NCBI GenBank assembly: GCA_002441305.1
Contig: DJVT01000001.1
Coordinates: 2,328-55,496, forward strand
Source of the DNA: Candidatus Omnitrophica bacterium UBA6249
GTDB taxonomy: Bacteria > Omnitrophota > Gorgyraeia > Gygaellales > Profunditerraquicolaceae
DNA length: 53,169 nucleotides
Direction: 5' to 3'
Shown: positions 1-53,169 of the stretch, one piece after another
Numbering within the stretch: position 1 is the first letter of the stretch
Layout of the letters: every line of letters begins with the position of its first letter
Made by a program: the position numbers and the translations under genes
Notes under the pieces: generated by a model
The model's database searches: none
What the model was told of the DNA's origin: nothing
The model's input: only the letters and a program-made list of their open reading frames with translations

Positions 1-270
1 TTGAAGGGGAGTTCTCTTCAGTACGAGAGGACCTAGAGAAACGAACCTATGGTGTTCCGGTTGTCCTGCCAAGGGCAAGGGCCGGGTAGCTATGTTCGGA
101 AGGGATAAGCGCTGAAAGCATCTAAGTGCCAAGCCCACCCCAAGAATTGATATCCCTGAGCCGCAAGGCTCTGAAGGCCGGTCGTAGACTACGACCTTGA
201 TAGGCGTAAAGTGTAAGATCCGTAAGGATTTCAGCTAATACGTACTAATCGGCCAACCGGCTTGTCCTTA
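1..270 (+). rRNA. rrl: 23S rRNA, 3'-terminal ~270 nt (gene begins upstream of window)
   Basis: Conserved domain VI strings read directly: AGTACGAGAGGACC at 20-33 (sarcin-ricin loop) and GCTGAAAGCATCTAAG at 111-126. 3' end placed by analogy with the E. coli 23S terminus (+/-10 nt). Confidence 0.9.
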
Positions 271-348
271 TTTTTATTCCACTTGAGTTTATTTGGATAA
301 GTAGTTTTTCCCATGGAAACAGAATCTGTGTGTAGTTGTTAACGCTTT

Positions 349-462
349 GGAGTACTTTTACCGAGGGGGAAACACCCGTTCCCATTCCGAATACGGCCGT
401 TAAGCCCCTCAGGGCCGATGGTAGTTTAGTCGTAAGGCTATGCGAGAGTAGGTCGGTGCTCC
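349..462 (+). rRNA. rrf: 5S rRNA
   Basis: ~114 nt with 5S hallmarks CCCATTCCGAA, GCCGATGGTAG and ATGCGAGAGTAGG. 5' GGAGTAC pairs with 3' GTGCTCC (helix I). Lies ~80 nt after the 23S end. Confidence 0.85.
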
Positions 463-471
463 TTTAATTAA

Positions 472-510
472 AATCCCGCTATTCATTAAGTTGAGTAGCG
501 GGATTTTTTT
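472..510 (+). terminator. Intrinsic terminator of the rRNA operon
   Basis: ATCCCGCTA / TAGCGGGAT 9-bp stem followed by a T7 run directly after 5S. Confidence 0.8.
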
Positions 511-528
511 ATTTCAAGGCGTTGCACT

Positions 529-538
529 TTATTGGAAT
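529..538 (+). repeat. Left copy of 10-bp direct repeat TTATTGGAAT bracketing the AT-rich island
   Basis: Exact 10-mer also at 4500-4509. The pair coincides with the compositional boundaries. Confidence 0.3.
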
Positions 539-563
539 ATCCTATATTGGATTATCTTTTTAG

Positions 564-591
564 TTGACATCATGTTTCGGTAAGCTAAAAT
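564..591 (+). promoter_or_regulatory. Sigma70-like promoter for the island genes
   Basis: TTGACA (564-569), 16-nt spacer, TAAAAT (586-591), ~100 nt upstream of the HD gene ATG. Confidence 0.4.
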
Positions 592-689
592 AAAATCAGC
601 AATTTATTATATTTACTCCAAGCGTCGCAACCTGAGGGACGGTTTCTGGGAAATAGAGGCCGCCCTTTTTTATTTTAAAAGGAGGATAT

Positions 690-1886
690 ATGCTAAGAAA
701 GCCATTGTTGTTAAAGATTTATGAAATGGCTAATATGCAACGTTGGAATGACAAAATAAGGCCAGTAGAGTTGCGCGAATTAGATAAGCAGGCGCACAAA
801 ATGATTATCGCCTATGTCTTAGGTAAATTTGAAGAAAATAAAAAAGTAGGATTTAGCTGGGCTGAGATTATTGAGGGTGGGATATTTCAGTTCTTCCACC
901 GACTAATACTTACCGATTTAAAACCTCAATTAGTTCTTAAAATAAAGGAGAATCCAGTTAAGTATAAAGAGTTGAACGATTGGGTGTATAAACAAGTCGA
1001 GTGTTATTTTCAGCCAGTAGGGGATGATTTTTGTAAACGGTTTCAGAATTTTCTTGATAATCTTCCTGCTCCTAAGAATAATATTAATACTAGTATTTTG
1101 CATGCAGCTCATTTTTACGCGACTAAATGGGAATTTAATATTATCGAGCGCACTAATCCAGAGGGTTATGAGATACCTGAAATAAGAAAACGGCTCCAAG
1201 ATGAACTTGAAAAGAATTATAGTTTAGGCGGAATAACTTATTTAGCCTTGTATTCTAAATTACGCAATTTTATTGATTTATGTGGTGAGCTTAGATTTCA
1301 GATACGATGGGGGCATTTGCATAGGATTCCTAAAACTTCTGTAATTGGCCACATGCTAATAGTAGCAATATTGACTTACTTTTTTTCTCTAGAAATGAAA
1401 GCATGTGAAAAAAGAAGGGTGAATAATTTTTTTACTGCTTTATTTCATGATTTACCTGAAGTGCTGACTAGAGATGTGATTAATCCCGTGAAAAAGTCAG
1501 TTCCTGGACTCGATGAAATAATAAAAAGCTATGAAAAAAGCGAAATGGAGAAAATATATAATTTAATTCCAGCAGAATGGCATAATGAAATAAAGGTTTT
1601 TACTGAAAATGAATTTAGCAGTATTGTAAAAGTAAGAGAGGAAATTCGGGAAATCGGGTCGAGTGAGATTAGTAAAAAATATAACGATGATTCGTTTTGC
1701 CCTCGCGATGGAGAAATAGTTAAGGCTTCTGATGATCTGGCCGCGTTTTTAGAAGCCTACTTAGCTTTAAAGAATGGTGTAAATAATGTTCAATTGGTAG
1801 ATGCCAAAAACGTATTAAAAGAAAAATATAAGAGCAAGATTATTTCAAATATTAAATTTGGCGATATATATGCGGATTTTGATTAA
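690..1886 (+). CDS. HD-domain phosphohydrolase, tandem YfbR-like (5'-deoxynucleotidase-like) modules
   Basis: AGGAGG 8 nt upstream of the ATG. C-terminal module has RW..H...SVIGHML...LFHDLPEVLTRDVINPVKK, matching the YfbR-type H...HD...D pattern. N-terminal module repeats the pattern but has HR in place of HD (FFHRLILTDLKP). Confidence 0.7.
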   Translation: MLRKPLLLKIYEMANMQRWNDKIRPVELRELDKQAHKMIIAYVLGKFEENKKVGFSWAEIIEGGIFQFFHRLILTDLKPQLVLKIKENPVKYKELNDWVYKQVECYFQPVGDDFCKRFQNFLDNLPAPKNNINTSILHAAHFYATKWEFNIIERTNPEGYEIPEIRKRLQDELEKNYSLGGITYLALYSKLRNFIDLCGELRFQIRWGHLHRIPKTSVIGHMLIVAILTYFFSLEMKACEKRRVNNFFTALFHDLPEVLTRDVINPVKKSVPGLDEIIKSYEKSEMEKIYNLIPAEWHNEIKVFTENEFSSIVKVREEIREIGSSEISKKYNDDSFCPRDGEIVKASDDLAAFLEAYLALKNGVNNVQLVDAKNVLKEKYKSKIISNIKFGDIYADFD

Positions 1887-1982
1887 AGTTATATGGCTGA
1901 AGTTAATTACTAGTTAACTACTAAATAATGGGTGGAGGTATTTGAAAACTGGTATTTTGTAATTTATTGAAGAGGAGAGAGT

Positions 1983-2543
1983 ATGAATATCTTATTGAAT
2001 ATTTGGAATTGGTTTAAGTTTAACGATTTGCCTAATTGGATCGTAGTAATTTTTAGTATTGTAGTTTGGCCAATAGCATTATTTTTATGGAATAAGCGAA
2101 CAGTGGGGGCGGTCAGAAATTTGCAAGTTGTTGTTACCCCGGCAGGTGGGGTTATCCCCACGGGAGAGCAGTGTCCATATTTAGTACTAAAATTTAATAA
2201 CAATACTGGAGAAGTTGTTTATTTATCAAATTTAGCGATTAAAGTAAGCTACATAGTGAAAGCGCATCCTAATGCGGATAAAGATATTTCGACTGGAAAC
2301 CATGTTTTAAAATTTGCTCTTAAGGATGGTGATAATTTTGATAAGTTGCAAGCTACTATTAATACAGGAGAAAAGGTAACAACAGGTTTGCCACTATCAA
2401 ACGCTTATTCCTCGGCCGAAGTTGTAGAGCTGATGAATCAGATGGGGAGCCATAGGAGAAATTGTTTAATATCAAAATTTTTTATATTACGTTTTGATTG
2501 CATGATTGGTAGAGAGTTAAAGCGAGTTAAGTTTAAATTTTAA
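1983..2543 (+). CDS. Single-pass membrane protein, unassigned beta-rich C-terminal domain
   Basis: GAGGAGAG RBS. N-terminal hydrophobic helix WIVVIFSIVVWPIALFLW. No recognisable motif in the remaining ~150 aa. Confidence 0.6.
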   Translation: MNILLNIWNWFKFNDLPNWIVVIFSIVVWPIALFLWNKRTVGAVRNLQVVVTPAGGVIPTGEQCPYLVLKFNNNTGEVVYLSNLAIKVSYIVKAHPNADKDISTGNHVLKFALKDGDNFDKLQATINTGEKVTTGLPLSNAYSSAEVVELMNQMGSHRRNCLISKFFILRFDCMIGRELKRVKFKF

Positions 2544-2602
2544 AATAAATTTCGGTTACGTATTGCTAATTATATATAAATATTATGTTCCTATTTTATT
2601 AA

Positions 2603-4042
2603 ATGAAAAATCCTAAGGTATTTATATCGTATAGCTGGTCTTCGAAGAGCCATTGTGATTGTATTCGTTCGTATGCGGAACGTCTTATAAACGATGGAGT
2701 GGATGTTATTCTTGATCAGTGGGTTCTATCTGAAGGACAAGATAAATATGCTTTTATGGAAAAGATGGTTACTGATAACGATGTAACGCACGTGTTAATT
2801 TTCTCTGATCAACAATATGCGAATAAAGCAGATAGCAGAGAGTCTGGAGTTGGAACGGAATCTCAGATTATTTCTAAAGAAATTTACGATAAGGTTAGTC
2901 AAAATAAATTCATACCTATTATTTGCGAAAAAAATGAAAATGGAGAACCTTATTTGCCGGTATTTCTTAGATCTCGTATTTGGATCGATTTTAGTTCTCC
3001 AGAAGTAGCAAATGATAATTGGGAAAAACTGTTACGGCTTCTTTATAATAAACCCATGCATGAGAAACCATTATTAGGTAAACCGCCCTCTTTCTTAAGC
3101 AGTACAGAAACCCGACCATCATTGCCGACTATAGGCAAGTTTAATACTCTACGTGATGCGTTATTAAATTCTAAACCGACAATTAATTTTTGCAGAAAAG
3201 ATTTTATTGACTCGGTTATTGAATTTATAGATTCTTCAAGAATCCGTAAGGCCCCTGAAGTTGAACATAGAGATGAGAAGGTTATAGAAGATTTGCATAA
3301 ATTACTTCCAATCCGTGATCAGGTAATTGATTGGTTTTTAATTGAATCAAGTTTTGCACAATTGCCAAAATTTGATAGCATGCTCATAGATTTTTTAGAA
3401 AGGCTTCTTTCTTTAAAATATAGGCCTGAAGAAGTAACGAGGTGGGAGACCTGGTGGTATGATGCGCAGAATATCTTTATATATGAGATATTCCTTTATT
3501 TTATTGCAGTTTTAATTAAAGAAGATAGATTTGAGAGCTTGAAGAACATATTTACTACTCGTTTTTTACTTCATGATTCAGAGGTTCGAAGCGGGAATGA
3601 ATTTGTTGATTATTCTAATTTTTACGGTTATTCAGAAGCGCTTAATGGGTATAGGAAAAAGCGTTTAAATCTTAATCGTATTAGCGTTGTAGCGGATATC
3701 GTTAAAGATAGGGCAACGCGTAATGATATTAAATTTGATGATTTGATGCAGGCAGAATTATTGTTAGTACTTGTTTCTTTGCTTTCAGTCAATTATCTTT
3801 GGTATCCTAATATAATAATATATGCTGATTATAGACGATTTCCTTTTTTTATTCGTTCTGCCCAGCATAAATATTTTAGAAAAATAGCAATTGTTACTGG
3901 CGCCGAAACTGGTGATATACTCCGTGCAAGATTTACAGAAGGATGTGAGAGGCATGCTGTAAAAAGTTGGCAAGTTTTATTTTATGCACACATTTCTTTG
4001 CCCAACTTAATGAATATGAAAGAACTAGATACAATTAATTAA
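2603..4042 (+). CDS. SEFIR/TIR-like domain protein with ~330-aa unassigned C-terminal domain
   Basis: N-terminus KVFISYSWSS..H...I.SYAERLINDGVDVILDQW....G.DKYAFMEKMV...THVLIFSDQQY...GVGTESQII matches the SEFIR/TIR_2 beta-alpha pattern. The rest is helical with no motif I recognise. Confidence 0.7.
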   Translation: MKNPKVFISYSWSSKSHCDCIRSYAERLINDGVDVILDQWVLSEGQDKYAFMEKMVTDNDVTHVLIFSDQQYANKADSRESGVGTESQIISKEIYDKVSQNKFIPIICEKNENGEPYLPVFLRSRIWIDFSSPEVANDNWEKLLRLLYNKPMHEKPLLGKPPSFLSSTETRPSLPTIGKFNTLRDALLNSKPTINFCRKDFIDSVIEFIDSSRIRKAPEVEHRDEKVIEDLHKLLPIRDQVIDWFLIESSFAQLPKFDSMLIDFLERLLSLKYRPEEVTRWETWWYDAQNIFIYEIFLYFIAVLIKEDRFESLKNIFTTRFLLHDSEVRSGNEFVDYSNFYGYSEALNGYRKKRLNLNRISVVADIVKDRATRNDIKFDDLMQAELLLVLVSLLSVNYLWYPNIIIYADYRRFPFFIRSAQHKYFRKIAIVTGAETGDILRARFTEGCERHAVKSWQVLFYAHISLPNLMNMKELDTIN

Positions 4043-4269
4043 ACTTAAGAATAATAATTTTCTATTTAAATTAGATAGTGTATTTAATCAAGAGTTTTAT
4101 TTAAGTCAGGGACATTTTCAAATTCAATTTTACCGGATTTTTTGGATTATAATAAATTTATGCTTTATTAAAGTTGTTACAGTTTACAGCTAAAATTTGG
4201 CTGATTGTTTCTTTTGAGCCTTTTAACCTAATCCTCAATATATCTGTGGGCAAAAACGGGAAGGTTACT

Positions 4270-4458
4270 ATGGAATCTAAAAATACCTGCATTTGTACCA
4301 CAATTCTTACTAGCATTGGAATCTTGCTATTTTTAGCTGCAGCTCTTGATATTTCTCCATTATCTGACAATCTGATTATATTTATTGCTTTAGCCTGTTT
4401 TATAGTTAGTGCGCTAATTAAGAAAATATCAAAAGGTATGAGTAGCTGTTGTAAATAA
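4270..4458 (+). CDS. Small two-helix membrane protein (62 aa), hypothetical
   Basis: GGGAAGG before the internal ATG. Two hydrophobic stretches (ILTSIGILLFLAAAL, LIIFIALACFIVSALI). Competes with a minus-strand ORF at 4158-4475. Confidence 0.4.
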   Translation: MESKNTCICTTILTSIGILLFLAAALDISPLSDNLIIFIALACFIVSALIKKISKGMSSCCK

Positions 4459-4499
4459 TCAATAAGGAGATACACCCCGCGCTAATTGGCCCCTGGCGC

Positions 4500-4509
4500 T
4501 TATTGGAAT
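4500..4509 (+). repeat. Right copy of TTATTGGAAT, in the loop of a 7-bp hairpin (CTGGCGC/GCGCCAG, 4493-4517)
   Basis: Exact match to 529-538. Lies at the AT-rich to GC-normal transition. Confidence 0.3.
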
Positions 4510-4575
4510 GGCGCCAGTGTGCGTTTGGTAGCGCAAATTGCGTGAGCGTCGTCTCCGTAGACGAGGAGGTGCCAC

Positions 4576-4854
4576 ATGTCTAAGTTCTTCATGTACGGCA
4601 AGTACACCAAGGATGCGCTGGCGGATATTTCAAAGGATAGGACGAGCAGGGCGTTGGAGGTAATTGCCAAGGCCGGCGGCAAGGTCAATTCCATGTACGC
4701 GCTTTTAGGCAAATATGATGTTGTGCTGATCGCGGATTTTCCCGGGGTTTCCGAGGTAATGAAGGCTTCGGTTGCTTTAAACAGGCTGACCGGTATTTCC
4801 TTCGTCAGTTTCCCGGCAATTTCAGTGGAGGAATTCGATAAGGTTATGGGGTAG
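4576..4854 (+). CDS. GYD domain-containing protein
   Basis: 92 aa with GKYD..L.ADFP...M.ASVAL...G pattern typical of the GYD family. GAGGAGG RBS. Confidence 0.75.
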   Translation: MSKFFMYGKYTKDALADISKDRTSRALEVIAKAGGKVNSMYALLGKYDVVLIADFPGVSEVMKASVALNRLTGISFVSFPAISVEEFDKVMG

Positions 4855-4878
4855 GGTTCCGCAGTTGATGGTTTTATA

Positions 4879-4909
4879 GGGCTCAAGATGTATATCTTGA
4901 GCCCTTTTT
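4879..4909 (+). terminator. Intrinsic terminator
   Basis: GGGCTCAAGAT / ATCTTGAGCCC 11-bp stem, 4-nt loop, T5 run. Confidence 0.85.
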
Positions 4910-5000
4910 CTTTGGTTATCTTGATTTGTCAGATAAAAAATTGTGCTTGTTATTATCTTATAGTTATATAATATAGGGATAGAAAGGACGGTTTATTCAT

Positions 5001-5858
5001 ATGAAGAAAACATTTAGGATAATAGGGATTTTGGCTGTTTGTATAGCTGTTGCCTGGTTTATTTATGCACGTGCAGGCAATAACAGGGTCGCCGTTTCTA
5101 AAGACGGCACAAAGATCGTTTATTCCGTCTACGGCAAGGGTGAGCCTGCCCTGGTGTTCATACACGGCTGGTGCGGCAGCCGCGCTATTTGGGATAAGCA
5201 GGTGCCTTATTTTGCCAAGAAGTATAGGGTAATTACCTTAGACCTGGCAGGGCACGGTGCATCCGGGCGCAACAGGCAGGAGTACACCCAGGAGGCCTTT
5301 GGCGAGGATGTAGCTGCAGTGGTTGAGGCGGCAAAGGCGGATAAGTTAATCCTTATAGGCCATTCCATGTCGGGCACAATAATATTGGAGGCAAATAAGC
5401 TCATCAAGGATAAGGTAATCGGCCTTGTTGCGGTTGACACCCTGGAGAACTTTGAGTATGTGGCTACCCCGGAGGACAGGATAAAGTACATCGAGCCCCT
5501 GAAGGAGGATTTTGTAAAGAACTCAGGCCCGTTTATGCGGGAGATGTTTACCAAGGACGCTGACCCCAAGCTGGTTGAGACGGTGGTCAGGAACGTGGCC
5601 CGGTCAGATCCCAAGATCGCAGTTAATGTCATAGAGCACTATTTCGATACCCCGGTTATTCCGCTTTTGGCCGATGTGGATGTCCCTTTGTGGTGCCTGA
5701 ACGCCGACCTCTGGCCGGATTATCCGGAGATAAACATCAAGTATCTTAAGTCGTATCATTTAAGGGTAATGCCCGGCCTGGATCATTTCCTGATGGTCGA
5801 GGCGCCGGATGAGTTCAACCGGCAGTTGGATGATATAATCAAGCAGATTGCGAAATAG
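5001..5858 (+). CDS. Alpha/beta hydrolase with N-terminal membrane anchor or signal
   Basis: HGW oxyanion region, GHSMSG nucleophile elbow, C-terminal DH pair. Confidence 0.8.
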   Translation: MKKTFRIIGILAVCIAVAWFIYARAGNNRVAVSKDGTKIVYSVYGKGEPALVFIHGWCGSRAIWDKQVPYFAKKYRVITLDLAGHGASGRNRQEYTQEAFGEDVAAVVEAAKADKLILIGHSMSGTIILEANKLIKDKVIGLVAVDTLENFEYVATPEDRIKYIEPLKEDFVKNSGPFMREMFTKDADPKLVETVVRNVARSDPKIAVNVIEHYFDTPVIPLLADVDVPLWCLNADLWPDYPEINIKYLKSYHLRVMPGLDHFLMVEAPDEFNRQLDDIIKQIAK

Positions 5859-5874
5859 AGTATCGCCTTAAATT

Positions 5875-7266
5875 ATGGTTATTCTATTCCTTTTGATCGG
5901 CTTCCTGCTCGGCTATTTATTAGCCGTTTCCCTCCGCAAGAGGAAGCTTTCCTTTGTCCGGGAATTCCCGCAGGAGCATTCCTCCGGGCAGAAAACTTCG
6001 TATTTGGAGGATAAGATCTGGTATGAAACCGAGCTGGCCTTCTTGATTAAGTTCAACGAGAAGCTGATTTCGGCATTCGGCCTGCAGGATGCGGTGCGTT
6101 GCATAACCGAGGCCGCGCACAATTTCCTTTCTATTGAACGCACTGTTTTTCTTACCTGGGACAAGGATTCCGGGCAGTTCACCGTGGCTTGTGCCATGGG
6201 CTGGGGCCAGGGGTACAATCAAAAACCTTTTACGGTTGGCAAGGAGAGCATATCCGGGTTTGTGATGCATAACCGGGAGGCGCTTGTGGTTGCCGATTTG
6301 GCCGGAGAGCCGTATTTGAAGAAGCTCAACAAAGAGGAGTATTTGCAGAAGTCCTTCATCAGCGTCCCGGTTATCTATAAAAGCGATTTTTTAGGCGTGC
6401 TGCATGTGTGCGACAAGAAGGCCCCCGGCCCCTTTACCCAGAGGGAGGTCTCGGTACTGACGAATATTGTGCGCATAGGCGCAATCATCATGCAGAATGT
6501 CAGGCTGTACGAACAGGCCGTAAAGAGGGCGGAGGAGCTGAGGATAGCTTATGATGAGCTGAAAGAGATGCAGGATAAGCTGACCCAGCTGGAGAAGCTC
6601 AAGGCGATCGGGCAGCTGGCAAGCGGGGTCGCCCACGATATGAGGAACCCCCTGGGCATTATAATGCAGGGGATCTCCTACCTGGAACAGATTATGCCTC
6701 CTTCAGAAAAGGAACAGCTGGAGACTTTGTCCATGATCAAGGACAGCGCGCAGAGGGCGGACGGGATTGTAGTTTCCCTGCTGGATTTCTCCCGCGCCAC
6801 GAAGCTGGAGCTGCACCCTGAGGATATCGGCTCCATACTGGAGAGCTGCCTGAACCTGGTAAAGAGCGAGCTGAAACATATTGCGGTGGCCAGGGAGATA
6901 CAGAAAGGATTGCCCAAGGTTTCGGCGGACAAGAATAAGCTGATGCAGGTGTTCATCAACCTGTTCATAAACGCGGCGCATGCGATGCCCGGCAAAGGGG
7001 ACCTTGTCATACGCTGTTTCCTCAAGGACGAAGCAGGGGAAAAGTCCGTTGTCGTGGAGGTCGAGGATACCGGGGCGGGGATACCCGAGGAGGATTTAAA
7101 GAGGGTTTTCGACCCCTTCTTTACCACGAAGAGCTCCGGGAAGGGCACCGGGCTGGGGCTGTCAGTCAGCCAGAATATCATTAATTTACACAAGGGGTCA
7201 ATCGGGATAGAGAGCCGTGTCGGGAAGGGGACAAAGGTGATTGTGGCTTTGAAGGTCCCTAAATAG
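5875..7266 (+). CDS. GAF-sensor histidine kinase
   Basis: N-terminal TM, GAF-like region, H-box SGVAHDMRNPL, N-box NLFINAAHAM, G-boxes DTGAGIP and GTGLGLS. Confidence 0.9.
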   Translation: MVILFLLIGFLLGYLLAVSLRKRKLSFVREFPQEHSSGQKTSYLEDKIWYETELAFLIKFNEKLISAFGLQDAVRCITEAAHNFLSIERTVFLTWDKDSGQFTVACAMGWGQGYNQKPFTVGKESISGFVMHNREALVVADLAGEPYLKKLNKEEYLQKSFISVPVIYKSDFLGVLHVCDKKAPGPFTQREVSVLTNIVRIGAIIMQNVRLYEQAVKRAEELRIAYDELKEMQDKLTQLEKLKAIGQLASGVAHDMRNPLGIIMQGISYLEQIMPPSEKEQLETLSMIKDSAQRADGIVVSLLDFSRATKLELHPEDIGSILESCLNLVKSELKHIAVAREIQKGLPKVSADKNKLMQVFINLFINAAHAMPGKGDLVIRCFLKDEAGEKSVVVEVEDTGAGIPEEDLKRVFDPFFTTKSSGKGTGLGLSVSQNIINLHKGSIGIESRVGKGTKVIVALKVPK

Positions 7267-7274
7267 GAGGAGAG

Positions 7275-7646
7275 ATGGGGAAGAAGAAGATATTGATTAT
7301 CGATGACGAGGAGAATTTCTGCAACCTGGTAAAGAAGAATGTGGAGAGGACAGGCGAGTTCGAGGTATGTACTGCGACAAACGGGGACGACGGCGTCAGG
7401 ATGATCAAGGAGATAAAGCCGGACCTGATACTGCTCGATATAGTAATGCCGGGCCTGGACGGCGGGGATGTAGTCTCCATGATAAGAGAGGATGAGACCA
7501 TTAAGGATACTCCTATTGTATTCCTCACTTCATTGGTAAGGAAGGACGAGGCCGGCGTAGGTTTTACCAAAGGGTATTCGCTTCTGGCAAAAACGGTAAC
7601 CTTGGGAGAGCTGATAAGCTGCATTAAAGAGAATGTAAGGGCTTAA
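7275..7646 (+). CDS. Response regulator, receiver domain only
   Basis: ILIIDDE...DLILLDIVMPGLDG...K signature; 123 aa with no output domain. Confidence 0.9.
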   Translation: MGKKKILIIDDEENFCNLVKKNVERTGEFEVCTATNGDDGVRMIKEIKPDLILLDIVMPGLDGGDVVSMIREDETIKDTPIVFLTSLVRKDEAGVGFTKGYSLLAKTVTLGELISCIKENVRA

Positions 7647-7673
7647 GCCGGGGAATAGAAAGGGCTGAATAAT

Positions 7674-8060
7674 ATGAGAAACAGGTATATTTTGCTGGTG
7701 GCAGGTTTTTTGTTCCTTTGCGGCTGCGCGCGCATATCAAGCCCCGGCGGCGTTATGACCTTGAAGGAGCTGCAGGATAACCAGAAACAGATGCAGGCGC
7801 AGTTAAGTAAAGAGGAGATGCTGTATGAGAGGCTAAAGGCCGATTTGTCCAGCGGCAGGCTCAAAAAGGCGGGCGCGCTGAAAAACAGTATTTTCAAGGT
7901 CTACGGTGAGCCTGCCTTATGCAGGCCAGCCGAAGGGCAAGAGGCGTGCGATGAGGTGTGCATTTACCGCAGGCAGACAGGCGGCGGGATGTTTGGAGAG
8001 ATAATGCTGCTTAATTTTGACAGCCGGGGCAGGCTGGTTTCCTGGCAGGGCCAGGATTAA
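7674..8060 (+). CDS. Lipoprotein, hypothetical
   Basis: Lipobox FLFLCGC near the N-terminus. Confidence 0.6.
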   Translation: MRNRYILLVAGFLFLCGCARISSPGGVMTLKELQDNQKQMQAQLSKEEMLYERLKADLSSGRLKKAGALKNSIFKVYGEPALCRPAEGQEACDEVCIYRRQTGGGMFGEIMLLNFDSRGRLVSWQGQD

Positions 8061-8068
8061 GGAGAGGA

Positions 8069-8287
8069 ATGTTCAGAATCGGCAAGATGCTTGTGTTGTT
8101 CGGAGCGTTTATGGTTTTGTGCGGCTTGTTTTTTATGCTGGCGGGCAAAGTCCCTTTTATCGGCAGGCTGCCGGGGGATATCAGCATCCATACAAAAAGG
8201 ATGCATTTTTATTTTCCGCTGGCGACCTGTTTGGTGCTCAGCCTTTTATTCACTCTCATTGTAAATATATTCTTCAGGCATAAATAG
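8069..8287 (+). CDS. DUF2905-family small membrane protein
   Basis: 72 aa with G(K/R).P.IGRLPGDI motif between two TM helices. Confidence 0.7.
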   Translation: MFRIGKMLVLFGAFMVLCGLFFMLAGKVPFIGRLPGDISIHTKRMHFYFPLATCLVLSLLFTLIVNIFFRHK

Positions 8288-8342
8288 CCATCCGGGAGTT
8301 TTCCCGGTTGACGGGCAAGGCGCAATATAAGGAAGGGATAAT

Positions 8343-9167
8343 ATGATTACTTTAAAAGTCGATAAGAAAACCTGCAGGGGCGACGCAAGGTGCGTGGAGA
8401 TCTGTCCTTTCGGGATCCTGCGCATGAACGAAAAAGAGAATGTGCCGGAGTTTATCCCCGGGGGCGGAGAGATGTGCATTAACTGCGGGCATTGTTTTGC
8501 TTTTTGCCCGCCGGGCTCGATCGAATTGTCCACGATGTCTGTGGGGGATTGCATGCGGCTGGATTATTCCAGGCTGCCTTCCCCGGAGCAGGCGGAGTTA
8601 TTTTTAAAGGGCCGGCGTTCGATCAGGATCTATAAAGACCAGCCTCTGGCAAAGGAATCCATAGAAAAGATCCTGGATTGTGCGCGTTATGCGCCCTCCG
8701 GGATTAACCGCCAGCCGGTAAGCTGGCTGGCGCTTGATAATAAAGATAAGGTGCAGGAGGTCGCCGCTTCGGTAATCACCTGGATGGAGGAGCTTGCCGC
8801 AGCCAAATCTCCTATGGTAGAATCGTTTCGTTTTGACCGCCTGATTAAGTCTTGGAAGGAAGGCAAGGACCTGATTTGCCGTAACGCGCCCTGTCTTATT
8901 GTAGCCTACGGGGTAAAGGATGACCCTTTGGTGCCGCAGGCATGCACGATCTCCGCCGCTTACCTGGAACTGGCGGCTTTTGGCTTTGGCCTGGGAGCCT
9001 GTTGGGCAGGTTATGTGCAGATAGCGCTTAAGATGTCGGAGGGCGTAAGAAAAACCGCGGGCTTACCCGGAAGGGCAGAAGCCGGGGCGGTGATGATGGT
9101 AGGGTATTCGAAATACCGTTACAGCCGCATTCCCGCAAGAAACACGGCAAAGGTTATCTGGAAGTGA
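8343..9167 (+). CDS. Nitroreductase family protein with N-terminal 2x[4Fe-4S] ferredoxin domain
   Basis: CRGDARCVEICP and CINCGHCFAFCP clusters, then the RRSIR nitroreductase FMN-binding start. Confidence 0.8.
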   Translation: MITLKVDKKTCRGDARCVEICPFGILRMNEKENVPEFIPGGGEMCINCGHCFAFCPPGSIELSTMSVGDCMRLDYSRLPSPEQAELFLKGRRSIRIYKDQPLAKESIEKILDCARYAPSGINRQPVSWLALDNKDKVQEVAASVITWMEELAAAKSPMVESFRFDRLIKSWKEGKDLICRNAPCLIVAYGVKDDPLVPQACTISAAYLELAAFGFGLGACWAGYVQIALKMSEGVRKTAGLPGRAEAGAVMMVGYSKYRYSRIPARNTAKVIWK

Positions 9168-9204
9168 ATAGCCGGAAGGTTTACATGGGAAAAGAAAGGA
9201 AAAG

Positions 9205-10338
9205 ATGGGGTTTCTCAATAAGCGGCTAATCGGGCGGCTGATAATGCTGGTGTTTATCTGCTGTATGCTATTTGCGAATTTTCTTGCGGTCAGGCTGATG
9301 CTTAACTACGGGGTGGATACCTATTTTTATGATAAGCTGCAGGTTGCTTATTCGATCGGCGGTCCGGAAGGACTGAAGGCGGAGCTTGCCAAGATACCTG
9401 TTACAGACCCCCTGCGCAGGGAGGCGGTTTTGGCAAAGGATTTTTCTTTCAGGCTCAAGACAATGGGCGACCCGGAGGCCTTCCTGAAGGAAAAGGTTTA
9501 CGAGAGCAAGAAAAAGGCTTATTTTATCCGGGATATGCGCAGCGCAGCCATTTTTCTTATGCTTATACTGTTTGCCTGCCAGATGGTTCTCGGATTTACC
9601 GGAAAACCCGGGGCGATAAAAGGGGGACGCCTGCTCCTGTTCTTCCCGCTGCTCCTGTGTATTGCCGGCTGTGCCTGTATGGAGAAGGAATCCGGAGCGC
9701 CTGTTAAGGTTTCGGAAACGGCCCCTTTGGGGAGCATGCAGAATCCTATCGTGGACAGCGACAGCACTTTGGAGGAGGCTTTGCGCAAATATGCCCCTTT
9801 CGAATTCAAGAGAAGGCAGAGGCTTGTCGAGGTGCTTTATTACTCCTTTGACGGTAAAATCCACAAGGGCCAGCTGGTAATCGATGAAAGGCTCGTCGGC
9901 GATATCCGCGAGGTTTTCCGTGTCGCCCTGGAGGATAAATTTCCCATCCAATCGGTTATCCCTATTTCTAACAGTAAGTTCTATAAGGACGGGGAGTGGA
10001 ACGGGGATGATCAGTCTATGCTCGCAAATAACACTTCGGCTTTCAACTACCGCAAGGTTACCGGAGGGAAGAAGCTTTCCAAGCATTCTTACGGTTTTGC
10101 CATAGACATCAACCCGGTGCAGAACCCTTATATCAAGAAGGATATTGTCCTGCCTCCCGGGGCGGTTTACGACCCCTTTGTCCCGGGTACCCTTACTTCG
10201 GATTGCGCAGTTGTGCTGGCTTTTACGCGTTTAGGCTGGACATGGGGAGGGCGGTGGAGCTCGTTAAAGGATTATCAGCACTTCGAAAAGGTGGCAGGCG
10301 ATTTGCGGGAGTATGAGCAAAGCGCCGATGCGGAGTAA
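9205..10338 (+). CDS. M15-family (VanY/LdcB-like) cell-wall metallopeptidase with N-terminal membrane region
   Basis: HSYGFAIDINP and W.WGG.W...DYQHFE zinc-ligand motifs. Three hydrophobic segments in the first 165 aa. Confidence 0.7.
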   Translation: MGFLNKRLIGRLIMLVFICCMLFANFLAVRLMLNYGVDTYFYDKLQVAYSIGGPEGLKAELAKIPVTDPLRREAVLAKDFSFRLKTMGDPEAFLKEKVYESKKKAYFIRDMRSAAIFLMLILFACQMVLGFTGKPGAIKGGRLLLFFPLLLCIAGCACMEKESGAPVKVSETAPLGSMQNPIVDSDSTLEEALRKYAPFEFKRRQRLVEVLYYSFDGKIHKGQLVIDERLVGDIREVFRVALEDKFPIQSVIPISNSKFYKDGEWNGDDQSMLANNTSAFNYRKVTGGKKLSKHSYGFAIDINPVQNPYIKKDIVLPPGAVYDPFVPGTLTSDCAVVLAFTRLGWTWGGRWSSLKDYQHFEKVAGDLREYEQSADAE

Positions 10339-10405
10339 TTTTTATCATTTTTCATTTGCTAATTCCATAGCGGAATGTATAATAGTCGGTCAGAAGGGAG
10401 GGCGT

Positions 10406-10657
10406 ATGGGTAAACTGAATGTGAAGGCATTTGCTTTGGCCTGCGGCGTGTTGTGGGGCGGCAGTATGTTGATCATGGGGTTAGTCGATACGGTTTCCAC
10501 CTGGGGGGACGCCTGGGGCTCGGTAATGGCGAGTGTGTATTTAGGGTATACCCCGACAGTCCTGGGAAGCATAATCGGAGGCATCTGGGGGTTTGTGGAT
10601 GCCGGCATAGGCGGGTTGCTGCTTGCCTGGCTGTATAATAAGTTCCTGAAGCCCTAA
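10406..10657 (+). CDS. Small Gly-rich membrane protein (83 aa), hypothetical
   Basis: GGGAGG RBS 5 nt before the internal ATG at 10406. Three hydrophobic G-rich helices. Confidence 0.6.
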   Translation: MGKLNVKAFALACGVLWGGSMLIMGLVDTVSTWGDAWGSVMASVYLGYTPTVLGSIIGGIWGFVDAGIGGLLLAWLYNKFLKP

Positions 10658-10759
10658 GAACCGGATATTTGCGTTTCGGGCGCCTGAGGCGTTTTCCCCG
10701 GGCGCCTTTATCTCATGCGCGAAATTACTTTAAAACAAATTCGAGAGGAGGTGAGCAAA

Positions 10760-10990
10760 ATGAAGAAGCTGATATTTTTGTTTTTGGCTCTTTGCCTGGC
10801 CGGAGGTTTAGCCCTGGCCGCAGAGATGTCCAAAACGGCGGATGAACCGTCCGTGACGGTTATAGATTCGTCATCCGAAACTATCGAAACAGACAATGCT
10901 TCGGACTCTTATGAGCCATCGGTTGATTCCGAGAAAACGGATGATGAGATGGAAAAGGGTGCTACCGAGGAAGCAGGTGCGTCCAAATAA
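10760..10990 (+). CDS. Small secreted acidic protein, hypothetical
   Basis: GAGAGGAGGTGA RBS. Signal peptide MKKLIFLFLALCLAGGLALA. D/E/S-rich mature part. Confidence 0.55.
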   Translation: MKKLIFLFLALCLAGGLALAAEMSKTADEPSVTVIDSSSETIETDNASDSYEPSVDSEKTDDEMEKGATEEAGASK

Positions 10991-11107
10991 CATCCGGGGA
11001 TAAACGCTGGCAGCAATTTGAGTACCGGTTGCTGCCGAGCAGGTTGGCGATGAGCTTAGTTTGATTTCAATCAAAAACCAGAAATAATTCATTCATTATA
11101 GATAAAA

Positions 11108-11139
11108 AGGCCTCTTCCTACGGGGAGGAGGTCTTTTTA
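11108..11139 (+). terminator. Intrinsic terminator
   Basis: AGGCCTCTTCC / GGGAGGAGGTCT stem (one G-U pair) followed by T5. A second hairpin lies at 11009-11036. Confidence 0.7.
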
Positions 11140-11166
11140 TTTGCAGGTTTGAGGAAGGCGCATCCC

Positions 11167-11195
11167 TTAAATTATGGGTAATAATATGTTATACT
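11167..11195 (+). promoter_or_regulatory. Promoter (extended -10) for the Cys/Trp-rich small gene
   Basis: TTAAAT, 17-nt spacer, TGtTATACT. Confidence 0.4.
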
Positions 11196-11216
11196 TTAAT
11201 TAACAAAGGGGGGATT

Positions 11217-11429
11217 ATGGATAAACTGCGGGAACCCCAGTATTGCTGGCAGTTTTGGTCATGCGTCAAAGCTGTCAGAGAAAAATGCCCGGTCTACCAG
11301 AAGAATTACGGCAAGAGGTGCTGGCTGTTATCCGGCTGTACAACTATGGTTGAGCGAGCTTTTAAGAATTGCTGGGATTGCCCGTGGTATATTCAGACTG
11401 GTTTTGCCGAGGCCGAAGGCAGGGTTTAA
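11217..11429 (+). CDS. Small Cys/Trp-rich protein (70 aa), possibly 'two-CW' type
   Basis: GGGGGG RBS. Repeated CW dipeptides (YCWQFWSC, RCWLLSGC, NCWDCPWY) and 7 Cys in 70 aa. Family name is from memory and unverified. Confidence 0.5.
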   Translation: MDKLREPQYCWQFWSCVKAVREKCPVYQKNYGKRCWLLSGCTTMVERAFKNCWDCPWYIQTGFAEAEGRV

Positions 11430-11467
11430 CCTTTCTTTCCGTATTGAGCCACCTATGAGTTTTCCGG

Positions 11468-11496
11468 TTGACAATACTCCTGTGTAATTGTAAAAT
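11468..11496 (+). promoter_or_regulatory. Near-consensus sigma70 promoter for the HtrA-like gene
   Basis: TTGACA (11468-11473), 17-nt spacer, TAAAAT (11491-11496). This argues the real start is the ATG at 11531. Confidence 0.55.
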
Positions 11497-11530
11497 TTTA
11501 TTCTACAGTCTTGTTGCTCACAGGAGGGTT

Positions 11531-12688
11531 ATGAAGACCGCTCGCCTTTTACCGGCAATTATTTTTTCAGTTTTTCTATCCGGCATTTTTTCCCTGCCTG
11601 CGGAAGCCGCCGACGGCGTCCGCCAGACCCCTATAGTCAAGGTAGTCAGCCAGACAGCCAGATCCGTAGTTAATATAAGTACGGAGAAGGTGGTTTTCCT
11701 GCGCCAGAATCCTTACTGGGGCGTGTACGGCAACGACTTCGATGCTTTATTCAGCCAGTTTTCCACTTTCCACGGGATGGCCCCGGCATTCAAATTAAAA
11801 AGCGTGGGTTCGGGCGTAATCGTCGATAAGGGCGGGCTGGTCGCTACCAACGCCCATGTGGTAAACATGGCGAGCACGATATATGTTATCCTCAATGACG
11901 GCACCCAGCTCAAGGGGGAGCTCGTATATGAGGACAAGGACAGCGACCTCGCCTTTGTGAAGATTTCTTATTCCAAACCTCTCAGCGAGGCGGTATTGGG
12001 CCAGACCGGGGATTTGATGCTTGGCGAGACCGTAGTGGCCATCGGTAACCCCCTGGGGCTTGAGAATACCGTTACTTCGGGCATCCTCAGCGGAAAAAAC
12101 AGGAAATTTTATTCATCCCGGGGCACATTGGTCATGGGGGATATGCTCCAAGTGGATGCCCCGATCAACCCGGGAAACAGCGGAGGCCCGCTTTTCAACC
12201 TGGACGCGCAGCTTATAGGGATAAATGTTGCGGTGGTGCAGTATTCCCAGAGTATAGGATTCGCTATACCCGTGGAAAAGCTTAAGTCCTCAATGGATGA
12301 GTACAAGCGCAATCCAAAGGCTCCTGCCGCACCGGCCAAGCCCAAGCCTCTCCCTTTCAAAAGCGTGTTCGGCGCTCCTTCGATCCTCGGCCTGCCTTAT
12401 GAAACGGAGCCGGAGATACAGGATAACCCCGAAGAATACCTGATAAGGTTCGATATATCCGGGTTGGACAAGAGCAAGGTCAGGGTGGAGGTGGACAAGA
12501 ATTTTATCAAGATAAGCGGAGAGTATTCCTCCGGCAGCGAGGAGAAATCCCCTTCCGCGTCGTTGAAGTCGAAGAGTTTCGGCTCGTTCATCCGCACTAT
12601 ACCCCTTCCCGAGGATGCCGATCCCGAGGGCGCAAAAACCGACTTCCAGGGGGATAGTATATTTGTGCGCATAGCGAAGAAAAAATGA
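11531..12688 (+). CDS. Secreted HtrA/DegP-like S1C serine protease fused to a C-terminal Hsp20/alpha-crystallin domain (no PDZ)
   Basis: AGGAGG RBS and signal peptide ending PAEA. Catalytic H (TNAHV), D (DSDLAF), S (GNSGGP). Pro/Ala linker, then [30 protein letters not shown]...[34 protein letters not shown], a typical ACD pattern. Confidence 0.8.
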
Positions 12689-12737
12689 ACCCGGAAGGGT
12701 TCTTATACAGGAAGGTCCTTATGACAGGAGGCAGGAA

Positions 12738-13307
12738 ATGAAAAAGTCAATCGGAGTCAAGACAGTTGTTTTTCCCACCCCGGTTTTTATCGTCGGCACG
12801 TATAACAAGGATTCCAAGCCCAATGCCATGGCCGTAGCCTGGGGCGGGATATCCTGTTCGGATCCTGCCTGCGTGAGCGTCTCGATAAGGGAGGCCACTT
12901 ACACTTATTCCAATATGCTGGAAAAGAAGGCTTTTACCGTGAATATTCCCTCGGAGGCATATATAAAAGAGGCGGATTATTTCGGTATGGCTTCCGGCAG
13001 GGCGGAGGATAAGTTTGCCGCCAGCGGCCTTACCCCGGTCAAGGGGGATTTTGTGGATGCCCCTTACATAAAAGAATTTCCTTTTGTCATGGAGTGTTCC
13101 TTCCTTCACGCGGTAAAAGTCGGGCTGCATACGATTTTTATCGGGCAGATAAAGGATATTAAAGTGGAGGAGGAGTTTTTGACGGAGGGGGGCGTTGCCG
13201 ATATGGAAAAGATCAAGCCTTTGATTTTCAACCCCGCCAGCCGCACCTATTACGGGGTAGGCAGGTATTTAGCCGATGCCTTCTCCGTGGGGAGGAAGGA
13301 TAAGTAG
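12738..13307 (+). CDS. Flavin reductase / flavoredoxin family protein
   Basis: P..IVGT.....PN.M..AW pattern; ~190 aa. Confidence 0.75.
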
Positions 13308-13311
13308 CGCC

Positions 13312-13974
13312 ATGCCGGGACCGGCCCGTCGTTTATTGACTGCCGAAGAGGCAGGGGAGTTAGACAGGAAGGCAGTGTCGGAATTCGGCATGCCGGTGCT
13401 CCTGCTTATGGAGAACGCGGGCAGGGCAGTGAGCGAGGAGGCCTTGAAATGGCTCCGGGGCAGGGCGTTAAAAACAGCCGTATTTTGCGGCAGCGGCAAC
13501 AACGGCGGGGATGGTTTGTGCGCCGCGCGCCATCTTGTTACGCATGGGGTAAAGCCGGATATTTACCTTGCCGGGGGTGCACCTTGCGCCAAAAATGAGG
13601 CAGGGGCCAACCTGGATATTCTCCTGCGCATGAAACAAAAGATAATACCTCTTACGCCGTCCAGGGCTATTTCTTTAAGGAGCAGGATATCCGCATACGG
13701 CCTTATAGTCGATGCCCTCTTAGGGGTGGGGATAAAGGGCGCCCCGCGCTATATGTACCAGAAGACAATAGAAACAATCAATTCTTCTTCCGCCTATATC
13801 TTGTCCGTGGACATCCCATCCGGGATGCAGGCGGATTCCGGAGAGATACCGGGCGCGTGCATAAAGGCGGACAAAACGGTTACTTTCGTAGCCAGGAAGC
13901 GCTGCATGGCCCTGAACCCGGCCAGGAAATATTGCGGAAGAATAACGGTAAGGAGCATAGGGATTGCGTTATAA
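13312..13974 (+). CDS. NAD(P)H-hydrate epimerase (YjeF N-terminal domain only)
   Basis: LMENAG...CG.GNNGGDG motif. The C-terminal dehydratase domain is absent. Confidence 0.8.
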   Translation: MPGPARRLLTAEEAGELDRKAVSEFGMPVLLLMENAGRAVSEEALKWLRGRALKTAVFCGSGNNGGDGLCAARHLVTHGVKPDIYLAGGAPCAKNEAGANLDILLRMKQKIIPLTPSRAISLRSRISAYGLIVDALLGVGIKGAPRYMYQKTIETINSSSAYILSVDIPSGMQADSGEIPGACIKADKTVTFVARKRCMALNPARKYCGRITVRSIGIAL

Positions 13975-14389
13975 AACCATATTGCTTTTGGCTTTGGCGT
14001 TGAACCTGTCTTTTCTGCCTGCCTGTTTTGCGGGGGAGTATGGCGTAAGATTAGATACCGGGCCGTATAACGATCCCCCGGCGCCCAGGCTCAGGTATCC
14101 TATAAACGAAACTGCGGTTATAACCGGCGATGAACCGTTGGAGTTCAGGTGGTGGGATACGCAGAACGGGATACGCGCCTATACCATCAAGATATATAAA
14201 GGCTACAATATGTACGCTTCAGGGTTGATATATAAGAAGGAGCTTCCTTCGTACGCCTCCTCTCTTAAGGTCAGCCAGGATTTATTCGAAGACGGGCAGG
14301 TTTATACATGGTCTTTGCTCTGCGTGTCTTTGGCCGGTTTCCGCAGCGAGCGGAGTTTTAATTCGTTCAAGGTAATTAAAGAGGGGTAA
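13964..14389 (+). CDS. Secreted protein, hypothetical (TTG start)
   Basis: Signal peptide LLLALALNLSFLPACFAG. AGGAG 9 nt upstream. Confidence 0.5.
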   Translation: MRYKTILLLALALNLSFLPACFAGEYGVRLDTGPYNDPPAPRLRYPINETAVITGDEPLEFRWWDTQNGIRAYTIKIYKGYNMYASGLIYKKELPSYASSLKVSQDLFEDGQVYTWSLLCVSLAGFRSERSFNSFKVIKEG

Positions 14390-14393
14390 CGGC

Positions 14394-15794
14394 ATGAAGA
14401 ACGGCATAACTTTTTTCCGGAGTTTCTACGTCAAGGTAGTGCTATCGTTCATATTTTCCTTATTGTTCGTCGCCCTCCTGGGGAATTTTCTTCTTTTGCG
14501 CTACAGCCTTAAATCCCAGTTCACCCAGCTGCGCGAGAAGATAAAAGTTATTGCCCAGACCGCAGTGCTTTCGCTGGACGTTTCAGGGCTGGAGAGTGTT
14601 CCGCTCAGCCCCGCGGGGGTGGAGAGCGATTCCTTCCGGGAGCTGTCTTCCCAGCTTCTCAGGATAAAAAACGCCAATCCCCTGGTTAAATACATATACA
14701 TAATGAAGAAGACGGAGGAACCGGGAATTTATATGTTTGTAGTCGATCTGGACGCTGTTTCGGGCGGCAGCCCCAAGCTGAATGCCACTTCTTTCCCCGG
14801 GGACAGGTATAACGCCGGGCGTTTCCCGGAGATGCTCAAGGCTTTTGACGGTCCGCGCGCGGACCAAAGACTGGTTGTTGATGAATGGGGGAAGATGCTT
14901 TCCGGGTATGCGCCGATACCCGGCAAAGACGGGTTTCCTGTTGCCATACTCGGCATAGATATAGACGCCAGCGATGTTTATGCGGCGGAAAGAGGGCTCC
15001 TGCGCAGGGGGGTATTTGTTTTGTTTACCGGCATCGTTTTCTCCCTGCTGCTCGGCTCGCTGGTTTCTTCCAGGATAATCGTTCCGATAAGGAAGCTTAT
15101 CGAAGGGACAAGGCGCATAGGGGTGGGCGATTTGAATTACCGGGTGGATATCCGTTCGCATGACGAAATAGGCCAGCTGGCGGCATCCTTCAATGAGATG
15201 ACCCTGGGGCTTTCCGAAGCCAGGAAAAAGCTGCACGATTATTTTTACCGCATGGTGCAAGCGATGATCCGCAGCCTTGAAGCCAAGGATCCCTATACGC
15301 GGGGGCATTCGGACAGGGTAAGCGAACTTTCGTATGATATTGCTTTGAAGATGGGGGTGAAACAGGAAGATGCGGAGATGCTTAAAAAAGCCGCCCAGAT
15401 GCATGATATCGGCAAGCTCGGAATGCACGATGATATACTTAACAAGAAAAGCGGGCTTTCTCAGGGGGAGTGGGATACGGTGCGCAAGCATCCTGAGGTG
15501 GGAGAGGAGATACTCAAGCCCGTGTTCCTGGATCGACGCATGCTTTCTGTCATAAGGTCGCACCACGAACGCTTTGACGGCACGGGGTACCCGGACGGGC
15601 TGAAAGACGGGCAGATCAGCATCTTTGCCCAGATCGCCTCCGTCGCGGACGCTTATGACGCGATGACTTCTTCCCGCTCATACCACGCCGCGCTCGGCAG
15701 GGAAGAAGCGGTCGCCAGGATAAAAGCCGGTTCCGGGACTCAGTTCAATCCGGATGTTGTCCGGGCCCTGCTTGAAGTATTCGGTTTAACCTGA
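14394..15794 (+). CDS. Membrane sensor HD-GYP phosphodiesterase (periplasmic sensor, HAMP, HD-GYP)
   Basis: Two TM helices flanking a ~170-aa loop, a HAMP region, and HD...MHDIGK...HHERFDGTGYPDGL. Confidence 0.9.
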   Translation: MKNGITFFRSFYVKVVLSFIFSLLFVALLGNFLLLRYSLKSQFTQLREKIKVIAQTAVLSLDVSGLESVPLSPAGVESDSFRELSSQLLRIKNANPLVKYIYIMKKTEEPGIYMFVVDLDAVSGGSPKLNATSFPGDRYNAGRFPEMLKAFDGPRADQRLVVDEWGKMLSGYAPIPGKDGFPVAILGIDIDASDVYAAERGLLRRGVFVLFTGIVFSLLLGSLVSSRIIVPIRKLIEGTRRIGVGDLNYRVDIRSHDEIGQLAASFNEMTLGLSEARKKLHDYFYRMVQAMIRSLEAKDPYTRGHSDRVSELSYDIALKMGVKQEDAEMLKKAAQMHDIGKLGMHDDILNKKSGLSQGEWDTVRKHPEVGEEILKPVFLDRRMLSVIRSHHERFDGTGYPDGLKDGQISIFAQIASVADAYDAMTSSRSYHAALGREEAVARIKAGSGTQFNPDVVRALLEVFGLT

Positions 15795-15809
15795 ACGTAA
15801 GGAGGATGT

Positions 15810-16235
15810 ATGAAAGTCTTGATTGCGGCGATCTCCGACCACGCCTGGGTCGAAAACGGGTGCCTGACATTGTGCCGTGCCTTTGACAGCATAAAGGTGA
15901 AGAAGTTCCCCTATGCCATACCGCGCATGAGTTTTGCCCTGCGTATCCTGATCAACCGCCTTGAAGAGGGGGAGCATAAATTGAACCTTTCCCTTACCGA
16001 TTCCGACGGCAAGAAACTGATGAACAGCGATATAAATATCAAGTTCCAGTTTCCCGCAGAGTCAGTCCCGGAGACGTCTTTTTCTTTCGCGCTCAACGGG
16101 CAGAACGTGGTTTTCCAGAAACCGGGGGATTACGTGGCCAATATACTGGTTGACGGGAGGCTTGAGGCGAGCGTGCCGCTTTATGTCAGAGAGGAAAAAG
16201 ACGGGGGGCCGCTTGAGATCCCCGACAAAATTTAA
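15810..16235 (+). CDS. Hypothetical protein (141 aa)
   Basis: GGAGGA RBS and normal codon usage; no motif recognised. Confidence 0.5.
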   Translation: MKVLIAAISDHAWVENGCLTLCRAFDSIKVKKFPYAIPRMSFALRILINRLEEGEHKLNLSLTDSDGKKLMNSDINIKFQFPAESVPETSFSFALNGQNVVFQKPGDYVANILVDGRLEASVPLYVREEKDGGPLEIPDKI

Positions 16236-16246
16236 GGAGAGAGAAG

Positions 16247-16501
16247 GTGGGGAGGATCAGGCTTGATCTGCACGCGGTCTATAATGACGGGCGCGCCATC
16301 GAAAGCGAGATGAGGAGAGTTGTCGATGAGGCCGTAAAGAAGAAGATCGATGAGGTAGAGATCATTCCCGGCAAAGGGAGCGGGCAGTTAAAAAAGCATG
16401 TCCTGCGTTTCCTCATGCGGCCGGATGTAAAACGCCTTTACCACCGCCTGGAAAAAGACGATAAGAATTTCGGCAGGATATTCGTGCATTTCAGGCATTG
16501 A
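16247..16501 (+). CDS. Smr domain-containing protein (GTG start)
   Basis: LDLH.........V....IIPGKGSG.LK..V..FL pattern; 84 aa. Confidence 0.75.
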   Translation: MGRIRLDLHAVYNDGRAIESEMRRVVDEAVKKKIDEVEIIPGKGSGQLKKHVLRFLMRPDVKRLYHRLEKDDKNFGRIFVHFRH

Positions 16502-16521
16502 CCGGGAAGGGTTATTTTATC

Positions 16522-16549
16522 TGGACAAGCGGCCAGGATGTGTTATAAT
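16522..16549 (+). promoter_or_regulatory. Promoter with extended -10
   Basis: TGGACA, 16-nt spacer, TGtTATAAT (TATAAT at 16544-16549). Confidence 0.4.
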
Positions 16550-16634
16550 CCCTTCAACCAGGAATTGGTAAACACAAGACGGGCCGCGGGGTTTAATTGA
16601 CCTTCGCGGTTTTTTGCTAAAAACCGGGTGCGCT

Positions 16635-17030
16635 ATGAAGAAGAAAAAGGAAAAGGACGGAAAGATCGATTGTTTTAAGTGCAAGAAGCAGTCGGATTGC
16701 TGCCGGATCGGGGCCTGGATAGACCTGGAGGAGGCGCAAAAGATACTCTCGGCGGGCATAAAAGGGGATTTCTTCCACCTGGAGATCGACGAGGAATTCC
16801 CTTCGGGGTATAAGGTGGGCACGAGCTATGAGGATGAGCCCTGCGTTTTTCTTGATGCGGACGGATTATGCAGGATACATAAAGTCGATTATTCTCTCAA
16901 GCCGGTGACTTGCAAGGAATTCCCCTATGAAGGGGGCAAGATCGCTCCCATCGCCAAATACTTATGCGTAGAGCATAGGATTAATTTGCGGAGAGGGGCA
17001 GGCAGGAAGAAGAGAAGCGGAAATGGATAA
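16635..17030 (+). CDS. YkgJ-family cysteine-cluster protein
   Basis: CFKCKKQSDCC motif (CxxCxxxxCC) and downstream C..H...C pattern. Confidence 0.7.
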   Translation: MKKKKEKDGKIDCFKCKKQSDCCRIGAWIDLEEAQKILSAGIKGDFFHLEIDEEFPSGYKVGTSYEDEPCVFLDADGLCRIHKVDYSLKPVTCKEFPYEGGKIAPIAKYLCVEHRINLRRGAGRKKRSGNG

Positions 17031-17262
17031 TAAGAGGCCCGAAAAATGGTATTTTAAGACATGGTCGCTGGTGCTTTCATTTTTTTGCGTAGGCCCGTTT
17101 ATGCTCCCCTTGATCTGGTTCCACCCGCTGTTCAGCAAGAAGTCCAAGATAATAATCAGCGTAGTCGTCATCGTTTTTACTGCCGTGCTTGCTTTTTTCT
17201 TCATCAGATCGCTGAAGTCCCTGGGCGATTACTACCAGTTTATAGAAAATGAAATATACTAA
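17023..17262 (+). CDS. Small membrane protein (79 aa), hypothetical
   Basis: Two hydrophobic helices; overlaps neighbours by a few nt (operon-like). Confidence 0.5.
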   Translation: MDNKRPEKWYFKTWSLVLSFFCVGPFMLPLIWFHPLFSKKSKIIISVVVIVFTAVLAFFFIRSLKSLGDYYQFIENEIY

Positions 17263-17686
17263 AGGTTCTTTGGGCAGGGTGTTCCTCCTGAAATTCGAGG
17301 ATAAAGACATCTTCATCGACGAGCTGCGCGCTTTTGCCTTAAAGGAAAGATTGAAAACGGCCTGCCTGGTGTTCATCGGCGCCCTCAGAGACGGGAAACT
17401 GGCAACGGGGCCCAGGAAGCCGGTTATCCCTCCGCAGCCGAATACTGCATCGTTTAAGGACGGATGGGAGGTTTTGGGGCTGGGGACGGTTTTTACCAAT
17501 TCTTCCGGCCCGCAGATACATATCCATACCAGCATGGGGAAGAAGAAATCCGTACTTACCGGATGCCTGCGCGGAAAATCAAGGGTTTTTCTGGTGATCG
17601 AAGCGGTCTTGTTAGAGTTGAAAGGGGTCAAGGCCGGCAAGGACATTGACCCGCGTACCGGATTGAACCTGCTGCATGTTTTTTAG
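17249..17686 (+). CDS. PPC (DUF296) domain protein
   Basis: G.l..v.......G...HIH.S.. pattern; ~145 aa. Confidence 0.65.
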   Translation: MKYTKGSLGRVFLLKFEDKDIFIDELRAFALKERLKTACLVFIGALRDGKLATGPRKPVIPPQPNTASFKDGWEVLGLGTVFTNSSGPQIHIHTSMGKKKSVLTGCLRGKSRVFLVIEAVLLELKGVKAGKDIDPRTGLNLLHVF

Positions 17687-17780
17687 CCCTCCTGCCTTGA
17701 AAACAACATAAAAATAGTATATACTTTAGCATAAAATCATTTAGCCTTTTTATCGGGCGGGTTCATCATGGGGAGGCATC

Positions 17781-18185
17781 TTGTTTAACCGCTACTGGGG
17801 TAAAGACAGGCGAAGATTTCAGCGATTACTTTTGAATTTGACTATTTGGTATAGAGTAAGCAGCCCGGAATATTTAAAACTCAGATTCGGCGACAGGGAT
17901 ATGGAAGCAACTACGATTGACTTAAGCACGATAGGTCTATCCTTTTTATCCGAGCATAAAATCCCGATCTGGTCCAAATTACTGCTCAAATTTATTTTTT
18001 TCGGTTCAGGAAGCGGCGCTTTGCATATAGTAAAGCCCGTAGAGGTTGAGGCCGAGGTGAAGACTTGCCTGCCTTGTGAAGACAGGTATCGCCTGGGGGT
18101 ATGCTTCAAGAGCCTTGACCAGGAGCGCAGAAGCCAGCTAAGCCGTTTTGTCGGGGCTTCCCTGCGGCCTTATAAAGAGTTTTGA
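17781..18185 (+). CDS. PilZ domain protein (TTG start)
   Basis: RRRFQR motif near the N-terminus and D.S..G.SF downstream. Confidence 0.7.
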   Translation: MFNRYWGKDRRRFQRLLLNLTIWYRVSSPEYLKLRFGDRDMEATTIDLSTIGLSFLSEHKIPIWSKLLLKFIFFGSGSGALHIVKPVEVEAEVKTCLPCEDRYRLGVCFKSLDQERRSQLSRFVGASLRPYKEF

Positions 18186-18243
18186 CGCAAAAAAGTTTAA
18201 TTTTTTATTTAGCTGTGATATAATCCTAAAGAAAGGGCGGGTT

Positions 18244-18582
18244 ATGGACTTTAGTTCTCTAAGGAAGAATATGAGGCTGTTCAGCTTCGAGGCCTTGCGC
18301 ACCGATTGCGACAATTTCTTCGAAGGGGTGCTTTTCCAGGAGGAGCTGAACAAGCTCCAGACACACCTGAAGAGCGCATTGGGGGAACCGGTTTTTCCTT
18401 CCAAGAGCCGTCTGCCGCATAAGGTGCAGCAGGCGGTAAACGGGTTCGGGGGGATCCTCCCGGGCCAGACGCTGTATTATACGAATACGGGGACAGACAG
18501 CATTCTCGCCATGCTCTGGCCATGGAAAGACGGCCAGCGCACCACAATCAAAATCATCCAGCAGGGAAGAAACAGCAACTAA
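18244..18582 (+). CDS. Hypothetical protein (112 aa)
   Basis: ORF with an internal ATG after an intergenic gap; no motif recognised. Confidence 0.4.
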   Translation: MDFSSLRKNMRLFSFEALRTDCDNFFEGVLFQEELNKLQTHLKSALGEPVFPSKSRLPHKVQQAVNGFGGILPGQTLYYTNTGTDSILAMLWPWKDGQRTTIKIIQQGRNSN

Positions 18583-18584
18583 AA

Positions 18585-19616
18585 ATGGGCTTCAAATATT
18601 TGCAAAAGATTCCTACGCCGGAGGAGATCCTCCGGCTTATGCCTATGCCGGCGGCCCTCAAAGGCATCAAGGCTCAACGCGACAGAAGCATACAGGGTAT
18701 CCTAAAAGGGAATGACAGCCGCATGCTCCTGATAGTCGGGCCGTGTTCGGCAGACGACGAGGATGCGCTTTCGGAGTACGTATCCCGCCTGGCAAGGCTG
18801 CAGGATAAAGTAAAAGACAGGCTGGTAATTGTCCCGCGCATATATACCAATAAGCCGCGCACTACCGGTAAAGGCTATAAAGGCATGCTTCATCAGCCGA
18901 AGGCCTCCGAGGATCCCGATATCGCGCGCGGAATCAAGGCCATCCGGCGCATGCACTTGAGAGTGCTTGGCGAGTCGGGGCTTACCGCGGCGGACGAAAT
19001 GCTTTATCCGGGGAATTACCCCTACCTGGAGGATATCTTAAGTTACGTAACTATCGGGGCGCGTTCCGTGGAGAACCAGGAGCACCGCCTTACGGTGAGC
19101 GGTCTGGATATACCCGTAGGCATGAAAAATCCCACCAGCGGAGATTTGAATGTCTTGCTCAATTCGGTAGAGGCGGCGCAGGTTGGGCATACTTTCATCT
19201 ACAACGGCTGGGAGGTGAAGACGGATGGTAACGCGCTGGCGCATTGCATACTGCGCGGTGCGATAAACCGCAACGGGCACAATTTCCCGAACTACCATTA
19301 CGAAGACTTGATATATTGCGCTCAGCTTTACCTGAAGCGTTCTCTTTTGAACCCCGCGATTATCGTTGATACCAACCACGCCAACTCCGGAAAAGATTTT
19401 ACCCAGCAGCCGCGCATAGCCGAGGAGATAATGCACAGTATTTCGCAATCCAGGGACCTGAGGAAGATAGTCAGGGGCCTGATGGTGGAGAGCTATATAA
19501 AAGAGGGTTCGCAGGCGGTAAAGGGAAAAGTTTTCGGGCAGTCGATAACCGATCCCTGCCTGGGGTGGGAGGATACAAAAAAACTTATATTGAAGCTGGC
19601 GGATAAAAGCAAATAG
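18585..19616 (+). CDS. 3-deoxy-7-phosphoheptulonate (DAHP) synthase, class I alpha
   Basis: Collinear with E. coli AroG: ILKG.D.R.L.IVGPCS, KPRT, GAR..E.Q.HR, KNPT, D.NHANS, GQSITD.C.GWEDT. Confidence 0.9.
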   Translation: MGFKYLQKIPTPEEILRLMPMPAALKGIKAQRDRSIQGILKGNDSRMLLIVGPCSADDEDALSEYVSRLARLQDKVKDRLVIVPRIYTNKPRTTGKGYKGMLHQPKASEDPDIARGIKAIRRMHLRVLGESGLTAADEMLYPGNYPYLEDILSYVTIGARSVENQEHRLTVSGLDIPVGMKNPTSGDLNVLLNSVEAAQVGHTFIYNGWEVKTDGNALAHCILRGAINRNGHNFPNYHYEDLIYCAQLYLKRSLLNPAIIVDTNHANSGKDFTQQPRIAEEIMHSISQSRDLRKIVRGLMVESYIKEGSQAVKGKVFGQSITDPCLGWEDTKKLILKLADKSK

Positions 19617-19625
19617 GAGAGATAG

Positions 19626-21092
19626 ATGAGCGTAAAGTTCGATTTCAATAATATGTTTGACTCCAGCGTGGGCGGGCACGGCGTAAGCAGGCAGGATCTC
19701 GAGGAGGCGCTTGCCGGCGCGCAAGAGGCCGCCGCGCACCTTAAGAAAGTTATTGCCGACCCGAGAACGCGCGTGAAGCTTAACCTTGAATGGGTAAAAC
19801 TGCCCGAACAGGATAAATCCGTGATCGGGCAGATTAACAAGCTTGCCCGGGAAATACGCGCCAAATACGACAATGTGGTTTTCCTGGGGATCGGAGGGTC
19901 TTATTTGGGGCTGAAGGCTGCGCAGGACGCGCTGTGCCTGCCTTATTACAATGAATTCAAGTCCGCAAGAAAGAAGTCCCCGCGCGTGTATTTCGAAGGC
20001 AATAACCTCGACCCGGACACTCTCGGGGTGCTGTTGAAGAATATTAACCCCCGTAAGACTTTTGTCGTGGTTATCTCCAAGTCCGGCGAGACCACCGAGA
20101 CAAAGGCCGCCCTGATGATCGTGGAATCATGGCTTAAGAAAGGCGTAGGCAAGAAGTACGGCAGGCAGATCGCCGCGATTACCGATCCTGAATCCGGATC
20201 CCTGCACAGAAAGGTATGCGCATCCCAGGAGGAGGACAGCCTTAGTTTCCGTTCTTTCCCGTTATTGAAGGGGGTGGGAGGGAGATTCTCGGAGTTCAAT
20301 ATGGGGTTGCTGCATTTGGCGGTTTCCGGAGTGAACATCGGTGAGCTGTTCGAAGGTGCCAGGGAGATGTCCGCGCGCTGCAGCCGGGAGGATATCCTTA
20401 AGAATCCCGCTTATATGTACGCGCTGCTGCACGTTATCCTTTATAATAAAAAAGCCAAGTCTCTGGCGGTGCTTATGCCGTTTTCCCAGGGCTTGAAATC
20501 CACCGCCGACTGGTACGTGCAGCTTTTGGCGGAAAGCACCGGGAAGAAATGCCACCGCAAGATAATCAATTCCCCCGACGGTACGGAAGATTGGGTGAGC
20601 GATAAGGAAAATCTTTTTGCCAAAGGCAGGACGCCCATATCCGCCGCGGGTACCAATGACCTGCATTCTATCCAGCAGAACAACGTGGAAGGGGAAAACA
20701 ACAAAGTGGTTACTTTTATCCGCGTGGAGAAATTCAAGACGGATTTGAAGATACCGGGAAAAGGTGACCTTTTGGCGGGCCGGAGCTTTACCGGGCTTAT
20801 GCAGCTTGCGCAGGAGGCTACGGAATGGGCGCTGGTGAAAGAGGGGCGGCCCAACTGCACCATCGTTATGCCGGAGGTGGATGCTTTCAACTGGGGAGGA
20901 TTGTTGTTTTTCTTTGAGATGGCCACCGCCTTCGAAGGGGAGTTGCAGAATATCAACGCTTTTAACCAGCCCGGGGTAGAGGGGTATAAGAATTACATGT
21001 ATTATAAACTGGGCAAACAAGGGTTGCCAAAAGAGATTTCGTCTGAAATCGAATGCAGCCCCTTGGTCAAAAACCCTGACCACATATTATAG
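19626..21092 (+). CDS. pgi: Glucose-6-phosphate isomerase
   Basis: GIGGS.LG and ISKSGETTET motifs. Confidence 0.85.
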   Translation: MSVKFDFNNMFDSSVGGHGVSRQDLEEALAGAQEAAAHLKKVIADPRTRVKLNLEWVKLPEQDKSVIGQINKLAREIRAKYDNVVFLGIGGSYLGLKAAQDALCLPYYNEFKSARKKSPRVYFEGNNLDPDTLGVLLKNINPRKTFVVVISKSGETTETKAALMIVESWLKKGVGKKYGRQIAAITDPESGSLHRKVCASQEEDSLSFRSFPLLKGVGGRFSEFNMGLLHLAVSGVNIGELFEGAREMSARCSREDILKNPAYMYALLHVILYNKKAKSLAVLMPFSQGLKSTADWYVQLLAESTGKKCHRKIINSPDGTEDWVSDKENLFAKGRTPISAAGTNDLHSIQQNNVEGENNKVVTFIRVEKFKTDLKIPGKGDLLAGRSFTGLMQLAQEATEWALVKEGRPNCTIVMPEVDAFNWGGLLFFFEMATAFEGELQNINAFNQPGVEGYKNYMYYKLGKQGLPKEISSEIECSPLVKNPDHIL

Positions 21093-21097
21093 ACAGT

Positions 21098-21132
21098 TTA
21101 TGCAACATCCTGCAGGTCATAGTGTTGCATAA
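21098..21132 (+). terminator. 10-bp hairpin after pgi (no T tract)
   Basis: TTATGCAACA / TGTTGCATAA. Confidence 0.35.
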
Positions 21133-21153
21133 CAAATATTACCTATCCTACCT

Positions 21154-22113
21154 TTGTTGAAAATCGGCAGTTTAAAACTAAAATCAAACCTGATCCTTGC
21201 CCCGATGGCAGGAGTCACTGATTTGCCGTTCCGCATGCTTTGCCGCAGGTTCGGGGCGGAGATGGCTTTCGTGGAGATGATCAACTGCCGTTCAATTTCT
21301 CATAAAAGCAGGAAGACCCGGCATATGCTTTCTACGGAAGAACAGGACAGTCCCCTGGGCGTGCAGGTTTTAGGATGCGAGGAAAAATATATCTCCAGGG
21401 CTTTGGATGTGCTGGGTTCTTACAGTTTCGACCTTTTGGATTTTAACGCCGCCTGCCCGGCAAAAAAAGTGGTACGCAGGGGCGAGGGCGCGGCGCTGCT
21501 TAAAGAGCCGAAAAAACTCGGCAAACTGCTTAAGCTGTTAGTGAAGAAATCCAGGATTCCCGTAACCGTAAAAATGCGTCTGGGGTGGGATAAGGATAGT
21601 ATCAATGCAGAGGAAGCCGCTCTTTACGCGCAGGATGCGGGGGTGAGCGCGCTGTTCATCCACGGACGGACAAAGGCGCAGGAGTATAGCGGCAGCGTAA
21701 ATTATGCCGAAATCGCCAAAGTCAAGAAAGCGGTGAACATCCCCGTAATTGCCAGCGGGGATATTTTTTCCGCGGAGCTGGCGGAAAAGATGCTTGAAGA
21801 AACAGGGTGCGATGGTTTAGCGGTGGCGCGCGGTTCGTTCGGCAATCCATGGATATTCAAAGAAATAAACAGGTATCTTCAGAAAGGGGAGTTTCTCCCC
21901 AGGCCTTCCAGGAGTAAAGTAATCGAAGTTATGCTTAGCCACCTGGATTCTTCGATAGCTTTTTACGGAGAGAAAAACGGCGTGGTTCTGTTCCGTAAAT
22001 TCTTCGCCTGGTACACCAAGGGCATCCGAAATATCCGGCCTCTGCGCGAGAAATCATCCCGCGCGAAAACAAAAGAAGATATGTCCGGGCTTATCTTATC
22101 CTTGCGCGCTTAA
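21154..22113 (+). CDS. tRNA-dihydrouridine synthase (TTG start)
   Basis: LAPMAGVTD.PFR, NA.CP..KV, HGRT motifs. Confidence 0.85.
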   Translation: MLKIGSLKLKSNLILAPMAGVTDLPFRMLCRRFGAEMAFVEMINCRSISHKSRKTRHMLSTEEQDSPLGVQVLGCEEKYISRALDVLGSYSFDLLDFNAACPAKKVVRRGEGAALLKEPKKLGKLLKLLVKKSRIPVTVKMRLGWDKDSINAEEAALYAQDAGVSALFIHGRTKAQEYSGSVNYAEIAKVKKAVNIPVIASGDIFSAELAEKMLEETGCDGLAVARGSFGNPWIFKEINRYLQKGEFLPRPSRSKVIEVMLSHLDSSIAFYGEKNGVVLFRKFFAWYTKGIRNIRPLREKSSRAKTKEDMSGLILSLRA

Positions 22114-22269
22114 TAAATCTTTCTGTTGCAATTTCTTATATTCTATCTTCCCGAATCTCCAAGAGATGCTATAATAATCAAAATATACCGTATGACAAAG
22201 GATTACGGGTGCGGAATGTTTCTTTTGTAACCAGATGCTGTTTAATAGGTTGGATAAACTGTCTACAAT

Positions 22270-22896
22270 ATGAAGAGGGATTTTGATAAAGAGGCGGCAT
22301 TGTGGGATATCCCGCCGAGGATAAAGCTGGCCCAGGATGTCGCAACGGCGATTTTCCGGAATATCCCGCTTGGGCAGGATACGCATGTCCTGGATTTCGG
22401 ATGCGGCACAGGGCTGTTGTCCTTGGCGCTGAGGCCGAAGGTGGGGTCGGTGACCGGAATAGATACCTCCAAGGGGATGCTTGAGATTTTCAATAACAAG
22501 ATTATTTCCTCCGGGATAAGTGGGGTCAGGACTATCCTGCTCGATGCGGAAAAAGAAACGGCGATTGCAGGCAGTTATGACTTGATTGTTTCGAATATGG
22601 CCTTGCACCATGTACCTGATGTAATTCCTCTGCTGAAGGTTTTCTACGGTGCGTTATCGCGCGGAGGGCATGTGGCGCTTTCCGACCTGGACTCCGAGGG
22701 AGGCCAATTCCATAGCGACCCCAAAGGCGTATTCCACAACGGCTTTTCCCGCGGGGATATGGAGGAAATGCTGCGCAAGGCCGGGTTTGGGGAGGTTAAG
22801 ACCTGCGATGCGGCGGAGCTTTTCCGTCCGGGCCGTGACGGGGTGATGCGCAGTTTCGGCATCTTTCTTGCCGTCGGGCGTTCTGCCGGGGGGTAA
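22270..22896 (+). CDS. Class I SAM-dependent methyltransferase
   Basis: VLDFGCGTG motif I. Confidence 0.8.
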   Translation: MKRDFDKEAALWDIPPRIKLAQDVATAIFRNIPLGQDTHVLDFGCGTGLLSLALRPKVGSVTGIDTSKGMLEIFNNKIISSGISGVRTILLDAEKETAIAGSYDLIVSNMALHHVPDVIPLLKVFYGALSRGGHVALSDLDSEGGQFHSDPKGVFHNGFSRGDMEEMLRKAGFGEVKTCDAAELFRPGRDGVMRSFGIFLAVGRSAGG

Positions 22897-22970
22897 GCCG
22901 GACAATGGCGCCGGTTAAATAAAACGCGCGCCGGTTGTTTTCGCCGCCTTAAAGCGGTATAATAATTTCC

Positions 22971-23390
22971 GTGAAAGTCATTACCAGGAAAATAAATCTT
23001 AAGACAAAAGGCGACCCGGACCTGATCAATATTACAGGCGAGCTTTCGCAGGCTGTCGCCTCGAGCGGGATGGCCGAAGGCAACGTCACGGTGTTTGTGG
23101 TCGGTTCTACCGCTGCGATTACCACGTTCGAATATGAACCCGGTCTGGTCAGCGATGTGCGGGAATTTTTCGCCAGGCTTATCCCGCAGAATAAAGGTTA
23201 TGCGCATGATGATACCTGGGGCGACGCAAACGGTTTCAGCCACCTGAGGGCTTCTTTGCAGGGGCCATCCCTGGTTGTCCCGTTTACGGGCGGGAAACTA
23301 CTCCTGGGTGTCTGGCAGCAGGTAGTGCTTGCCGAGTTCGACAACCGGCCGAGGCAGAGAGAGGTGGTTTTTCAGATAATCGGAGATTGA
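22971..23390 (+). CDS. YjbQ/UPF0047 family (secondary thiamine-phosphate synthase) protein (GTG start)
   Basis: G...VF..HTTA-like core, NG.SH....L.G.S...P...G.L.LG.WQ. Confidence 0.8.
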   Translation: MKVITRKINLKTKGDPDLINITGELSQAVASSGMAEGNVTVFVVGSTAAITTFEYEPGLVSDVREFFARLIPQNKGYAHDDTWGDANGFSHLRASLQGPSLVVPFTGGKLLLGVWQQVVLAEFDNRPRQREVVFQIIGD

Positions 23391-23391
23391 A

Positions 23392-23841
23392 ATGGCGAAA
23401 ATACTGATCGTTTACCACAGCCAGTCGGGGAATACCGCCAAACTTGCCCAGGCGGTCAGGCTGGGGGTTGTTTCCTGCGGGGCAAAAGCGGTGCTGAGGA
23501 AAGCCGGCGCGGCAACCCTCAAAGACCTTTTATCCTCGGACGCTTATTGTTTCGGTACGCCGGATTATTTCAGTTATATGGCAGGCGCGCTTAAAGATTT
23601 TTTCGACCGGACCTGCTATCCGTCCGAAGGCAAGATTGCCGGACGGCCTTACGTTTATTTTGTCAGCCACGGGGGAGGCGGAGCGGCCTCTTCCAGCATG
23701 CGCCGTATGGGGAAGAGGTTCGCTTTAAAACTTGCCGGGCCGCCCCTGCTCGTAGAGAATAAGCCGCGCAAGGCAGACCTGGAAAAAGCGCGCCGGATGG
23801 GGGAAAGGCTGGCGCAGGCAATTTTAAGAATGGAGGTTTAA
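23392..23841 (+). CDS. Flavodoxin-like fold protein (WrbA/NAD(P)H oxidoreductase-like)
   Basis: KILIVYHSQSGNT FMN-binding start. Confidence 0.75.
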   Translation: MAKILIVYHSQSGNTAKLAQAVRLGVVSCGAKAVLRKAGAATLKDLLSSDAYCFGTPDYFSYMAGALKDFFDRTCYPSEGKIAGRPYVYFVSHGGGGAASSSMRRMGKRFALKLAGPPLLVENKPRKADLEKARRMGERLAQAILRMEV

Positions 23842-23842
23842 A

Positions 23843-24883
23843 ATGGATGTGTTGTTCAAGAAACTTCTTGAGGCTCCCGGGGTATCCGGTCATGAATGCC
23901 GCATGGCGGAGATTATGCTGGAGGAGCTGCGCAAATCCTGCGATGAGGCGCAGACGGACAGCTTCGGCAATGTCATCGCCAGAAAAGGCGAAGGCAAGGT
24001 AAAGGTGATGCTTGCCGCGCATATGGATGAAATAGGTCTTATGGTCAAATACATAACTAAAGAAGGCTTTTTGCATTTTATAAAGTTAGGCGGTATAGAT
24101 GACCGCATTCTTCCTTCGCAGAGAGTAGTGGTGAAGTCCAGGAAAGGGGATTTTCCGGGGATTATCGGCACCAAGCCTCCGCATCTGCAAAAAGACGAAG
24201 AGAGGAAGAAGACGTTAAAGTACGAAGATATGTTTATTGACATAGGATGCAGGGACAAGGCGGAGGCGGAGAAGAAGGTCGAGATTGGCGATGCGGTTAT
24301 TTTTGAGCCCGTTTCCGGAGTGCTTAACGGAGATCTCTGTTACGGAAAGGCCGCGGACAACAGGGTAGGGTGTTATGTCCTGCTTAAGGTTATGGAGAAA
24401 ATAAAAGCCTCCGGCGCATCTGTTTACGCGGTTGCTACCGCCCAGGAAGAAGTAGGGCTGAAAGGGGCGCGTACCTCTTCGTTCAGGATAGACCCCGATT
24501 ACGCCATAGCCATAGACACGAGCGTCGCGGGCGATACCCCGGGGATAGGCGAGAAGGAATCTTCTTTAAAGCTCGGAGAAGGGGTCTCTATCACCATTAT
24601 CGAGGCCTCCGGCAGGGGCTTGATCGTGAGCGAGAAGATGAAAAGGATATTGATCGATACCGCAGAGAAAAACAAGATCAAATACCAGCTCGATGTCATA
24701 GACGGAGGCATGACCGATGGGGCAATCATATATATGAACAGGCAGGGAGTATGTACGGGGGTGTTGAGCGTGCCCACGCGTTATGTGCATTCTCCTTCCG
24801 GGGTTTTTGACCTCAGGGACGTGAATGCTGCTGTAGAGCTGGCGGCAAAGGCGGTAACTGAACTTTCCGGGAACAGCGTTTAA
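23843..24883 (+). CDS. M42 family metallopeptidase (FrvX/aminopeptidase-like)
   Basis: AHMDEIG, DNR.GC, QEEVG motifs. Confidence 0.85.
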   Translation: MDVLFKKLLEAPGVSGHECRMAEIMLEELRKSCDEAQTDSFGNVIARKGEGKVKVMLAAHMDEIGLMVKYITKEGFLHFIKLGGIDDRILPSQRVVVKSRKGDFPGIIGTKPPHLQKDEERKKTLKYEDMFIDIGCRDKAEAEKKVEIGDAVIFEPVSGVLNGDLCYGKAADNRVGCYVLLKVMEKIKASGASVYAVATAQEEVGLKGARTSSFRIDPDYAIAIDTSVAGDTPGIGEKESSLKLGEGVSITIIEASGRGLIVSEKMKRILIDTAEKNKIKYQLDVIDGGMTDGAIIYMNRQGVCTGVLSVPTRYVHSPSGVFDLRDVNAAVELAAKAVTELSGNSV

Positions 24884-24900
24884 GCGAGGTATATTTTTCC

Positions 24901-25813
24901 ATGCCGGACTACAGGGGTTTTGCGGGCAGGTTTTTTAAGCGCGCCTCCGAATATGCCGCGGTGATTTTTGCGGGCGCGCTTTACGCCATCGCCATAAAGT
25001 ATTTTATTTTCCCTTCCAAGGTGATCATGACGGGAACGGAAGGCATATCCATAGCCACCGCTTATTTTTTCGATAACGGCTGGCTTTTTATCGGGATGTA
25101 TTCTTTTTTCCAGTCCATCCTGATTATCTTTGCGTTCTTCAAGATCGGTTTCCGTTTCGCTTTCAGGAGTCTCCTGGTGGTCTGCTCGGTAATCCTGCTT
25201 TTGACCCTGCTGCCGGAATACCAGTTTGCCAACCCCGAACCGCAGAATGAGCGCATTATCCTTGTAATCTTCGGGGGGATACTCGCCGGCATCGCAAAGG
25301 CAATTGCCTTCCGTTACAGCGCCTCTACGGCCGACGAAGACATCCCTGCCGCATACTTTTCGATGAAATACCTCAGGCCGGTGGGGAATATCGCCGTTTT
25401 CGCGGCCGTAATTTCCACTCTTTTCGGGATATGCATGGCTTTTATCCGCACGCACAGCCTGTCGTTTGTGATCAACACCCTCATGTATACAGGAATTTAC
25501 ATTTTTATGTGCGCGGAGACATTGAATAATTTCTACCGTAAAATTCAAACTGACACTGGTAAGCATCATAACAGACGCCCCCGAGAGGATCGGAGAGAAT
25601 ATACGCCAGGTGCTGCCTTACCGTACTTATACCGTCCAGGAGGGTTCTGGCGGGTATTCCAAGGAAAGGATGAGGACCCTGCAGATGATCGTCTCCCAGG
25701 AGGAGCTCCCCGATGTGGTACGCATTATCGAGGCGTCCGATAAAAACGCATTTTTCTTTTATAACGACATAGAAGGCGTATCCAAGCAGTATTATATCGC
25801 CCCTATCCGTTAG
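24901..25813 (+). pseudogene. YitT-family membrane protein (DUF2179 C-terminus) interrupted by a +1 frameshift
   Basis: Frame 1 carries the YitT membrane part. The DUF2179-like tail (FKLTLVSIITDAPERIGENIRQVLPYRTYTVQEGSGGYS...) is in frame 2, open from 25526. Removing one A from the A4 run at 25540-25543 joins them. Confidence 0.7.
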
Positions 25814-25830
25814 AACCTTTAAAATCCGCA

Positions 25831-26265
25831 ATGACCGACAATATTCCTCTTATCAGGCATCCCGGGGCGGCGCTGATTGTCCCGTTTTTCGATGAGCGTA
25901 ATGTGATTATACTGCGCCAGTTCAGGCCGGCGATCGGTAAATATCTTTATGAGCTTCCTGCCGGGACGCTTGAAGCCGGGGAGTCGCCTGCTGCCTGCGC
26001 GCGCAGGGAATTACAGGAAGAAGCGGGTTATAAGGCGGGGAGGATTTCCAGGCTGGGTTGTATTTATCCCGTACCCGGGTATTCCACGGAAAAGATTTTT
26101 ATATATAAAGCCTGCAGATTGATCCCGGCTTCAAGAAGCCCGGAAAAGGATGAGGTGATAAGGGTGGAGAAGGCGAGCCGGGGGAGGGTTGTTGCTTTAT
26201 TCAGATCCGGGAAGATCAACGACGCAAAGACCATTTGCGCCTTTGCCTTCTGCGGATGGCTTTAA
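25831..26265 (+). CDS. NUDIX hydrolase (ADP-ribose pyrophosphatase-like)
   Basis: Nudix box G.LE.GES....A.REL.EE.G. Confidence 0.85.
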   Translation: MTDNIPLIRHPGAALIVPFFDERNVIILRQFRPAIGKYLYELPAGTLEAGESPAACARRELQEEAGYKAGRISRLGCIYPVPGYSTEKIFIYKACRLIPASRSPEKDEVIRVEKASRGRVVALFRSGKINDAKTICAFAFCGWL

Positions 26266-26289
26266 AGATTTATTCCATCGGGGGGAAAG

Positions 26290-27636
26290 ATGGGGCTGTT
26301 GGAAAACCTGCTTAATACCATAGACGGCTACGTGTGGGGCGTTCCCATGCTTGTGATTCTTATGGGTACGCACATATTCCTTACTTTCCGGCTGGGGTTT
26401 ATCCAGAGGTATATCTTCAGGGCCATCAAGATATCTTTCAGCAGGAAGAGAGAGGGCGACGGGGATATAAGCCATTTCGGCGCTTTGACCACTTCGCTCG
26501 CCGCTACCGTAGGCGCAGGAAATATCGTCGGGGTGGGGACGGCAATCGCTTCGGGCGGGCCAGGCGCCGTGTTCTGGATGTGGCTAACCGGTGTTTTCGG
26601 CATTGCGACCAAATACGCCGAAGCCATGCTTTCAGTGAAGTACCGCACGGTTTCCGCAAACGGAATGATTTGCGGAGGCCCGATGTATGTCTTGGAAAAA
26701 GGAATGCGTTGCCGCTGGCTGGGAGTGGCTTTCGCGGTATTCGCGTCTGTTGCCGCCTTCGGTATCGGCAATATGGTACAGGCTAACTCTATAGCCATGC
26801 TGGTGAAGGATACCTTTCATGTTTCCCCCTGGATTACCGGGGCGGCGGTAACTGTTTTTACCGCGGCGGTAATCCTTGGCGGGATAAAGTCGATATCGCG
26901 GGTCTGCGAGAAATTCGTCCCCTTGATGACCGTGTTGTATATACTCGGATGCCTGGTAATACTGGCACTCAAGTTCGATACCATACCGGATACGGTAATG
27001 CTGATTTTAAAGAGCGCCTTTACCGGGCAGGCCGCCATTGGAGGGTTTCTCGGGGCGGGGATGAAGGAGGCGGTGCGTTTCGGGGTCTCGCGCGGACTTT
27101 TTTCCAATGAATCCGGACTGGGCAGCGCTCCGATCGTGGCGGCTGCGGCGCAAACCAAGCATCCTGCCCGCCAGGCGATGGTTTCTTCCACGGGCACATT
27201 CTGGGATACCGTAGTAATATGCGCGATATCCGGCATAGTCCTGGTTAACTCAGGGGTCTGGACCAGGGGGATAGACGGTGCCCTGCTTACCAAGACCGCT
27301 TTTACCGCCATCCCCAGGGTGGGGCCGGTTGTCTTGACCATCGGCTTGTTGACGTTCGTATTCAGCACCATCCTGGGATGGTCGTATTACGGGGAGAGGG
27401 CGGCGGAATATCTTTTCGGGCGCCGGGCGATTATCCCGTACCGCTGGCTGTGGGTAGGTGTGGTAATGTTCGGATCTGTGGCGACAGTGCCCGTTGTCTG
27501 GTCGTTTTCGGACATAGCCAATGCGATGATGGCCCTGCCTAATCTCATATCCTTGTTGTTCCTGAGCGGGGTAGTGCATGCCGAAACAAAGGATTACTTG
27601 CGTAAAGATATAGACAGTTTACCTAACTCATTATAG
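26290..27636 (+). CDS. Alanine/glycine:cation symporter (AGCS) family
   Basis: FGALTTSLAATVGAGNIVGV motif; multi-TM; ~450 aa. Confidence 0.85.
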   Translation: MGLLENLLNTIDGYVWGVPMLVILMGTHIFLTFRLGFIQRYIFRAIKISFSRKREGDGDISHFGALTTSLAATVGAGNIVGVGTAIASGGPGAVFWMWLTGVFGIATKYAEAMLSVKYRTVSANGMICGGPMYVLEKGMRCRWLGVAFAVFASVAAFGIGNMVQANSIAMLVKDTFHVSPWITGAAVTVFTAAVILGGIKSISRVCEKFVPLMTVLYILGCLVILALKFDTIPDTVMLILKSAFTGQAAIGGFLGAGMKEAVRFGVSRGLFSNESGLGSAPIVAAAAQTKHPARQAMVSSTGTFWDTVVICAISGIVLVNSGVWTRGIDGALLTKTAFTAIPRVGPVVLTIGLLTFVFSTILGWSYYGERAAEYLFGRRAIIPYRWLWVGVVMFGSVATVPVVWSFSDIANAMMALPNLISLLFLSGVVHAETKDYLRKDIDSLPNSL

Positions 27637-27686
27637 ACTATATCTTTATAAGAGAAACATTCCGCTTATTAACGAAGGGAGGACAA

Positions 27687-28031
27687 ATGTTGCAATTTCT
27701 GGTAAGATGGGGTATTAATGCGTTTTCTCTTTTTATCGTTGCGCATATTGTTAAGGGTATAGAGGTATCCAGTACTTTAGCCGTGCTTGCTATCGCCCTG
27801 GTGCTAGGCGTAATCAATGCCCTCTTGAGGCCTTTGATTATCCTGGTTACCCTGCCGATCAATGTGCTTACCCTGGGGGTATTCACTCTTTTTATCAACG
27901 GGGCGTTGTTCCTGCTTGCTTCCAAGATAGTCAAAGGTTTCTTGATTACCGGTTTTTGGCCGGCTTTCTGGGGCTACATAATTTTCAGCATCATAAGTTT
28001 CCTGTTGAGTTTATTGACCCTTTCTGCCTGA
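27687..28031 (+). CDS. PF04020-type ('phage holin 4_2'/DUF360) membrane protein
   Basis: 114 aa, 4 TM, GV.NA..RP....LTLP...LTLG.F pattern. Confidence 0.7.
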   Translation: MLQFLVRWGINAFSLFIVAHIVKGIEVSSTLAVLAIALVLGVINALLRPLIILVTLPINVLTLGVFTLFINGALFLLASKIVKGFLITGFWPAFWGYIIFSIISFLLSLLTLSA

Positions 28032-28042
28032 GAGGCGCGCAT

Positions 28043-28795
28043 ATGTCAGAATATTATACCGCACGGCGTTCAAGGAATTTATACGAACCGCATAGCAGCG
28101 CTCCTTTTAAATTAAGCCGTTCGAAGATAGAACTTTACATGCAATGCCCGAGATGCTTTTATTTAGACAGGAGGCTGGGGGTAGGCAGGCCGCCCAGCCC
28201 GCCCTATACCCTGAACAGCGCGGTAGACGCCCTGCTTAAGAAGGAGTTCGATTCATTCAGGGAAAGAGGAGAGGCGCATCCGTTGATGAAGAGTCATGCC
28301 CTGGACGCCGTACCCGCCAGGCATCCCATGCTGGAGGAATGGCGCAATAACTTTAAGGGAGTGCAGTACCATCATGAACCGACAAACTTGCTTATTTTCG
28401 GCGCGATTGACGACCTGTGGAAGACTCCGGGCGGAGAATATATCGTGGTAGATTATAAATCGACGAGTAAAAACGAGGAGATAAAAGCTCTCGACAAAGA
28501 CTGGCATGACGCTTATAAGCGCCAGATGGAGATATACCAGTGGCTTCTAAGGCGTAACGGCTTGAATGTTTCGGGAAAGGGGTATTTTATTTATTGCAAT
28601 GGCAACGCGGGGCTGGATAAATTCGATTCCCGGCTGGAATTCGATATGTCATTGATAGCTTATGAAGGAAAAGACGGTTGGGTTGAAAAGGTGATAGCGG
28701 ATATGCACCGGTGTTTGAATTCCGAAGTTCCGCCTCCGGAAGGCTTAAACTGTGATTTTTGCGCTTACCGCCGCGCGGCGAAAGAAGTTTTGTAA
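28043..28795 (+). CDS. Stand-alone Cas4/RecB-like PD-(D/E)XK nuclease with Cys cluster
   Basis: N-terminal CPRC, IDD...VVDYKS (D...(D/E)xK), QMEIYQWL (QxxxY), C-terminal C-x13-CDFC. Confidence 0.7.
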   Translation: MSEYYTARRSRNLYEPHSSAPFKLSRSKIELYMQCPRCFYLDRRLGVGRPPSPPYTLNSAVDALLKKEFDSFRERGEAHPLMKSHALDAVPARHPMLEEWRNNFKGVQYHHEPTNLLIFGAIDDLWKTPGGEYIVVDYKSTSKNEEIKALDKDWHDAYKRQMEIYQWLLRRNGLNVSGKGYFIYCNGNAGLDKFDSRLEFDMSLIAYEGKDGWVEKVIADMHRCLNSEVPPPEGLNCDFCAYRRAAKEVL

Positions 28796-28808
28796 AGAAA
28801 GGAGAGCC

Positions 28809-29369
28809 ATGAAAAGAGCCTGGGTTTTGTTTTTTACGTTGTTTTTGCTGGGGGGATGTTCGACGACCACGGTTTCAAGCCTCGTAGCGCATAACAACAT
28901 GAACATGATGCATCTTTGCCGCGGAATGAGCAAGGCCAGGGCCTTGTCGGTGATGAAGCCGGGGGTGAGGACTTGCTGCTGCGAAAAGTCCTCCCGGGGA
29001 TGTTCGAAGGTCACGGTAAGCAATCCTTCTCATACGGAAATAGTGGAGGTTTCGGGAAAGACTTTTGAGGTAGTGTATTATCTTGCCGGTTTGAAAGGCG
29101 CGGATTGTTCTATCGGAGAGGATGATATGGTCCCGCTGGTTTTTGAAAGCAACAAGCTTATCGGGTGGGGAAAAAAATTCCTGGATTCTTTGATGGGGGA
29201 GGAAAAGAGCGGGCCTTCCGCCGGACAGGCAGCAGGAACAGTCAAAACTGCCCCTTCTTCGGGGGGAGAGGCATTGCAGGATAGCTCCGCAATGGAGGCA
29301 GGCAAGGCTGAGACTATACAGGCTATCCAGGAAGCAATGAAGAAGGTGGAAACGGAACAAGGGAAATAG
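28809..29369 (+). CDS. Lipoprotein (BamE/DUF3192-like core)
   Basis: Lipobox LLGGC. ...VVYYL....G...EDDMVPLVFESNKLIGWG core, then a low-complexity tail. Confidence 0.55.
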   Translation: MKRAWVLFFTLFLLGGCSTTTVSSLVAHNNMNMMHLCRGMSKARALSVMKPGVRTCCCEKSSRGCSKVTVSNPSHTEIVEVSGKTFEVVYYLAGLKGADCSIGEDDMVPLVFESNKLIGWGKKFLDSLMGEEKSGPSAGQAAGTVKTAPSSGGEALQDSSAMEAGKAETIQAIQEAMKKVETEQGK

Positions 29370-29397
29370 CGCTCCGGGGGTTGTCAAATTTTTATAC

Positions 29398-29425
29398 TTG
29401 ACAAAAGCGGGGATTGTGTTATATT
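29398..29425 (+). promoter_or_regulatory. Promoter of the first Fur-family gene
   Basis: TTGACA, 16-nt spacer, TGtTATATT (extended -10). TTGTCAA (29381-87) and TTGACAA (29398-404) also form an inverted repeat. Confidence 0.45.
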
Positions 29426-29431
29426 TGAAAG

Positions 29432-29446
29432 TGAAAACCATTTTCA
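29432..29446 (+). promoter_or_regulatory. Palindromic operator candidate TGAAAA-CCA-TTTTCA
   Basis: Perfect 6-3-6 palindrome between the -10 and the ATG of the Fur-family gene. Related to the palindrome at 29979-29997. Confidence 0.45.
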
Positions 29447-29479
29447 ATAACTGCAGGACAGTTTCAAAAGGGGAATGAT

Positions 29480-29956
29480 ATGCCGATGAGGAATTGCCGC
29501 GGCCAGGGCTGGTGGCACGGGAAATTCAGAGGGTGTGGTTACAGGCTTACTGTAGGCAGGGAAGCCATACTTGACCTTCTTTCCGGGGGAAAGGGACACC
29601 TTAGCGCGGAGGATATATACCTTAAGATACATGCGCGTTATCCCAACGTCGGGCTCACTACGGTTTACCGCACCCTGGATGTTCTATCCGGGCTAGGCAT
29701 GGTGCATAAGTTTGATTTCGGAGACGGCAGGGCCCGTTATGAATTGGCGCAGGGGCCCAAAGGGGAGCATCCTCACCACCATCATTTGGTCTGTACCTCA
29801 TGCAACAGGGTAATAGACTACACGGATTTCATAGATGACGAGGTTGAACTTTTAAGGAGAACGGAGAAGGGGCTGGGAGAGAAATATAATTTTAAGATCA
29901 CAAGCCATGTCATTCAGTTCTACGGCTTATGCGCTAAGTGCAGGGAGAACAAATAA
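29480..29956 (+). CDS. Fur-family transcriptional regulator with a Cys-containing N-terminal extension
   Basis: R.T..R..IL..L.....HLSAEDIY, TVYRTLD, HHHHL.C..C, C..C motifs. Extra N-terminus MPMRNCRGQGWWHGKFRGC. Confidence 0.85.
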   Translation: MPMRNCRGQGWWHGKFRGCGYRLTVGREAILDLLSGGKGHLSAEDIYLKIHARYPNVGLTTVYRTLDVLSGLGMVHKFDFGDGRARYELAQGPKGEHPHHHHLVCTSCNRVIDYTDFIDDEVELLRRTEKGLGEKYNFKITSHVIQFYGLCAKCRENK

Positions 29957-29978
29957 AGAGTATATTTTTTTAACTTGT

Positions 29979-29997
29979 AATGGAAATAGTTTCCATT
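29979..29997 (+). promoter_or_regulatory. Palindromic operator candidate AATGGAAA-TAG-TTTCCATT
   Basis: Perfect 8-3-8 palindrome 19 nt before the DUF5320 start. Shares the G(G/A)AAA-N3-TTT(C/T)C core with 29432-29446. Confidence 0.4.
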
Positions 29998-30015
29998 AAT
30001 AAAAAGGAGGTTGAT

Positions 30016-30354
30016 ATGCCGCGTTTTGACGGAAGCGGCCCGATGGGGTTTGGGCCGATGACAGGAGGGGGAAGAGGATATTGTGTTTCGGGCCCTAAGA
30101 GTGAAGGGGCGAGGTATTTTGGCAGGCGCGGAAACTCGGCGGCGGGTGGAGGAAGAGGGTTCAGGAATTGCTTTTACGCTACAGGACTGCCGGGCTGGAT
30201 AAGGCAGCAAAGAGGCATGCAGGCTTTTGGCGCAGGTGCGCCTGTTTCCTTGTCCTCAGAAGAGGAGTCCTCTGCGCTTAAAAGCCGCGAGGATTACCTT
30301 AAAGCCGAACTGGAAGCCGTCCAGTCTCGTTTACAGAACCTGCAGGACAAATAA
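30016..30354 (+). CDS. DUF5320-family protein
   Basis: AGGAGG RBS. MPRFDGSGPMGFGPMTGGGRGYC N-terminus and a C-terminal coiled coil, typical of DUF5320. Confidence 0.7.
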   Translation: MPRFDGSGPMGFGPMTGGGRGYCVSGPKSEGARYFGRRGNSAAGGGRGFRNCFYATGLPGWIRQQRGMQAFGAGAPVSLSSEEESSALKSREDYLKAELEAVQSRLQNLQDK

Positions 30355-30370
30355 GAAAGGAGCTTGTAAG

Positions 30371-30748
30371 ATGAAGGTGGGAGTAGTCTTGGAAGATGAA
30401 AACGGATTGAACAGCAACGTGTGCGCGCATTTCGGGCAGTGTAAGTTTTTCCTCCTGGCGGATATCGATGAGGGGAGCAGGAAGATAACCGCTACGCGGG
30501 TGGTGCCGAATACCTCCGTGCACGGCGGAGGGGGATGCGTCGCGGTAGACGAAATATTGCAGTATGGCATAACTCATGTCATTGCCGGAGGAATGGGCAT
30601 GGGGGCCCAGGCGAAATTAGCCCAGGCCGGGGTAAAGGTATTCGGGTCATGCGGAAACGTGCAGAAAGCGGTCGAGGATTTAATGAATAATACCCTGGGA
30701 GGGCTTGATGCCTGCGAGAGCCACGGGGAATCCGGTTCCTGCCATTAA
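30371..30748 (+). CDS. NifB/NifX-like (dinitrogenase FeMo-cofactor-binding fold) protein
   Basis: V..HFG....F......... ...G......L...G...VI.G.MG..A pattern. Cys-rich tail CESHGESGSCH. Confidence 0.75.
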   Translation: MKVGVVLEDENGLNSNVCAHFGQCKFFLLADIDEGSRKITATRVVPNTSVHGGGGCVAVDEILQYGITHVIAGGMGMGAQAKLAQAGVKVFGSCGNVQKAVEDLMNNTLGGLDACESHGESGSCH

Positions 30749-30763
30749 GAAGGGAGAGTCGAT

Positions 30764-31135
30764 ATGAAGATATGTATTACTTCTGCGGGAGAAACCCTGG
30801 ATTCAGCGGTTGACCCTCGTTTCGGGCGGTGCGCATACTTTATTTTCCTGGATACCGATACGGGGAATTTCCAGGCTCGCAATAACCCGAACGCGGAGTT
30901 CCAGGGGGGCGCGGGGATACAATCCGGCCAGCTTATGGCCGCAGAGGGAGTGAGCGCCGTCATCACGGGGAATATAGGGCCTAATGCACACCAGGTGCTT
31001 TCGGCATCCGGTATAGATATTTTTACCGGAGTCTGCGGTACGGTAAAAGAAGCCATAGAAGGATATAAGGCCGGGAAATATAAGCCTGCCAGTGCTCCGA
31101 ATACCGGGGCAAAATCCGGGATGCGGGAAAAATAA
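30764..31135 (+). CDS. NifB/NifX-like protein (paralogue)
   Basis: D.RFGR..YF...D...........GAG......L...GV..VI.GN.GP.A pattern. Confidence 0.8.
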   Translation: MKICITSAGETLDSAVDPRFGRCAYFIFLDTDTGNFQARNNPNAEFQGGAGIQSGQLMAAEGVSAVITGNIGPNAHQVLSASGIDIFTGVCGTVKEAIEGYKAGKYKPASAPNTGAKSGMREK

Positions 31136-31151
31136 ACCTCATGCATACAGG

Positions 31152-31787
31152 ATGAAAACACCTGCCAAAACGGATAATAAAGCCGCGCTTAATTACGAAC
31201 GTTACCTGGAAAGGATAAACTTTTACCGAAGCTTTGGTTATGACCTGGAAAAGGAAAGGGAGATCCTTCTTGATAAGTCCCTGCCCGTATCCGGGAAGAT
31301 ACTGGAGATCGGCACGGGAAAAGGCCACTTTGCCCTCGCTTTGGCAAAACGGGGCTCATATTTTGTAAGTATCGATATTTCCGCTTCCTCCCAGCATATA
31401 GCAGAAATGAACCTGCGCCATCTTGGGTTGAAGAAATATGCCAATTTAAGGATAATGGATGCCCGGAATATGGATTTTCCCGGAGAGAGCTTCGATGCGG
31501 TGTTTTCGGTGAATGTTTTCCATCACCTGGAGAGGCCATCGGAGGTCCTGGGCGAGGTAATCCGCGTCTTGAAGCCCGGGGGAAGAGTGATCTTAAGCGA
31601 TTTTAATGCCAGGGGAATGCGCCTGATTAATGCCTGCCATTCCTACGAGGGGCATAACCATGATTTTTCCAGGCAGGGGTTGAGCAGGGCCGCGGATTAC
31701 CTGTCCCGCCGGAATTTTCAAATCAAACAATACGAAAGCGAAGCCCAGCATATAATTATCGCCAGAGACAAAACAAAGAAAAAATGA
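31152..31787 (+). CDS. Class I SAM-dependent methyltransferase
   Basis: ILEIGTGKG motif I, LKPGG motif. The start codon is uncertain. Confidence 0.7.
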   Translation: MKTPAKTDNKAALNYERYLERINFYRSFGYDLEKEREILLDKSLPVSGKILEIGTGKGHFALALAKRGSYFVSIDISASSQHIAEMNLRHLGLKKYANLRIMDARNMDFPGESFDAVFSVNVFHHLERPSEVLGEVIRVLKPGGRVILSDFNARGMRLINACHSYEGHNHDFSRQGLSRAADYLSRRNFQIKQYESEAQHIIIARDKTKKK

Positions 31788-32653
31788 TTATTTCCATTGC
31801 CAGCGGAAAGGGAGGCACGGGCAAGACGACCGTGTCACTGAATCTCGCCCTTTCTTTAAACAACCCTCAGTTTCTTGATTGCGACGTGGAAGAGCCTAAC
31901 GCGCATTTGTTCCTCAAGCCTTCTATTGTTTCGAGCGAGACGGTATCTGTCCCGGTCCCCGAAGTCGATGAGTCGAAATGTACTTTTTGCGGGAAATGCG
32001 CCGAAGTCTGCGCCTATCACGCTATCGCGGTCATCCCTTCCGGGGAAAGAAGCAGAGGGAAGGTGCTGGTTTTTCCGAATTTATGCCATGGCTGCGGTTC
32101 CTGCGGATTGTTGTGCCCTTGCGGCGCGATCAAAGAAGCCCCCCGTAATATCGGAACGGTGGAGAGAGGGGTAAAAGGAGGCATCGATTTTATCCACGGC
32201 AGCCTGAATGTCGGGGAGGCGATGTCCGTGCCTTTGATCCGCAGGGTCAAGGAACATATCGAGTCCGGGAAGGACGTAGTCATCGATGCCCCTCCGGGCA
32301 CTTCCTGCCCGATGATCGCTGCGGTCAAAGGCAGCGATTTTTGTATCCTGGTAAGCGAGCCTACGCCGTTCGGCTTAAACGATTTTGTCCTGGCGGTGGA
32401 GGTGTTGAGGAAGCTTAAACTGCCTTTTGGAGCGGTAATCAACCGTTCGGATATCGGAGATTCTTCTCTTGAGGATTACTGCGGAAAAGAGGAAATCCCG
32501 GTTTTAATGCGTATTCCTTTCAGCAGGAAAATAGCCGAGGCTTATTCCCGGGGAGAGATAGGCGATCCGGTTTTTCAGGAGCTGAGAAATGATTTTCGCG
32601 GCATGCATGAACGCATACGCGGTCTTTCGGCAAAGGGAGGACGCCCTGCATGA
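31784..32653 (+). CDS. MinD/ParA/CooC-like P-loop ATPase with inserted 2x[4Fe-4S] ferredoxin domain
   Basis: SGKGGTGKTT deviant Walker A, CTFCGKCAEVC and CHGCGSCGLLCPCGAI clusters, DAPPG. ATGA overlap with the upstream gene. Confidence 0.85.
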   Translation: MIISIASGKGGTGKTTVSLNLALSLNNPQFLDCDVEEPNAHLFLKPSIVSSETVSVPVPEVDESKCTFCGKCAEVCAYHAIAVIPSGERSRGKVLVFPNLCHGCGSCGLLCPCGAIKEAPRNIGTVERGVKGGIDFIHGSLNVGEAMSVPLIRRVKEHIESGKDVVIDAPPGTSCPMIAAVKGSDFCILVSEPTPFGLNDFVLAVEVLRKLKLPFGAVINRSDIGDSSLEDYCGKEEIPVLMRIPFSRKIAEAYSRGEIGDPVFQELRNDFRGMHERIRGLSAKGGRPA

Positions 32654-33009
32654 TATCAAAGAAAGCTAAAAATAATTTTCTTGGCATAAACGGCAGGCGT
32701 TATAATTGCGCCCAGTCGGTAATCGAAGCCTGCTCCGGATTCCTGGATCTTTCTTGCGCCGACCTGGAGGCGCATGCCGGGCATGGAGGGGGTAGGGCCC
32801 CGGGAGGCTATTGCGGAGCCCTGCACGCGGCGTTATCCATCCTGCAGATTTACAGGCCGGAGAAAGCCGGAGAATTGAAGAAATTCTTCCTGGAGCAGTC
32901 GGGAGCCCTTACCTGTAAGGAGATCAAGTCTGCCGGCAAGACTCCCTGTGTTTCTTGCGTGGAAAATGCCGCCGGATTCCTTGGAATGGTATTCCGGGGG
33001 GAAAAATGA
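32650..33009 (+). CDS. C_GCAxxG_C_C family protein
   Basis: YNCAQSV..C, GYCGALHAA, CVSC arrangement. Confidence 0.7.
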   Translation: MISKKAKNNFLGINGRRYNCAQSVIEACSGFLDLSCADLEAHAGHGGGRAPGGYCGALHAALSILQIYRPEKAGELKKFFLEQSGALTCKEIKSAGKTPCVSCVENAAGFLGMVFRGEK

Positions 33010-33872
33010 AAAAGATAACTATAATCAGCGGCAAGGGCGGTACAGGCAAGACAGTGGTTAGTGCTTCTTTTGCCGCCCTGGCCAGGAATAAGATTATGGT
33101 AGACTGCGACGTGGACGCGGCGGACCTGCATTTAATCCTGCATCCGCGGGTGAGGGAAAGGCATGAATTCAGCGGCGGTTCGAGCGCAGCCGTCGACAAG
33201 GGTATTTGCGTAAGGTGCGGAAAGTGCCTTTCCGTATGCAGATTTTCTGCGGTCAGCCCGGATTTTGATATCGAAGGTTTTTCATGCGAGGGCTGCGGGC
33301 TTTGCGCGCGCCTTTGCCCTTCCGGGGCGATACGCATGGTAAAAAATGTTTCCGGGGAGTGGTTTGTTTCGGATACCGCATACGGCCCTTTAGTGCATGC
33401 CCGCCTTGGGGCGGCGGAGGAGAATTCCGGGAAACTGGTCTCGAAGATCAGGGAGCGCGCGGAGGAGATGGCGCAAAAAGAAGGGTTCGATTATGTAATT
33501 GCCGACGGCCCTCCGGGGATAGGCTGCCCGGTAATCGCTTCCCTCTCCGGAGCCGACCTGGCTTTGATCGTCACGGAACCTACCCTTTCCGGCCTGCATG
33601 ATGCCGCCAGGGTTATAAAAACCGCAAAACAGCTGAAGGTTCCGTTAAGGCTTGCCGTAAACAAATACGATTTAAATCCCTCCATGTCGGAGGAGATCGA
33701 AAGATACTGTTCCGGAGAATCGGTTCCGCTTTGCGCAAAGATTCCTTTTGACAGGAGGGTGGTGGAGTCGGTGCTTGAAGGAAAACCAGCGGCGGAATTG
33801 ACCGGGTGCGCGGCGGCCGAGGAGATCCGCAGGATTTGGCATGAGCTGGAAACAACGCTGAGAGGAGGATAG
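33006..33872 (+). CDS. MinD/ParA/CooC-like P-loop ATPase with inserted 2x[4Fe-4S] ferredoxin domain (paralogue)
   Basis: SGKGGTGKTV, CVRCGKCLSVC, CEGCGLCARLCPSGAI, DGPPG. ATGA overlap. Confidence 0.85.
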   Translation: MKKITIISGKGGTGKTVVSASFAALARNKIMVDCDVDAADLHLILHPRVRERHEFSGGSSAAVDKGICVRCGKCLSVCRFSAVSPDFDIEGFSCEGCGLCARLCPSGAIRMVKNVSGEWFVSDTAYGPLVHARLGAAEENSGKLVSKIRERAEEMAQKEGFDYVIADGPPGIGCPVIASLSGADLALIVTEPTLSGLHDAARVIKTAKQLKVPLRLAVNKYDLNPSMSEEIERYCSGESVPLCAKIPFDRRVVESVLEGKPAAELTGCAAAEEIRRIWHELETTLRGG

Positions 33873-34658
33873 GTGGAGCAATCCGATAAATTGAATGCAA
33901 AACATTGTTTAGTGGTGATGAGCGGTAAAGGGGGCGTGGGCAAAACTACGGTGGCGGTCAACCTGGCGCAGTCCCTTTCTCTTTTAGGCAAAAAAACGGG
34001 TTTATTGGACGTTGATTTGCACGGGCCGAATATCGCAAAGATGCTCGGCATAGAGAGCCGTAGGATGCAGATTTCTGAATCCGGCATAATACCGGTAGAA
34101 GTGAACAGAAACCTTAAAGCAGTCAGCATCGCTTTATCCGGGAATAACCCTGATCAGCCGATTATTTGGAGAGGCCCGGCCAAGTCAACGGTTATCCGCC
34201 AGTTCCTTGAGGAAGTGCAATGGGGGGCATTGGATTATTTGATCATCGATTCGCCTCCCGGTACGGGAGATGAACCGTTGAGCGTCTGCCAGATGGCTCC
34301 GCGCCTGGACGGGGTAATTATAGTGACTACGCCTCAGGATGTGGCTGTGCTGGATGCGCGCAAGAGCGTTTTGTTTGCCAGGGAGATCAAAGTCCCGGTG
34401 GCCGGAATTATCGAGAATATGAGCGGTTTTGTCTGTCCGCATTGCCGGAAGGATCTGGATATTTTCAAGAAGGGGGAAGGACGGAAAGCGGCGGAGGATT
34501 TGAATGTTCCGTTTTTAGGAAGCGTGCCGTTCTGCGCGGAGTTCGTTGATTCTGCGGACAGGGGAATTCCTTTTGCCATGTCTTCGGGCGAAACGGCAGG
34601 CTCGGAGCCCTTCATGAAGATAGTGGAAGGGATAAGAAAGTTTACCGGAGACGCCTGA
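33873..34658 (+). CDS. Mrp/NBP35/ApbC-family Fe-S cluster carrier ATPase (GTG start)
   Basis: SGKGGVGKTT, DSPPGTGDE, CPHC motifs. Confidence 0.85.
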   Translation: MEQSDKLNAKHCLVVMSGKGGVGKTTVAVNLAQSLSLLGKKTGLLDVDLHGPNIAKMLGIESRRMQISESGIIPVEVNRNLKAVSIALSGNNPDQPIIWRGPAKSTVIRQFLEEVQWGALDYLIIDSPPGTGDEPLSVCQMAPRLDGVIIVTTPQDVAVLDARKSVLFAREIKVPVAGIIENMSGFVCPHCRKDLDIFKKGEGRKAAEDLNVPFLGSVPFCAEFVDSADRGIPFAMSSGETAGSEPFMKIVEGIRKFTGDA

Positions 34659-35569
34659 TGCGTCTTTCTTTGGATTGTATACCTTGTTTTTTCAGGCAGG
34701 CGCTTGAGGGAAGCAGGCTCATCGGGGCGTCTTCAAAGCGGAAGAAGCAGATCCTGGACGAATTTGCCTCCCTGATCCCTTCCATACCGCTCAGCGCCAC
34801 TCCACCCGAGATAGCCAGGCTGGGTTATGGCATTTTAAGAAGGGCAAGCCGGGGCGACCCTTATAAAAGAATAAAGATAAGAAGCAACCGTTTTGCCCTG
34901 AGCCTGCTGGGAAGGCTGAGAAAAAAAGTCTTTTCTTCGCGGGACAGGCTTTTGACTGCCCTGAAGCTTGCTATTGCCGGTAATATCATAGATTTTGGCG
35001 TGAAGAATAACCTGGATATAAGGAATGAATTGAAAAAGATACTCTCCAGGGAGAGCAGAGCGGAACAGCGCAGGGCTTCGGTGTTCCATTATGCGGAGTT
35101 CAAACGCTCCCTTGATTCTTCGGGGAAGATCCTCTATCTTGCGGATAATGCGGGAGAGACTTTGTTTGACCGCATCCTGCTCGAAGAGATAAAAAGGATA
35201 TATCCAGGCAAGGAGGTTCTTTACGCCGTCAAGGAGCGGCCGGTTATCAACGACGCCTTGGTTGAAGACGCGCAGGTATGCGGGGTCGGTAAATTCGCAA
35301 AGATTATCTCCAACGGTTCGGACGCCCCGGGCACGGTGCTTTCTTTGTGCTCGCGGGATTTCAAAAAGGCCTATAAAAACGCGGATATGATAATCAGCAA
35401 AGGCCAAGGCAATTTCGAGTCTCTCTCCGGACAGAGGAGGCCGATTTTCTTTTTATTCATGGTCAAATGCCCGGTTGTAGCCGGGGAATCAGGATGCAGG
35501 ATGGGGGATATCGTATTACTTTATTCTCCGGGAAAAGGGCGCAAAGGCAGCCGGGCGGAGAACAGATGA
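34658..35569 (+). CDS. DUF89 (ARMT1-like damage-control phosphatase) family protein
   Basis: C..C....., LADNAGE..FD, KGQGNFE motifs. TGATG overlap. Confidence 0.75.
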   Translation: MRLSLDCIPCFFRQALEGSRLIGASSKRKKQILDEFASLIPSIPLSATPPEIARLGYGILRRASRGDPYKRIKIRSNRFALSLLGRLRKKVFSSRDRLLTALKLAIAGNIIDFGVKNNLDIRNELKKILSRESRAEQRRASVFHYAEFKRSLDSSGKILYLADNAGETLFDRILLEEIKRIYPGKEVLYAVKERPVINDALVEDAQVCGVGKFAKIISNGSDAPGTVLSLCSRDFKKAYKNADMIISKGQGNFESLSGQRRPIFFLFMVKCPVVAGESGCRMGDIVLLYSPGKGRKGSRAENR

Positions 35570-36279
35570 GGATAAAGGTAATAGCTACGGGTTCCAGCAA
35601 ATGGGAGCGTTTTACGGGAAGGTGGGGGGTTTCTTTTTTAATCGGGGAAGACCTGCTTTTCGATTCTTTCGGAGATGCCGGCGTACTGTTACGGAATATG
35701 CGCAGGTTCGGAGTGGATAGCTCAAAGATAAAGCATCTGGTCCTGTCCCATGAGCATTGGGATCATACCGCGGGAACTTGCGAGATTGTTTCCGGGCGGA
35801 AGGATATTTCTACATATATATGCCCGGGGTTTTGCGAGGAGGCAAAGCAGAAGATCTCTTCCTTTGCCCCATGCCTTATAGAATGCGAAGGGCCTGTTTT
35901 TATAAGAGAAGGTGTGTTCTCTACCGGACAGATGCGGGGTGCCCATGAGGGAGACTGCATTTTTGAGCAGGGGCTGGTCGTAAAATCTCCTTGCGGGCTT
36001 GCCGTTGTCACCGGGTGCGCCCACCCGGGAATAATCAATATCTTGAACAGGGTAAAAGAATTATTCCCGGGAGAGGGGATCGGCTGCGTGTTCGGCGGTT
36101 TTCACCTTAAGGACAGCAAAGAAGGGGAAATTTCGGATATTATTTCCGGGATGCGGGATTTGGGGGTTGCCAGGGTTGCCCCTACGCATTGCACCGGCAG
36201 AAAAGCAACTGAGATGATGCGCAGATCGTTCTGCGGAGGCTTTGTAAAAGTCAGGGAAGGGGAGACCCTGGATTTATAA
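35566..36279 (+). CDS. MBL-fold metallo-hydrolase
   Basis: LSHEHWDHTAG metal motif. ATGA overlap. Confidence 0.75.
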   Translation: MRIKVIATGSSKWERFTGRWGVSFLIGEDLLFDSFGDAGVLLRNMRRFGVDSSKIKHLVLSHEHWDHTAGTCEIVSGRKDISTYICPGFCEEAKQKISSFAPCLIECEGPVFIREGVFSTGQMRGAHEGDCIFEQGLVVKSPCGLAVVTGCAHPGIINILNRVKELFPGEGIGCVFGGFHLKDSKEGEISDIISGMRDLGVARVAPTHCTGRKATEMMRRSFCGGFVKVREGETLDL

Positions 36280-36312
36280 AAATAAAAAATACTTGACAAA
36301 ATGCGGAGATAT

Positions 36313-36328
36313 GTTAGACTTGTCTAAC
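36313..36328 (+). promoter_or_regulatory. Operator GTTAGAC-TT-GTCTAAC (copy 1 of 3)
   Basis: Perfect 7-2-7 palindrome overlapping a TTGACA(36293)-16-TAGACT promoter, 36 nt before the dtxR-like ATG. Confidence 0.6.
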
Positions 36329-36363
36329 AATAGAGATCGATGAGGGCAGCGGCGGGGGAGAAG

Positions 36364-36819
36364 ATGAAAAAAGTAAGCTCCAGCATGGAGGATTACCTGG
36401 AGACGGTTTATTTCCTGGAAAAGAAACACGGGTTTGCCAGAGTGAGCGATATAGCTTCCAGGATCGGGGTGAAAAAGCCCAGCGTCAACACGGCGTTGAA
36501 GAATCTTGCCGGGAAAGGGCTCCTGGAGCATGAGAAATACGGCTCCGTATCCCTTACCAAGCAAGGCAGGGACCTGGCCGGTGAGCTCCAGGGGAAGGAA
36601 GATATACTTTTCCGTTTTCTTACCGAGTATTTGTTTATCGAGCCAGGAACAGCCAGGGAGGAGGCCTGCAGGCTGGAGCATTCCGTGGGGAAGATCACTC
36701 TTTCCAGGCTGACAAGCTTTTTTGCCTTTATCGAAAGCGTGCTTGCCGGCAAATCATCCCCGGATGGCCCGCGCTCTCTCGAGCTCCATATGAAAAGGGG
36801 ACGTAAACAGTTCAGGTAG
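36364..36819 (+). CDS. DtxR/MntR-family metal-dependent transcriptional regulator
   Basis: MEDYLE.VY.L........RVSDIA..IGVKKPSV......L...GLL......G...LT..G pattern. Confidence 0.85.
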   Translation: MKKVSSSMEDYLETVYFLEKKHGFARVSDIASRIGVKKPSVNTALKNLAGKGLLEHEKYGSVSLTKQGRDLAGELQGKEDILFRFLTEYLFIEPGTAREEACRLEHSVGKITLSRLTSFFAFIESVLAGKSSPDGPRSLELHMKRGRKQFR

Positions 36820-36851
36820 GGTGAGGAAATGGAAAATTTTTTGTTCATGAT

Positions 36852-36867
36852 GTTAGTTATGTCTAAC
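36852..36867 (+). promoter_or_regulatory. Operator GTTAGTT-AT-GTCTAAC (copy 2 of 3)
   Basis: Same GTTAG-N6-CTAAC frame, 31 nt before the permease ATG. Confidence 0.5.
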
Positions 36868-36897
36868 TTAATAAGACGCAGGGAGAGGGATTAGCTT

Positions 36898-37803
36898 ATG
36901 CCTATCGGCGGGTTTATGAATTCTTTCTGGAGATACCTGCTGGAGGTTGCCCCGGCTTTGCTTTTGGGTTTTGTAATCAGCGGGGTGGTGCATGAGTTTA
37001 TCCCGGACTCTTGGGTGGAGAAACACCTGGGCGGAAGGGGGATGAAAGGAGTCCTCTGGTCAACCTTGGTGGGCACGGTTGTCCCGGTTTGCTGCTGGGG
37101 GTGCCTGCCGATCGCCGTGAGTTTCCGCCGTAAAGGCGCTTCTTTAGGTCCTATCCTGGCCATACTTATCGTTACTCCCGCCACTTCCATTAACGCGCTT
37201 TTGGTAACCGCTCAACTTTTGGGGTTTAAATTTGCCATTTATTTGTTCTTTACCGTGATACTTATGGGCTTACTTGCAGGTTTTATCGGCAATAGGATCG
37301 CCTTTGGCAGGGGGGAAGGAAGCCTTAGGCCCGAAGGATGCGCCTGCAAAGAAAAAGAAGAGTGCCATTGCAGCAAGGAGAAGAAAAAGAACCCGTCCGC
37401 CAGGTGTTTATCAATCCTTAAATACGCTTTTGTAGAAATGCCCAGGGAAGTCGGGAAGGAAGCTCTTTACGGCCTGGCGCTGGCGGCAGCCGTGGATTCC
37501 GTTATGCCGGTAGGCTACTTGATAAAGAATTACCTGAAAGGATGGGCGGGGTATGCATTCGCCCTGGTTTTCGGACTGGCGACATTTTTTTGCGCAACAA
37601 TGGGAGTGCCGGTCGTGGATGCCCTTATCCGCCAGGGGCTAAGCCGGGGGGCGGGATTTGTCCTGCTTCTGGCCGGGCCGATCACCAGCTATGGCACGAT
37701 TTTTGTCTTAAGGAAAGAGTTCGGATGGAAGGTGCTGGCGCTTTATCTTTCCCTGGTAAGCGTTCTTTCGCTGCTTGCCGGGTACGCGTTCAGCCTTTCC
37801 TGA
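36898..37803 (+). CDS. Putative metal permease (PF03773/ArsP-DUF318-like) with Cys/His-rich loop
   Basis: Multi-TM, VPVCCWGC motif, cytoplasmic loop EGCACKEKEECHC. Confidence 0.65.
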   Translation: MPIGGFMNSFWRYLLEVAPALLLGFVISGVVHEFIPDSWVEKHLGGRGMKGVLWSTLVGTVVPVCCWGCLPIAVSFRRKGASLGPILAILIVTPATSINALLVTAQLLGFKFAIYLFFTVILMGLLAGFIGNRIAFGRGEGSLRPEGCACKEKEECHCSKEKKKNPSARCLSILKYAFVEMPREVGKEALYGLALAAAVDSVMPVGYLIKNYLKGWAGYAFALVFGLATFFCATMGVPVVDALIRQGLSRGAGFVLLLAGPITSYGTIFVLRKEFGWKVLALYLSLVSVLSLLAGYAFSLS

Positions 37804-37819
37804 TTTTTTTAAAGGAAAA

Positions 37820-37835
37820 GTTAGAATAGTCTAAC
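37820..37835 (+). promoter_or_regulatory. Operator GTTAGAA-TA-GTCTAAC (copy 3 of 3)
   Basis: Same frame, 15 nt before the feoA ATG. Confidence 0.55.
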
Positions 37836-37849
37836 AAAATGGAGGAAAT

Positions 37850-38080
37850 ATGGAGAGACTGCTGCATGAACTTAAGCCTTCTGCGAAAGGGAAAATCAAA
37901 TCGATTGAAGGGGAGGCGGTATTGAAAAAGAAGCTTCTTGATATGGGAGTGGTGCCGGGAAGCGGGATAGAGGTGTTGCGTGTGGCTCCTTTCGGCGACC
38001 CGGTAGAGGTAAGGATAAAAGGCTATAACCTGTCTTTGAGAAAAGAGGAAGCCAGGCGCGTAAATATCGAGGTGGGTTAA
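37850..38080 (+). CDS. feoA: FeoA family protein
   Basis: L.L..L..G..G.I..........L..MG..PG..I.V....P.GDP pattern. Confidence 0.85.
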   Translation: MERLLHELKPSAKGKIKSIEGEAVLKKKLLDMGVVPGSGIEVLRVAPFGDPVEVRIKGYNLSLRKEEARRVNIEVG

Positions 38081-38081
38081 G

Positions 38082-38306
38082 ATGAAAAACCTGTGTGATG
38101 TCAGAGACGGGGAGGAAGCGGCGGTACTTTTTATCCACGGGGGCAGGATGGCGCAGCAGAGGCTCGTGGAATTGGGCATACTTCCCGGGGAAAGAGTGAG
38201 AATGTTCCATAACAGCGGCGCAGGCCCGCTGACTGTCAGGGTAAAAGGGTCAAAGCTTTCTATAGGGCATGGATTGGCGCAGAAGATAATCGTAAGGGAG
38301 GAGTGA
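38082..38306 (+). CDS. feoA: FeoA family protein (second copy)
   Basis: L.ELGI.PG..V.......GP pattern; adjacent to feoB. Confidence 0.8.
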   Translation: MKNLCDVRDGEEAAVLFIHGGRMAQQRLVELGILPGERVRMFHNSGAGPLTVRVKGSKLSIGHGLAQKIIVREE

Positions 38307-38307
38307 G

Positions 38308-40395
38308 ATGGGATTAAAAGGAAGGTTGATGGTAGCGTTGGCGGGAAATCCGAATTCGGGGAAATCTACTATATTCAATAATCTGACCGGGGCACGCCAG
38401 CACGTGGGGAATTATCCCGGGGTGACTGTGGAGAAAAAAGAAGGCAGGGTGGTTTACCGGGATTACGAAATAACCCTGGTTGACCTGCCCGGCACCTACA
38501 GCCTGTCGGCGAATTCGGAAGATGAAATGGTGGCCCGTGACTTCATTGTTAACGAAAAACCGGATATAGTCGTGCATATCGCCGATGCCTCCAATCTGGA
38601 GAGGAATCTTTACCTATATACGCAGCTTAAAGAGCTGGAGACTCCCGTGGTATTGGCGATGAACATGAGCGATATAGTGGAAAGGCGCGGTTCGCATATC
38701 GATTACGGGAAAATTTCCGGGCTGTTGGGCAGCCCGGTTATCCCGACAGTAGGGAACAAAAACAGGGGCATGAAGGAGCTCCTGGATTGCATAGTTGATT
38801 TTTACGAAGGCAAATTGGAAGGCGGGAAGACGGCAATCGACTATGGCGAGGAGATAGGCCTGGAACTTTCCAAATTGAACGGGCTGCTCGGCAGGTCTTC
38901 CGGTATCCCTGCGGAATACCCGTTGAAATGGCTGGCAGTCAAGATGCTGGAAAATGACGCATGGGTAAACAAAATTGTCGCGCAGATCCCCGGCGGTCCG
39001 GCAATACTGCTGGAGGCGGAAAAGAGCCGCGTCCATCTTAAAAAGCATTTTTCGGATGACCCGGAAGTAATTATCGCGGACAGGAGGTATGGGTTTATCA
39101 GCGGAGTATGCGCCGGGGCGCAAAGCCGGACTGCTGAGGAGAGGCATGAGCTGTCCGACAAGATAGATAAGATCGTATTGAACCGTTTCCTAGGCCTGCC
39201 GATCTTTGCGGCGGTAATGTATGCGATTTTTAAGTTTACTTTTACTTTTTCAGAGCCGGCGGTAGCCTGGCTGGAGAACCTCATCGGAAAGCTTGGAGAG
39301 TTTGCCTCTGCCGCTATTCCCGAAGGCCTTACGCGTTCATTCGTGGCCGACGGCATTATCGGCGGGGTCGGGGGAGTGCTGGGATTTTTCCCGCTTGTAC
39401 TGTTCATGTTTTTTGCCATCGCATTTTTCGAGGATTCCGGTTATATGGCGCGCGCGGCTTTCGTGATGGACCGGATCATGCACAAGTTCGGGCTCCACGG
39501 CAAGTCTTTCCTGCCGCTGATGATTTCCACTAACGGATGCGCAGTGCCGGGGATCATGGCTTCCCGTACCCTGGATAACAAGAGGGACCGCCTGATTACC
39601 ATGATGGTGACGCCCTTTATGATCTGCGGAGCAAAGCTCCCCATATTCGCTTTATTCATCGGGGCTTTTTTCCCTTCCGAAGAAGGGGCCAATATGATGT
39701 TCCTGATGTACGGATTGAGCGTGGTGATCGCGCTTATTTCCGCCTGGGCGCTTAAGAAATTCGTTTTTAAGGGAGAAAGCTCGCATTTCGTAATGGAGCT
39801 GCCGCCTTACCGGGTACCGACCATACAAGGGCTGCTCCTTAAGATGTGGGAGAGGGGATGGCTTTATTTGAAGAAGGCGGGGACAATTATTTTGCTTATT
39901 TCCATAATAATCTGGGCAGGTTTTACCTTTCCGGAGATACAGCCCGGGGATGGAATGAGCGAAGAGGCGGCGGCTTCGGCCCAGATGGAACAAAGCTTTG
40001 CCGGAAGAGCCGGTAAATTCGTCGAACCGGCGGTACGCCCGCTGGGAATGGATTGGCGGGACGGTGTAGCCCTGATGGCGGGGGTGGCGGCAAAAGAGGT
40101 CGTGGTGAGCACTTTAGGGACTATCTACAGCTTGGGCGAAGTGGACCCCGAGGAGGCGGAGCCGTTAAAGGCGGCGCTTCAGAATGATCCGTCATGGAAT
40201 CCGTTGAAGGCTTTAGCTTTCCTGGTGTTCTGCCTTATTTACCTGCCGTGTTTTGTAGCAATGGCGGTATTTTACCGGGAATCCGGGCCGAGCCTTAAAT
40301 GGACATTGTTCCTGATTTTCTGGACTACCGTATTGGCGTGGTCAGGCGCTTTTATCGTCTACCAGGGAGGCAGGCTGCTGGGTTTCGGAGGATAG
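38308..40395 (+). CDS. feoB: Ferrous iron transporter FeoB
   Basis: G-domain GNPNSGKST, DLPG, NMSD; C-terminal polytopic membrane domain. Confidence 0.95.
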   Translation: MGLKGRLMVALAGNPNSGKSTIFNNLTGARQHVGNYPGVTVEKKEGRVVYRDYEITLVDLPGTYSLSANSEDEMVARDFIVNEKPDIVVHIADASNLERNLYLYTQLKELETPVVLAMNMSDIVERRGSHIDYGKISGLLGSPVIPTVGNKNRGMKELLDCIVDFYEGKLEGGKTAIDYGEEIGLELSKLNGLLGRSSGIPAEYPLKWLAVKMLENDAWVNKIVAQIPGGPAILLEAEKSRVHLKKHFSDDPEVIIADRRYGFISGVCAGAQSRTAEERHELSDKIDKIVLNRFLGLPIFAAVMYAIFKFTFTFSEPAVAWLENLIGKLGEFASAAIPEGLTRSFVADGIIGGVGGVLGFFPLVLFMFFAIAFFEDSGYMARAAFVMDRIMHKFGLHGKSFLPLMISTNGCAVPGIMASRTLDNKRDRLITMMVTPFMICGAKLPIFALFIGAFFPSEEGANMMFLMYGLSVVIALISAWALKKFVFKGESSHFVMELPPYRVPTIQGLLLKMWERGWLYLKKAGTIILLISIIIWAGFTFPEIQPGDGMSEEAAASAQMEQSFAGRAGKFVEPAVRPLGMDWRDGVALMAGVAAKEVVVSTLGTIYSLGEVDPEEAEPLKAALQNDPSWNPLKALAFLVFCLIYLPCFVAMAVFYRESGPSLKWTLFLIFWTTVLAWSGAFIVYQGGRLLGFGG

Positions 40396-40590
40396 ATGAT
40401 GGAGAGAGCGGTTATAATTTCAATCGTGTTTTTAAGCGCGGCCCTTCTTGCCTGGCGCCTGTTAAGGATATTCAAGGAGAGCGATTCTCCTTGCTGCGGG
40501 TGCGGGAAAGATAAATGCTGCGGGAGCCGGCAGGAGGGCAATCATCCACTGCCATCCGAATGCGTACCCGGGGATTGCGCGGAGAAATGA
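40396..40590 (+). CDS. FeoB-associated Cys-rich membrane protein
   Basis: Single TM followed by CCGCGKDKCCG. Abuts the feoB stop. Confidence 0.7.
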   Translation: MMERAVIISIVFLSAALLAWRLLRIFKESDSPCCGCGKDKCCGSRQEGNHPLPSECVPGDCAEK

Positions 40591-40778
40591 CTATCAGGGA
40601 GAGTAAAAGCGGCAGGGGGAAAAGCGGCCAGTTGCGTTGTGATTGCGGCAGGCTTTGCCTTGTGGCCGGAAAATACGGCTATGAGTTCAAGTGCCCGCGG
40701 TGTAAAAGGATGCATTTTATACCGTATGCACCAGGGATGGTTTGTCCCCGGGAGGACGATGAGCGTAAACAAGAATAA
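40587..40778 (+). CDS. Small zinc-ribbon protein (63 aa), Mu Com-like C4 arrangement
   Basis: ATGA overlap with the previous gene. LRCDCGRL...FKCPRCKRMHFI (CxC...CxxC). Confidence 0.5.
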   Translation: MTIRESKSGRGKSGQLRCDCGRLCLVAGKYGYEFKCPRCKRMHFIPYAPGMVCPREDDERKQE

Positions 40779-40822
40779 AAGATAGTTAGGGATAATAAGT
40801 TCAAAAGAGGTCAGAGATCCTG

Positions 40823-40860
40823 AATCCAGAACCCTTGAGCAGACGGGTTCTGGATTTTTA
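40823..40860 (+). terminator. Intrinsic terminator of the feo operon
   Basis: AATCCAGAACCC / GGGTTCTGGATT 12-bp stem followed by T-rich sequence. Confidence 0.85.
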
Positions 40861-40870
40861 TTGGATAAAA

Positions 40871-43735
40871 ATGTTTAAGTTCGGGAAGAAAATTATTTCA
40901 TTTTTAATCTGCTGCAGCCTTATCTGGCAGCAGAGCGGGATTTGCCAGGCTGCAGGAGAAGCAGACCTTTCCGGGGTTTTTACCGGGTCCTGCGCTGCGG
41001 TGAACGGGAAATACCGAAGCGCGCATTTAAGGGGAATCTCTTATGATGCGTCTTTCGGCAAGCTGAGATTGCTGCTGGAGAGGGGCGAAGCGGGCGGTTT
41101 AAAGGATGAGAGCTCCGAATTATTCAAGTATTTCCTGCTTGGGCTGGCGCTTCCCGGAAGTTCTTTCTGGGTAAACTTAAGCCCGGGCGGCAAAGATGAG
41201 ATCATCGATCCTTTTCTTGAGGCCACGGACATGGGCAGGCTGTTTCTTGAATCCGATGTAAGGCTTAAGAAGGATACCGCGCGCATGCTCTCCCCGGAAA
41301 CAGCGGAGGGGAGGGAGTACTGGGAGAAGTTTTACCGGAAGGCGGAAGAAATCTACGGTTTCCAGGCCCCTTCCTTTTCCATAAATACGCGCACTTGGAT
41401 TGTCCCGGATGAAATCATCATCAGGGAAAACAAAGACTCGGCTTATATATACAAGGCAACCCTGAAGGTGATGCTGGAACAGGATTATTTGGGCATAAAA
41501 GGGAAAGAGAGTTATAAAGATACCCAATGGGGGGAGCTTAATGAATATTCCGCCGGGTTGATGCGAAAATCGATCATCCCCGGCTTGAACCGGAGAATAA
41601 ATAATTCTCAGGAATACGCATCTTTACGCCAGATTTATTATTCTTTGATTATGGCGCAGTGGTTCAAGTCCAGATTTGCCGGGGAGGAGGGGGAATACTG
41701 CGCTCTTATCGACAGCAGGGATCTTAACGGGTTAAGGTCTGCCCGCCGCTGGTCGAAAGACACCTATTTTTCCCAGTACCGGAAATCCTTTAACAAGGGT
41801 GAGTTCGAGATAAAAGAGCAGAGGTATGGTTTTTCAGGACGGGTTTTACGCAGTTACCTGAGCGGGGGGATAAATATCGCGCCGGTCATCCGGAGCGACA
41901 ATGTCGGCAAGCAGGTTGTTGACCGTAACGGCGGCAGCACGCTTCTTTTGAGCGGTTGCGGAGAGGCAGTGGGCACGGGCAGGGAGGTCAGGGTTGAGAT
42001 AACATCCGGCAGGGAAGCCGGGATGGTTGACGGAGAAGGGCCCCGGGGCAGTCCTATCGCGCAGGAAAAAATTGCTGACGGCACAAATAATAATTCTTCC
42101 GGCGCCCTCGGGGGAATAGGCCGTAAGATAACCCGCGGCCTGCTCATCGGGGCGGTTACCCTGATGCTCCTTTTTATCCCTTCTTCTTCAGTCCAGCGTT
42201 TTGATGCCCCGCCTGATTCTGCGCCGGGCATTACCGCAAGTTATGATGAGTATGACCCGGATAACCCCCGGGAGGTCCTGGAGACACTGGAGGATTATCA
42301 AAAAAGGCTTATCCAGGCCGAGGAGACGATAGAAAAACTGGAGGAGGAAAACGCTCTCCTTCTCGGCGGAGGAGAGGAGGCGGTAGAGGAGGGCGAAGAG
42401 GAGGAAGGGGGAGGGAATAAATGGCTGCTGCTTGGAGGAGGAGCCATTGTATGGGAAACCCTGCATACGCTTATTTTATTTTTTGCAGGCCGTCTTTCGA
42501 CAAAGCTGAAATTGAAGAAGAAAAAGGCAGGAGGACAGGAAAAAAGCGGGGAAGACGGGCACGGGAATCATAATCATATCGAGGAACTTATCTCAAAGTT
42601 TAAGGCCTGGAAAGATTCCCGCCCGGGAAGGAGGAAAGTGGATATTCCGCAGGGGGATAATCCTAAGGCTGGGATAAGCGAAGAAGAGATAGGGATAGTT
42701 ATCGAGTCTTTAAGGGATTCCGGGACCGCTTATGGGGCCAGGCTTGTTTCTTCTAAAAAAATAGATTTAAGATCGAGGATACGTTTTATCCATGATGAAA
42801 TCGGCTTTGATATCGTAAAAGGAGAGGGCAGGGGGCTGCTTGGCAGAAGAACCAGCACCTTGAAAGCGCAGAAGATATTGCTTGAGAGCCACGGGCTGCC
42901 TCTCAATACGCCTAATTTTCTTTTATCAAGGGAACATTTTATCAAAGAAGAGTTCAAGAAGGCCGGGAGATTGCCGGGCTGGAGCGGCCTTAACGCAGGG
43001 GAAAGGCTGGCTTTATTACACCATTTTTGCGAGGTGTACGGGTTAAGCCCTTTCCGGGCGGCGGACAGGCGGTGGTCCGGCCTGCTAAGTTATTTTAGCC
43101 TTCCGGACGACAGAATAGAGTATACGTGGCGCGCAATAGATCTTATCCAAAGATACGAGCTGTCCCGTTTCAGCGCCGATCCGGATCTCCTCAGGACGGG
43201 GTTCCGACTTTCCAAAATAAGGGCTGCTGTCCAGGCTTTGGGATCGCCTGTTACAAATTCTATGGAATCTTACCTTAGTCCCGAAGGATTCGAACTTTAC
43301 AGGGAAAGAGAGGGCGGAGAATCCCGTATGGACGGGCGGAAACGCGGGGAATACGGAGGTATCGATTTACGCAGCCTTCCCATAAACAGGCAGGCGCTGG
43401 ACAATCTAAGCACGGCCGGACTCCCCGCATCAGCCGACCGACTCGAGACATTGAATATCAACCGGGAGCTGCGCGATATTTACAGATTGATTGACGCGGG
43501 GATAACGCCGTCCCCGGAGAGGATACGCGAGTTCGTTCAGGCTTGCTGCTTAAAGGATGAAATCGCCACTAACCAGGACAGGATCATGCGTTGTATAGCC
43601 GAAATAATAAGGTTGGACGAGGAGAGGCTGTGCCCGACAGATATTATGCTGCGGGATATTCTTGTAGTGCTTGAGTCGAGCAGGAACAGCCGGGAGTTAA
43701 GGGGCGCTTTTTTCGGCATGAGCGCCGGGAGTTGA
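40871..43735 (+). CDS. Large envelope protein (954 aa), unassigned: signal peptide, ~350-aa exo-domain, two TM helices flanking an acidic coiled coil, ~450-aa C-terminal region
   Basis: Signal MFKFGKKIISFLICCSLIWQQSGICQAAG. TM LLIGAVTLMLLFIPSS and WLLLGGGAIVWETLHTLILFFAG. EEAVEEGEEEEGGG acidic tract. No catalytic motif recognised. Confidence 0.6.
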   Translation: MFKFGKKIISFLICCSLIWQQSGICQAAGEADLSGVFTGSCAAVNGKYRSAHLRGISYDASFGKLRLLLERGEAGGLKDESSELFKYFLLGLALPGSSFWVNLSPGGKDEIIDPFLEATDMGRLFLESDVRLKKDTARMLSPETAEGREYWEKFYRKAEEIYGFQAPSFSINTRTWIVPDEIIIRENKDSAYIYKATLKVMLEQDYLGIKGKESYKDTQWGELNEYSAGLMRKSIIPGLNRRINNSQEYASLRQIYYSLIMAQWFKSRFAGEEGEYCALIDSRDLNGLRSARRWSKDTYFSQYRKSFNKGEFEIKEQRYGFSGRVLRSYLSGGINIAPVIRSDNVGKQVVDRNGGSTLLLSGCGEAVGTGREVRVEITSGREAGMVDGEGPRGSPIAQEKIADGTNNNSSGALGGIGRKITRGLLIGAVTLMLLFIPSSSVQRFDAPPDSAPGITASYDEYDPDNPREVLETLEDYQKRLIQAEETIEKLEEENALLLGGGEEAVEEGEEEEGGGNKWLLLGGGAIVWETLHTLILFFAGRLSTKLKLKKKKAGGQEKSGEDGHGNHNHIEELISKFKAWKDSRPGRRKVDIPQGDNPKAGISEEEIGIVIESLRDSGTAYGARLVSSKKIDLRSRIRFIHDEIGFDIVKGEGRGLLGRRTSTLKAQKILLESHGLPLNTPNFLLSREHFIKEEFKKAGRLPGWSGLNAGERLALLHHFCEVYGLSPFRAADRRWSGLLSYFSLPDDRIEYTWRAIDLIQRYELSRFSADPDLLRTGFRLSKIRAAVQALGSPVTNSMESYLSPEGFELYREREGGESRMDGRKRGEYGGIDLRSLPINRQALDNLSTAGLPASADRLETLNINRELRDIYRLIDAGITPSPERIREFVQACCLKDEIATNQDRIMRCIAEIIRLDEERLCPTDIMLRDILVVLESSRNSRELRGAFFGMSAGS

Positions 43736-43762
43736 GGACACGCGGGGAAGGAGGGCAGGAAA

Positions 43763-43963
43763 ATGGGTGAAGGCAAGATGCTGGTGAAGAACCAGCCGCT
43801 GGGGAATGTTTTTAAATGCCCCGGAGGCATCGTGCACATAAATGTAGGCGGGGTATCCCTGCATTTTGAAGAACATGTGTTCCTGGAATTCGCCGGGATG
43901 GTAAAAGAAGCGTCATCCAGATTGATCGACGAAGGCTTAAAGAGCATTCTGGAGGATGGATAA
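43763..43963 (+). CDS. Hypothetical small protein (66 aa)
   Basis: GGAAGGAGG RBS; 27 nt after the 954-aa gene. Confidence 0.5.
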   Translation: MGEGKMLVKNQPLGNVFKCPGGIVHINVGGVSLHFEEHVFLEFAGMVKEASSRLIDEGLKSILEDG

Positions 43964-44072
43964 TATACGGAAAGGAGGCACCATGAAAGAAGAAGGGGGT
44001 CGGATAGGCCCAGATGGGAAAACAGGGTAAAGATTATATTGCTAAAACTTGTCAATGAAGGAGGTAAATGAA

Positions 44073-45434
44073 ATGTTCTTAAGAAGCATATTAAGCTGCA
44101 GTCTTGTTTTAGGGGTGCTGGCCACAGGCGTCCCCGCGTTCGCGGATGAGGGGGCGACTTCGGCGGAACTCAAGAAGATGAGAATCCGCCTTGAGGCGCT
44201 TGAGCAAAAGGTGGCCGAGCAGGATTCTTATATAGCAAAGCAGAGGACTGAATCCGCAGGTCAGAAGGAAAAGATCGCCCAATACGAGTCCCAGCTTTCC
44301 CGTTTCGAGGAAAACCTGCATCGTATGCCCGGTCAGCCTATCCAGTTGTTAGAGGGGCTGGAGTTGGGTGTGGGGGGTACGGTTATCCTGCAGGGCGCGG
44401 ATAACAGCAATTACCGCGACGGGGATACCGAGAAATCCTCCCGGGCGGATGCCTCGTATTCGGCGGATGTAACTCTTTCCAAGGAGTTCGAGGAGGTAGG
44501 CGGCAGGGCATTTTTGCATCTTGAGGCTGGCCAGGGTTCAGGGCTCGAAGACAACCTTATTGTTTATTCCAACGTGAACAGGGATGCCGGAGACAGCGAG
44601 GCCAAAGCCGAACTTACCGAGTTTTGGTACGAGCAGGATCTTTTTAAGGATAAGGCGGTTGTCACTTTCGGTAAACTCGACTCAAGCGCGTATTTTGACC
44701 AGAATGAAGCCGCTAATGACGAGACCAGCCAATTTCTGGGGAGGATTTTCCGTAACTCGCCTGTTATCGAGTTTCCGGATAATGGAGCCGGAGTGCGTTT
44801 TGCCTGGCTTCCCGTTGACTGGCTCGAGTTGGGATACGGCGTATTTGACGGGACGGGGAGTTGGGAGGATATAGGGGACAGCCTGTTCAATATCGGGCAG
44901 GTCCATTTTAAAACAAACCTTTTCGGCCTTTCCGGCAACTACCGTTTTTATGCCTGGAATAACAATGCGGACCATATAAAATGGCTGGATTCGGGCAAAA
45001 CGAAAGAATCATCTTATGGCCTTGGTTTGAGTTTCGACCAGAAGCTGAATGATGCGGTTACCCTGTTTGCCCGTTACGGATGGCAGAACCCCGAGGCGTA
45101 TAATCCCGAAATAACCGCCGCGGACGGCTCGAATTACTCTCTCGAGCAATCCTGGAGCGCAGGCTTTCAGGTAGAGGGCGCTTCCTGGGGCAGGGAGAAG
45201 GATGTGTTCGGTTTTGCTGTAGGCCAGATCATGCCATCCGATGACTACAAGAAGGCAAATAACCTGTCCGCCAAGACCGAAGGGCATCTGGAGGCCTATT
45301 ATAATATACACATTAACGACCATCTTTCGGTCAGCCCGGATGTGCAGTACATCTGGAATCCTTACGGTAAAGATGTAGCGGGCAATACGGGAGGCATATT
45401 CGTAGGAGGATTGAGAGCGCAGGTGGATTTTTAA
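44073..45434 (+). CDS. Outer-membrane porin (OprB-like beta-barrel) with N-terminal coiled coil
   Basis: AGGAGG 8 nt before the ATG. Signal ending PAFA. Heptad region ELKKMRIRLEALEQKVAEQ.... Alternating beta-strand pattern. Terminal ...RAQVDF (C-terminal Phe). Confidence 0.65.
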   Translation: MFLRSILSCSLVLGVLATGVPAFADEGATSAELKKMRIRLEALEQKVAEQDSYIAKQRTESAGQKEKIAQYESQLSRFEENLHRMPGQPIQLLEGLELGVGGTVILQGADNSNYRDGDTEKSSRADASYSADVTLSKEFEEVGGRAFLHLEAGQGSGLEDNLIVYSNVNRDAGDSEAKAELTEFWYEQDLFKDKAVVTFGKLDSSAYFDQNEAANDETSQFLGRIFRNSPVIEFPDNGAGVRFAWLPVDWLELGYGVFDGTGSWEDIGDSLFNIGQVHFKTNLFGLSGNYRFYAWNNNADHIKWLDSGKTKESSYGLGLSFDQKLNDAVTLFARYGWQNPEAYNPEITAADGSNYSLEQSWSAGFQVEGASWGREKDVFGFAVGQIMPSDDYKKANNLSAKTEGHLEAYYNIHINDHLSVSPDVQYIWNPYGKDVAGNTGGIFVGGLRAQVDF

Positions 45435-45439
45435 AAGAG

Positions 45440-45468
45440 TTGACAAATAGTAATAATTACTATATAGT
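45440..45468 (+). promoter_or_regulatory. Promoter of the second Fur-family gene (TTGACA-17-TATAGT)
   Basis: The -10 ends 6 nt before the ATG at 45475 and no SD is present, so the mRNA may be leaderless. Confidence 0.5.
45448..45462 (+). promoter_or_regulatory. Operator TAGTAAT-A-ATTACTA (7-1-7 palindrome)
   Basis: Perfect palindrome inside the promoter spacer. An extra TAGTAAT half-site lies at 45465-45471. Confidence 0.65.
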
Positions 45469-45474
45469 AATTAA

Positions 45475-45915
45475 ATGCGAGAACAGGAACTTCCGGTAGC
45501 CATGGAGAATTTCAGAAACAAATGCAGGGAGTTTGGGTTGAAAATAACTCCCCAGCGCGCGGCTATTTATAAGGAGCTCTTGCAGGCAAGCGACCACCCT
45601 ACTATCGACAGCATCCTGAAGAAAGTAAGGGTGGTCCTGCCCAGCATTTCTTTTGATACGGTTTACAGGACGGTAATCTCTTTCAGCGAAGCGGGGATTA
45701 TCCACATGGTGGGAGGGTTCGGAGGATCGAGGCGTTTTGACGCCGATACAAGCAGGCACCACCATTTTAAATGCATCAAATGCGGGAAAATATTTGATTT
45801 CTTGAGCGATTATTATGATAATGTGAAAATCCCCGAGGAGTTCAGCCGCAATTTCAAAGTTCTGTCGAAAAGGGTATTATTGGAAGGGATTTGCAGGGAG
45901 TGTTGTAAAAAGTAA
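45475..45915 (+). CDS. Fur/PerR-family transcriptional regulator
   Basis: KITPQR..I...L......T...I, TVYRT, HHHF.C..CG, C..CC motifs. Confidence 0.85.
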   Translation: MREQELPVAMENFRNKCREFGLKITPQRAAIYKELLQASDHPTIDSILKKVRVVLPSISFDTVYRTVISFSEAGIIHMVGGFGGSRRFDADTSRHHHFKCIKCGKIFDFLSDYYDNVKIPEEFSRNFKVLSKRVLLEGICRECCKK

Positions 45916-45933
45916 TTTTTTTTAGTTAGCATA

Positions 45934-45948
45934 TAGTAATAGTTACTA
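45934..45948 (+). promoter_or_regulatory. Operator TAGTAAT-A-GTTACTA (second copy)
   Basis: 6/7 + 7/7 match to 45448-45462. An extra TAGTAAC half-site lies at 45951-45957. Sits ~100 nt upstream of the ferritin-like gene. Confidence 0.6.
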
Positions 45949-46048
45949 AATAGTAACCGCAAGAACCGGTAAAATCGGGAAAGGAGGGGTGAGTAAAACA
46001 GGGTATTTGATTATGCAGGTATATCTTTAGACAAAAAAGGAGGAAGAA

Positions 46049-46492
46049 ATGGCCGAGATTAAAAAGGAATTAGCTGTAATGTTAAACCGCGCGCTCGAAT
46101 TGGAGCATGCGGCGCGGATACAATACCTTGCCCATGCCGAACTGGTCAAAGGCATCAACGCCGAACCGATCATTGCCAGGCTGAAAGAGATAGCGTCCGA
46201 TGAGCAGAAGCACGAGGAAATTTTTCGCGAATTGATTTCCTCTTATCTCGGAGAGGAGCCGGTAATGAGCATGGCTGAGACCTTTAAGGCCGGGGAGATC
46301 GGGGAGATACTCGGGGTCAACCTAAAGGGCGAGAAAGACGCCATAGATTTTTATAAACAGATTTACCAAAAGGTTGTCGATAACAAGAAAAGCCTGCAGT
46401 ATGAAGCTGAAACGCTTGAACACCAGATCCGGCATGTAATTATTGACGAACAGGAGCATGTGTCGGAGATTAACACTTTGTTAGGCAAGTAA
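46049..46492 (+). CDS. Ferritin-like di-iron four-helix-bundle protein
   Basis: LELEHAA, DEQKHEE, GEKDAIDFY, DEQEHVS (E / ExxH pairs). Confidence 0.75.
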   Translation: MAEIKKELAVMLNRALELEHAARIQYLAHAELVKGINAEPIIARLKEIASDEQKHEEIFRELISSYLGEEPVMSMAETFKAGEIGEILGVNLKGEKDAIDFYKQIYQKVVDNKKSLQYEAETLEHQIRHVIIDEQEHVSEINTLLGK

Positions 46493-46500
46493 CGTTCCGT

Positions 46501-46540
46501 GCGCGCGCCGGGCCGCCTCCAGGGCGGGCCCGGCCGCGCA
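46501..46540 (+). terminator. GC-rich imperfect hairpin (probable terminator)
   Basis: GCGCGCCGGGCCGCC / GGGCGGGCCCGGCCGCGC with bulges, then TTT. Confidence 0.45.
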
Positions 46541-46629
46541 TTTCCCTTACCTCTTTACATTCCCCTATTTTTGTGTAAACTGGTCTATAGAAAATAAATC
46601 AACCTGGTTTCATTCCGGAGGGGGTTGTT

Positions 46630-47592
46630 TTGCAGAAGTTTTTTATATTGCTCAAGTCGACTTTTTTCCGCTGGTGGTTCATGGTTACCTTGCTTTATTC
46701 TTCTTCAGCTACCTGCCCATGCTGCGGCAGGCAGGGGTGCCCGGTGGGATTGGGATTTTCTGCTATTTTGGGTTTTATATTTGTCTCCCTGGCAAAACTT
46801 CTGGTTAAAATAGCGCGGGCACGAAAGCTCCTGTTCGGCAGGATCTTATGTTTTTTCGGAGTATTGTCCCTGGCATGTTTATTAAGCTCTTGCGTTACTC
46901 CTCCTGTTCCCCGGCAGGCTGCCCAGCCCTGCGCGCTTAATTTACCTCCTTCTTTGCCCCCTGCAACAAGAAGCGACATTTTGCATACAGTGGCCCCCGG
47001 GGAAAACCTTTGGAGGATAAGCAAGATGTACGATGTCCCCTCCGAGCGGATAATCAGCGCCAATAACCTTGTTTCGAAAGAGCCTGTTTTGAAAAAAGGG
47101 CAGAAGCTTTTGATCCCGGGCGCCTCTCCTGTAGCCCCGGTGATTTCCCTGTATGCGTCCTCCAAATGGAAGTATATTATCATACATCACAGCGCTACCG
47201 ATGAAGGTAATTCTTTGGCTTTTGACAAGGCACACCAAAGGAGAGGCTGGAGCGGGCTGGGATACCATTTTGTGATCGATAACGGGACCAAGGGCAAGAA
47301 AGACGGGCAGATAGAGGTGTCCCCCAGATGGCTGAAACAAAAAGACGGATCCCACTGCCGGGCGGCGGGCATGAATTCCCGCGCCATAGGCATATGCCTC
47401 GTAGGAAATTTCAACAACGAACGCCCCAGCGCAAAACAGATGGAATCGCTTGTTTTCCTGGTGAACAAGTTAAAGAAGTATTACAAGATTCCTTCCCGGC
47501 GTATCCTCGGGCACGGACAGGTGGATGGGGCAAGTACGGATTGCCCGGGAAAAAGATTCCCCTGGAGGGAGTTTTACTCCCGTATCGAATAA
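46630..47592 (+). CDS. LysM-domain N-acetylmuramoyl-L-alanine amidase (Amidase_2/AmpD-like) (TTG start)
   Basis: LysM (H.V..GE.L..IS..Y.V....I...N), IIIHHSAT, GYHF.ID..G, C.G..R. The N-terminal region is unusual (see findings). Confidence 0.8.
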   Translation: MQKFFILLKSTFFRWWFMVTLLYSSSATCPCCGRQGCPVGLGFSAILGFIFVSLAKLLVKIARARKLLFGRILCFFGVLSLACLLSSCVTPPVPRQAAQPCALNLPPSLPPATRSDILHTVAPGENLWRISKMYDVPSERIISANNLVSKEPVLKKGQKLLIPGASPVAPVISLYASSKWKYIIIHHSATDEGNSLAFDKAHQRRGWSGLGYHFVIDNGTKGKKDGQIEVSPRWLKQKDGSHCRAAGMNSRAIGICLVGNFNNERPSAKQMESLVFLVNKLKKYYKIPSRRILGHGQVDGASTDCPGKRFPWREFYSRIE

Positions 47593-47605
47593 ACCCCGCA
47601 TAAAC

Positions 47606-47638
47606 AAAAACCCCCGGGATGACCCTCCGGGGTTTCTT
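47606..47638. terminator. Bidirectional intrinsic terminator
   Basis: A5-CCCCGG...CCGGGG-TTT: stem flanked by an A-run and a T-run. Confidence 0.7.
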
Positions 47639-47802
47639 GTAGGTGATAGGCCTAATAGCTTCCGCTATCCTTCCTAACCTCCTGGTTGTAAATTCCTCTC
47701 CCTGATACAGTGAAAGTATGCCATATAAAATTACGGATTTCAAGGGTAGGCGGAAAATATTTTATTGTGCAGCCCGAGGTTGTTTTATAGTATAATAAAA
47801 CC

Positions 47803-49884
47803 ATGTTTTCCGGAACGTCCATCCAATACCTTAAAGGGGTCGGCCCCAAGAAAGCGGAGGGTTTTTCCTCGAAAGGGATAAATACCATCGACGACCTTTT
47901 ATATTATTTCCCGCGCCGTTACGAGGACCGCAGGGATTTTTCGCCTGTTTCCGGGCTCGAAGAAGGAAAGTTCTATACTATAAAGGCGCATGTCCTGGCG
48001 GGCAACCAGCGTAATTCCTGGAGCAGGAGGTCTTTTAATATAACCGAGGCTGTTTTGGCTGACCAAAGCGGCAGGATAAATTGCGTTTGGTTCAACCAGC
48101 CGTATCTCCAGGGATACCTTAAAGCAGGGGCCCCGGTCATACTTTACGGCAAGGCGGAGATATATAACGGCAGAATGCAAATGAGCAACCCCGAGTATGA
48201 GTTTCTTGATAAGGAAGGCGGGGATTCCTTGAGCATAGGCAGGATTGTGCCTATTTACAGCCTGCCTAAGGGTTTTTCTCAGCGCGGCATGCGCCAGTTG
48301 GTCAAAGATGCCCTGGACGGGTTTCTTCCCCAGGTAAAAGACTGCCTCCCTTATGATATGCGCAAGCGGAACAATCTTTTTAATCTGGCGCAGAGCCTGC
48401 TGAACATACACTTTCCCCAGGATCCCGGGCTGCAGAAAGAGTCTTTTACGCGTTTGAGTTTCGAGGAGTTCTTGATCTTTCAGCTCCCTTTGGCCCTGAG
48501 AAAACTTAAGCGAAAAGAAAAGAAGGGGATAGCGCATAAGGCGGAAGGCCAAATGACCCGGAGTTTCATATCCGGCCTTCCGTTCCGATTGACGGCCGCA
48601 CAGGAAAAAGTTATCGCAGAAATAAAGTCTGACATGGAGTCGGGGCAGGTTATGCAGCGGCTGCTGCAGGGCGACGTAGGTTCGGGCAAGACTGTGGTAG
48701 CTACCTGGGCATGCCTGGCGGCGGCGCAGAGCGGATACCAGGCGGCGTTTATGGCCCCGACGGAGATTCTCGCCCGCCAGCATTACGCCAGGATAACATC
48801 GCAGCTTTCCGGATTACCCCTTCCGGGAAGGAAGATACGCGTGGGGTTGCTGACCGGGCAGAACAATGAAAAAGAGGGCATATATAAAGAAATAAAAGAG
48901 GGGAAGGTTGATCTGGTTATCGGTACCCACGCCCTTCTCCAGGAAAAGGTGGTTTTTAAAGCCCTGAGCTTTATTGTAATAGACGAACAGCATAAATTCG
49001 GGGTAGGCCAGCGCGCGCTCCTGCCCGCGAAAGGAAACAATCCCGACGTATTGATCATGACGGCCACTCCTATACCGCGCACGCTGGCGATAACCCTGTA
49101 TGGAGACCTGGAGATCTCCGTAATTAACGCATTACCGGAAGGGCGCCTGCCCGTAAAGACAGTCCATTTCAGCCAGAAGGAAGAGGATAAAGGTTTTGCC
49201 ATAGCCAGAGATGAGCTTGCCCTTGGCCGCCAGGCATATATCGTTTATCCTGTTATCGAAGAATCTTACGCCCTGGATATCGCAGGGGCAAAAAAGATGT
49301 TTACGCGTCTGAAGGAAGGGCAGTTTAGGGGTTTCAGGGTGGGGTTGGTCCATGGTAAGCTCAAGCCTGCGGAACAGGAAGAGGTGATGTCCGGGTTTAG
49401 AAACAAGAAAATAGACCTATTAATTTCAACCACCATACTTGAAGTAGGGGTGGATGTGCCGGATGCTACATGCATGGTTATCTCTCACGCAGAGCGCTTC
49501 GGATTAAGCCAGCTGCATCAGCTGCGCGGGAGGATCGGCAGGGGCAGGGAGCAGTCTTTCTGCGTGCTTATTTCCGACGCCCAGACAGAGGAGGCCAGGG
49601 CCCGGCTTAACGCCATGGTTGCTTCCTGCGACGGATTCCGTATTTCCGAGGAGGATCTTAAGATCCGCGGCCCGGGGGAATTTTTCGGAAAGCGCCAGCA
49701 TGGCTTGACTGAATTGAAGATAGCCAATCCCCTGACGCAGCTGCAATTGTTGAAGAGGGCAAGGGAGGAGGCCCTGGGGGTTATCTCCAGGGACCCGGGC
49801 TTTTCTTTAAAGGAGAACAGATTATTGAAAGAGTCTTTGCTGCGAAGGTTCCCGGAATATGAGAATTTTATGGAAATCGGTTAA
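47803..49884 (+). CDS. recG: ATP-dependent DNA helicase RecG
   Basis: Wedge-domain N-terminus, GDVGSGKT, DEQHKFG, helicase motifs through QLRGRIGRG. Confidence 0.95.
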   Translation: MFSGTSIQYLKGVGPKKAEGFSSKGINTIDDLLYYFPRRYEDRRDFSPVSGLEEGKFYTIKAHVLAGNQRNSWSRRSFNITEAVLADQSGRINCVWFNQPYLQGYLKAGAPVILYGKAEIYNGRMQMSNPEYEFLDKEGGDSLSIGRIVPIYSLPKGFSQRGMRQLVKDALDGFLPQVKDCLPYDMRKRNNLFNLAQSLLNIHFPQDPGLQKESFTRLSFEEFLIFQLPLALRKLKRKEKKGIAHKAEGQMTRSFISGLPFRLTAAQEKVIAEIKSDMESGQVMQRLLQGDVGSGKTVVATWACLAAAQSGYQAAFMAPTEILARQHYARITSQLSGLPLPGRKIRVGLLTGQNNEKEGIYKEIKEGKVDLVIGTHALLQEKVVFKALSFIVIDEQHKFGVGQRALLPAKGNNPDVLIMTATPIPRTLAITLYGDLEISVINALPEGRLPVKTVHFSQKEEDKGFAIARDELALGRQAYIVYPVIEESYALDIAGAKKMFTRLKEGQFRGFRVGLVHGKLKPAEQEEVMSGFRNKKIDLLISTTILEVGVDVPDATCMVISHAERFGLSQLHQLRGRIGRGREQSFCVLISDAQTEEARARLNAMVASCDGFRISEEDLKIRGPGEFFGKRQHGLTELKIANPLTQLQLLKRAREEALGVISRDPGFSLKENRLLKESLLRRFPEYENFMEIG

Positions 49885-49885
49885 G

Positions 49886-51451
49886 ATGAGGGGGTATAAA
49901 ATCCGTCCCGGATTACTCCTGTTTTTGATTATTGTCTGCGGTTTTTTGTTCAGGTTGAACAACCTGACCGGGCGTTCATTGTGGACCGATGAGTTTTTTA
50001 CCATGTTTCAGTCAAGCGGCCACGGGATGGATATAGAAAGAGCGGGAAAAGAGTCCGCCCAGGGGAATGTCACGCCTTTATCCAGGCCCGGGTATTTCAA
50101 GCGTTTCCTCGAAAACGATTCTTCCAGGAATATCAGAGACGTAACAAACAGCTTGCTGGATACGGATACTCACCCGCCTTTATATTTTTGGATAATTTAT
50201 GCCTGGAGAAGGTTTTTCGGAAGCGGACCGTTTGCCTTGAGGTTTTTTTCAGTATTGGTTGGGACGCTTTCCATATTTTTGTCCTATAAATTAGGGGAAT
50301 GCCTTTTTAACAGGCGTACGGGCATATTTTGCGCTTTATTCAGCGCATTCAGTCCTTTTAGCGTGATTTATTCCCAGGAGGCGCGCGCCTACAGCCTGAT
50401 TATGGCGATCGGCCTTCTTTCTTCTATATTCCTGGTCAAGTTGGAGAAAGAGGGAAGGTGGTCTGATGCGTTTTTGTTCTCGTTATTCAGCGCCGCCGGG
50501 TTATATACGCATTACTTCTATGTTTTTACGGCCCTGGGGCATTTTATCTATTTTAATTTGGCCTGTTCCGGCAAGCCGGTATCAAGGAAGTTTTCTTTTT
50601 CCTGCTTAGGTACTTTGTTTATTTTCTCACCCTGGCTTGCGGTTTTAGCGGTAAAGGGGTATAATTTTACGGCAGCCGGGTGGATATTCGGTTATCCCGG
50701 GTTTGCCGGGAGGCTGTCGGAGATAGGCACGGGGATCGCCGGTTACCTGGCATTGCCCGGCAGGCCGGGAATGGCACATGAGATACTTTCTTTTGCCTCT
50801 TTATTTATTTTTTCCTGGGCCGCATTTTACGGCCTAAAGGAGATGTTTATCAAATACCGCAGGCAGGCCATGTTCTGCCTGTGCATGTTTCTTGTCCCCC
50901 TTGCCGCCATGTTCTTTATAGACGTAATTCAGCATGGGGCCCTGCTGCGCCAGGAACGTTTCTGGATGTTTTCTTTCCTGGGTTTTGTCCCTTTGGCAGG
51001 GTATTGTTTCAATTCCGTTTTCTCCAGCCATAAGGCCTTTACGGCCCTGTTCATATTGTCCCTGGCCGTATTCTCGTTTTTTTCAGGGAAAACGCAGTTT
51101 GGCCCTGCGCCGAAGGCTGCCTGCCGTTGGATAGCCCGGGAGGCCGAAGGGTGCAGAGCGGCGGTATTTGTATGCAATATGAGGGGAGCGTTATTCCCGC
51201 AGTCTTATTATATGGATGAAAGCATCTACTTAGTTCCGGTCTCCAATGCCTCCCAGCTTGCGAACTCCGTAGAAGCTTATGCGGAGAGTTTTGACAGTTT
51301 GTTTCTCGTACGGCATTACCATAGCACGGATGATTCCCTGATGAATGAACTGTTTATGGAAACATATAATATAGGTAAGGGATTTATATTGAAAAAAGAG
51401 ATAGAGATGAACGGAGTTGCCGTTTCCGAATTCGTTAAGAAGGATAGATGA
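49886..51451 (+). CDS. GT39/ArnT-like membrane glycosyltransferase
   Basis: Polytopic. First-loop LWTDE motif and HPPLYFW region typical of PMT/ArnT-type enzymes. Confidence 0.6.
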   Translation: MRGYKIRPGLLLFLIIVCGFLFRLNNLTGRSLWTDEFFTMFQSSGHGMDIERAGKESAQGNVTPLSRPGYFKRFLENDSSRNIRDVTNSLLDTDTHPPLYFWIIYAWRRFFGSGPFALRFFSVLVGTLSIFLSYKLGECLFNRRTGIFCALFSAFSPFSVIYSQEARAYSLIMAIGLLSSIFLVKLEKEGRWSDAFLFSLFSAAGLYTHYFYVFTALGHFIYFNLACSGKPVSRKFSFSCLGTLFIFSPWLAVLAVKGYNFTAAGWIFGYPGFAGRLSEIGTGIAGYLALPGRPGMAHEILSFASLFIFSWAAFYGLKEMFIKYRRQAMFCLCMFLVPLAAMFFIDVIQHGALLRQERFWMFSFLGFVPLAGYCFNSVFSSHKAFTALFILSLAVFSFFSGKTQFGPAPKAACRWIAREAEGCRAAVFVCNMRGALFPQSYYMDESIYLVPVSNASQLANSVEAYAESFDSLFLVRHYHSTDDSLMNELFMETYNIGKGFILKKEIEMNGVAVSEFVKKDR

Positions 51452-51455
51452 TAAA

Positions 51456-51998
51456 ATGCGCATAACCACAGGGAAATACCGTAATCGTAAGATAATGATG
51501 CCCAAGGGGATACGCCCTACCCAGGATAAAGTGCGTAAAGCGATATTCGACATATTGGGGGATATCGAGGAGGCGTCTTTTCTTGAGCTTTTTGCCGGTT
51601 CCGGCGCCGTCGGTTTCGAGGCGCTTTCCCGGGGCGCAGGCGAGGTGGTTATGGTTGAGTCGGGGCATGAGCAATATGCGTGCATAAGGAGGAACGCTTC
51701 TTCGCTTGGCGCCGGCAGCTGCAATATTTACTATCTTGATGCGGAGAAAGCAGTGAGGGTGTTGTGCGGGGACGGAAAGAGATTCGATATAGTCTTCCTG
51801 GATCCTCCTTACAGCAAGGGTATGGCAAAAAAAATCTTGCATACCCTGGAGGGTTATGATATATTATCGCCCAACGGTTTGGTGGTTGTTCAGCATTCCA
51901 GGGAAGAGTCATTACCCGGATCCAGCCCGAAATTCAGCTTGATAAAAGAAGCCAAGTATGGGGATACTTGGATTTCTATTTTTAGGAAGGAAGGATAG
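51456..51998 (+). CDS. rsmD: 16S rRNA (guanine966-N2)-methyltransferase RsmD
   Basis: RPT.D.VR.A.F..L, LELFAGSGA.G.EALSRGA, FLDPPY. Confidence 0.85.
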   Translation: MRITTGKYRNRKIMMPKGIRPTQDKVRKAIFDILGDIEEASFLELFAGSGAVGFEALSRGAGEVVMVESGHEQYACIRRNASSLGAGSCNIYYLDAEKAVRVLCGDGKRFDIVFLDPPYSKGMAKKILHTLEGYDILSPNGLVVVQHSREESLPGSSPKFSLIKEAKYGDTWISIFRKEG

Positions 51999-52000
51999 CC

Positions 52001-52489
52001 GTGTGCCAGGTTGCTTTATACCCGGGGACATTTGACCCGGTAACCAATGGACATATAGACTTGATCTGCAGGGCGCGCGAGATTTTTAATAAAGTGATTG
52101 TCGCCGTGGCTTATAATCCCCATAAAAAACCCCTTTTTAGCGTGGAAGAGAGAGTGGCCATGTTAAAAAAGGCTACCGCGGGGATGGAAGGGGTAAGCGT
52201 AAGATCTTTTGACGGCCTGGTGGTGGATTTCGCGCATAAGATGAAAGCAGGGGTACTGGTGCGCGGAGTGCGCATGCTTTCTGACTTTGAATACGAGTTC
52301 CAGATGGCTTTGACCAACCGTAAGTTAGCCGGAGACATAGAGACGATTTTTCTTATGCCGCATGAATCTTACAGCTATCTGTCGGCGAGGTTGATTAAAG
52401 AGGCGGCCAGCCTGGGGGCGGATTTTTCGGATTTTGTCCCGGATTTTGTGGCGCAGGCCCTGCGTAAAAAACTGTGCCGCAGAAAATAG
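52001..52489 (+). CDS. coaD: Pantetheine-phosphate adenylyltransferase (GTG start)
   Basis: YPGTFDP.TNGH.D.I, RG.R...DFEYE motifs. Confidence 0.9.
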   Translation: MCQVALYPGTFDPVTNGHIDLICRAREIFNKVIVAVAYNPHKKPLFSVEERVAMLKKATAGMEGVSVRSFDGLVVDFAHKMKAGVLVRGVRMLSDFEYEFQMALTNRKLAGDIETIFLMPHESYSYLSARLIKEAASLGADFSDFVPDFVAQALRKKLCRRK

Positions 52490-52520
52490 GATATTTCCGC
52501 ATGGGCCGGGGAGGCAGGCG

Positions 52521-52934
52521 GTGAAGATTTTTATCAATCAGGTTCCTTTTGAGGGGTTATCTCTCGAAGAGGAGATCAGCCCGGCCGAGCTGGATCTCGA
52601 GACGGAAATGATAAAATTTCATTCCGGGTTAAAGATAAAGGCGCACGTGGAGCGGGCTATCAACGCCCTTATCGTAAAGTTGAGCATGCATGCGGTGCTT
52701 AGCGCCTGCTGCTCGCGCTGCCTGGAAGAATTCGAGTGGGATTTAAACAAGGATGTGCAGTTGAGTTATCCTTTTGACAACAGCATAACCTTCGTGGATT
52801 TGAATCCCGACATAAGAGAAGAAGTGATGTTGGATTACCCCGTAAAGCCTTTATGCAGCGAGAAATGTAAAGGGCTTTGCGTCAAATGCGGTAAAAACAA
52901 AAACGAAGGAGGATGTAACTGTGGCTCTACCTAA
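52521..52934 (+). CDS. yceD: YceD/DUF177 family protein (GTG start inferred)
   Basis: CSRCLEEF, and C..C.GLC..CG.N.N...C.C just upstream of rpmF (conserved pairing). GGAGG before the GTG at 52521. Confidence 0.75.
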   Translation: MKIFINQVPFEGLSLEEEISPAELDLETEMIKFHSGLKIKAHVERAINALIVKLSMHAVLSACCSRCLEEFEWDLNKDVQLSYPFDNSITFVDLNPDIREEVMLDYPVKPLCSEKCKGLCVKCGKNKNEGGCNCGST

Positions 52935-53121
52935 AAGAAAACATTCATCTCAGCGTGGAGGCAAGCGTCGTACGCATTGGAAGATCAAGAAAACCAATCT
53001 TATCCCTTGCCCGCAGTGCAAGCAGCTTAAACTTCCCCATCGCGCCTGTCTGGTATGCGGTTATTATGACGGCCGCCAGGTTGCGGAAGTTAAAGTCAAA
53101 GAAAAAAAGAAGAGAAAATAA
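52921..53121 (+). CDS. rpmF: 50S ribosomal protein L32 (GTG start)
   Basis: A.PK.K.S..R...RR.H, C..C......H..C..CG.Y.G. Confidence 0.9.
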   Translation: MALPKRKHSSQRGGKRRTHWKIKKTNLIPCPQCKQLKLPHRACLVCGYYDGRQVAEVKVKEKKKRK

Positions 53122-53169
53122 GCACCTTATAGTTTTTATATAGCGCAATCCTGCCGAGTTTTACGAGGC

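Follow-up and report, generated by a model that had tools for sequence, protein, structure and literature searches.

[quoted passage not shown] Judging from the published work on the family, the C-terminal domain of such a protein would detect a cue of infection, whereupon the N-terminal SEFIR domains would associate and cleave NAD+ to ADP-ribose and nicotinamide. The resulting loss of NAD+ would starve the phage or the infected cell, so that the infection is aborted.

The window analyzed here is a stretch of 53,169 nucleotides from Candidatus Omnitrophica bacterium UBA6249 (contig DJVT01000001.1), and a gene of this family lies within a low-G+C islet near its start. The gene, at positions 2603 to 4042 of the forward strand, encodes a 479-aa protein with a predicted N-terminal SEFIR NADase domain (residues ~4–158) and a family-specific C-terminal domain extending to residue 479. 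The PADLOC model PDLC03957 (bSEFIR) matches the protein with an E-value of 5.5e-104 and 347 bits, with residues 1–478 aligned to positions 35–385 of the 412 in the profile. The Pfam SEFIR match (E = 1.5e-16, residues 4–123) is stronger than that of TIR_2 (E = 2.8e-12), as the selection rule of Millman et al. demands of a SEFIR protein, namely that its SEFIR profile match must beat its TIR match. In addition, residues 4–158 match the sequence of the solved SEFIR domain of Bacillus cereus (5Y8E/5Y8F) with an E-value of 2.4e-30. Two residues, D38 in ILDQW and E86 in GVGTESQ, are invariant in 32 homologs and align with ILDRW and GVGTET of B. cereus. [quoted passage not shown] Given the full-length bSEFIR match and the match of the N-terminal domain to a solved SEFIR, the 479-aa protein is, as judged from sequence, an ordinary member of the single-gene SEFIR defense system (Millman et al., 2022). 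Its NADase activity and a protective effect against phage would be expected by analogy with the rest of the family. More than 1,800 homologs were found, and the 169 relatives in genomes sampled at one per species are spread over many bacterial phyla and include a Methanosarcinales archaeon. The first-pass annotation had proposed an N-terminal SEFIR/TIR-clan domain, which the Pfam and 5Y8E matches support, as well as an immune role for the gene, to which the full-length PADLOC match points; the GVGTESQ motif that it named begins at residue 82. Its "long unknown C-terminal domain," however, belongs to a protein that the existing bSEFIR model covers from end to end, and this is the same single-gene SEFIR system of Millman et al. 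that the annotation itself mentioned.

Two other large genes, at 690–1886 and 1983–2543, precede the SEFIR gene on the same strand. All three are real genes with homologs elsewhere, but those homologs do not occur together. When the flanks of 80 SEFIR loci were searched for up to 10 kb with tblastn and family HMMs, none contained a relative of the HD phosphohydrolase encoded by the first gene or of the membrane (TM) protein encoded by the second. The same was true of four further contigs (L093, L094, L154 and L155) with SEFIR proteins 69–74% identical to that of the islet. Likewise, SEFIR or TM relatives were found in 0 of 59 HD loci, and SEFIR or HD relatives in none of five out of six contigs bearing homologs of the TM protein, where the visible context was at most 2 kb. 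Many relatives of the islet genes lie on short contigs, and all three genes came together only on contigs that duplicate this same island and encode an identical SEFIR protein. Within 3 kb on either side, no neighboring family recurred in more than five of 82 SEFIR loci, and no obligatory partner gene was found across them. Type I R-M subunits and a SIR2-like protein are among the few recurrent neighbors; they were recognized by inspection of their sequences and not through profiles. The close SEFIR relatives have diverse flanks: a type I restriction HsdR C-terminal domain with an S24 peptidase, and NACHT (L093); YgjP/RES (L094); NUDIX and DUF3800 (L154); and transposase-like fragments, judged by eye (L155).

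Because the HD and TM genes accompany SEFIR in none of these other loci, a new four-gene immune module is not supported. The first-pass annotation had itself named as refuting evidence that homologs of the three large genes are never neighbors elsewhere, and this is what the loci show. The undescribed multi-gene TIR system suggested at first gives way to a known bSEFIR gene whose two large companions are its neighbors only here. Based on the current evidence, we consider it probable, at about three chances in four, that the islet is horizontally acquired accessory DNA holding one known defense gene together with HD and TM genes that are independent passengers and not components of the SEFIR system. 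Since PADLOC recognized no other defense gene in the islet, it is not a classical defense island.

The first of these presumed passengers (690–1886, forward strand) encodes a 398-aa protein predicted to combine an N-terminal all-alpha domain with a C-terminal YfbR-like HD phosphohydrolase domain. Pfam HD_3 (8.6e-23) and YfbR-like (8e-18) match residues 194–369, with PF13023 scoring 81.5 bits on residues 198–369 against a cut-off of 22.5. The metal ligands H221, H253-D254 and D348 are invariant and make up the H...HD...D motif of the HD_3/YfbR-like superfamily; the LFHDL motif noted earlier is present at residue 251. YfbR and OxsA were matched by PDB sequence searches, and the predicted model (pLDDT 83) is closest in fold to YfbR, lin2634 and OxsA, although the Foldseek output does not state which half of the protein is matched. 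The first-pass annotation described this protein as a tandem HD enzyme. However, the only HD domain that Pfam, PDB sequence searches and HMMs recognize is at residues ~193–369. No Pfam HD model matches residues 1–189, hhalign found no similarity between the halves, and half-specific HMMs gave no significant match in the other half, with the N-terminal HMM also failing to match YfbR. A Smith-Waterman comparison of the halves yields z = 2.4, and a motif defined post hoc, RW..H..[HQ][DR]..LT.D, can be placed at residue 18 and, with equivalent spacing, at residue 206. As only the C-terminal half is detectable as a YfbR-like HD domain, the tandem arrangement is not confirmed. More than 5,700 homologs share 55–65% identity, and in most other loci the G+C content of the HD gene equals that of its surroundings. 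There is no conserved synteny, any one neighbor being shared by at most seven of 59 loci. The gene belongs to an extensive family of YfbR-like nucleotide phosphohydrolases that is chromosomal and strongly conserved, and conservation at this level in thousands of genomes, where the composition is native, fits a housekeeping function.

The second presumed passenger (1983–2543, forward strand) encodes a 186-aa protein with a single predicted membrane pass. No Pfam, PADLOC or NCBIfam family matches it, and only seven close homologs were found; an exhaustive HMM search of 1.84 billion representatives recovered 119 clusters. In the predicted model (pLDDT 74), a helix at residues 18–37 is followed by strands at 46–185, with only generic Ig-like fold matches. 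Members of the family elsewhere always lie in variable accessory contexts; among their neighbors are a DUF1670 HTH gene, an alpha/beta-hydrolase and, judging by eye, an ORF6N/KilA-N-like gene. The protein may therefore be described, from its model, as a membrane-anchored beta-sandwich of a rare family with changing neighbors.

These properties raise the question of whether the islet is instead a miniature defense island, in which the TM protein, and possibly a sub-clade of the HD family, are separate undescribed defense or abortive-infection genes acting independently of SEFIR. The TM family is rare, patchy and variable in context, it lies on low-G+C accessory DNA, and genes adjoining known defense genes often turn out to be defensive too, a principle on which Millman et al. 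relied. The two independent close relatives of the HD gene are also followed by defense or accessory genes, AbiGi in one case (L086; L125 is from the same organism) and in the other an ORC/CDC6-like ATPase (L152; 22 bits in Pfam, under the 27-bit gathering score). In the passenger reading as well, the 3' flank of the HD gene holds variable accessory or defense cargo in the low-G+C lineage that supplied this copy: TM plus SEFIR in the islet, and AbiGi or the ORC/CDC6-like ATPase in the two relatives. This sub-clade, however, is known from only three independent contexts. Moreover, PADLOC gave no credible match for either the TM or the HD protein (the sole match of the HD protein is weak, with E = 0.0079), the generic beta-sandwich of the TM protein bears no catalytic or pore-forming signature, searches of phage and plasmid collections did not find the TM protein, and the housekeeping-like conservation of the HD family argues against a specialized defensive role. 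Independently acting defense genes beside SEFIR therefore seem rather unlikely. The same doubt attaches to the speculation that the 186-aa protein represents a new, rare stand-alone defense or abortive-infection family or a lineage-specific modulator of SEFIR, and separately that the 3' flank of the HD sub-clade may be an unnoticed hotspot for defense cargo.

A less probable alternative is a lineage-specific, multi-gene variant of SEFIR, with SEFIR as sensor or signal generator, the TM protein as effector or modulator, and the HD protein either as effector or as a component that clears the signal or ADPR. The three large genes are co-oriented and uniform in composition, and they are separated by only 96 and 59 nt, with no terminator detected in either gap. 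This tight packing makes it possible that they are co-transcribed in the islet. In one close relative (L154) a NUDIX hydrolase gene begins 41 nt downstream of SEFIR, which hints that nucleotide hydrolases can adjoin it, but no other locus has this NUDIX gene near SEFIR. The absence of HD and TM relatives from the 80 SEFIR loci and the four contigs, the experimental sufficiency of a single gene in the bSEFIR family and the mostly native, chromosomal setting of the HD family elsewhere all argue against such a variant. It is accordingly improbable, though comparative data alone leave room for functional coupling in this one lineage.

The transcription of the islet was also reconsidered, since four co-oriented genes with their own promoter had been proposed. 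A sigma-70-like sequence, TTGACA and TAAAAT separated by 16 nt, does lie at 564–591 of the forward strand, and it is a match to the consensus only (11/12). Such promoter matches are fewer in the whole region than in shuffled sequence. A terminator-like hairpin with a U-run, at 634–675 of the same strand (stem 640–662; MFE −26.3 kcal/mol, z = −2.5), separates the promoter-like site from the ribosome-binding site of the HD gene, so that a promoter driving all four genes is not established. No credible Rfam family was found for this leader hairpin, the Moco match (E = 0.56) falling under the gathering score. Three of the four genes are sound, but doubt attaches to the fourth, the so-called mini-TM gene. 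It could encode a two-helix membrane peptide of 62 aa at 4270–4458 (forward strand), with an ATG at 4270 and GGAAGG 5 nt upstream; its reading frame, starting there or at TTG 4174, is fully overlapped by a 105-codon frame on the reverse strand (4158–4475), which is the one taken in public gene calls. Codon statistics favor neither strand, and in the loci retrieved homologs of either frame were limited to copies of the same island. The fourth frame may thus not be a gene at all.

The islet itself is well delimited. A maximum-likelihood change-point fit places it at 462–4465, with a G+C content of 0.327 compared with 0.509 elsewhere in the window; as the standard deviation of 4-kb windows is 0.0097, the islet is about 19 standard deviations lower. 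GC3 is 0.29, 0.31 and 0.25 in its three large genes and 0.66, 0.63 and 0.72 in the next three native genes. Its boundaries are sharp to within tens of bases, the left one at the end of an rRNA operon, where the 3' end of the 23S rRNA (1–269) and the 5S rRNA (348–464) are followed on the forward strand by an intrinsic terminator at 470–507, with a 16-bp stem and a T-run. The AT-rich island reported at 465–4475 is therefore real, and the spot counts given for it (15/60 G+C at 2581–2640 and 37/60 at 5281–5340) are exact. It carries no integrase or transposase, in agreement with the earlier remark that a mobility gene was lacking, nor a tRNA, and no direct or inverted repeats of note flank it. The closest relatives of all three large genes reside on contigs with G+C contents of 0.31–0.37, at 75–79% DNA identity. 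A low-G+C block of about 4 kb would thus have been gained horizontally and now has the rRNA-operon terminator on one side and a native GYD-domain gene on the other. That the low G+C is instead a local peculiarity in the composition of native genes beside the rRNA operon is very improbable, for although an insertion is not marked by any mobility gene, tRNA or flanking repeat, the break in GC3 is large, the edges are sharp and the nearest relatives are on low-G+C contigs of other organisms.

What the islet contributes is a further environmental member of a defense family that has been catalogued before and that standard tools pick up. It also carries a caution, in that tight, co-oriented and compositionally uniform clusters in foreign islets can mimic operon-encoded systems, when they can consist of a known single-gene system and unrelated passengers. 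Two modest leads emerge: an uncharacterized family of membrane beta-sandwich proteins found beside accessory genes, and a very widespread family of 395-aa HD proteins with a conserved extra N-terminal domain.

Compared with known systems, the C-terminal half of the HD protein shares its fold and its H...HD...D motifs with the E. coli 5'-deoxynucleotidase YfbR, OxsA and HD_3. In contrast to YfbR, which is a single domain of ~200 aa, the HD protein is twice as long at 398 aa and possesses a conserved N-terminal all-alpha domain of ~190 aa with no detectable HD signature. It is also not a YfbR orthologue, since it scores 37.1 bits against the NCBIfam equivalog NF003009, for which the cut-off is 122. 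The SAMHD1-like dGTPase/dNTPase defense enzymes are likewise HD-superfamily phosphohydrolases acting on nucleotides, but the HD protein belongs to the HD_3/YfbR-like sub-family and not to the dGTPases, has no PADLOC defense match and occurs mostly in native chromosomal contexts. With type I and II Thoeris, composed of the TIR sensor ThsB and the effector ThsA, the islet has in common a STIR-clan domain acting on NAD+. There is, however, no ThsA gene (SIR2/SLOG or Macro) in the islet, and identity with Thoeris was rejected because none of the four proteins matched a PADLOC Ths model or contained a SIR2, SLOG or Macro domain. In SEFIR, the NADase domain is itself the effector, on one polypeptide with the presumed sensor (Osterman et al.). 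The closest counterpart is the SEFIR system of Bacillus sp. NIO-1130 (bSEFIR; "SEFIR" in DefenseFinder and PADLOC; Millman et al., 2022). The islet protein differs from it as a divergent environmental member, whose nearest relatives are 74% identical, and its gene lies in a tiny islet instead of a large defense island. Nevertheless, the two share the same architecture of an N-terminal SEFIR domain and a family-specific C-terminal domain, a full-length HMM match, a SEFIR match that exceeds the TIR match, independence from any conserved partner gene and a wide, patchy distribution that includes the Methanosarcinales.

The window opens on the 3′ end of the 23S rRNA gene (1-269), followed by the 5S rRNA gene (348-464) and, directly 3′ of it, by an intrinsic terminator with a 16-bp stem (470-507). 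A three-segment likelihood fit placed compositional change-points at 462 and 4465, with a G+C content of 0.327 between them. The other 48.7 kb of the window have a G+C content of 0.509 with a standard deviation of 0.0097 for 4-kb windows, and the island lies about 19 standard deviations below. The AT-rich island described in the first-pass annotation was thereby borne out, and the spot counts given for it, 15/60 and 37/60, were exact on recount. The GC3 values of the three large island genes are 0.29, 0.31 and 0.25, while those of the next three genes are 0.66, 0.63 and 0.72. The genes outside the island are of the usual chromosomal kind; among their products are DAHP synthase, PGI, Dus, FeoB, RecG and a two-component system. 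Given the low G+C, the GC3 contrast and these chromosomal surroundings, the island is real, and it is foreign DNA with sharp boundaries. Elsewhere in the window, a short distance upstream of an OprB-family porin gene (44049-45434), is a 966-aa ORF (40835-43735, +) that has no Pfam match at E ≤1e-5.

No integrase, transposase or tRNA was detected in the island, in agreement with the earlier statement that it carries no mobility gene, and a search for flanking repeats or attachment sites returned only short AT-rich chance matches, none of them meaningful. The nearest DNA relatives of the HD, TM and SEFIR genes are each 75-79% identical and lie on contigs with a G+C content of 0.31-0.37. This agrees with one transfer of the whole block from a lineage of low G+C. 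A G+C-rich hairpin, CTGGCGC...GCGCCAG (4487-4520, +), lies between the island's right boundary, a few tens of bases away, and the GYD-domain gene downstream; folding of 4455-4580 gave nothing unusual (z = -1.0).

The island genes had also been assigned a promoter of their own. The TTGACA/TAAAAT site is indeed present at 564-591, but between it and the ribosome-binding site of the HD gene there is a stable hairpin and, after it, UUUUUUAUUUU (634-675, +; -26.3 kcal/mol, z = -2.5), an arrangement of hairpin and U-run that resembles an intrinsic terminator. Transcription from 564-591 into the island genes is therefore not a given. The hairpin may act as an attenuator, mark where a short transcript ends or be a second rrn terminator. 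It matched no Rfam family, and a riboswitch in the HD leader was rejected, as the Moco match, at 18.9 bits (E 0.56), fell short of the gathering score of 36.

Three genes of the island have homologues elsewhere: HD (690-1886, +, 398 aa), TM (1983-2543, +, 186 aa) and SEFIR (2603-4042, +, 479 aa). They share one orientation and are separated by 96 and 59 nt. This part of the proposed row of four co-oriented genes stands, but the fourth member is doubtful as a gene. The candidate ORF on the + strand begins at TTG 4174 (94 codons) or at ATG 4270, with GGAAGG 5 nt upstream of the ATG, and ends at 4458; its product would be a peptide of two hydrophobic helices. An ORF of 105 codons on the opposite strand (4158-4475, -) covers it fully in the same AT-rich DNA and is the one chosen by public gene callers. 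Codon usage and codon-position G+C favor neither strand. In the fetched loci, homologues of either ORF are confined to copies of the same island, and tblastn of the peptide from 4270 against the gathered loci returned only self matches.

The recognizable HD domain of the HD protein is confined to residues ~193-369 (Pfam HD_3, E 8.6e-23; YfbR-like, E 8e-18), which has the invariant metal ligands H221, H253-D254 and D348. Sequence matches in the PDB were to YfbR and OxsA, and the predicted model matched YfbR, lin2634 and OxsA with target TM-scores of 0.6-0.68 over about one domain's worth of structure. The protein was rejected as a YfbR orthologue, scoring 37 bits against an equivalog cut-off of 122. 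The N-terminal half, residues 1-190 (690-1260), is predicted to be all-helical. Its conservation equals that of the catalytic half, and the motifs KQAHKM, TDLKPQ and TKWEF are invariant in it. No significant similarity links it to the C-terminal half, to YfbR or to any Pfam HD model. An internal duplication gained no support from hhalign, reciprocal HMMs, Pfam searches of the N-terminal half or shuffled Smith-Waterman alignments, all of which proved non-significant. The description of the protein as a tandem HD enzyme was thus not confirmed, the domain being seen in the C-terminal half only. A motif recognized post hoc, RW..H..[HQ][DR]..LT.D, occurs at residues 18 and 206 with similar spacing; this would be compatible with an ancient duplication in which the catalytic Asp was lost, yet it is no more than suggestive. 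The N-terminal addition of the 395-aa HD family is a widespread domain that belongs to no detectable family.

The HD family had more than 5,700 matches at 55-65% identity, many of them in Nitrospirota and Thermodesulfovibrionales and many on megabase contigs, which speaks for a conserved role in the cell rather than one in defence. A literature search for YfbR-like enzymes in defence islands found nothing relevant. In most of the 59 loci examined, the G+C of the HD gene equals that of its surroundings; the island copy is foreign. The genes nearest to it, at 78-81% identity, are on low-G+C contigs, where different accessory genes follow them. In L086 (1211-1900) and L125, two contigs of the same organism with 99.85% identity, the gene that follows is AbiGi, a known abortive-infection gene. 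In L152 (1341-1733), it encodes an ORC/CDC6-like ATPase, whose Pfam score of 22 bits is below the gathering score of 27. With the island itself, these make only three independent contexts, which suggest that in the donor lineage the HD gene may have served as an anchor beside a variable cargo site on its 3′ side.

The TM protein had no match in Pfam, NCBIfam or PADLOC, nor in viral contigs, phage records or plasmids. An indexed search found only 7 homologous proteins, and an exhaustive profile search across 1.84 billion representatives found 119 clusters. The AlphaFold model (7 sequences, pLDDT 74) consists of a short amphipathic helix, one transmembrane helix (residues 18-37) and a beta-sandwich (46-185). 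The positive charges just after the helix, K38, R39 and R45, suggest that the sandwich would be cytoplasmic. Foldseek against PDB and BFVD returned only generic Ig-like or appendage-type sandwiches (TM-score ≤0.46). One representative of the family, P0265, is 380 aa long, twice the usual length, and its extra N-terminal region, which no Pfam model matches, opens with a hydrophobic segment of its own. Downstream of the closest homologue (78% identical), after a gap of 78 nt, comes the gene for a 298-aa alpha/beta-hydrolase (L081, 844-1740) with a GHSMGG motif, Palm_thioest/PGAP1-like and without a PADLOC match.

Co-occurrence was checked from all three genes. Among 80 genome loci encoding SEFIR relatives, each from a different species and taken with up to 10 kb of flanking DNA, none carried an HD or TM relative by tblastn or family HMMs, and the small + strand ORF was also absent by tblastn. 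With two further loci, L093 and L094, at least 2.5 kb was available upstream in 64 of 82 and downstream in 59 of 82. Clustering of the neighbors within 3 kb gave no family present in more than 5 of the 82; the few that recur include type I restriction-modification subunits and a SIR2-like protein, as judged by reading the sequences. Even the closest SEFIR relatives, 69-74% identical, differ in their flanks: a type I restriction HsdR C-terminal domain with an S24 peptidase, and NACHT, in L093; YgjP/RES in L094; NUDIX and DUF3800 in L154; and fragments of transposase-like appearance in L155. Neither these four nor L001, from Candidatus Zapsychrus, has HD or TM. In L154, the NUDIX hydrolase gene (1681-2124) is 41 nt downstream of a 72%-identical SEFIR gene and precedes the DUF3800 gene. 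ADP-ribose, a SEFIR product, can be hydrolyzed by NUDIX enzymes; a parallel to the HD gene was rejected, since NUDIX recurs in no other SEFIR locus.

From the other side, a SEFIR or TM gene was found in 0 of 59 HD loci, where synteny is not conserved and no neighbor family is common to more than 7. On the five contigs of TM homologues with available DNA, SEFIR and HD were likewise absent, and the neighbors are others: genes for an alpha/beta-hydrolase and a polytopic membrane protein, a DUF1670 gene and, as judged by eye, an ORF6N-like gene. The adjacency elsewhere on which the first-pass annotation let its proposal depend was thus not found in any of these three sets. The three genes occur together only on contigs encoding an identical SEFIR protein, which are copies of the same island. 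A coupling of HD and TM with SEFIR peculiar to this lineage is very improbable. By the condition that the first-pass annotation itself had set, comparative data speak against the module hypothesis as strongly as such data can and refute it to that extent; HD and TM appear to be unrelated passenger genes beside SEFIR. The residual novelty is an uncharacterized family of membrane beta-sandwich proteins, together with that possible lineage-specific coupling.

The proposal of an undescribed four-gene TIR-based immune module is unsupported, and the SEFIR protein belongs to a known family. The assignment of a SEFIR/TIR domain was correct: residues 4-123 match Pfam SEFIR (E 1.5e-16) and, more weakly, TIR_2 (E 2.8e-12), and the N-terminal domain aligns with the crystallized SEFIR domain of Bacillus cereus, 5Y8E, GVGTE included (E 2.4e-30). 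D38 and E86 are among the residues invariant in 32 aligned homologues. The C-terminal domain, previously taken as long and unknown, falls within the match to the PADLOC bSEFIR model, which covers residues 1-478 (E 5.5e-104); a literature search for 'bSEFIR' found nothing relevant. Judged from its sequence, the protein is thus a new addition to a known family, that of the single-gene SEFIR NADase defence systems. Millman et al. selected that family by a SEFIR hit that is N-terminal and stronger than TIR, and reported homologues in more than 20 phyla, Methanosarcina included. The island protein agrees with the single-gene family in each sequence criterion and, like that family, has relatives across many phyla, one Methanosarcinales archaeon among them.

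Follow-up and report, generated by a model that had tools for sequence, protein, structure and literature searches.

Background

The locus encoding the Orange Protein (ORP) complex has been in the literature since 2011 (PMC6345978, PMC8359166, PMC3897727). The proteins Orp3, Orp4 and Orp8 co-purify and Fe-S clusters are passed to them from MrpORP; in Desulfovibrio, the ATPases receive [4Fe-4S] clusters from the Mrp protein, and a non-covalently bound metal-sulfide cluster is present on the Orange protein (PMC6345978). The characterised cluster of the D. gigas Orange protein is of the Mo-Cu type, not Fe-S (PMC6345978). Expression of orp is confined to low redox potential, and the sole phenotype reported for the Desulfovibrio system is a change in cell morphology or division (PMC8359166). 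Division or positioning was the role originally proposed for the Desulfovibrio complex.

The operon analysed here lies in a window of 53,169 nucleotides (the whole stretch of DNA that was analysed) from Candidatus Omnitrophica bacterium UBA6249 and is probably an Omnitrophota version of this anaerobe-specific system. A preliminary description had called its function unassigned; this was incorrect, as the locus is homologous to that of the ORP complex (PMC6345978, PMC8359166, PMC3897727).

Locus organisation

Ten co-oriented genes (g1-g10) occupy positions 30016-36279 on the + strand. All open reading frames were found where the preliminary description had placed them, and its ten family assignments were upheld:

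g1, 30016-30354, + strand: DUF5320 protein (1.6e-21)
g2, 30371-30748, + strand: NifX-fold protein bearing Cys/His residues (Nitro_FeMo-Co, PF02579, 3.8e-19)
g3, 30764-31135, + strand: NifX-fold protein of the Orange-protein/MTH1175 type, Orp8-like (PF02579, 6.7e-24)
g4, 31152-31787, + strand: class I SAM-dependent methyltransferase, under every equivalog cutoff
g5, 31784-32653, + strand: ATPase A, CbiA/MinD with two 4Fe-4S motifs, Orp3/Orp4-type ortholog
g6, 32650-33009, + strand: small Cys-rich C_GCAxxG_C_C protein (8.1e-11)
g7, 33006-33872, + strand: ATPase B, CbiA/MinD carrying a pair of 4Fe-4S motifs, orthologous to the second ATPase of ORP loci
g8, 33873-34658, + strand: Mrp/NBP35 Fe-S carrier ATPase (PF10609, 4e-92), GTG start, CPHC motif
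g9, 34658-35569, + strand: DUF89/ARMT1-like metal-dependent phosphatase family (4.9e-67)
g10, 35566-36279, + strand: short metallo-beta-lactamase (MBL)-fold protein of an uncharacterised subfamily, weak MBL match

The successive spacers from g1 to g10 measure 16, 15, 16, -4, -4, -4, 0, -1 and -4 nt, none exceeding the 16 nt given earlier, and the junctions are exactly as had been described (ATGA overlaps at 31784, 32650, 33006 and 35566; TGATG at 34658; TAG followed by GTG at 33873). The reading of g1-g10 as a single operon was likewise sustained, and from the gene spacing we infer co-transcription of the unit; the only RNA evidence for the operon is one contig of 150 nt. Tight spacing by itself is an ordinary property of operons. 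The locus is placed beyond chance by the conservation of its synteny across genomes rather than by its spacing.

Paired ATPases and NifX-fold proteins

The g5 protein belongs to the MinD/Mrp class of P-loop proteins; its Walker A motif is deviant, it contains a 2x[4Fe-4S] ferredoxin domain as an insert, and its switch-II cysteine (Cys175) is conserved. Its paralog g7 shares this ferredoxin insert and has Cys174 in switch II, and the signature-lysine Walker A motif, all 16 ferredoxin cysteines and the switch-II cysteine are conserved across both paralogs. Identity is 45-46.5% between g5 and the first ATPase of loci L003 and L004 and 44-46% between g7 and the second ORP ATPase, compared with 30-32% for the cross pairs. 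Among the representatives, many proteins some 600 residues long align to the query in two stretches, which points to natural A-B fusions. MinD, HypB, Cfd1/ApbC and BchL were not separable by fold search as the nearest ATPase relatives, and a metallochaperone-like ATPase was not told apart from a MinD-like one. Metal insertion of the CooC type, as invoked in the preliminary description, is an analogy.

The g8 protein is the counterpart of the P-loop half of MrpORP/Orp9, matching that model along the full length of the P-loop domain (NF041136, positions 5-248 of 365, 341 bits, cutoff 450). The C-terminal Di-Nase domain of MrpORP is in turn similar to g2, which matches model positions 273-364 of 365. 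The Cys/His set of g2 comprises C18-x-H20-F-G-x-C24, H51 and C115-x-x-H118, of which H20, C24, H51 and C115 are conserved, and the product of the second NifX gene in reference orp loci shares 36-37% identity with it. Conserved Cys ligands are absent from g3, which matches the PDB entries 1EO1 (MTH1175, 2.7e-19) and 2WFB (D. gigas ORP, 8.8e-18) and has 36-41% sequence identity with the ORPs from L003 and L004. As judged by sequence comparison, the four core genes g2, g3, g5 and g7 are in 1:1 orthology with those of bona fide orp loci, reciprocally so for the loci of Desulfovibrio sp. X2 and Desulfobaccales. The claim that proteins of a metallocluster type are encoded here is backed by the biochemistry of their Desulfovibrio homologs (PMC6345978).

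In g1, an N-terminal stretch of 76 residues that is cationic, rich in Gly, Arg and aromatic residues and includes a conserved Cys23 is followed by an acidic helical tail. An apparent NifX-DUF5320 fusion proved to be a clustering artefact. The PDB matches of g10, 7DCK (9.5e-31) and Tm1679 (1.2e-28), are both uncharacterised.

Conservation of the locus

Neighbourhood conservation, proposed earlier as a check, was surveyed at 80 loci in species-representative genomes of anaerobes, bacterial and archaeal, that belong to more than 20 phyla, and core synteny was found to be kept, the genes not being scattered. ATPases A and B lie side by side in 77 loci, at least one NifX-fold gene is present on the same strand within a -4/+5 kb window in 76, and a g3-type Orange-protein gene is present in 71. 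The other recurrent partners of the ATPase pair are DUF5320-type genes (43/80), Mrp (42/80) and the IscU-like NifU_N (32/80), with DUF59 in 5/80, and an Fe-S theme runs through these neighbourhoods across the more than 20 phyla. Regulators near the pair are of the Fur (8 loci), DtxR (3) and DUF134 (14) families, and sigma54 enhancer-binding proteins with the OrpR architecture (PAS + AAA+) occur in 12 loci.

Scarcer are, besides Fur, the genes for DUF89 (15/80), MBL (16/80) and the methyltransferase (12/80), the last lying immediately 5' of ATPase A in Omnitrophota and Planctomycetota. The C_GCAxxG gene is rare, being found in a single one of the scanned loci besides the close relatives L001 and L002. 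The closest relative, in which g5 is 72% identical, is without Mrp (g8) and DUF89 (g9); both are absent from L001. The core synteny is therefore real and the complete ten-gene set is lineage-specific; that the whole set forms a conserved pathway, as first suggested, was not borne out. The methyltransferase, C_GCAxxG, DUF89 and MBL genes are classed as variable accessories, C_GCAxxG being lineage-specific.

Probable promoter, candidate operators and iron context

Upstream of g1, the following features were delineated:

29398-29425, + strand: sigma70-like promoter, TTGACA-16 nt-TATATT with a TG extension, 11/12 matches
29432-29446, no strand: candidate operator 1, Fur-box-like palindrome (7-1-7, TGAAAAC-C-ATTTTCA)
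29480-29956, + strand: Fur-family regulator (PF01475, 1.7e-30) with the N-terminal extension WWHGKFRGCGYR
29978-29998, no strand: candidate operator 2, perfect palindrome (9-3-9, TAATGGAAA-TAG-TTTCCATTA)

The transcription unit probably comprises 11 genes and starts at the Fur-family gene, because the site at 29398-29425, the probable promoter of the whole unit, is the sole strong promoter-like one; a search of the 59-nt spacer between fur and g1 found none. Its -35 and -10 elements are kept in the related locus L001. Two Fur-box-like palindromes flank the Fur-family gene on both sides, the first just 3' of the -10 element and the second (29981-29995) inside the 29978-29998 palindrome, 17 nt 5' of the g1 start. 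Both palindromes are kept in L001, where the arms of 29978-29998 are conserved and its centre differs, and equivalent sites lie between fur and the DUF5320 gene in L008 and L009. The pattern TG[AG]AAAN3TTT[CT]CA has 8 exact matches in 1.2 Mb, 7 of them no more than 50 nt away from an end of an ORP-linked Fur gene, and it recurs with 1-2 mismatches in loci of the class Clostridia.

The Fur-family protein falls under all NCBIfam equivalog cutoffs (top match Bacillus-type Fur, 129 bits, cutoff 220), and the same subfamily adjoins ORP clusters in MAGs of Omnitrophota, WOR-3, Clostridia and Eubacteriales. The "dedicated Fur-like repressor" of the preliminary description stands as an operon-linked regulator, given the conserved palindromes; "dedicated" would claim more than an operator search over 53 kb can show. 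Control by a putative Fur repressor here contrasts with the sigma54/OrpR redox control of orp in Desulfovibrio.

Directly downstream of the operon come genes for a DtxR-like protein and a permease and then feoAAB, with ferritin-like and PerR-like genes further on, and in a Clostridia MAG the gene order is DtxR-FeoAB-Fur-DUF5320-NifX-ORP-ATPaseA-ATPaseB-DUF89. The link to an iron-type repressor suggests that the operon serves Fe-S cluster handling.

Proposed function and alternatives

We consider it fairly likely (probability roughly 0.6) that the operon encodes an ATP-dependent, Fe-S-loaded machine which traffics a metal-sulfide cluster, probably Fe-S, under Fur control from a single promoter. 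In such a machine, g5 and g7 would pair as an obligate heterodimer and work as a nucleotide switch that depends on Mrp (g8) for its maturation and uses ATP and low-potential electrons. The switch would build, hold or pass on a metal-sulfide cluster, most likely Fe-S, on the NifX-fold carriers, and the cationic, Gly/Arg-rich DUF5320 protein (g1) could act as an auxiliary binder or adaptor. One sigma70-type promoter would serve all 11 genes, and the operon's own Fur-family protein would repress them through the two Fur-box-like operators; expression would therefore track iron (metal) status.

Alternatively, the MinD-like ATPases might place the septum or another structure, their clusters serving as redox sensors only. 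Among solved structures, the ATPases come closest in fold to MinD of archaea and bacteria and to FleN/FlhG, a D. vulgaris orpR mutant has morphological defects, MrpORP is polar, and C-terminal amphipathic helices are reported in Orp3 and Orp4 (PMC8359166, PMC6345978). However, although minD_arch and minD_bact are among the top NCBIfam matches, the MinD family scores of 56-71 bits are far below the cutoffs of 202-213, and across the 80 loci MinC, MinE, FtsZ or other division genes do not recur near the ATPase pair, its recurring neighbours being NifX-fold, Mrp, IscU-like, DUF59, Fur/DtxR and Feo. The regulator at the Omnitrophota operon is moreover predicted to be a metal-type repressor, and a positioning role is considered unlikely.

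A similarly small probability is given to a thiometallate function, in which an Orange-type carrier would sequester or build the Mo(W)-Cu-S clusters that arise in sulfidic habitats, with the ATPases loading or unloading these clusters, for detoxification or Mo/W supply. The homology of g3 to the D. gigas Orange protein with its [S2MoS2CuS2MoS2] cluster (PMC6345978) agrees with this, as do the sulfidic and hydrocarbon habitats of the organism and the resemblance of the downstream permease to the SO_0444 Cu/Zn efflux family (210 bits, cutoff 300). That permease sits, however, in a separate unit with its own DtxR-like operator, and the linked regulators and transporters are iron-type (Fur, DtxR/MntR, Feo). 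Within the window, neither a Moco/Tuco riboswitch nor one for another metal was found, and mod, tup, moa, moe and cop are absent from the neighbour families recurring in at least 4 of the 80 loci.

Equally doubtful is IssA-like storage of Fe and S, whereby g3 and DUF5320 would nucleate a thioferrate-like Fe-S polymer to be mobilised by the ATPases. MTH1175, the top PDB match of g3, falls in the IssA clade of Vaccaro et al. (PMC5524996), the neighbouring genes concern iron homeostasis, and a DUF5320-type gene immediately adjoins the ORP-type gene in 17 loci. Residues 1-76 of g1 (21 Gly, 10 Arg+Lys, 10 aromatic, 2 Cys; pI 11.2) approach the make-up of the IssA tail, for which 70 residues with 15 Gly, 14 aromatic and 7 cationic side chains and a pI of 10.7 are described (PMC5524996), but the likeness is compositional and not homology. 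Against storage, the pI values of g3 (6.6) and g2 (5.4) are acidic to neutral and neither protein has a long tail, no NifX-DUF5320 fusion was found, and a classical Fur repressor would induce the operon when iron is scarce, whereas storage calls for the reverse.

Maturation of a nitrogenase cofactor by NifX/NafY-like proteins, suggested by the NifX/NafY/NifB-C domain PF02579, is effectively ruled out by gene context: nifHDK, nifB and nifEN were not found in the window, their absence among the larger open reading frames scanned there agreeing with the earlier claim, nif genes are not among the recurrent neighbours at the 80 loci, and the nearest solved NifX-fold relatives are ORP and MTH1175 rather than NifX/NafY.

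Operon layout and gene families

Ten open reading frames (ORFs), numbered g1 to g10, were confirmed on the + strand, with the stop/start overlaps exactly as the preliminary description had read them and with spacers of 16, 15, 16, -4, -4, -4, 0, -1 and -4 nt between consecutive genes. Its family calls were all upheld by Pfam and NCBIfam, comprising a DUF5320 protein (g1), two Nitro_FeMo-Co (NifX-fold) proteins (g2 and g3), a class I methyltransferase (g4), two CbiA/MinD ATPases with two 4Fe-4S motifs apiece (g5 and g7, referred to as ATPase A and ATPase B), a C_GCAxxG_C_C protein (g6), an Mrp/NBP35 protein (g8), a DUF89/ARMT1-like protein (g9) and a protein with a weak match to the metallo-beta-lactamase (MBL) family (g10). 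A literature search on structures of g10-like MBL proteins returned nothing. A Fur-family gene is situated upstream of g1, and a DtxR/MntR-like gene, an ArsP_1 permease gene, two feoA genes and feoB follow downstream of g10.

29480-29956, Fur-family gene (PF01475), upstream of g1
30016-36279, + strand, g1 to g10

Searches for intrinsic terminators within the operon returned weak consensus matches only, none of them combining a position at a gene boundary with a T-run that convinces, and Rfam at gathering thresholds identified the 23S end and 5S rRNA in the window and no riboswitch or other RNA element. The locus was found in DNA metagenomes only (oil facilities, landfill, hydrocarbon sites and groundwater), apart from one wastewater metatranscriptome run holding a single exact 150-nt contig (30611-30760) that crosses the g2 stop into the g2-g3 spacer. 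No further sign of transcription was found, and this contig is too little to establish co-transcription.

Comparison with the ORP locus

The Orange Protein (ORP) complex locus of Desulfovibrio was reportedly the subject of work by Fievet in 2011. In D. vulgaris Hildenborough and D. alaskensis G20 the locus comprises Orp3, Orp4, Orp5, Orp7, Orp8 and Orp9 (PMC6345978, PMC8359166, PMC3897727), and the complex is made up of Orp3 and Orp4 (MinD-like ATPases with ferredoxin motifs), Orp5 (a small Fe-S protein), Orp8 (the Orange protein) and Orp9 (PMC6345978). Orp3, Orp4 and Orp8 co-purify, and in vitro the ATPases receive Fe-S clusters from MrpORP (PMC6345978). In the Desulfovibrio homologs, ORP carries a metal-sulfide cluster and expression is confined to low redox potential (PMC6345978, PMC8359166).

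The g3 protein matched the D. gigas Orange protein (PDB ID: 2WFB) at 8.8e-18, its best PDB match being MTH1175 (2.7e-19). Two reference orp loci, in Desulfovibrio sp. X2 and in a Desulfobaccales MAG, were located via ORP proteins found with the 2WFB sequence. The ORPs of these loci are 69-72% identical to that of D. gigas, the gene order in both is ORP - ATPase - ATPase - NifX-fold, and PAS sigma54 activators adjoin the Desulfovibrio sp. X2 locus. Identities between the window proteins and their reference counterparts were calculated using BLASTP.

Identity of window proteins to proteins of the reference orp loci (BLASTP)
g5 and the first reference ATPase: 45-46.5% (cross-pair 30-32%)
g7 and the second reference ATPase: 44-46% (cross-pair 31-32%)
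g3 and the reference ORP: 36-41%
g2 and the second reference NifX-fold gene: 36-37%

Judged by these identities, the window holds an orthologous four-gene ORP core (g2, g3, g5 and g7), and the clean 1:1 pattern indicates that the ATPase and carrier duplications are older than the split of these phyla. The preliminary description had left the function of the locus unassigned; given the match of g3 to ORP and the 1:1 orthology to orp loci, this no longer holds, and the locus is treated as a homolog of the ORP system. In both loci an Orange-protein-type NifX-fold gene is accompanied by another NifX-fold gene, by a pair of neighbouring MinD-like ATPase paralogs that each bear two [4Fe-4S] motifs and by an Mrp/NBP35 partner, and both are confined to anaerobes. 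However, the window genes are predicted to form a single co-directional 11-gene operon (the Fur-family gene and g1 to g10) within an iron-homeostasis neighbourhood, with a Fur-family regulator and candidate Fur-box-like operators, whereas Desulfovibrio has two divergent sigma54 operons with OrpR and IHF. The window Mrp (g8) lacks the fused Di-Nase domain, which has a separate counterpart in g2, and the DUF5320, methyltransferase, C_GCAxxG, DUF89 and MBL genes are additional. Because the ORP core was found, and the fused MrpORP and the sigma54/OrpR control were not, the locus is regarded as a new version of a known but only partly understood system. The accessible literature yielded no Fur-family coupling of the ORP module with a defined operator, which is seen here across phyla, no DUF5320 or IscU-like genes as frequent ORP-module partners and no split Mrp/Di-Nase arrangement.

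Conservation of the neighbourhood

The best relatives of g5 are labelled Candidatus Omnitrophota (63-68% identity), and these best hits suggest that the window, too, belongs to Omnitrophota. The g5 of the nearest relative locus (L001/L002) was 72% identical. The gene order there is Fur, DUF5320, NifX, ORP, methyltransferase, ATPase A, C_GCAxxG, ATPase B, MBL, DtxR, permease and FeoAAB, without Mrp and DUF89. These two genes (33873-35569 in the window) are missing at position 12106 of L001, where the MBL gene lies directly 3' of ATPase B, giving a clean two-gene indel in an otherwise collinear operon.

An exhaustive profile search identified 874 clusters (50% identity) at E<=1e-30, and a scan of species-representative genomes yielded 80 loci. 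Among the groups represented are Planctomycetota, Omnitrophota, Clostridia, WOR-3, Desulfobacterota, Chloroflexota, Acidobacteriota, Ignavibacteria and Zixibacteria on the bacterial side and Bathyarchaeia, Methanosarcinales, Methanocellales, Thermoplasmatota and Altiarchaeota on the archaeal side. Same-strand neighbours in a -4/+5 kb range around ATPase A were counted among stop-to-stop ORFs. The HMMs for this count came from two sources, the proteins of the window and those recurrent neighbours that had no assignment; the latter were identified with Pfam.

Loci (of 80) with each gene family in the -4/+5 kb range around ATPase A, same strand
ATPase B: 78
ORP-type NifX (g3 type): 71
Cys/His-type NifX (g2 type): 49
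DUF5320-type: 43
Mrp: 42
IscU-like NifU_N: 32
FmdB-type zinc ribbon: 32
Divergent third NifX type: 24
MBL: 16
DUF89: 15
DUF134: 14
Methyltransferase: 12
Radical SAM: 12
Sigma54 enhancer-binding protein: 12
DUF364: 10
Fur: 8
DUF59: 5
C_GCAxxG: 1

The preliminary description had treated the ten genes as one unit and named their scattering in related genomes as what would speak against it. Synteny of the core was kept, ATPase A being followed immediately by ATPase B in 77 of the 80 loci (two of the three exceptions being contig ends), but the full ten-gene block was not conserved and is a lineage-specific assembly from a shared accessory pool. Of the window's 11 families, 10 are also present, differently ordered, at a Planctomycetia locus (L057), and a Clostridia MAG has the order DtxR, FeoA, FeoB, Fur, DUF5320, NifX, ORP, ATPase A, ATPase B and DUF89. 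At four archaeal loci (L018, L021, L046 and L078), a DUF134 gene with a sigma70 region-4-like helix-turn-helix adjoins the DUF5320 or NifX genes, in the position taken by Fur or a sigma54 activator in bacterial loci; DUF134 may be an archaeal regulator of the module.

The ATPase pair

Both g5 and g7 keep the signature-lysine Walker A motif (SGKGGTGKT) and all eight ferredoxin cysteines each. A switch-II cysteine is also kept in both, in place of the Asp found in Mrp.

32306-32308, codon of g5 Cys175 (ATPase A) in PPGTSCP, Cys conserved in 93% of homologs
33525-33527, codon of g7 Cys174 (ATPase B) in PPGxGCP, Cys conserved in 91% of homologs

These cysteines occupy what we take to be the position of the cluster-ligand region in NifH/BchL-type proteins, and could serve as an inter-subunit metal or cluster ligand. 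The AlphaFold model of g5 was confident (pLDDT 90), and the nearest solved folds in Foldseek (TM 0.5-0.7) were MinD, FleN/FlhG, Cfd1, ATPase-type HypB, ApbC and BchL, the search not telling apart MinD, FleN, Cfd1/ApbC, HypB and BchL as nearest. A sequence search of solved structures returned no Orp3/Orp4-type ATPase and none with the ferredoxin insert. The pair shares its fold and deviant Walker A motif with the dimeric NTPases of the SIMIBI class (MinD, FleN/FlhG, Cfd1/Nbp35/ApbC, ATPase-type HypB and BchL/NifH) but differs from them in the 2x[4Fe-4S] ferredoxin domain inserted after the first beta-alpha unit and in being, by all appearances, an obligate heteropair of two ancient paralogs. 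Many cluster representatives of about 600 residues (P0241, P0243-P0257 and others) matched g5 in two stretches, which indicates natural A-B fusions, and such fusions argue for an obligate heterodimer.

NifX-fold proteins, Mrp and DUF5320

Both NifX-fold proteins matched the C-terminal domain of the NCBIfam MrpORP model (NF041136), g2 at positions 273-364, and g8 matched it with 341 bits (cutoff 450) at positions 5-248 of 365. [quoted passage not shown] As in MrpORP (Orp9), g8 has a deviant Walker A and a CxxC motif; unlike in MrpORP, the two domains are separate genes, five genes apart. Conserved Cys residues are absent from the g3 type, as would be expected if the cluster is bound non-covalently. 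PF10609 matched g8 at 4e-92 over positions 2-245 of 246, SGKGGVGKT and CPHC were read from its translation, and the ApbC equivalog scored 205 bits (cutoff 348). With this full-length match, the Walker A and the CxxC, g8 is a predicted Fe-S carrier of the Mrp/NBP35/ApbC type.

Residues 1-76 of g1 are cationic (21 Gly, 10 Arg/Lys and 10 aromatic residues, pI 11.2) with a conserved Cys23, and are followed by an acidic helical segment. A literature search on DUF5320 returned nothing. The N-terminal MPRxDGTGPxGxG motif of g1 is shared with zinc-ribbon proteins of about 75 residues in 12 of the 80 loci (L006, L016, L019, L025, L028, L051, L053, L055 and L083 among others), in which a DUF5320-like N-terminus (MPRGDGTGPxGQGPGTGRG) precedes a four-Cys ribbon (CxCPxCG...CPxCG). 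These proteins are candidates for Orp5/Dde_3197, the small Cys-rich [2Fe-2S] protein of the literature. A NifX-DUF5320 fusion of IssA-like architecture was considered when the HMM of the "NifX3" neighbour cluster matched g1; however, the cluster was heterogeneous, and the fusion was ruled out as no ORF carries a NifX domain in frame ahead of the DUF5320 motif.

Regulation

A single strong promoter-like site was found upstream, ahead of the Fur-family gene, and the 59-nt spacer between this gene and g1 contains none.

29398-29425, sigma70-like promoter TTGACA-16-TATATT, ahead of the Fur-family gene
29432-29446, candidate operator TGAAAAC-C-ATTTTCA, following the promoter; both conserved in the L001 alignment
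29480-29551, N-terminal extension of the Fur-family protein, also in L001, L007, L008, L009 and L060
29978-29998, perfect 21-nt palindrome TAATGGAAA-TAG-TTTCCATTA, arms conserved and centre variable relative to L001

The two candidate operators resemble one another and the classical 7-1-7 Fur box. In 1.2 Mb of sequence (the window and the loci), TG[AG]AAA-N3-TTT[CT]CA had eight exact matches where about 0.3 were expected, seven of them no more than 50 nt away from an end of an ORP-linked Fur gene (the window, L001, one Omnitrophota locus and one WOR-3 locus), and versions with one or two mismatches were found upstream of Fur genes in two Clostridia-class loci. No -24/-12 match above chance was found upstream of the operon, no enhancer-binding protein gene was found in the window, and a literature search on Fur control of NifX-like genes returned nothing. 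We infer that the 11-gene operon is autoregulated by its own Fur-family protein through the candidate operators.

This protein resembles Fur, PerR and Zur in its PF01475 match, its HHHH-x-C-x-x-C motifs and a 7-1-7-type inverted-repeat operator over its own promoter, but it falls below all equivalog cutoffs (the best, Bacillus-type Fur, giving 129 bits against 220), and ORP-type operons start with its gene in at least four phyla. The ORP-linked Fur proteins, which form the WWHGKFRGCGYR Fur subfamily, also differ in a common N-terminal extension, WWHGKFRG(C)GYR(L/M/I)T, in which aromatic and cationic residues are abundant. To our knowledge this extension has not been described; it might add a module for sensing or for interactions.

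Proposed role and alternatives

In the proposed mechanism, g5 and g7 would form a heterodimeric nucleotide switch, matured by g8 and running on ATP and on electrons from its own ferredoxin domains, whose task would be to build a metal-sulfide cluster (most likely Fe-S) on NifX-fold carriers, to keep it there or to hand it over; the DUF5320 protein would act as an auxiliary binder, and expression of the operon would track metal status via Fur. The Fe-S reading was preferred because Mrp, IscU-like and DUF59 neighbours recur, together with the Fur/DtxR/Feo context, and because no riboswitch was found and neither division genes nor genes for Mo, W or Cu are recurrent. The ORP complex is a widely conserved, anaerobe-specific gene cluster, and the locus and the 80-genome survey show the ATPase pair and NifX-fold carriers to be an ancient module common to Bacteria and Archaea. 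Its sensor differs by lineage (Fur, DtxR, sigma54 enhancer-binding proteins of OrpR architecture or DUF134), and the Fur-coupled version carries a defined candidate operator.

A bolder reading, to which a probability of 0.25 is assigned, is that the ORP-type module is a widespread, unrecognised accessory route by which anaerobes traffic, salvage or store Fe-S (metal-sulfide) clusters, switched here by a specialised Fur paralog, with DUF5320 as a free-standing counterpart of the IssA tail binding anionic iron-sulfide and with the "cell division" phenotype of Desulfovibrio secondary. Such a route would consist of the heterodimeric ferredoxin-inserted ATPase, DUF5320 and the NifX-fold carriers, with Mrp and an IscU-like scaffold as frequent additions. 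If Fe-S trafficking is its role, the module would be a new component of the Fe-S metabolism of strict anaerobes, from which much of the textbook ISC/SUF machinery is missing.

One rival explanation is Fe-S storage of the IssA kind, IssA of Pyrococcus furiosus being a thioferrate Fe-S storage protein (PMC5524996). The g2 and g3 proteins have its NifX-fold (IPR003731) globular domain, g3 is nearest to MTH1175, which has been placed in the IssA clade, and a cationic, Gly/Arg/aromatic-rich, Cys-containing segment resembling the IssA tail in composition (PMC5524996) occurs in the window, but on the separate protein g1. Unlike IssA, g2 and g3 are acidic to neutral (pI 5.38 and 6.55) and without a long cationic tail, that of g3 having about 20 residues; partner ATPases and Mrp are present, and the regulatory logic is likely opposite to the need of a storage protein. 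Handling of Mo/Cu thiometallates, a second rival, draws on the cluster of the D. gigas Orange protein and on the Cu/Zn-efflux-like permease nearby, but Mo, W and Cu genes were not recurrent among neighbours at the 80 loci and the window has no riboswitch. The role originally proposed for the Desulfovibrio ORP system was in cell division, with which mutant morphology in Desulfovibrio and the MinD-like fold of the g5 model agree; however, the likeness is one of fold only, as g5 and g7 score 56-71 bits against the MinD models TIGR01968/TIGR01969 (cutoffs 202-213), and the recurrent partners at the 80 loci are Fe-S biogenesis proteins and DUF5320, with no Min partner or division gene. A nitrogenase cofactor role (NifX/NafY) was excluded by context, the absence of nif genes noted in the preliminary description being borne out among the larger window ORFs scanned and nifHDK, nifB and nifEN being absent from the recurrent neighbours at the 80 loci as well.

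Flanking genes

A second palindrome, TGTTAGAC-NN-GTCTAACA, occurs three times in 36293-37836 (three sites in 0 of 100 shuffles) and is conserved in L001.

36312, copy overlapping a sigma70-like promoter before the DtxR/MntR-like gene
36851, copy before the ArsP_1/SO_0444-like permease gene
37819, copy before feoA

The genes downstream of g10 are predicted to be separate transcription units under a second regulatory system. The metal and oxidative-stress neighbourhood is extended by the genes at 40835-46492, which include an OprB-family porin.

40835-43735, 966-aa ORF downstream of feoB, no Pfam or NCBIfam match
45475-45915, second Fur-family gene, PerR-like
46049-46492, ferritin-like/rubrerythrin-like gene

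At the opposite end, the window (1-4500) opens with the 23S rRNA 3' end and 5S rRNA, followed by a low-GC (34-37%) segment that encodes an HD-domain protein (690-1886) and a SEFIR/TIR-domain protein (2603-4042). This segment may be a small island, mobile or concerned with defence.
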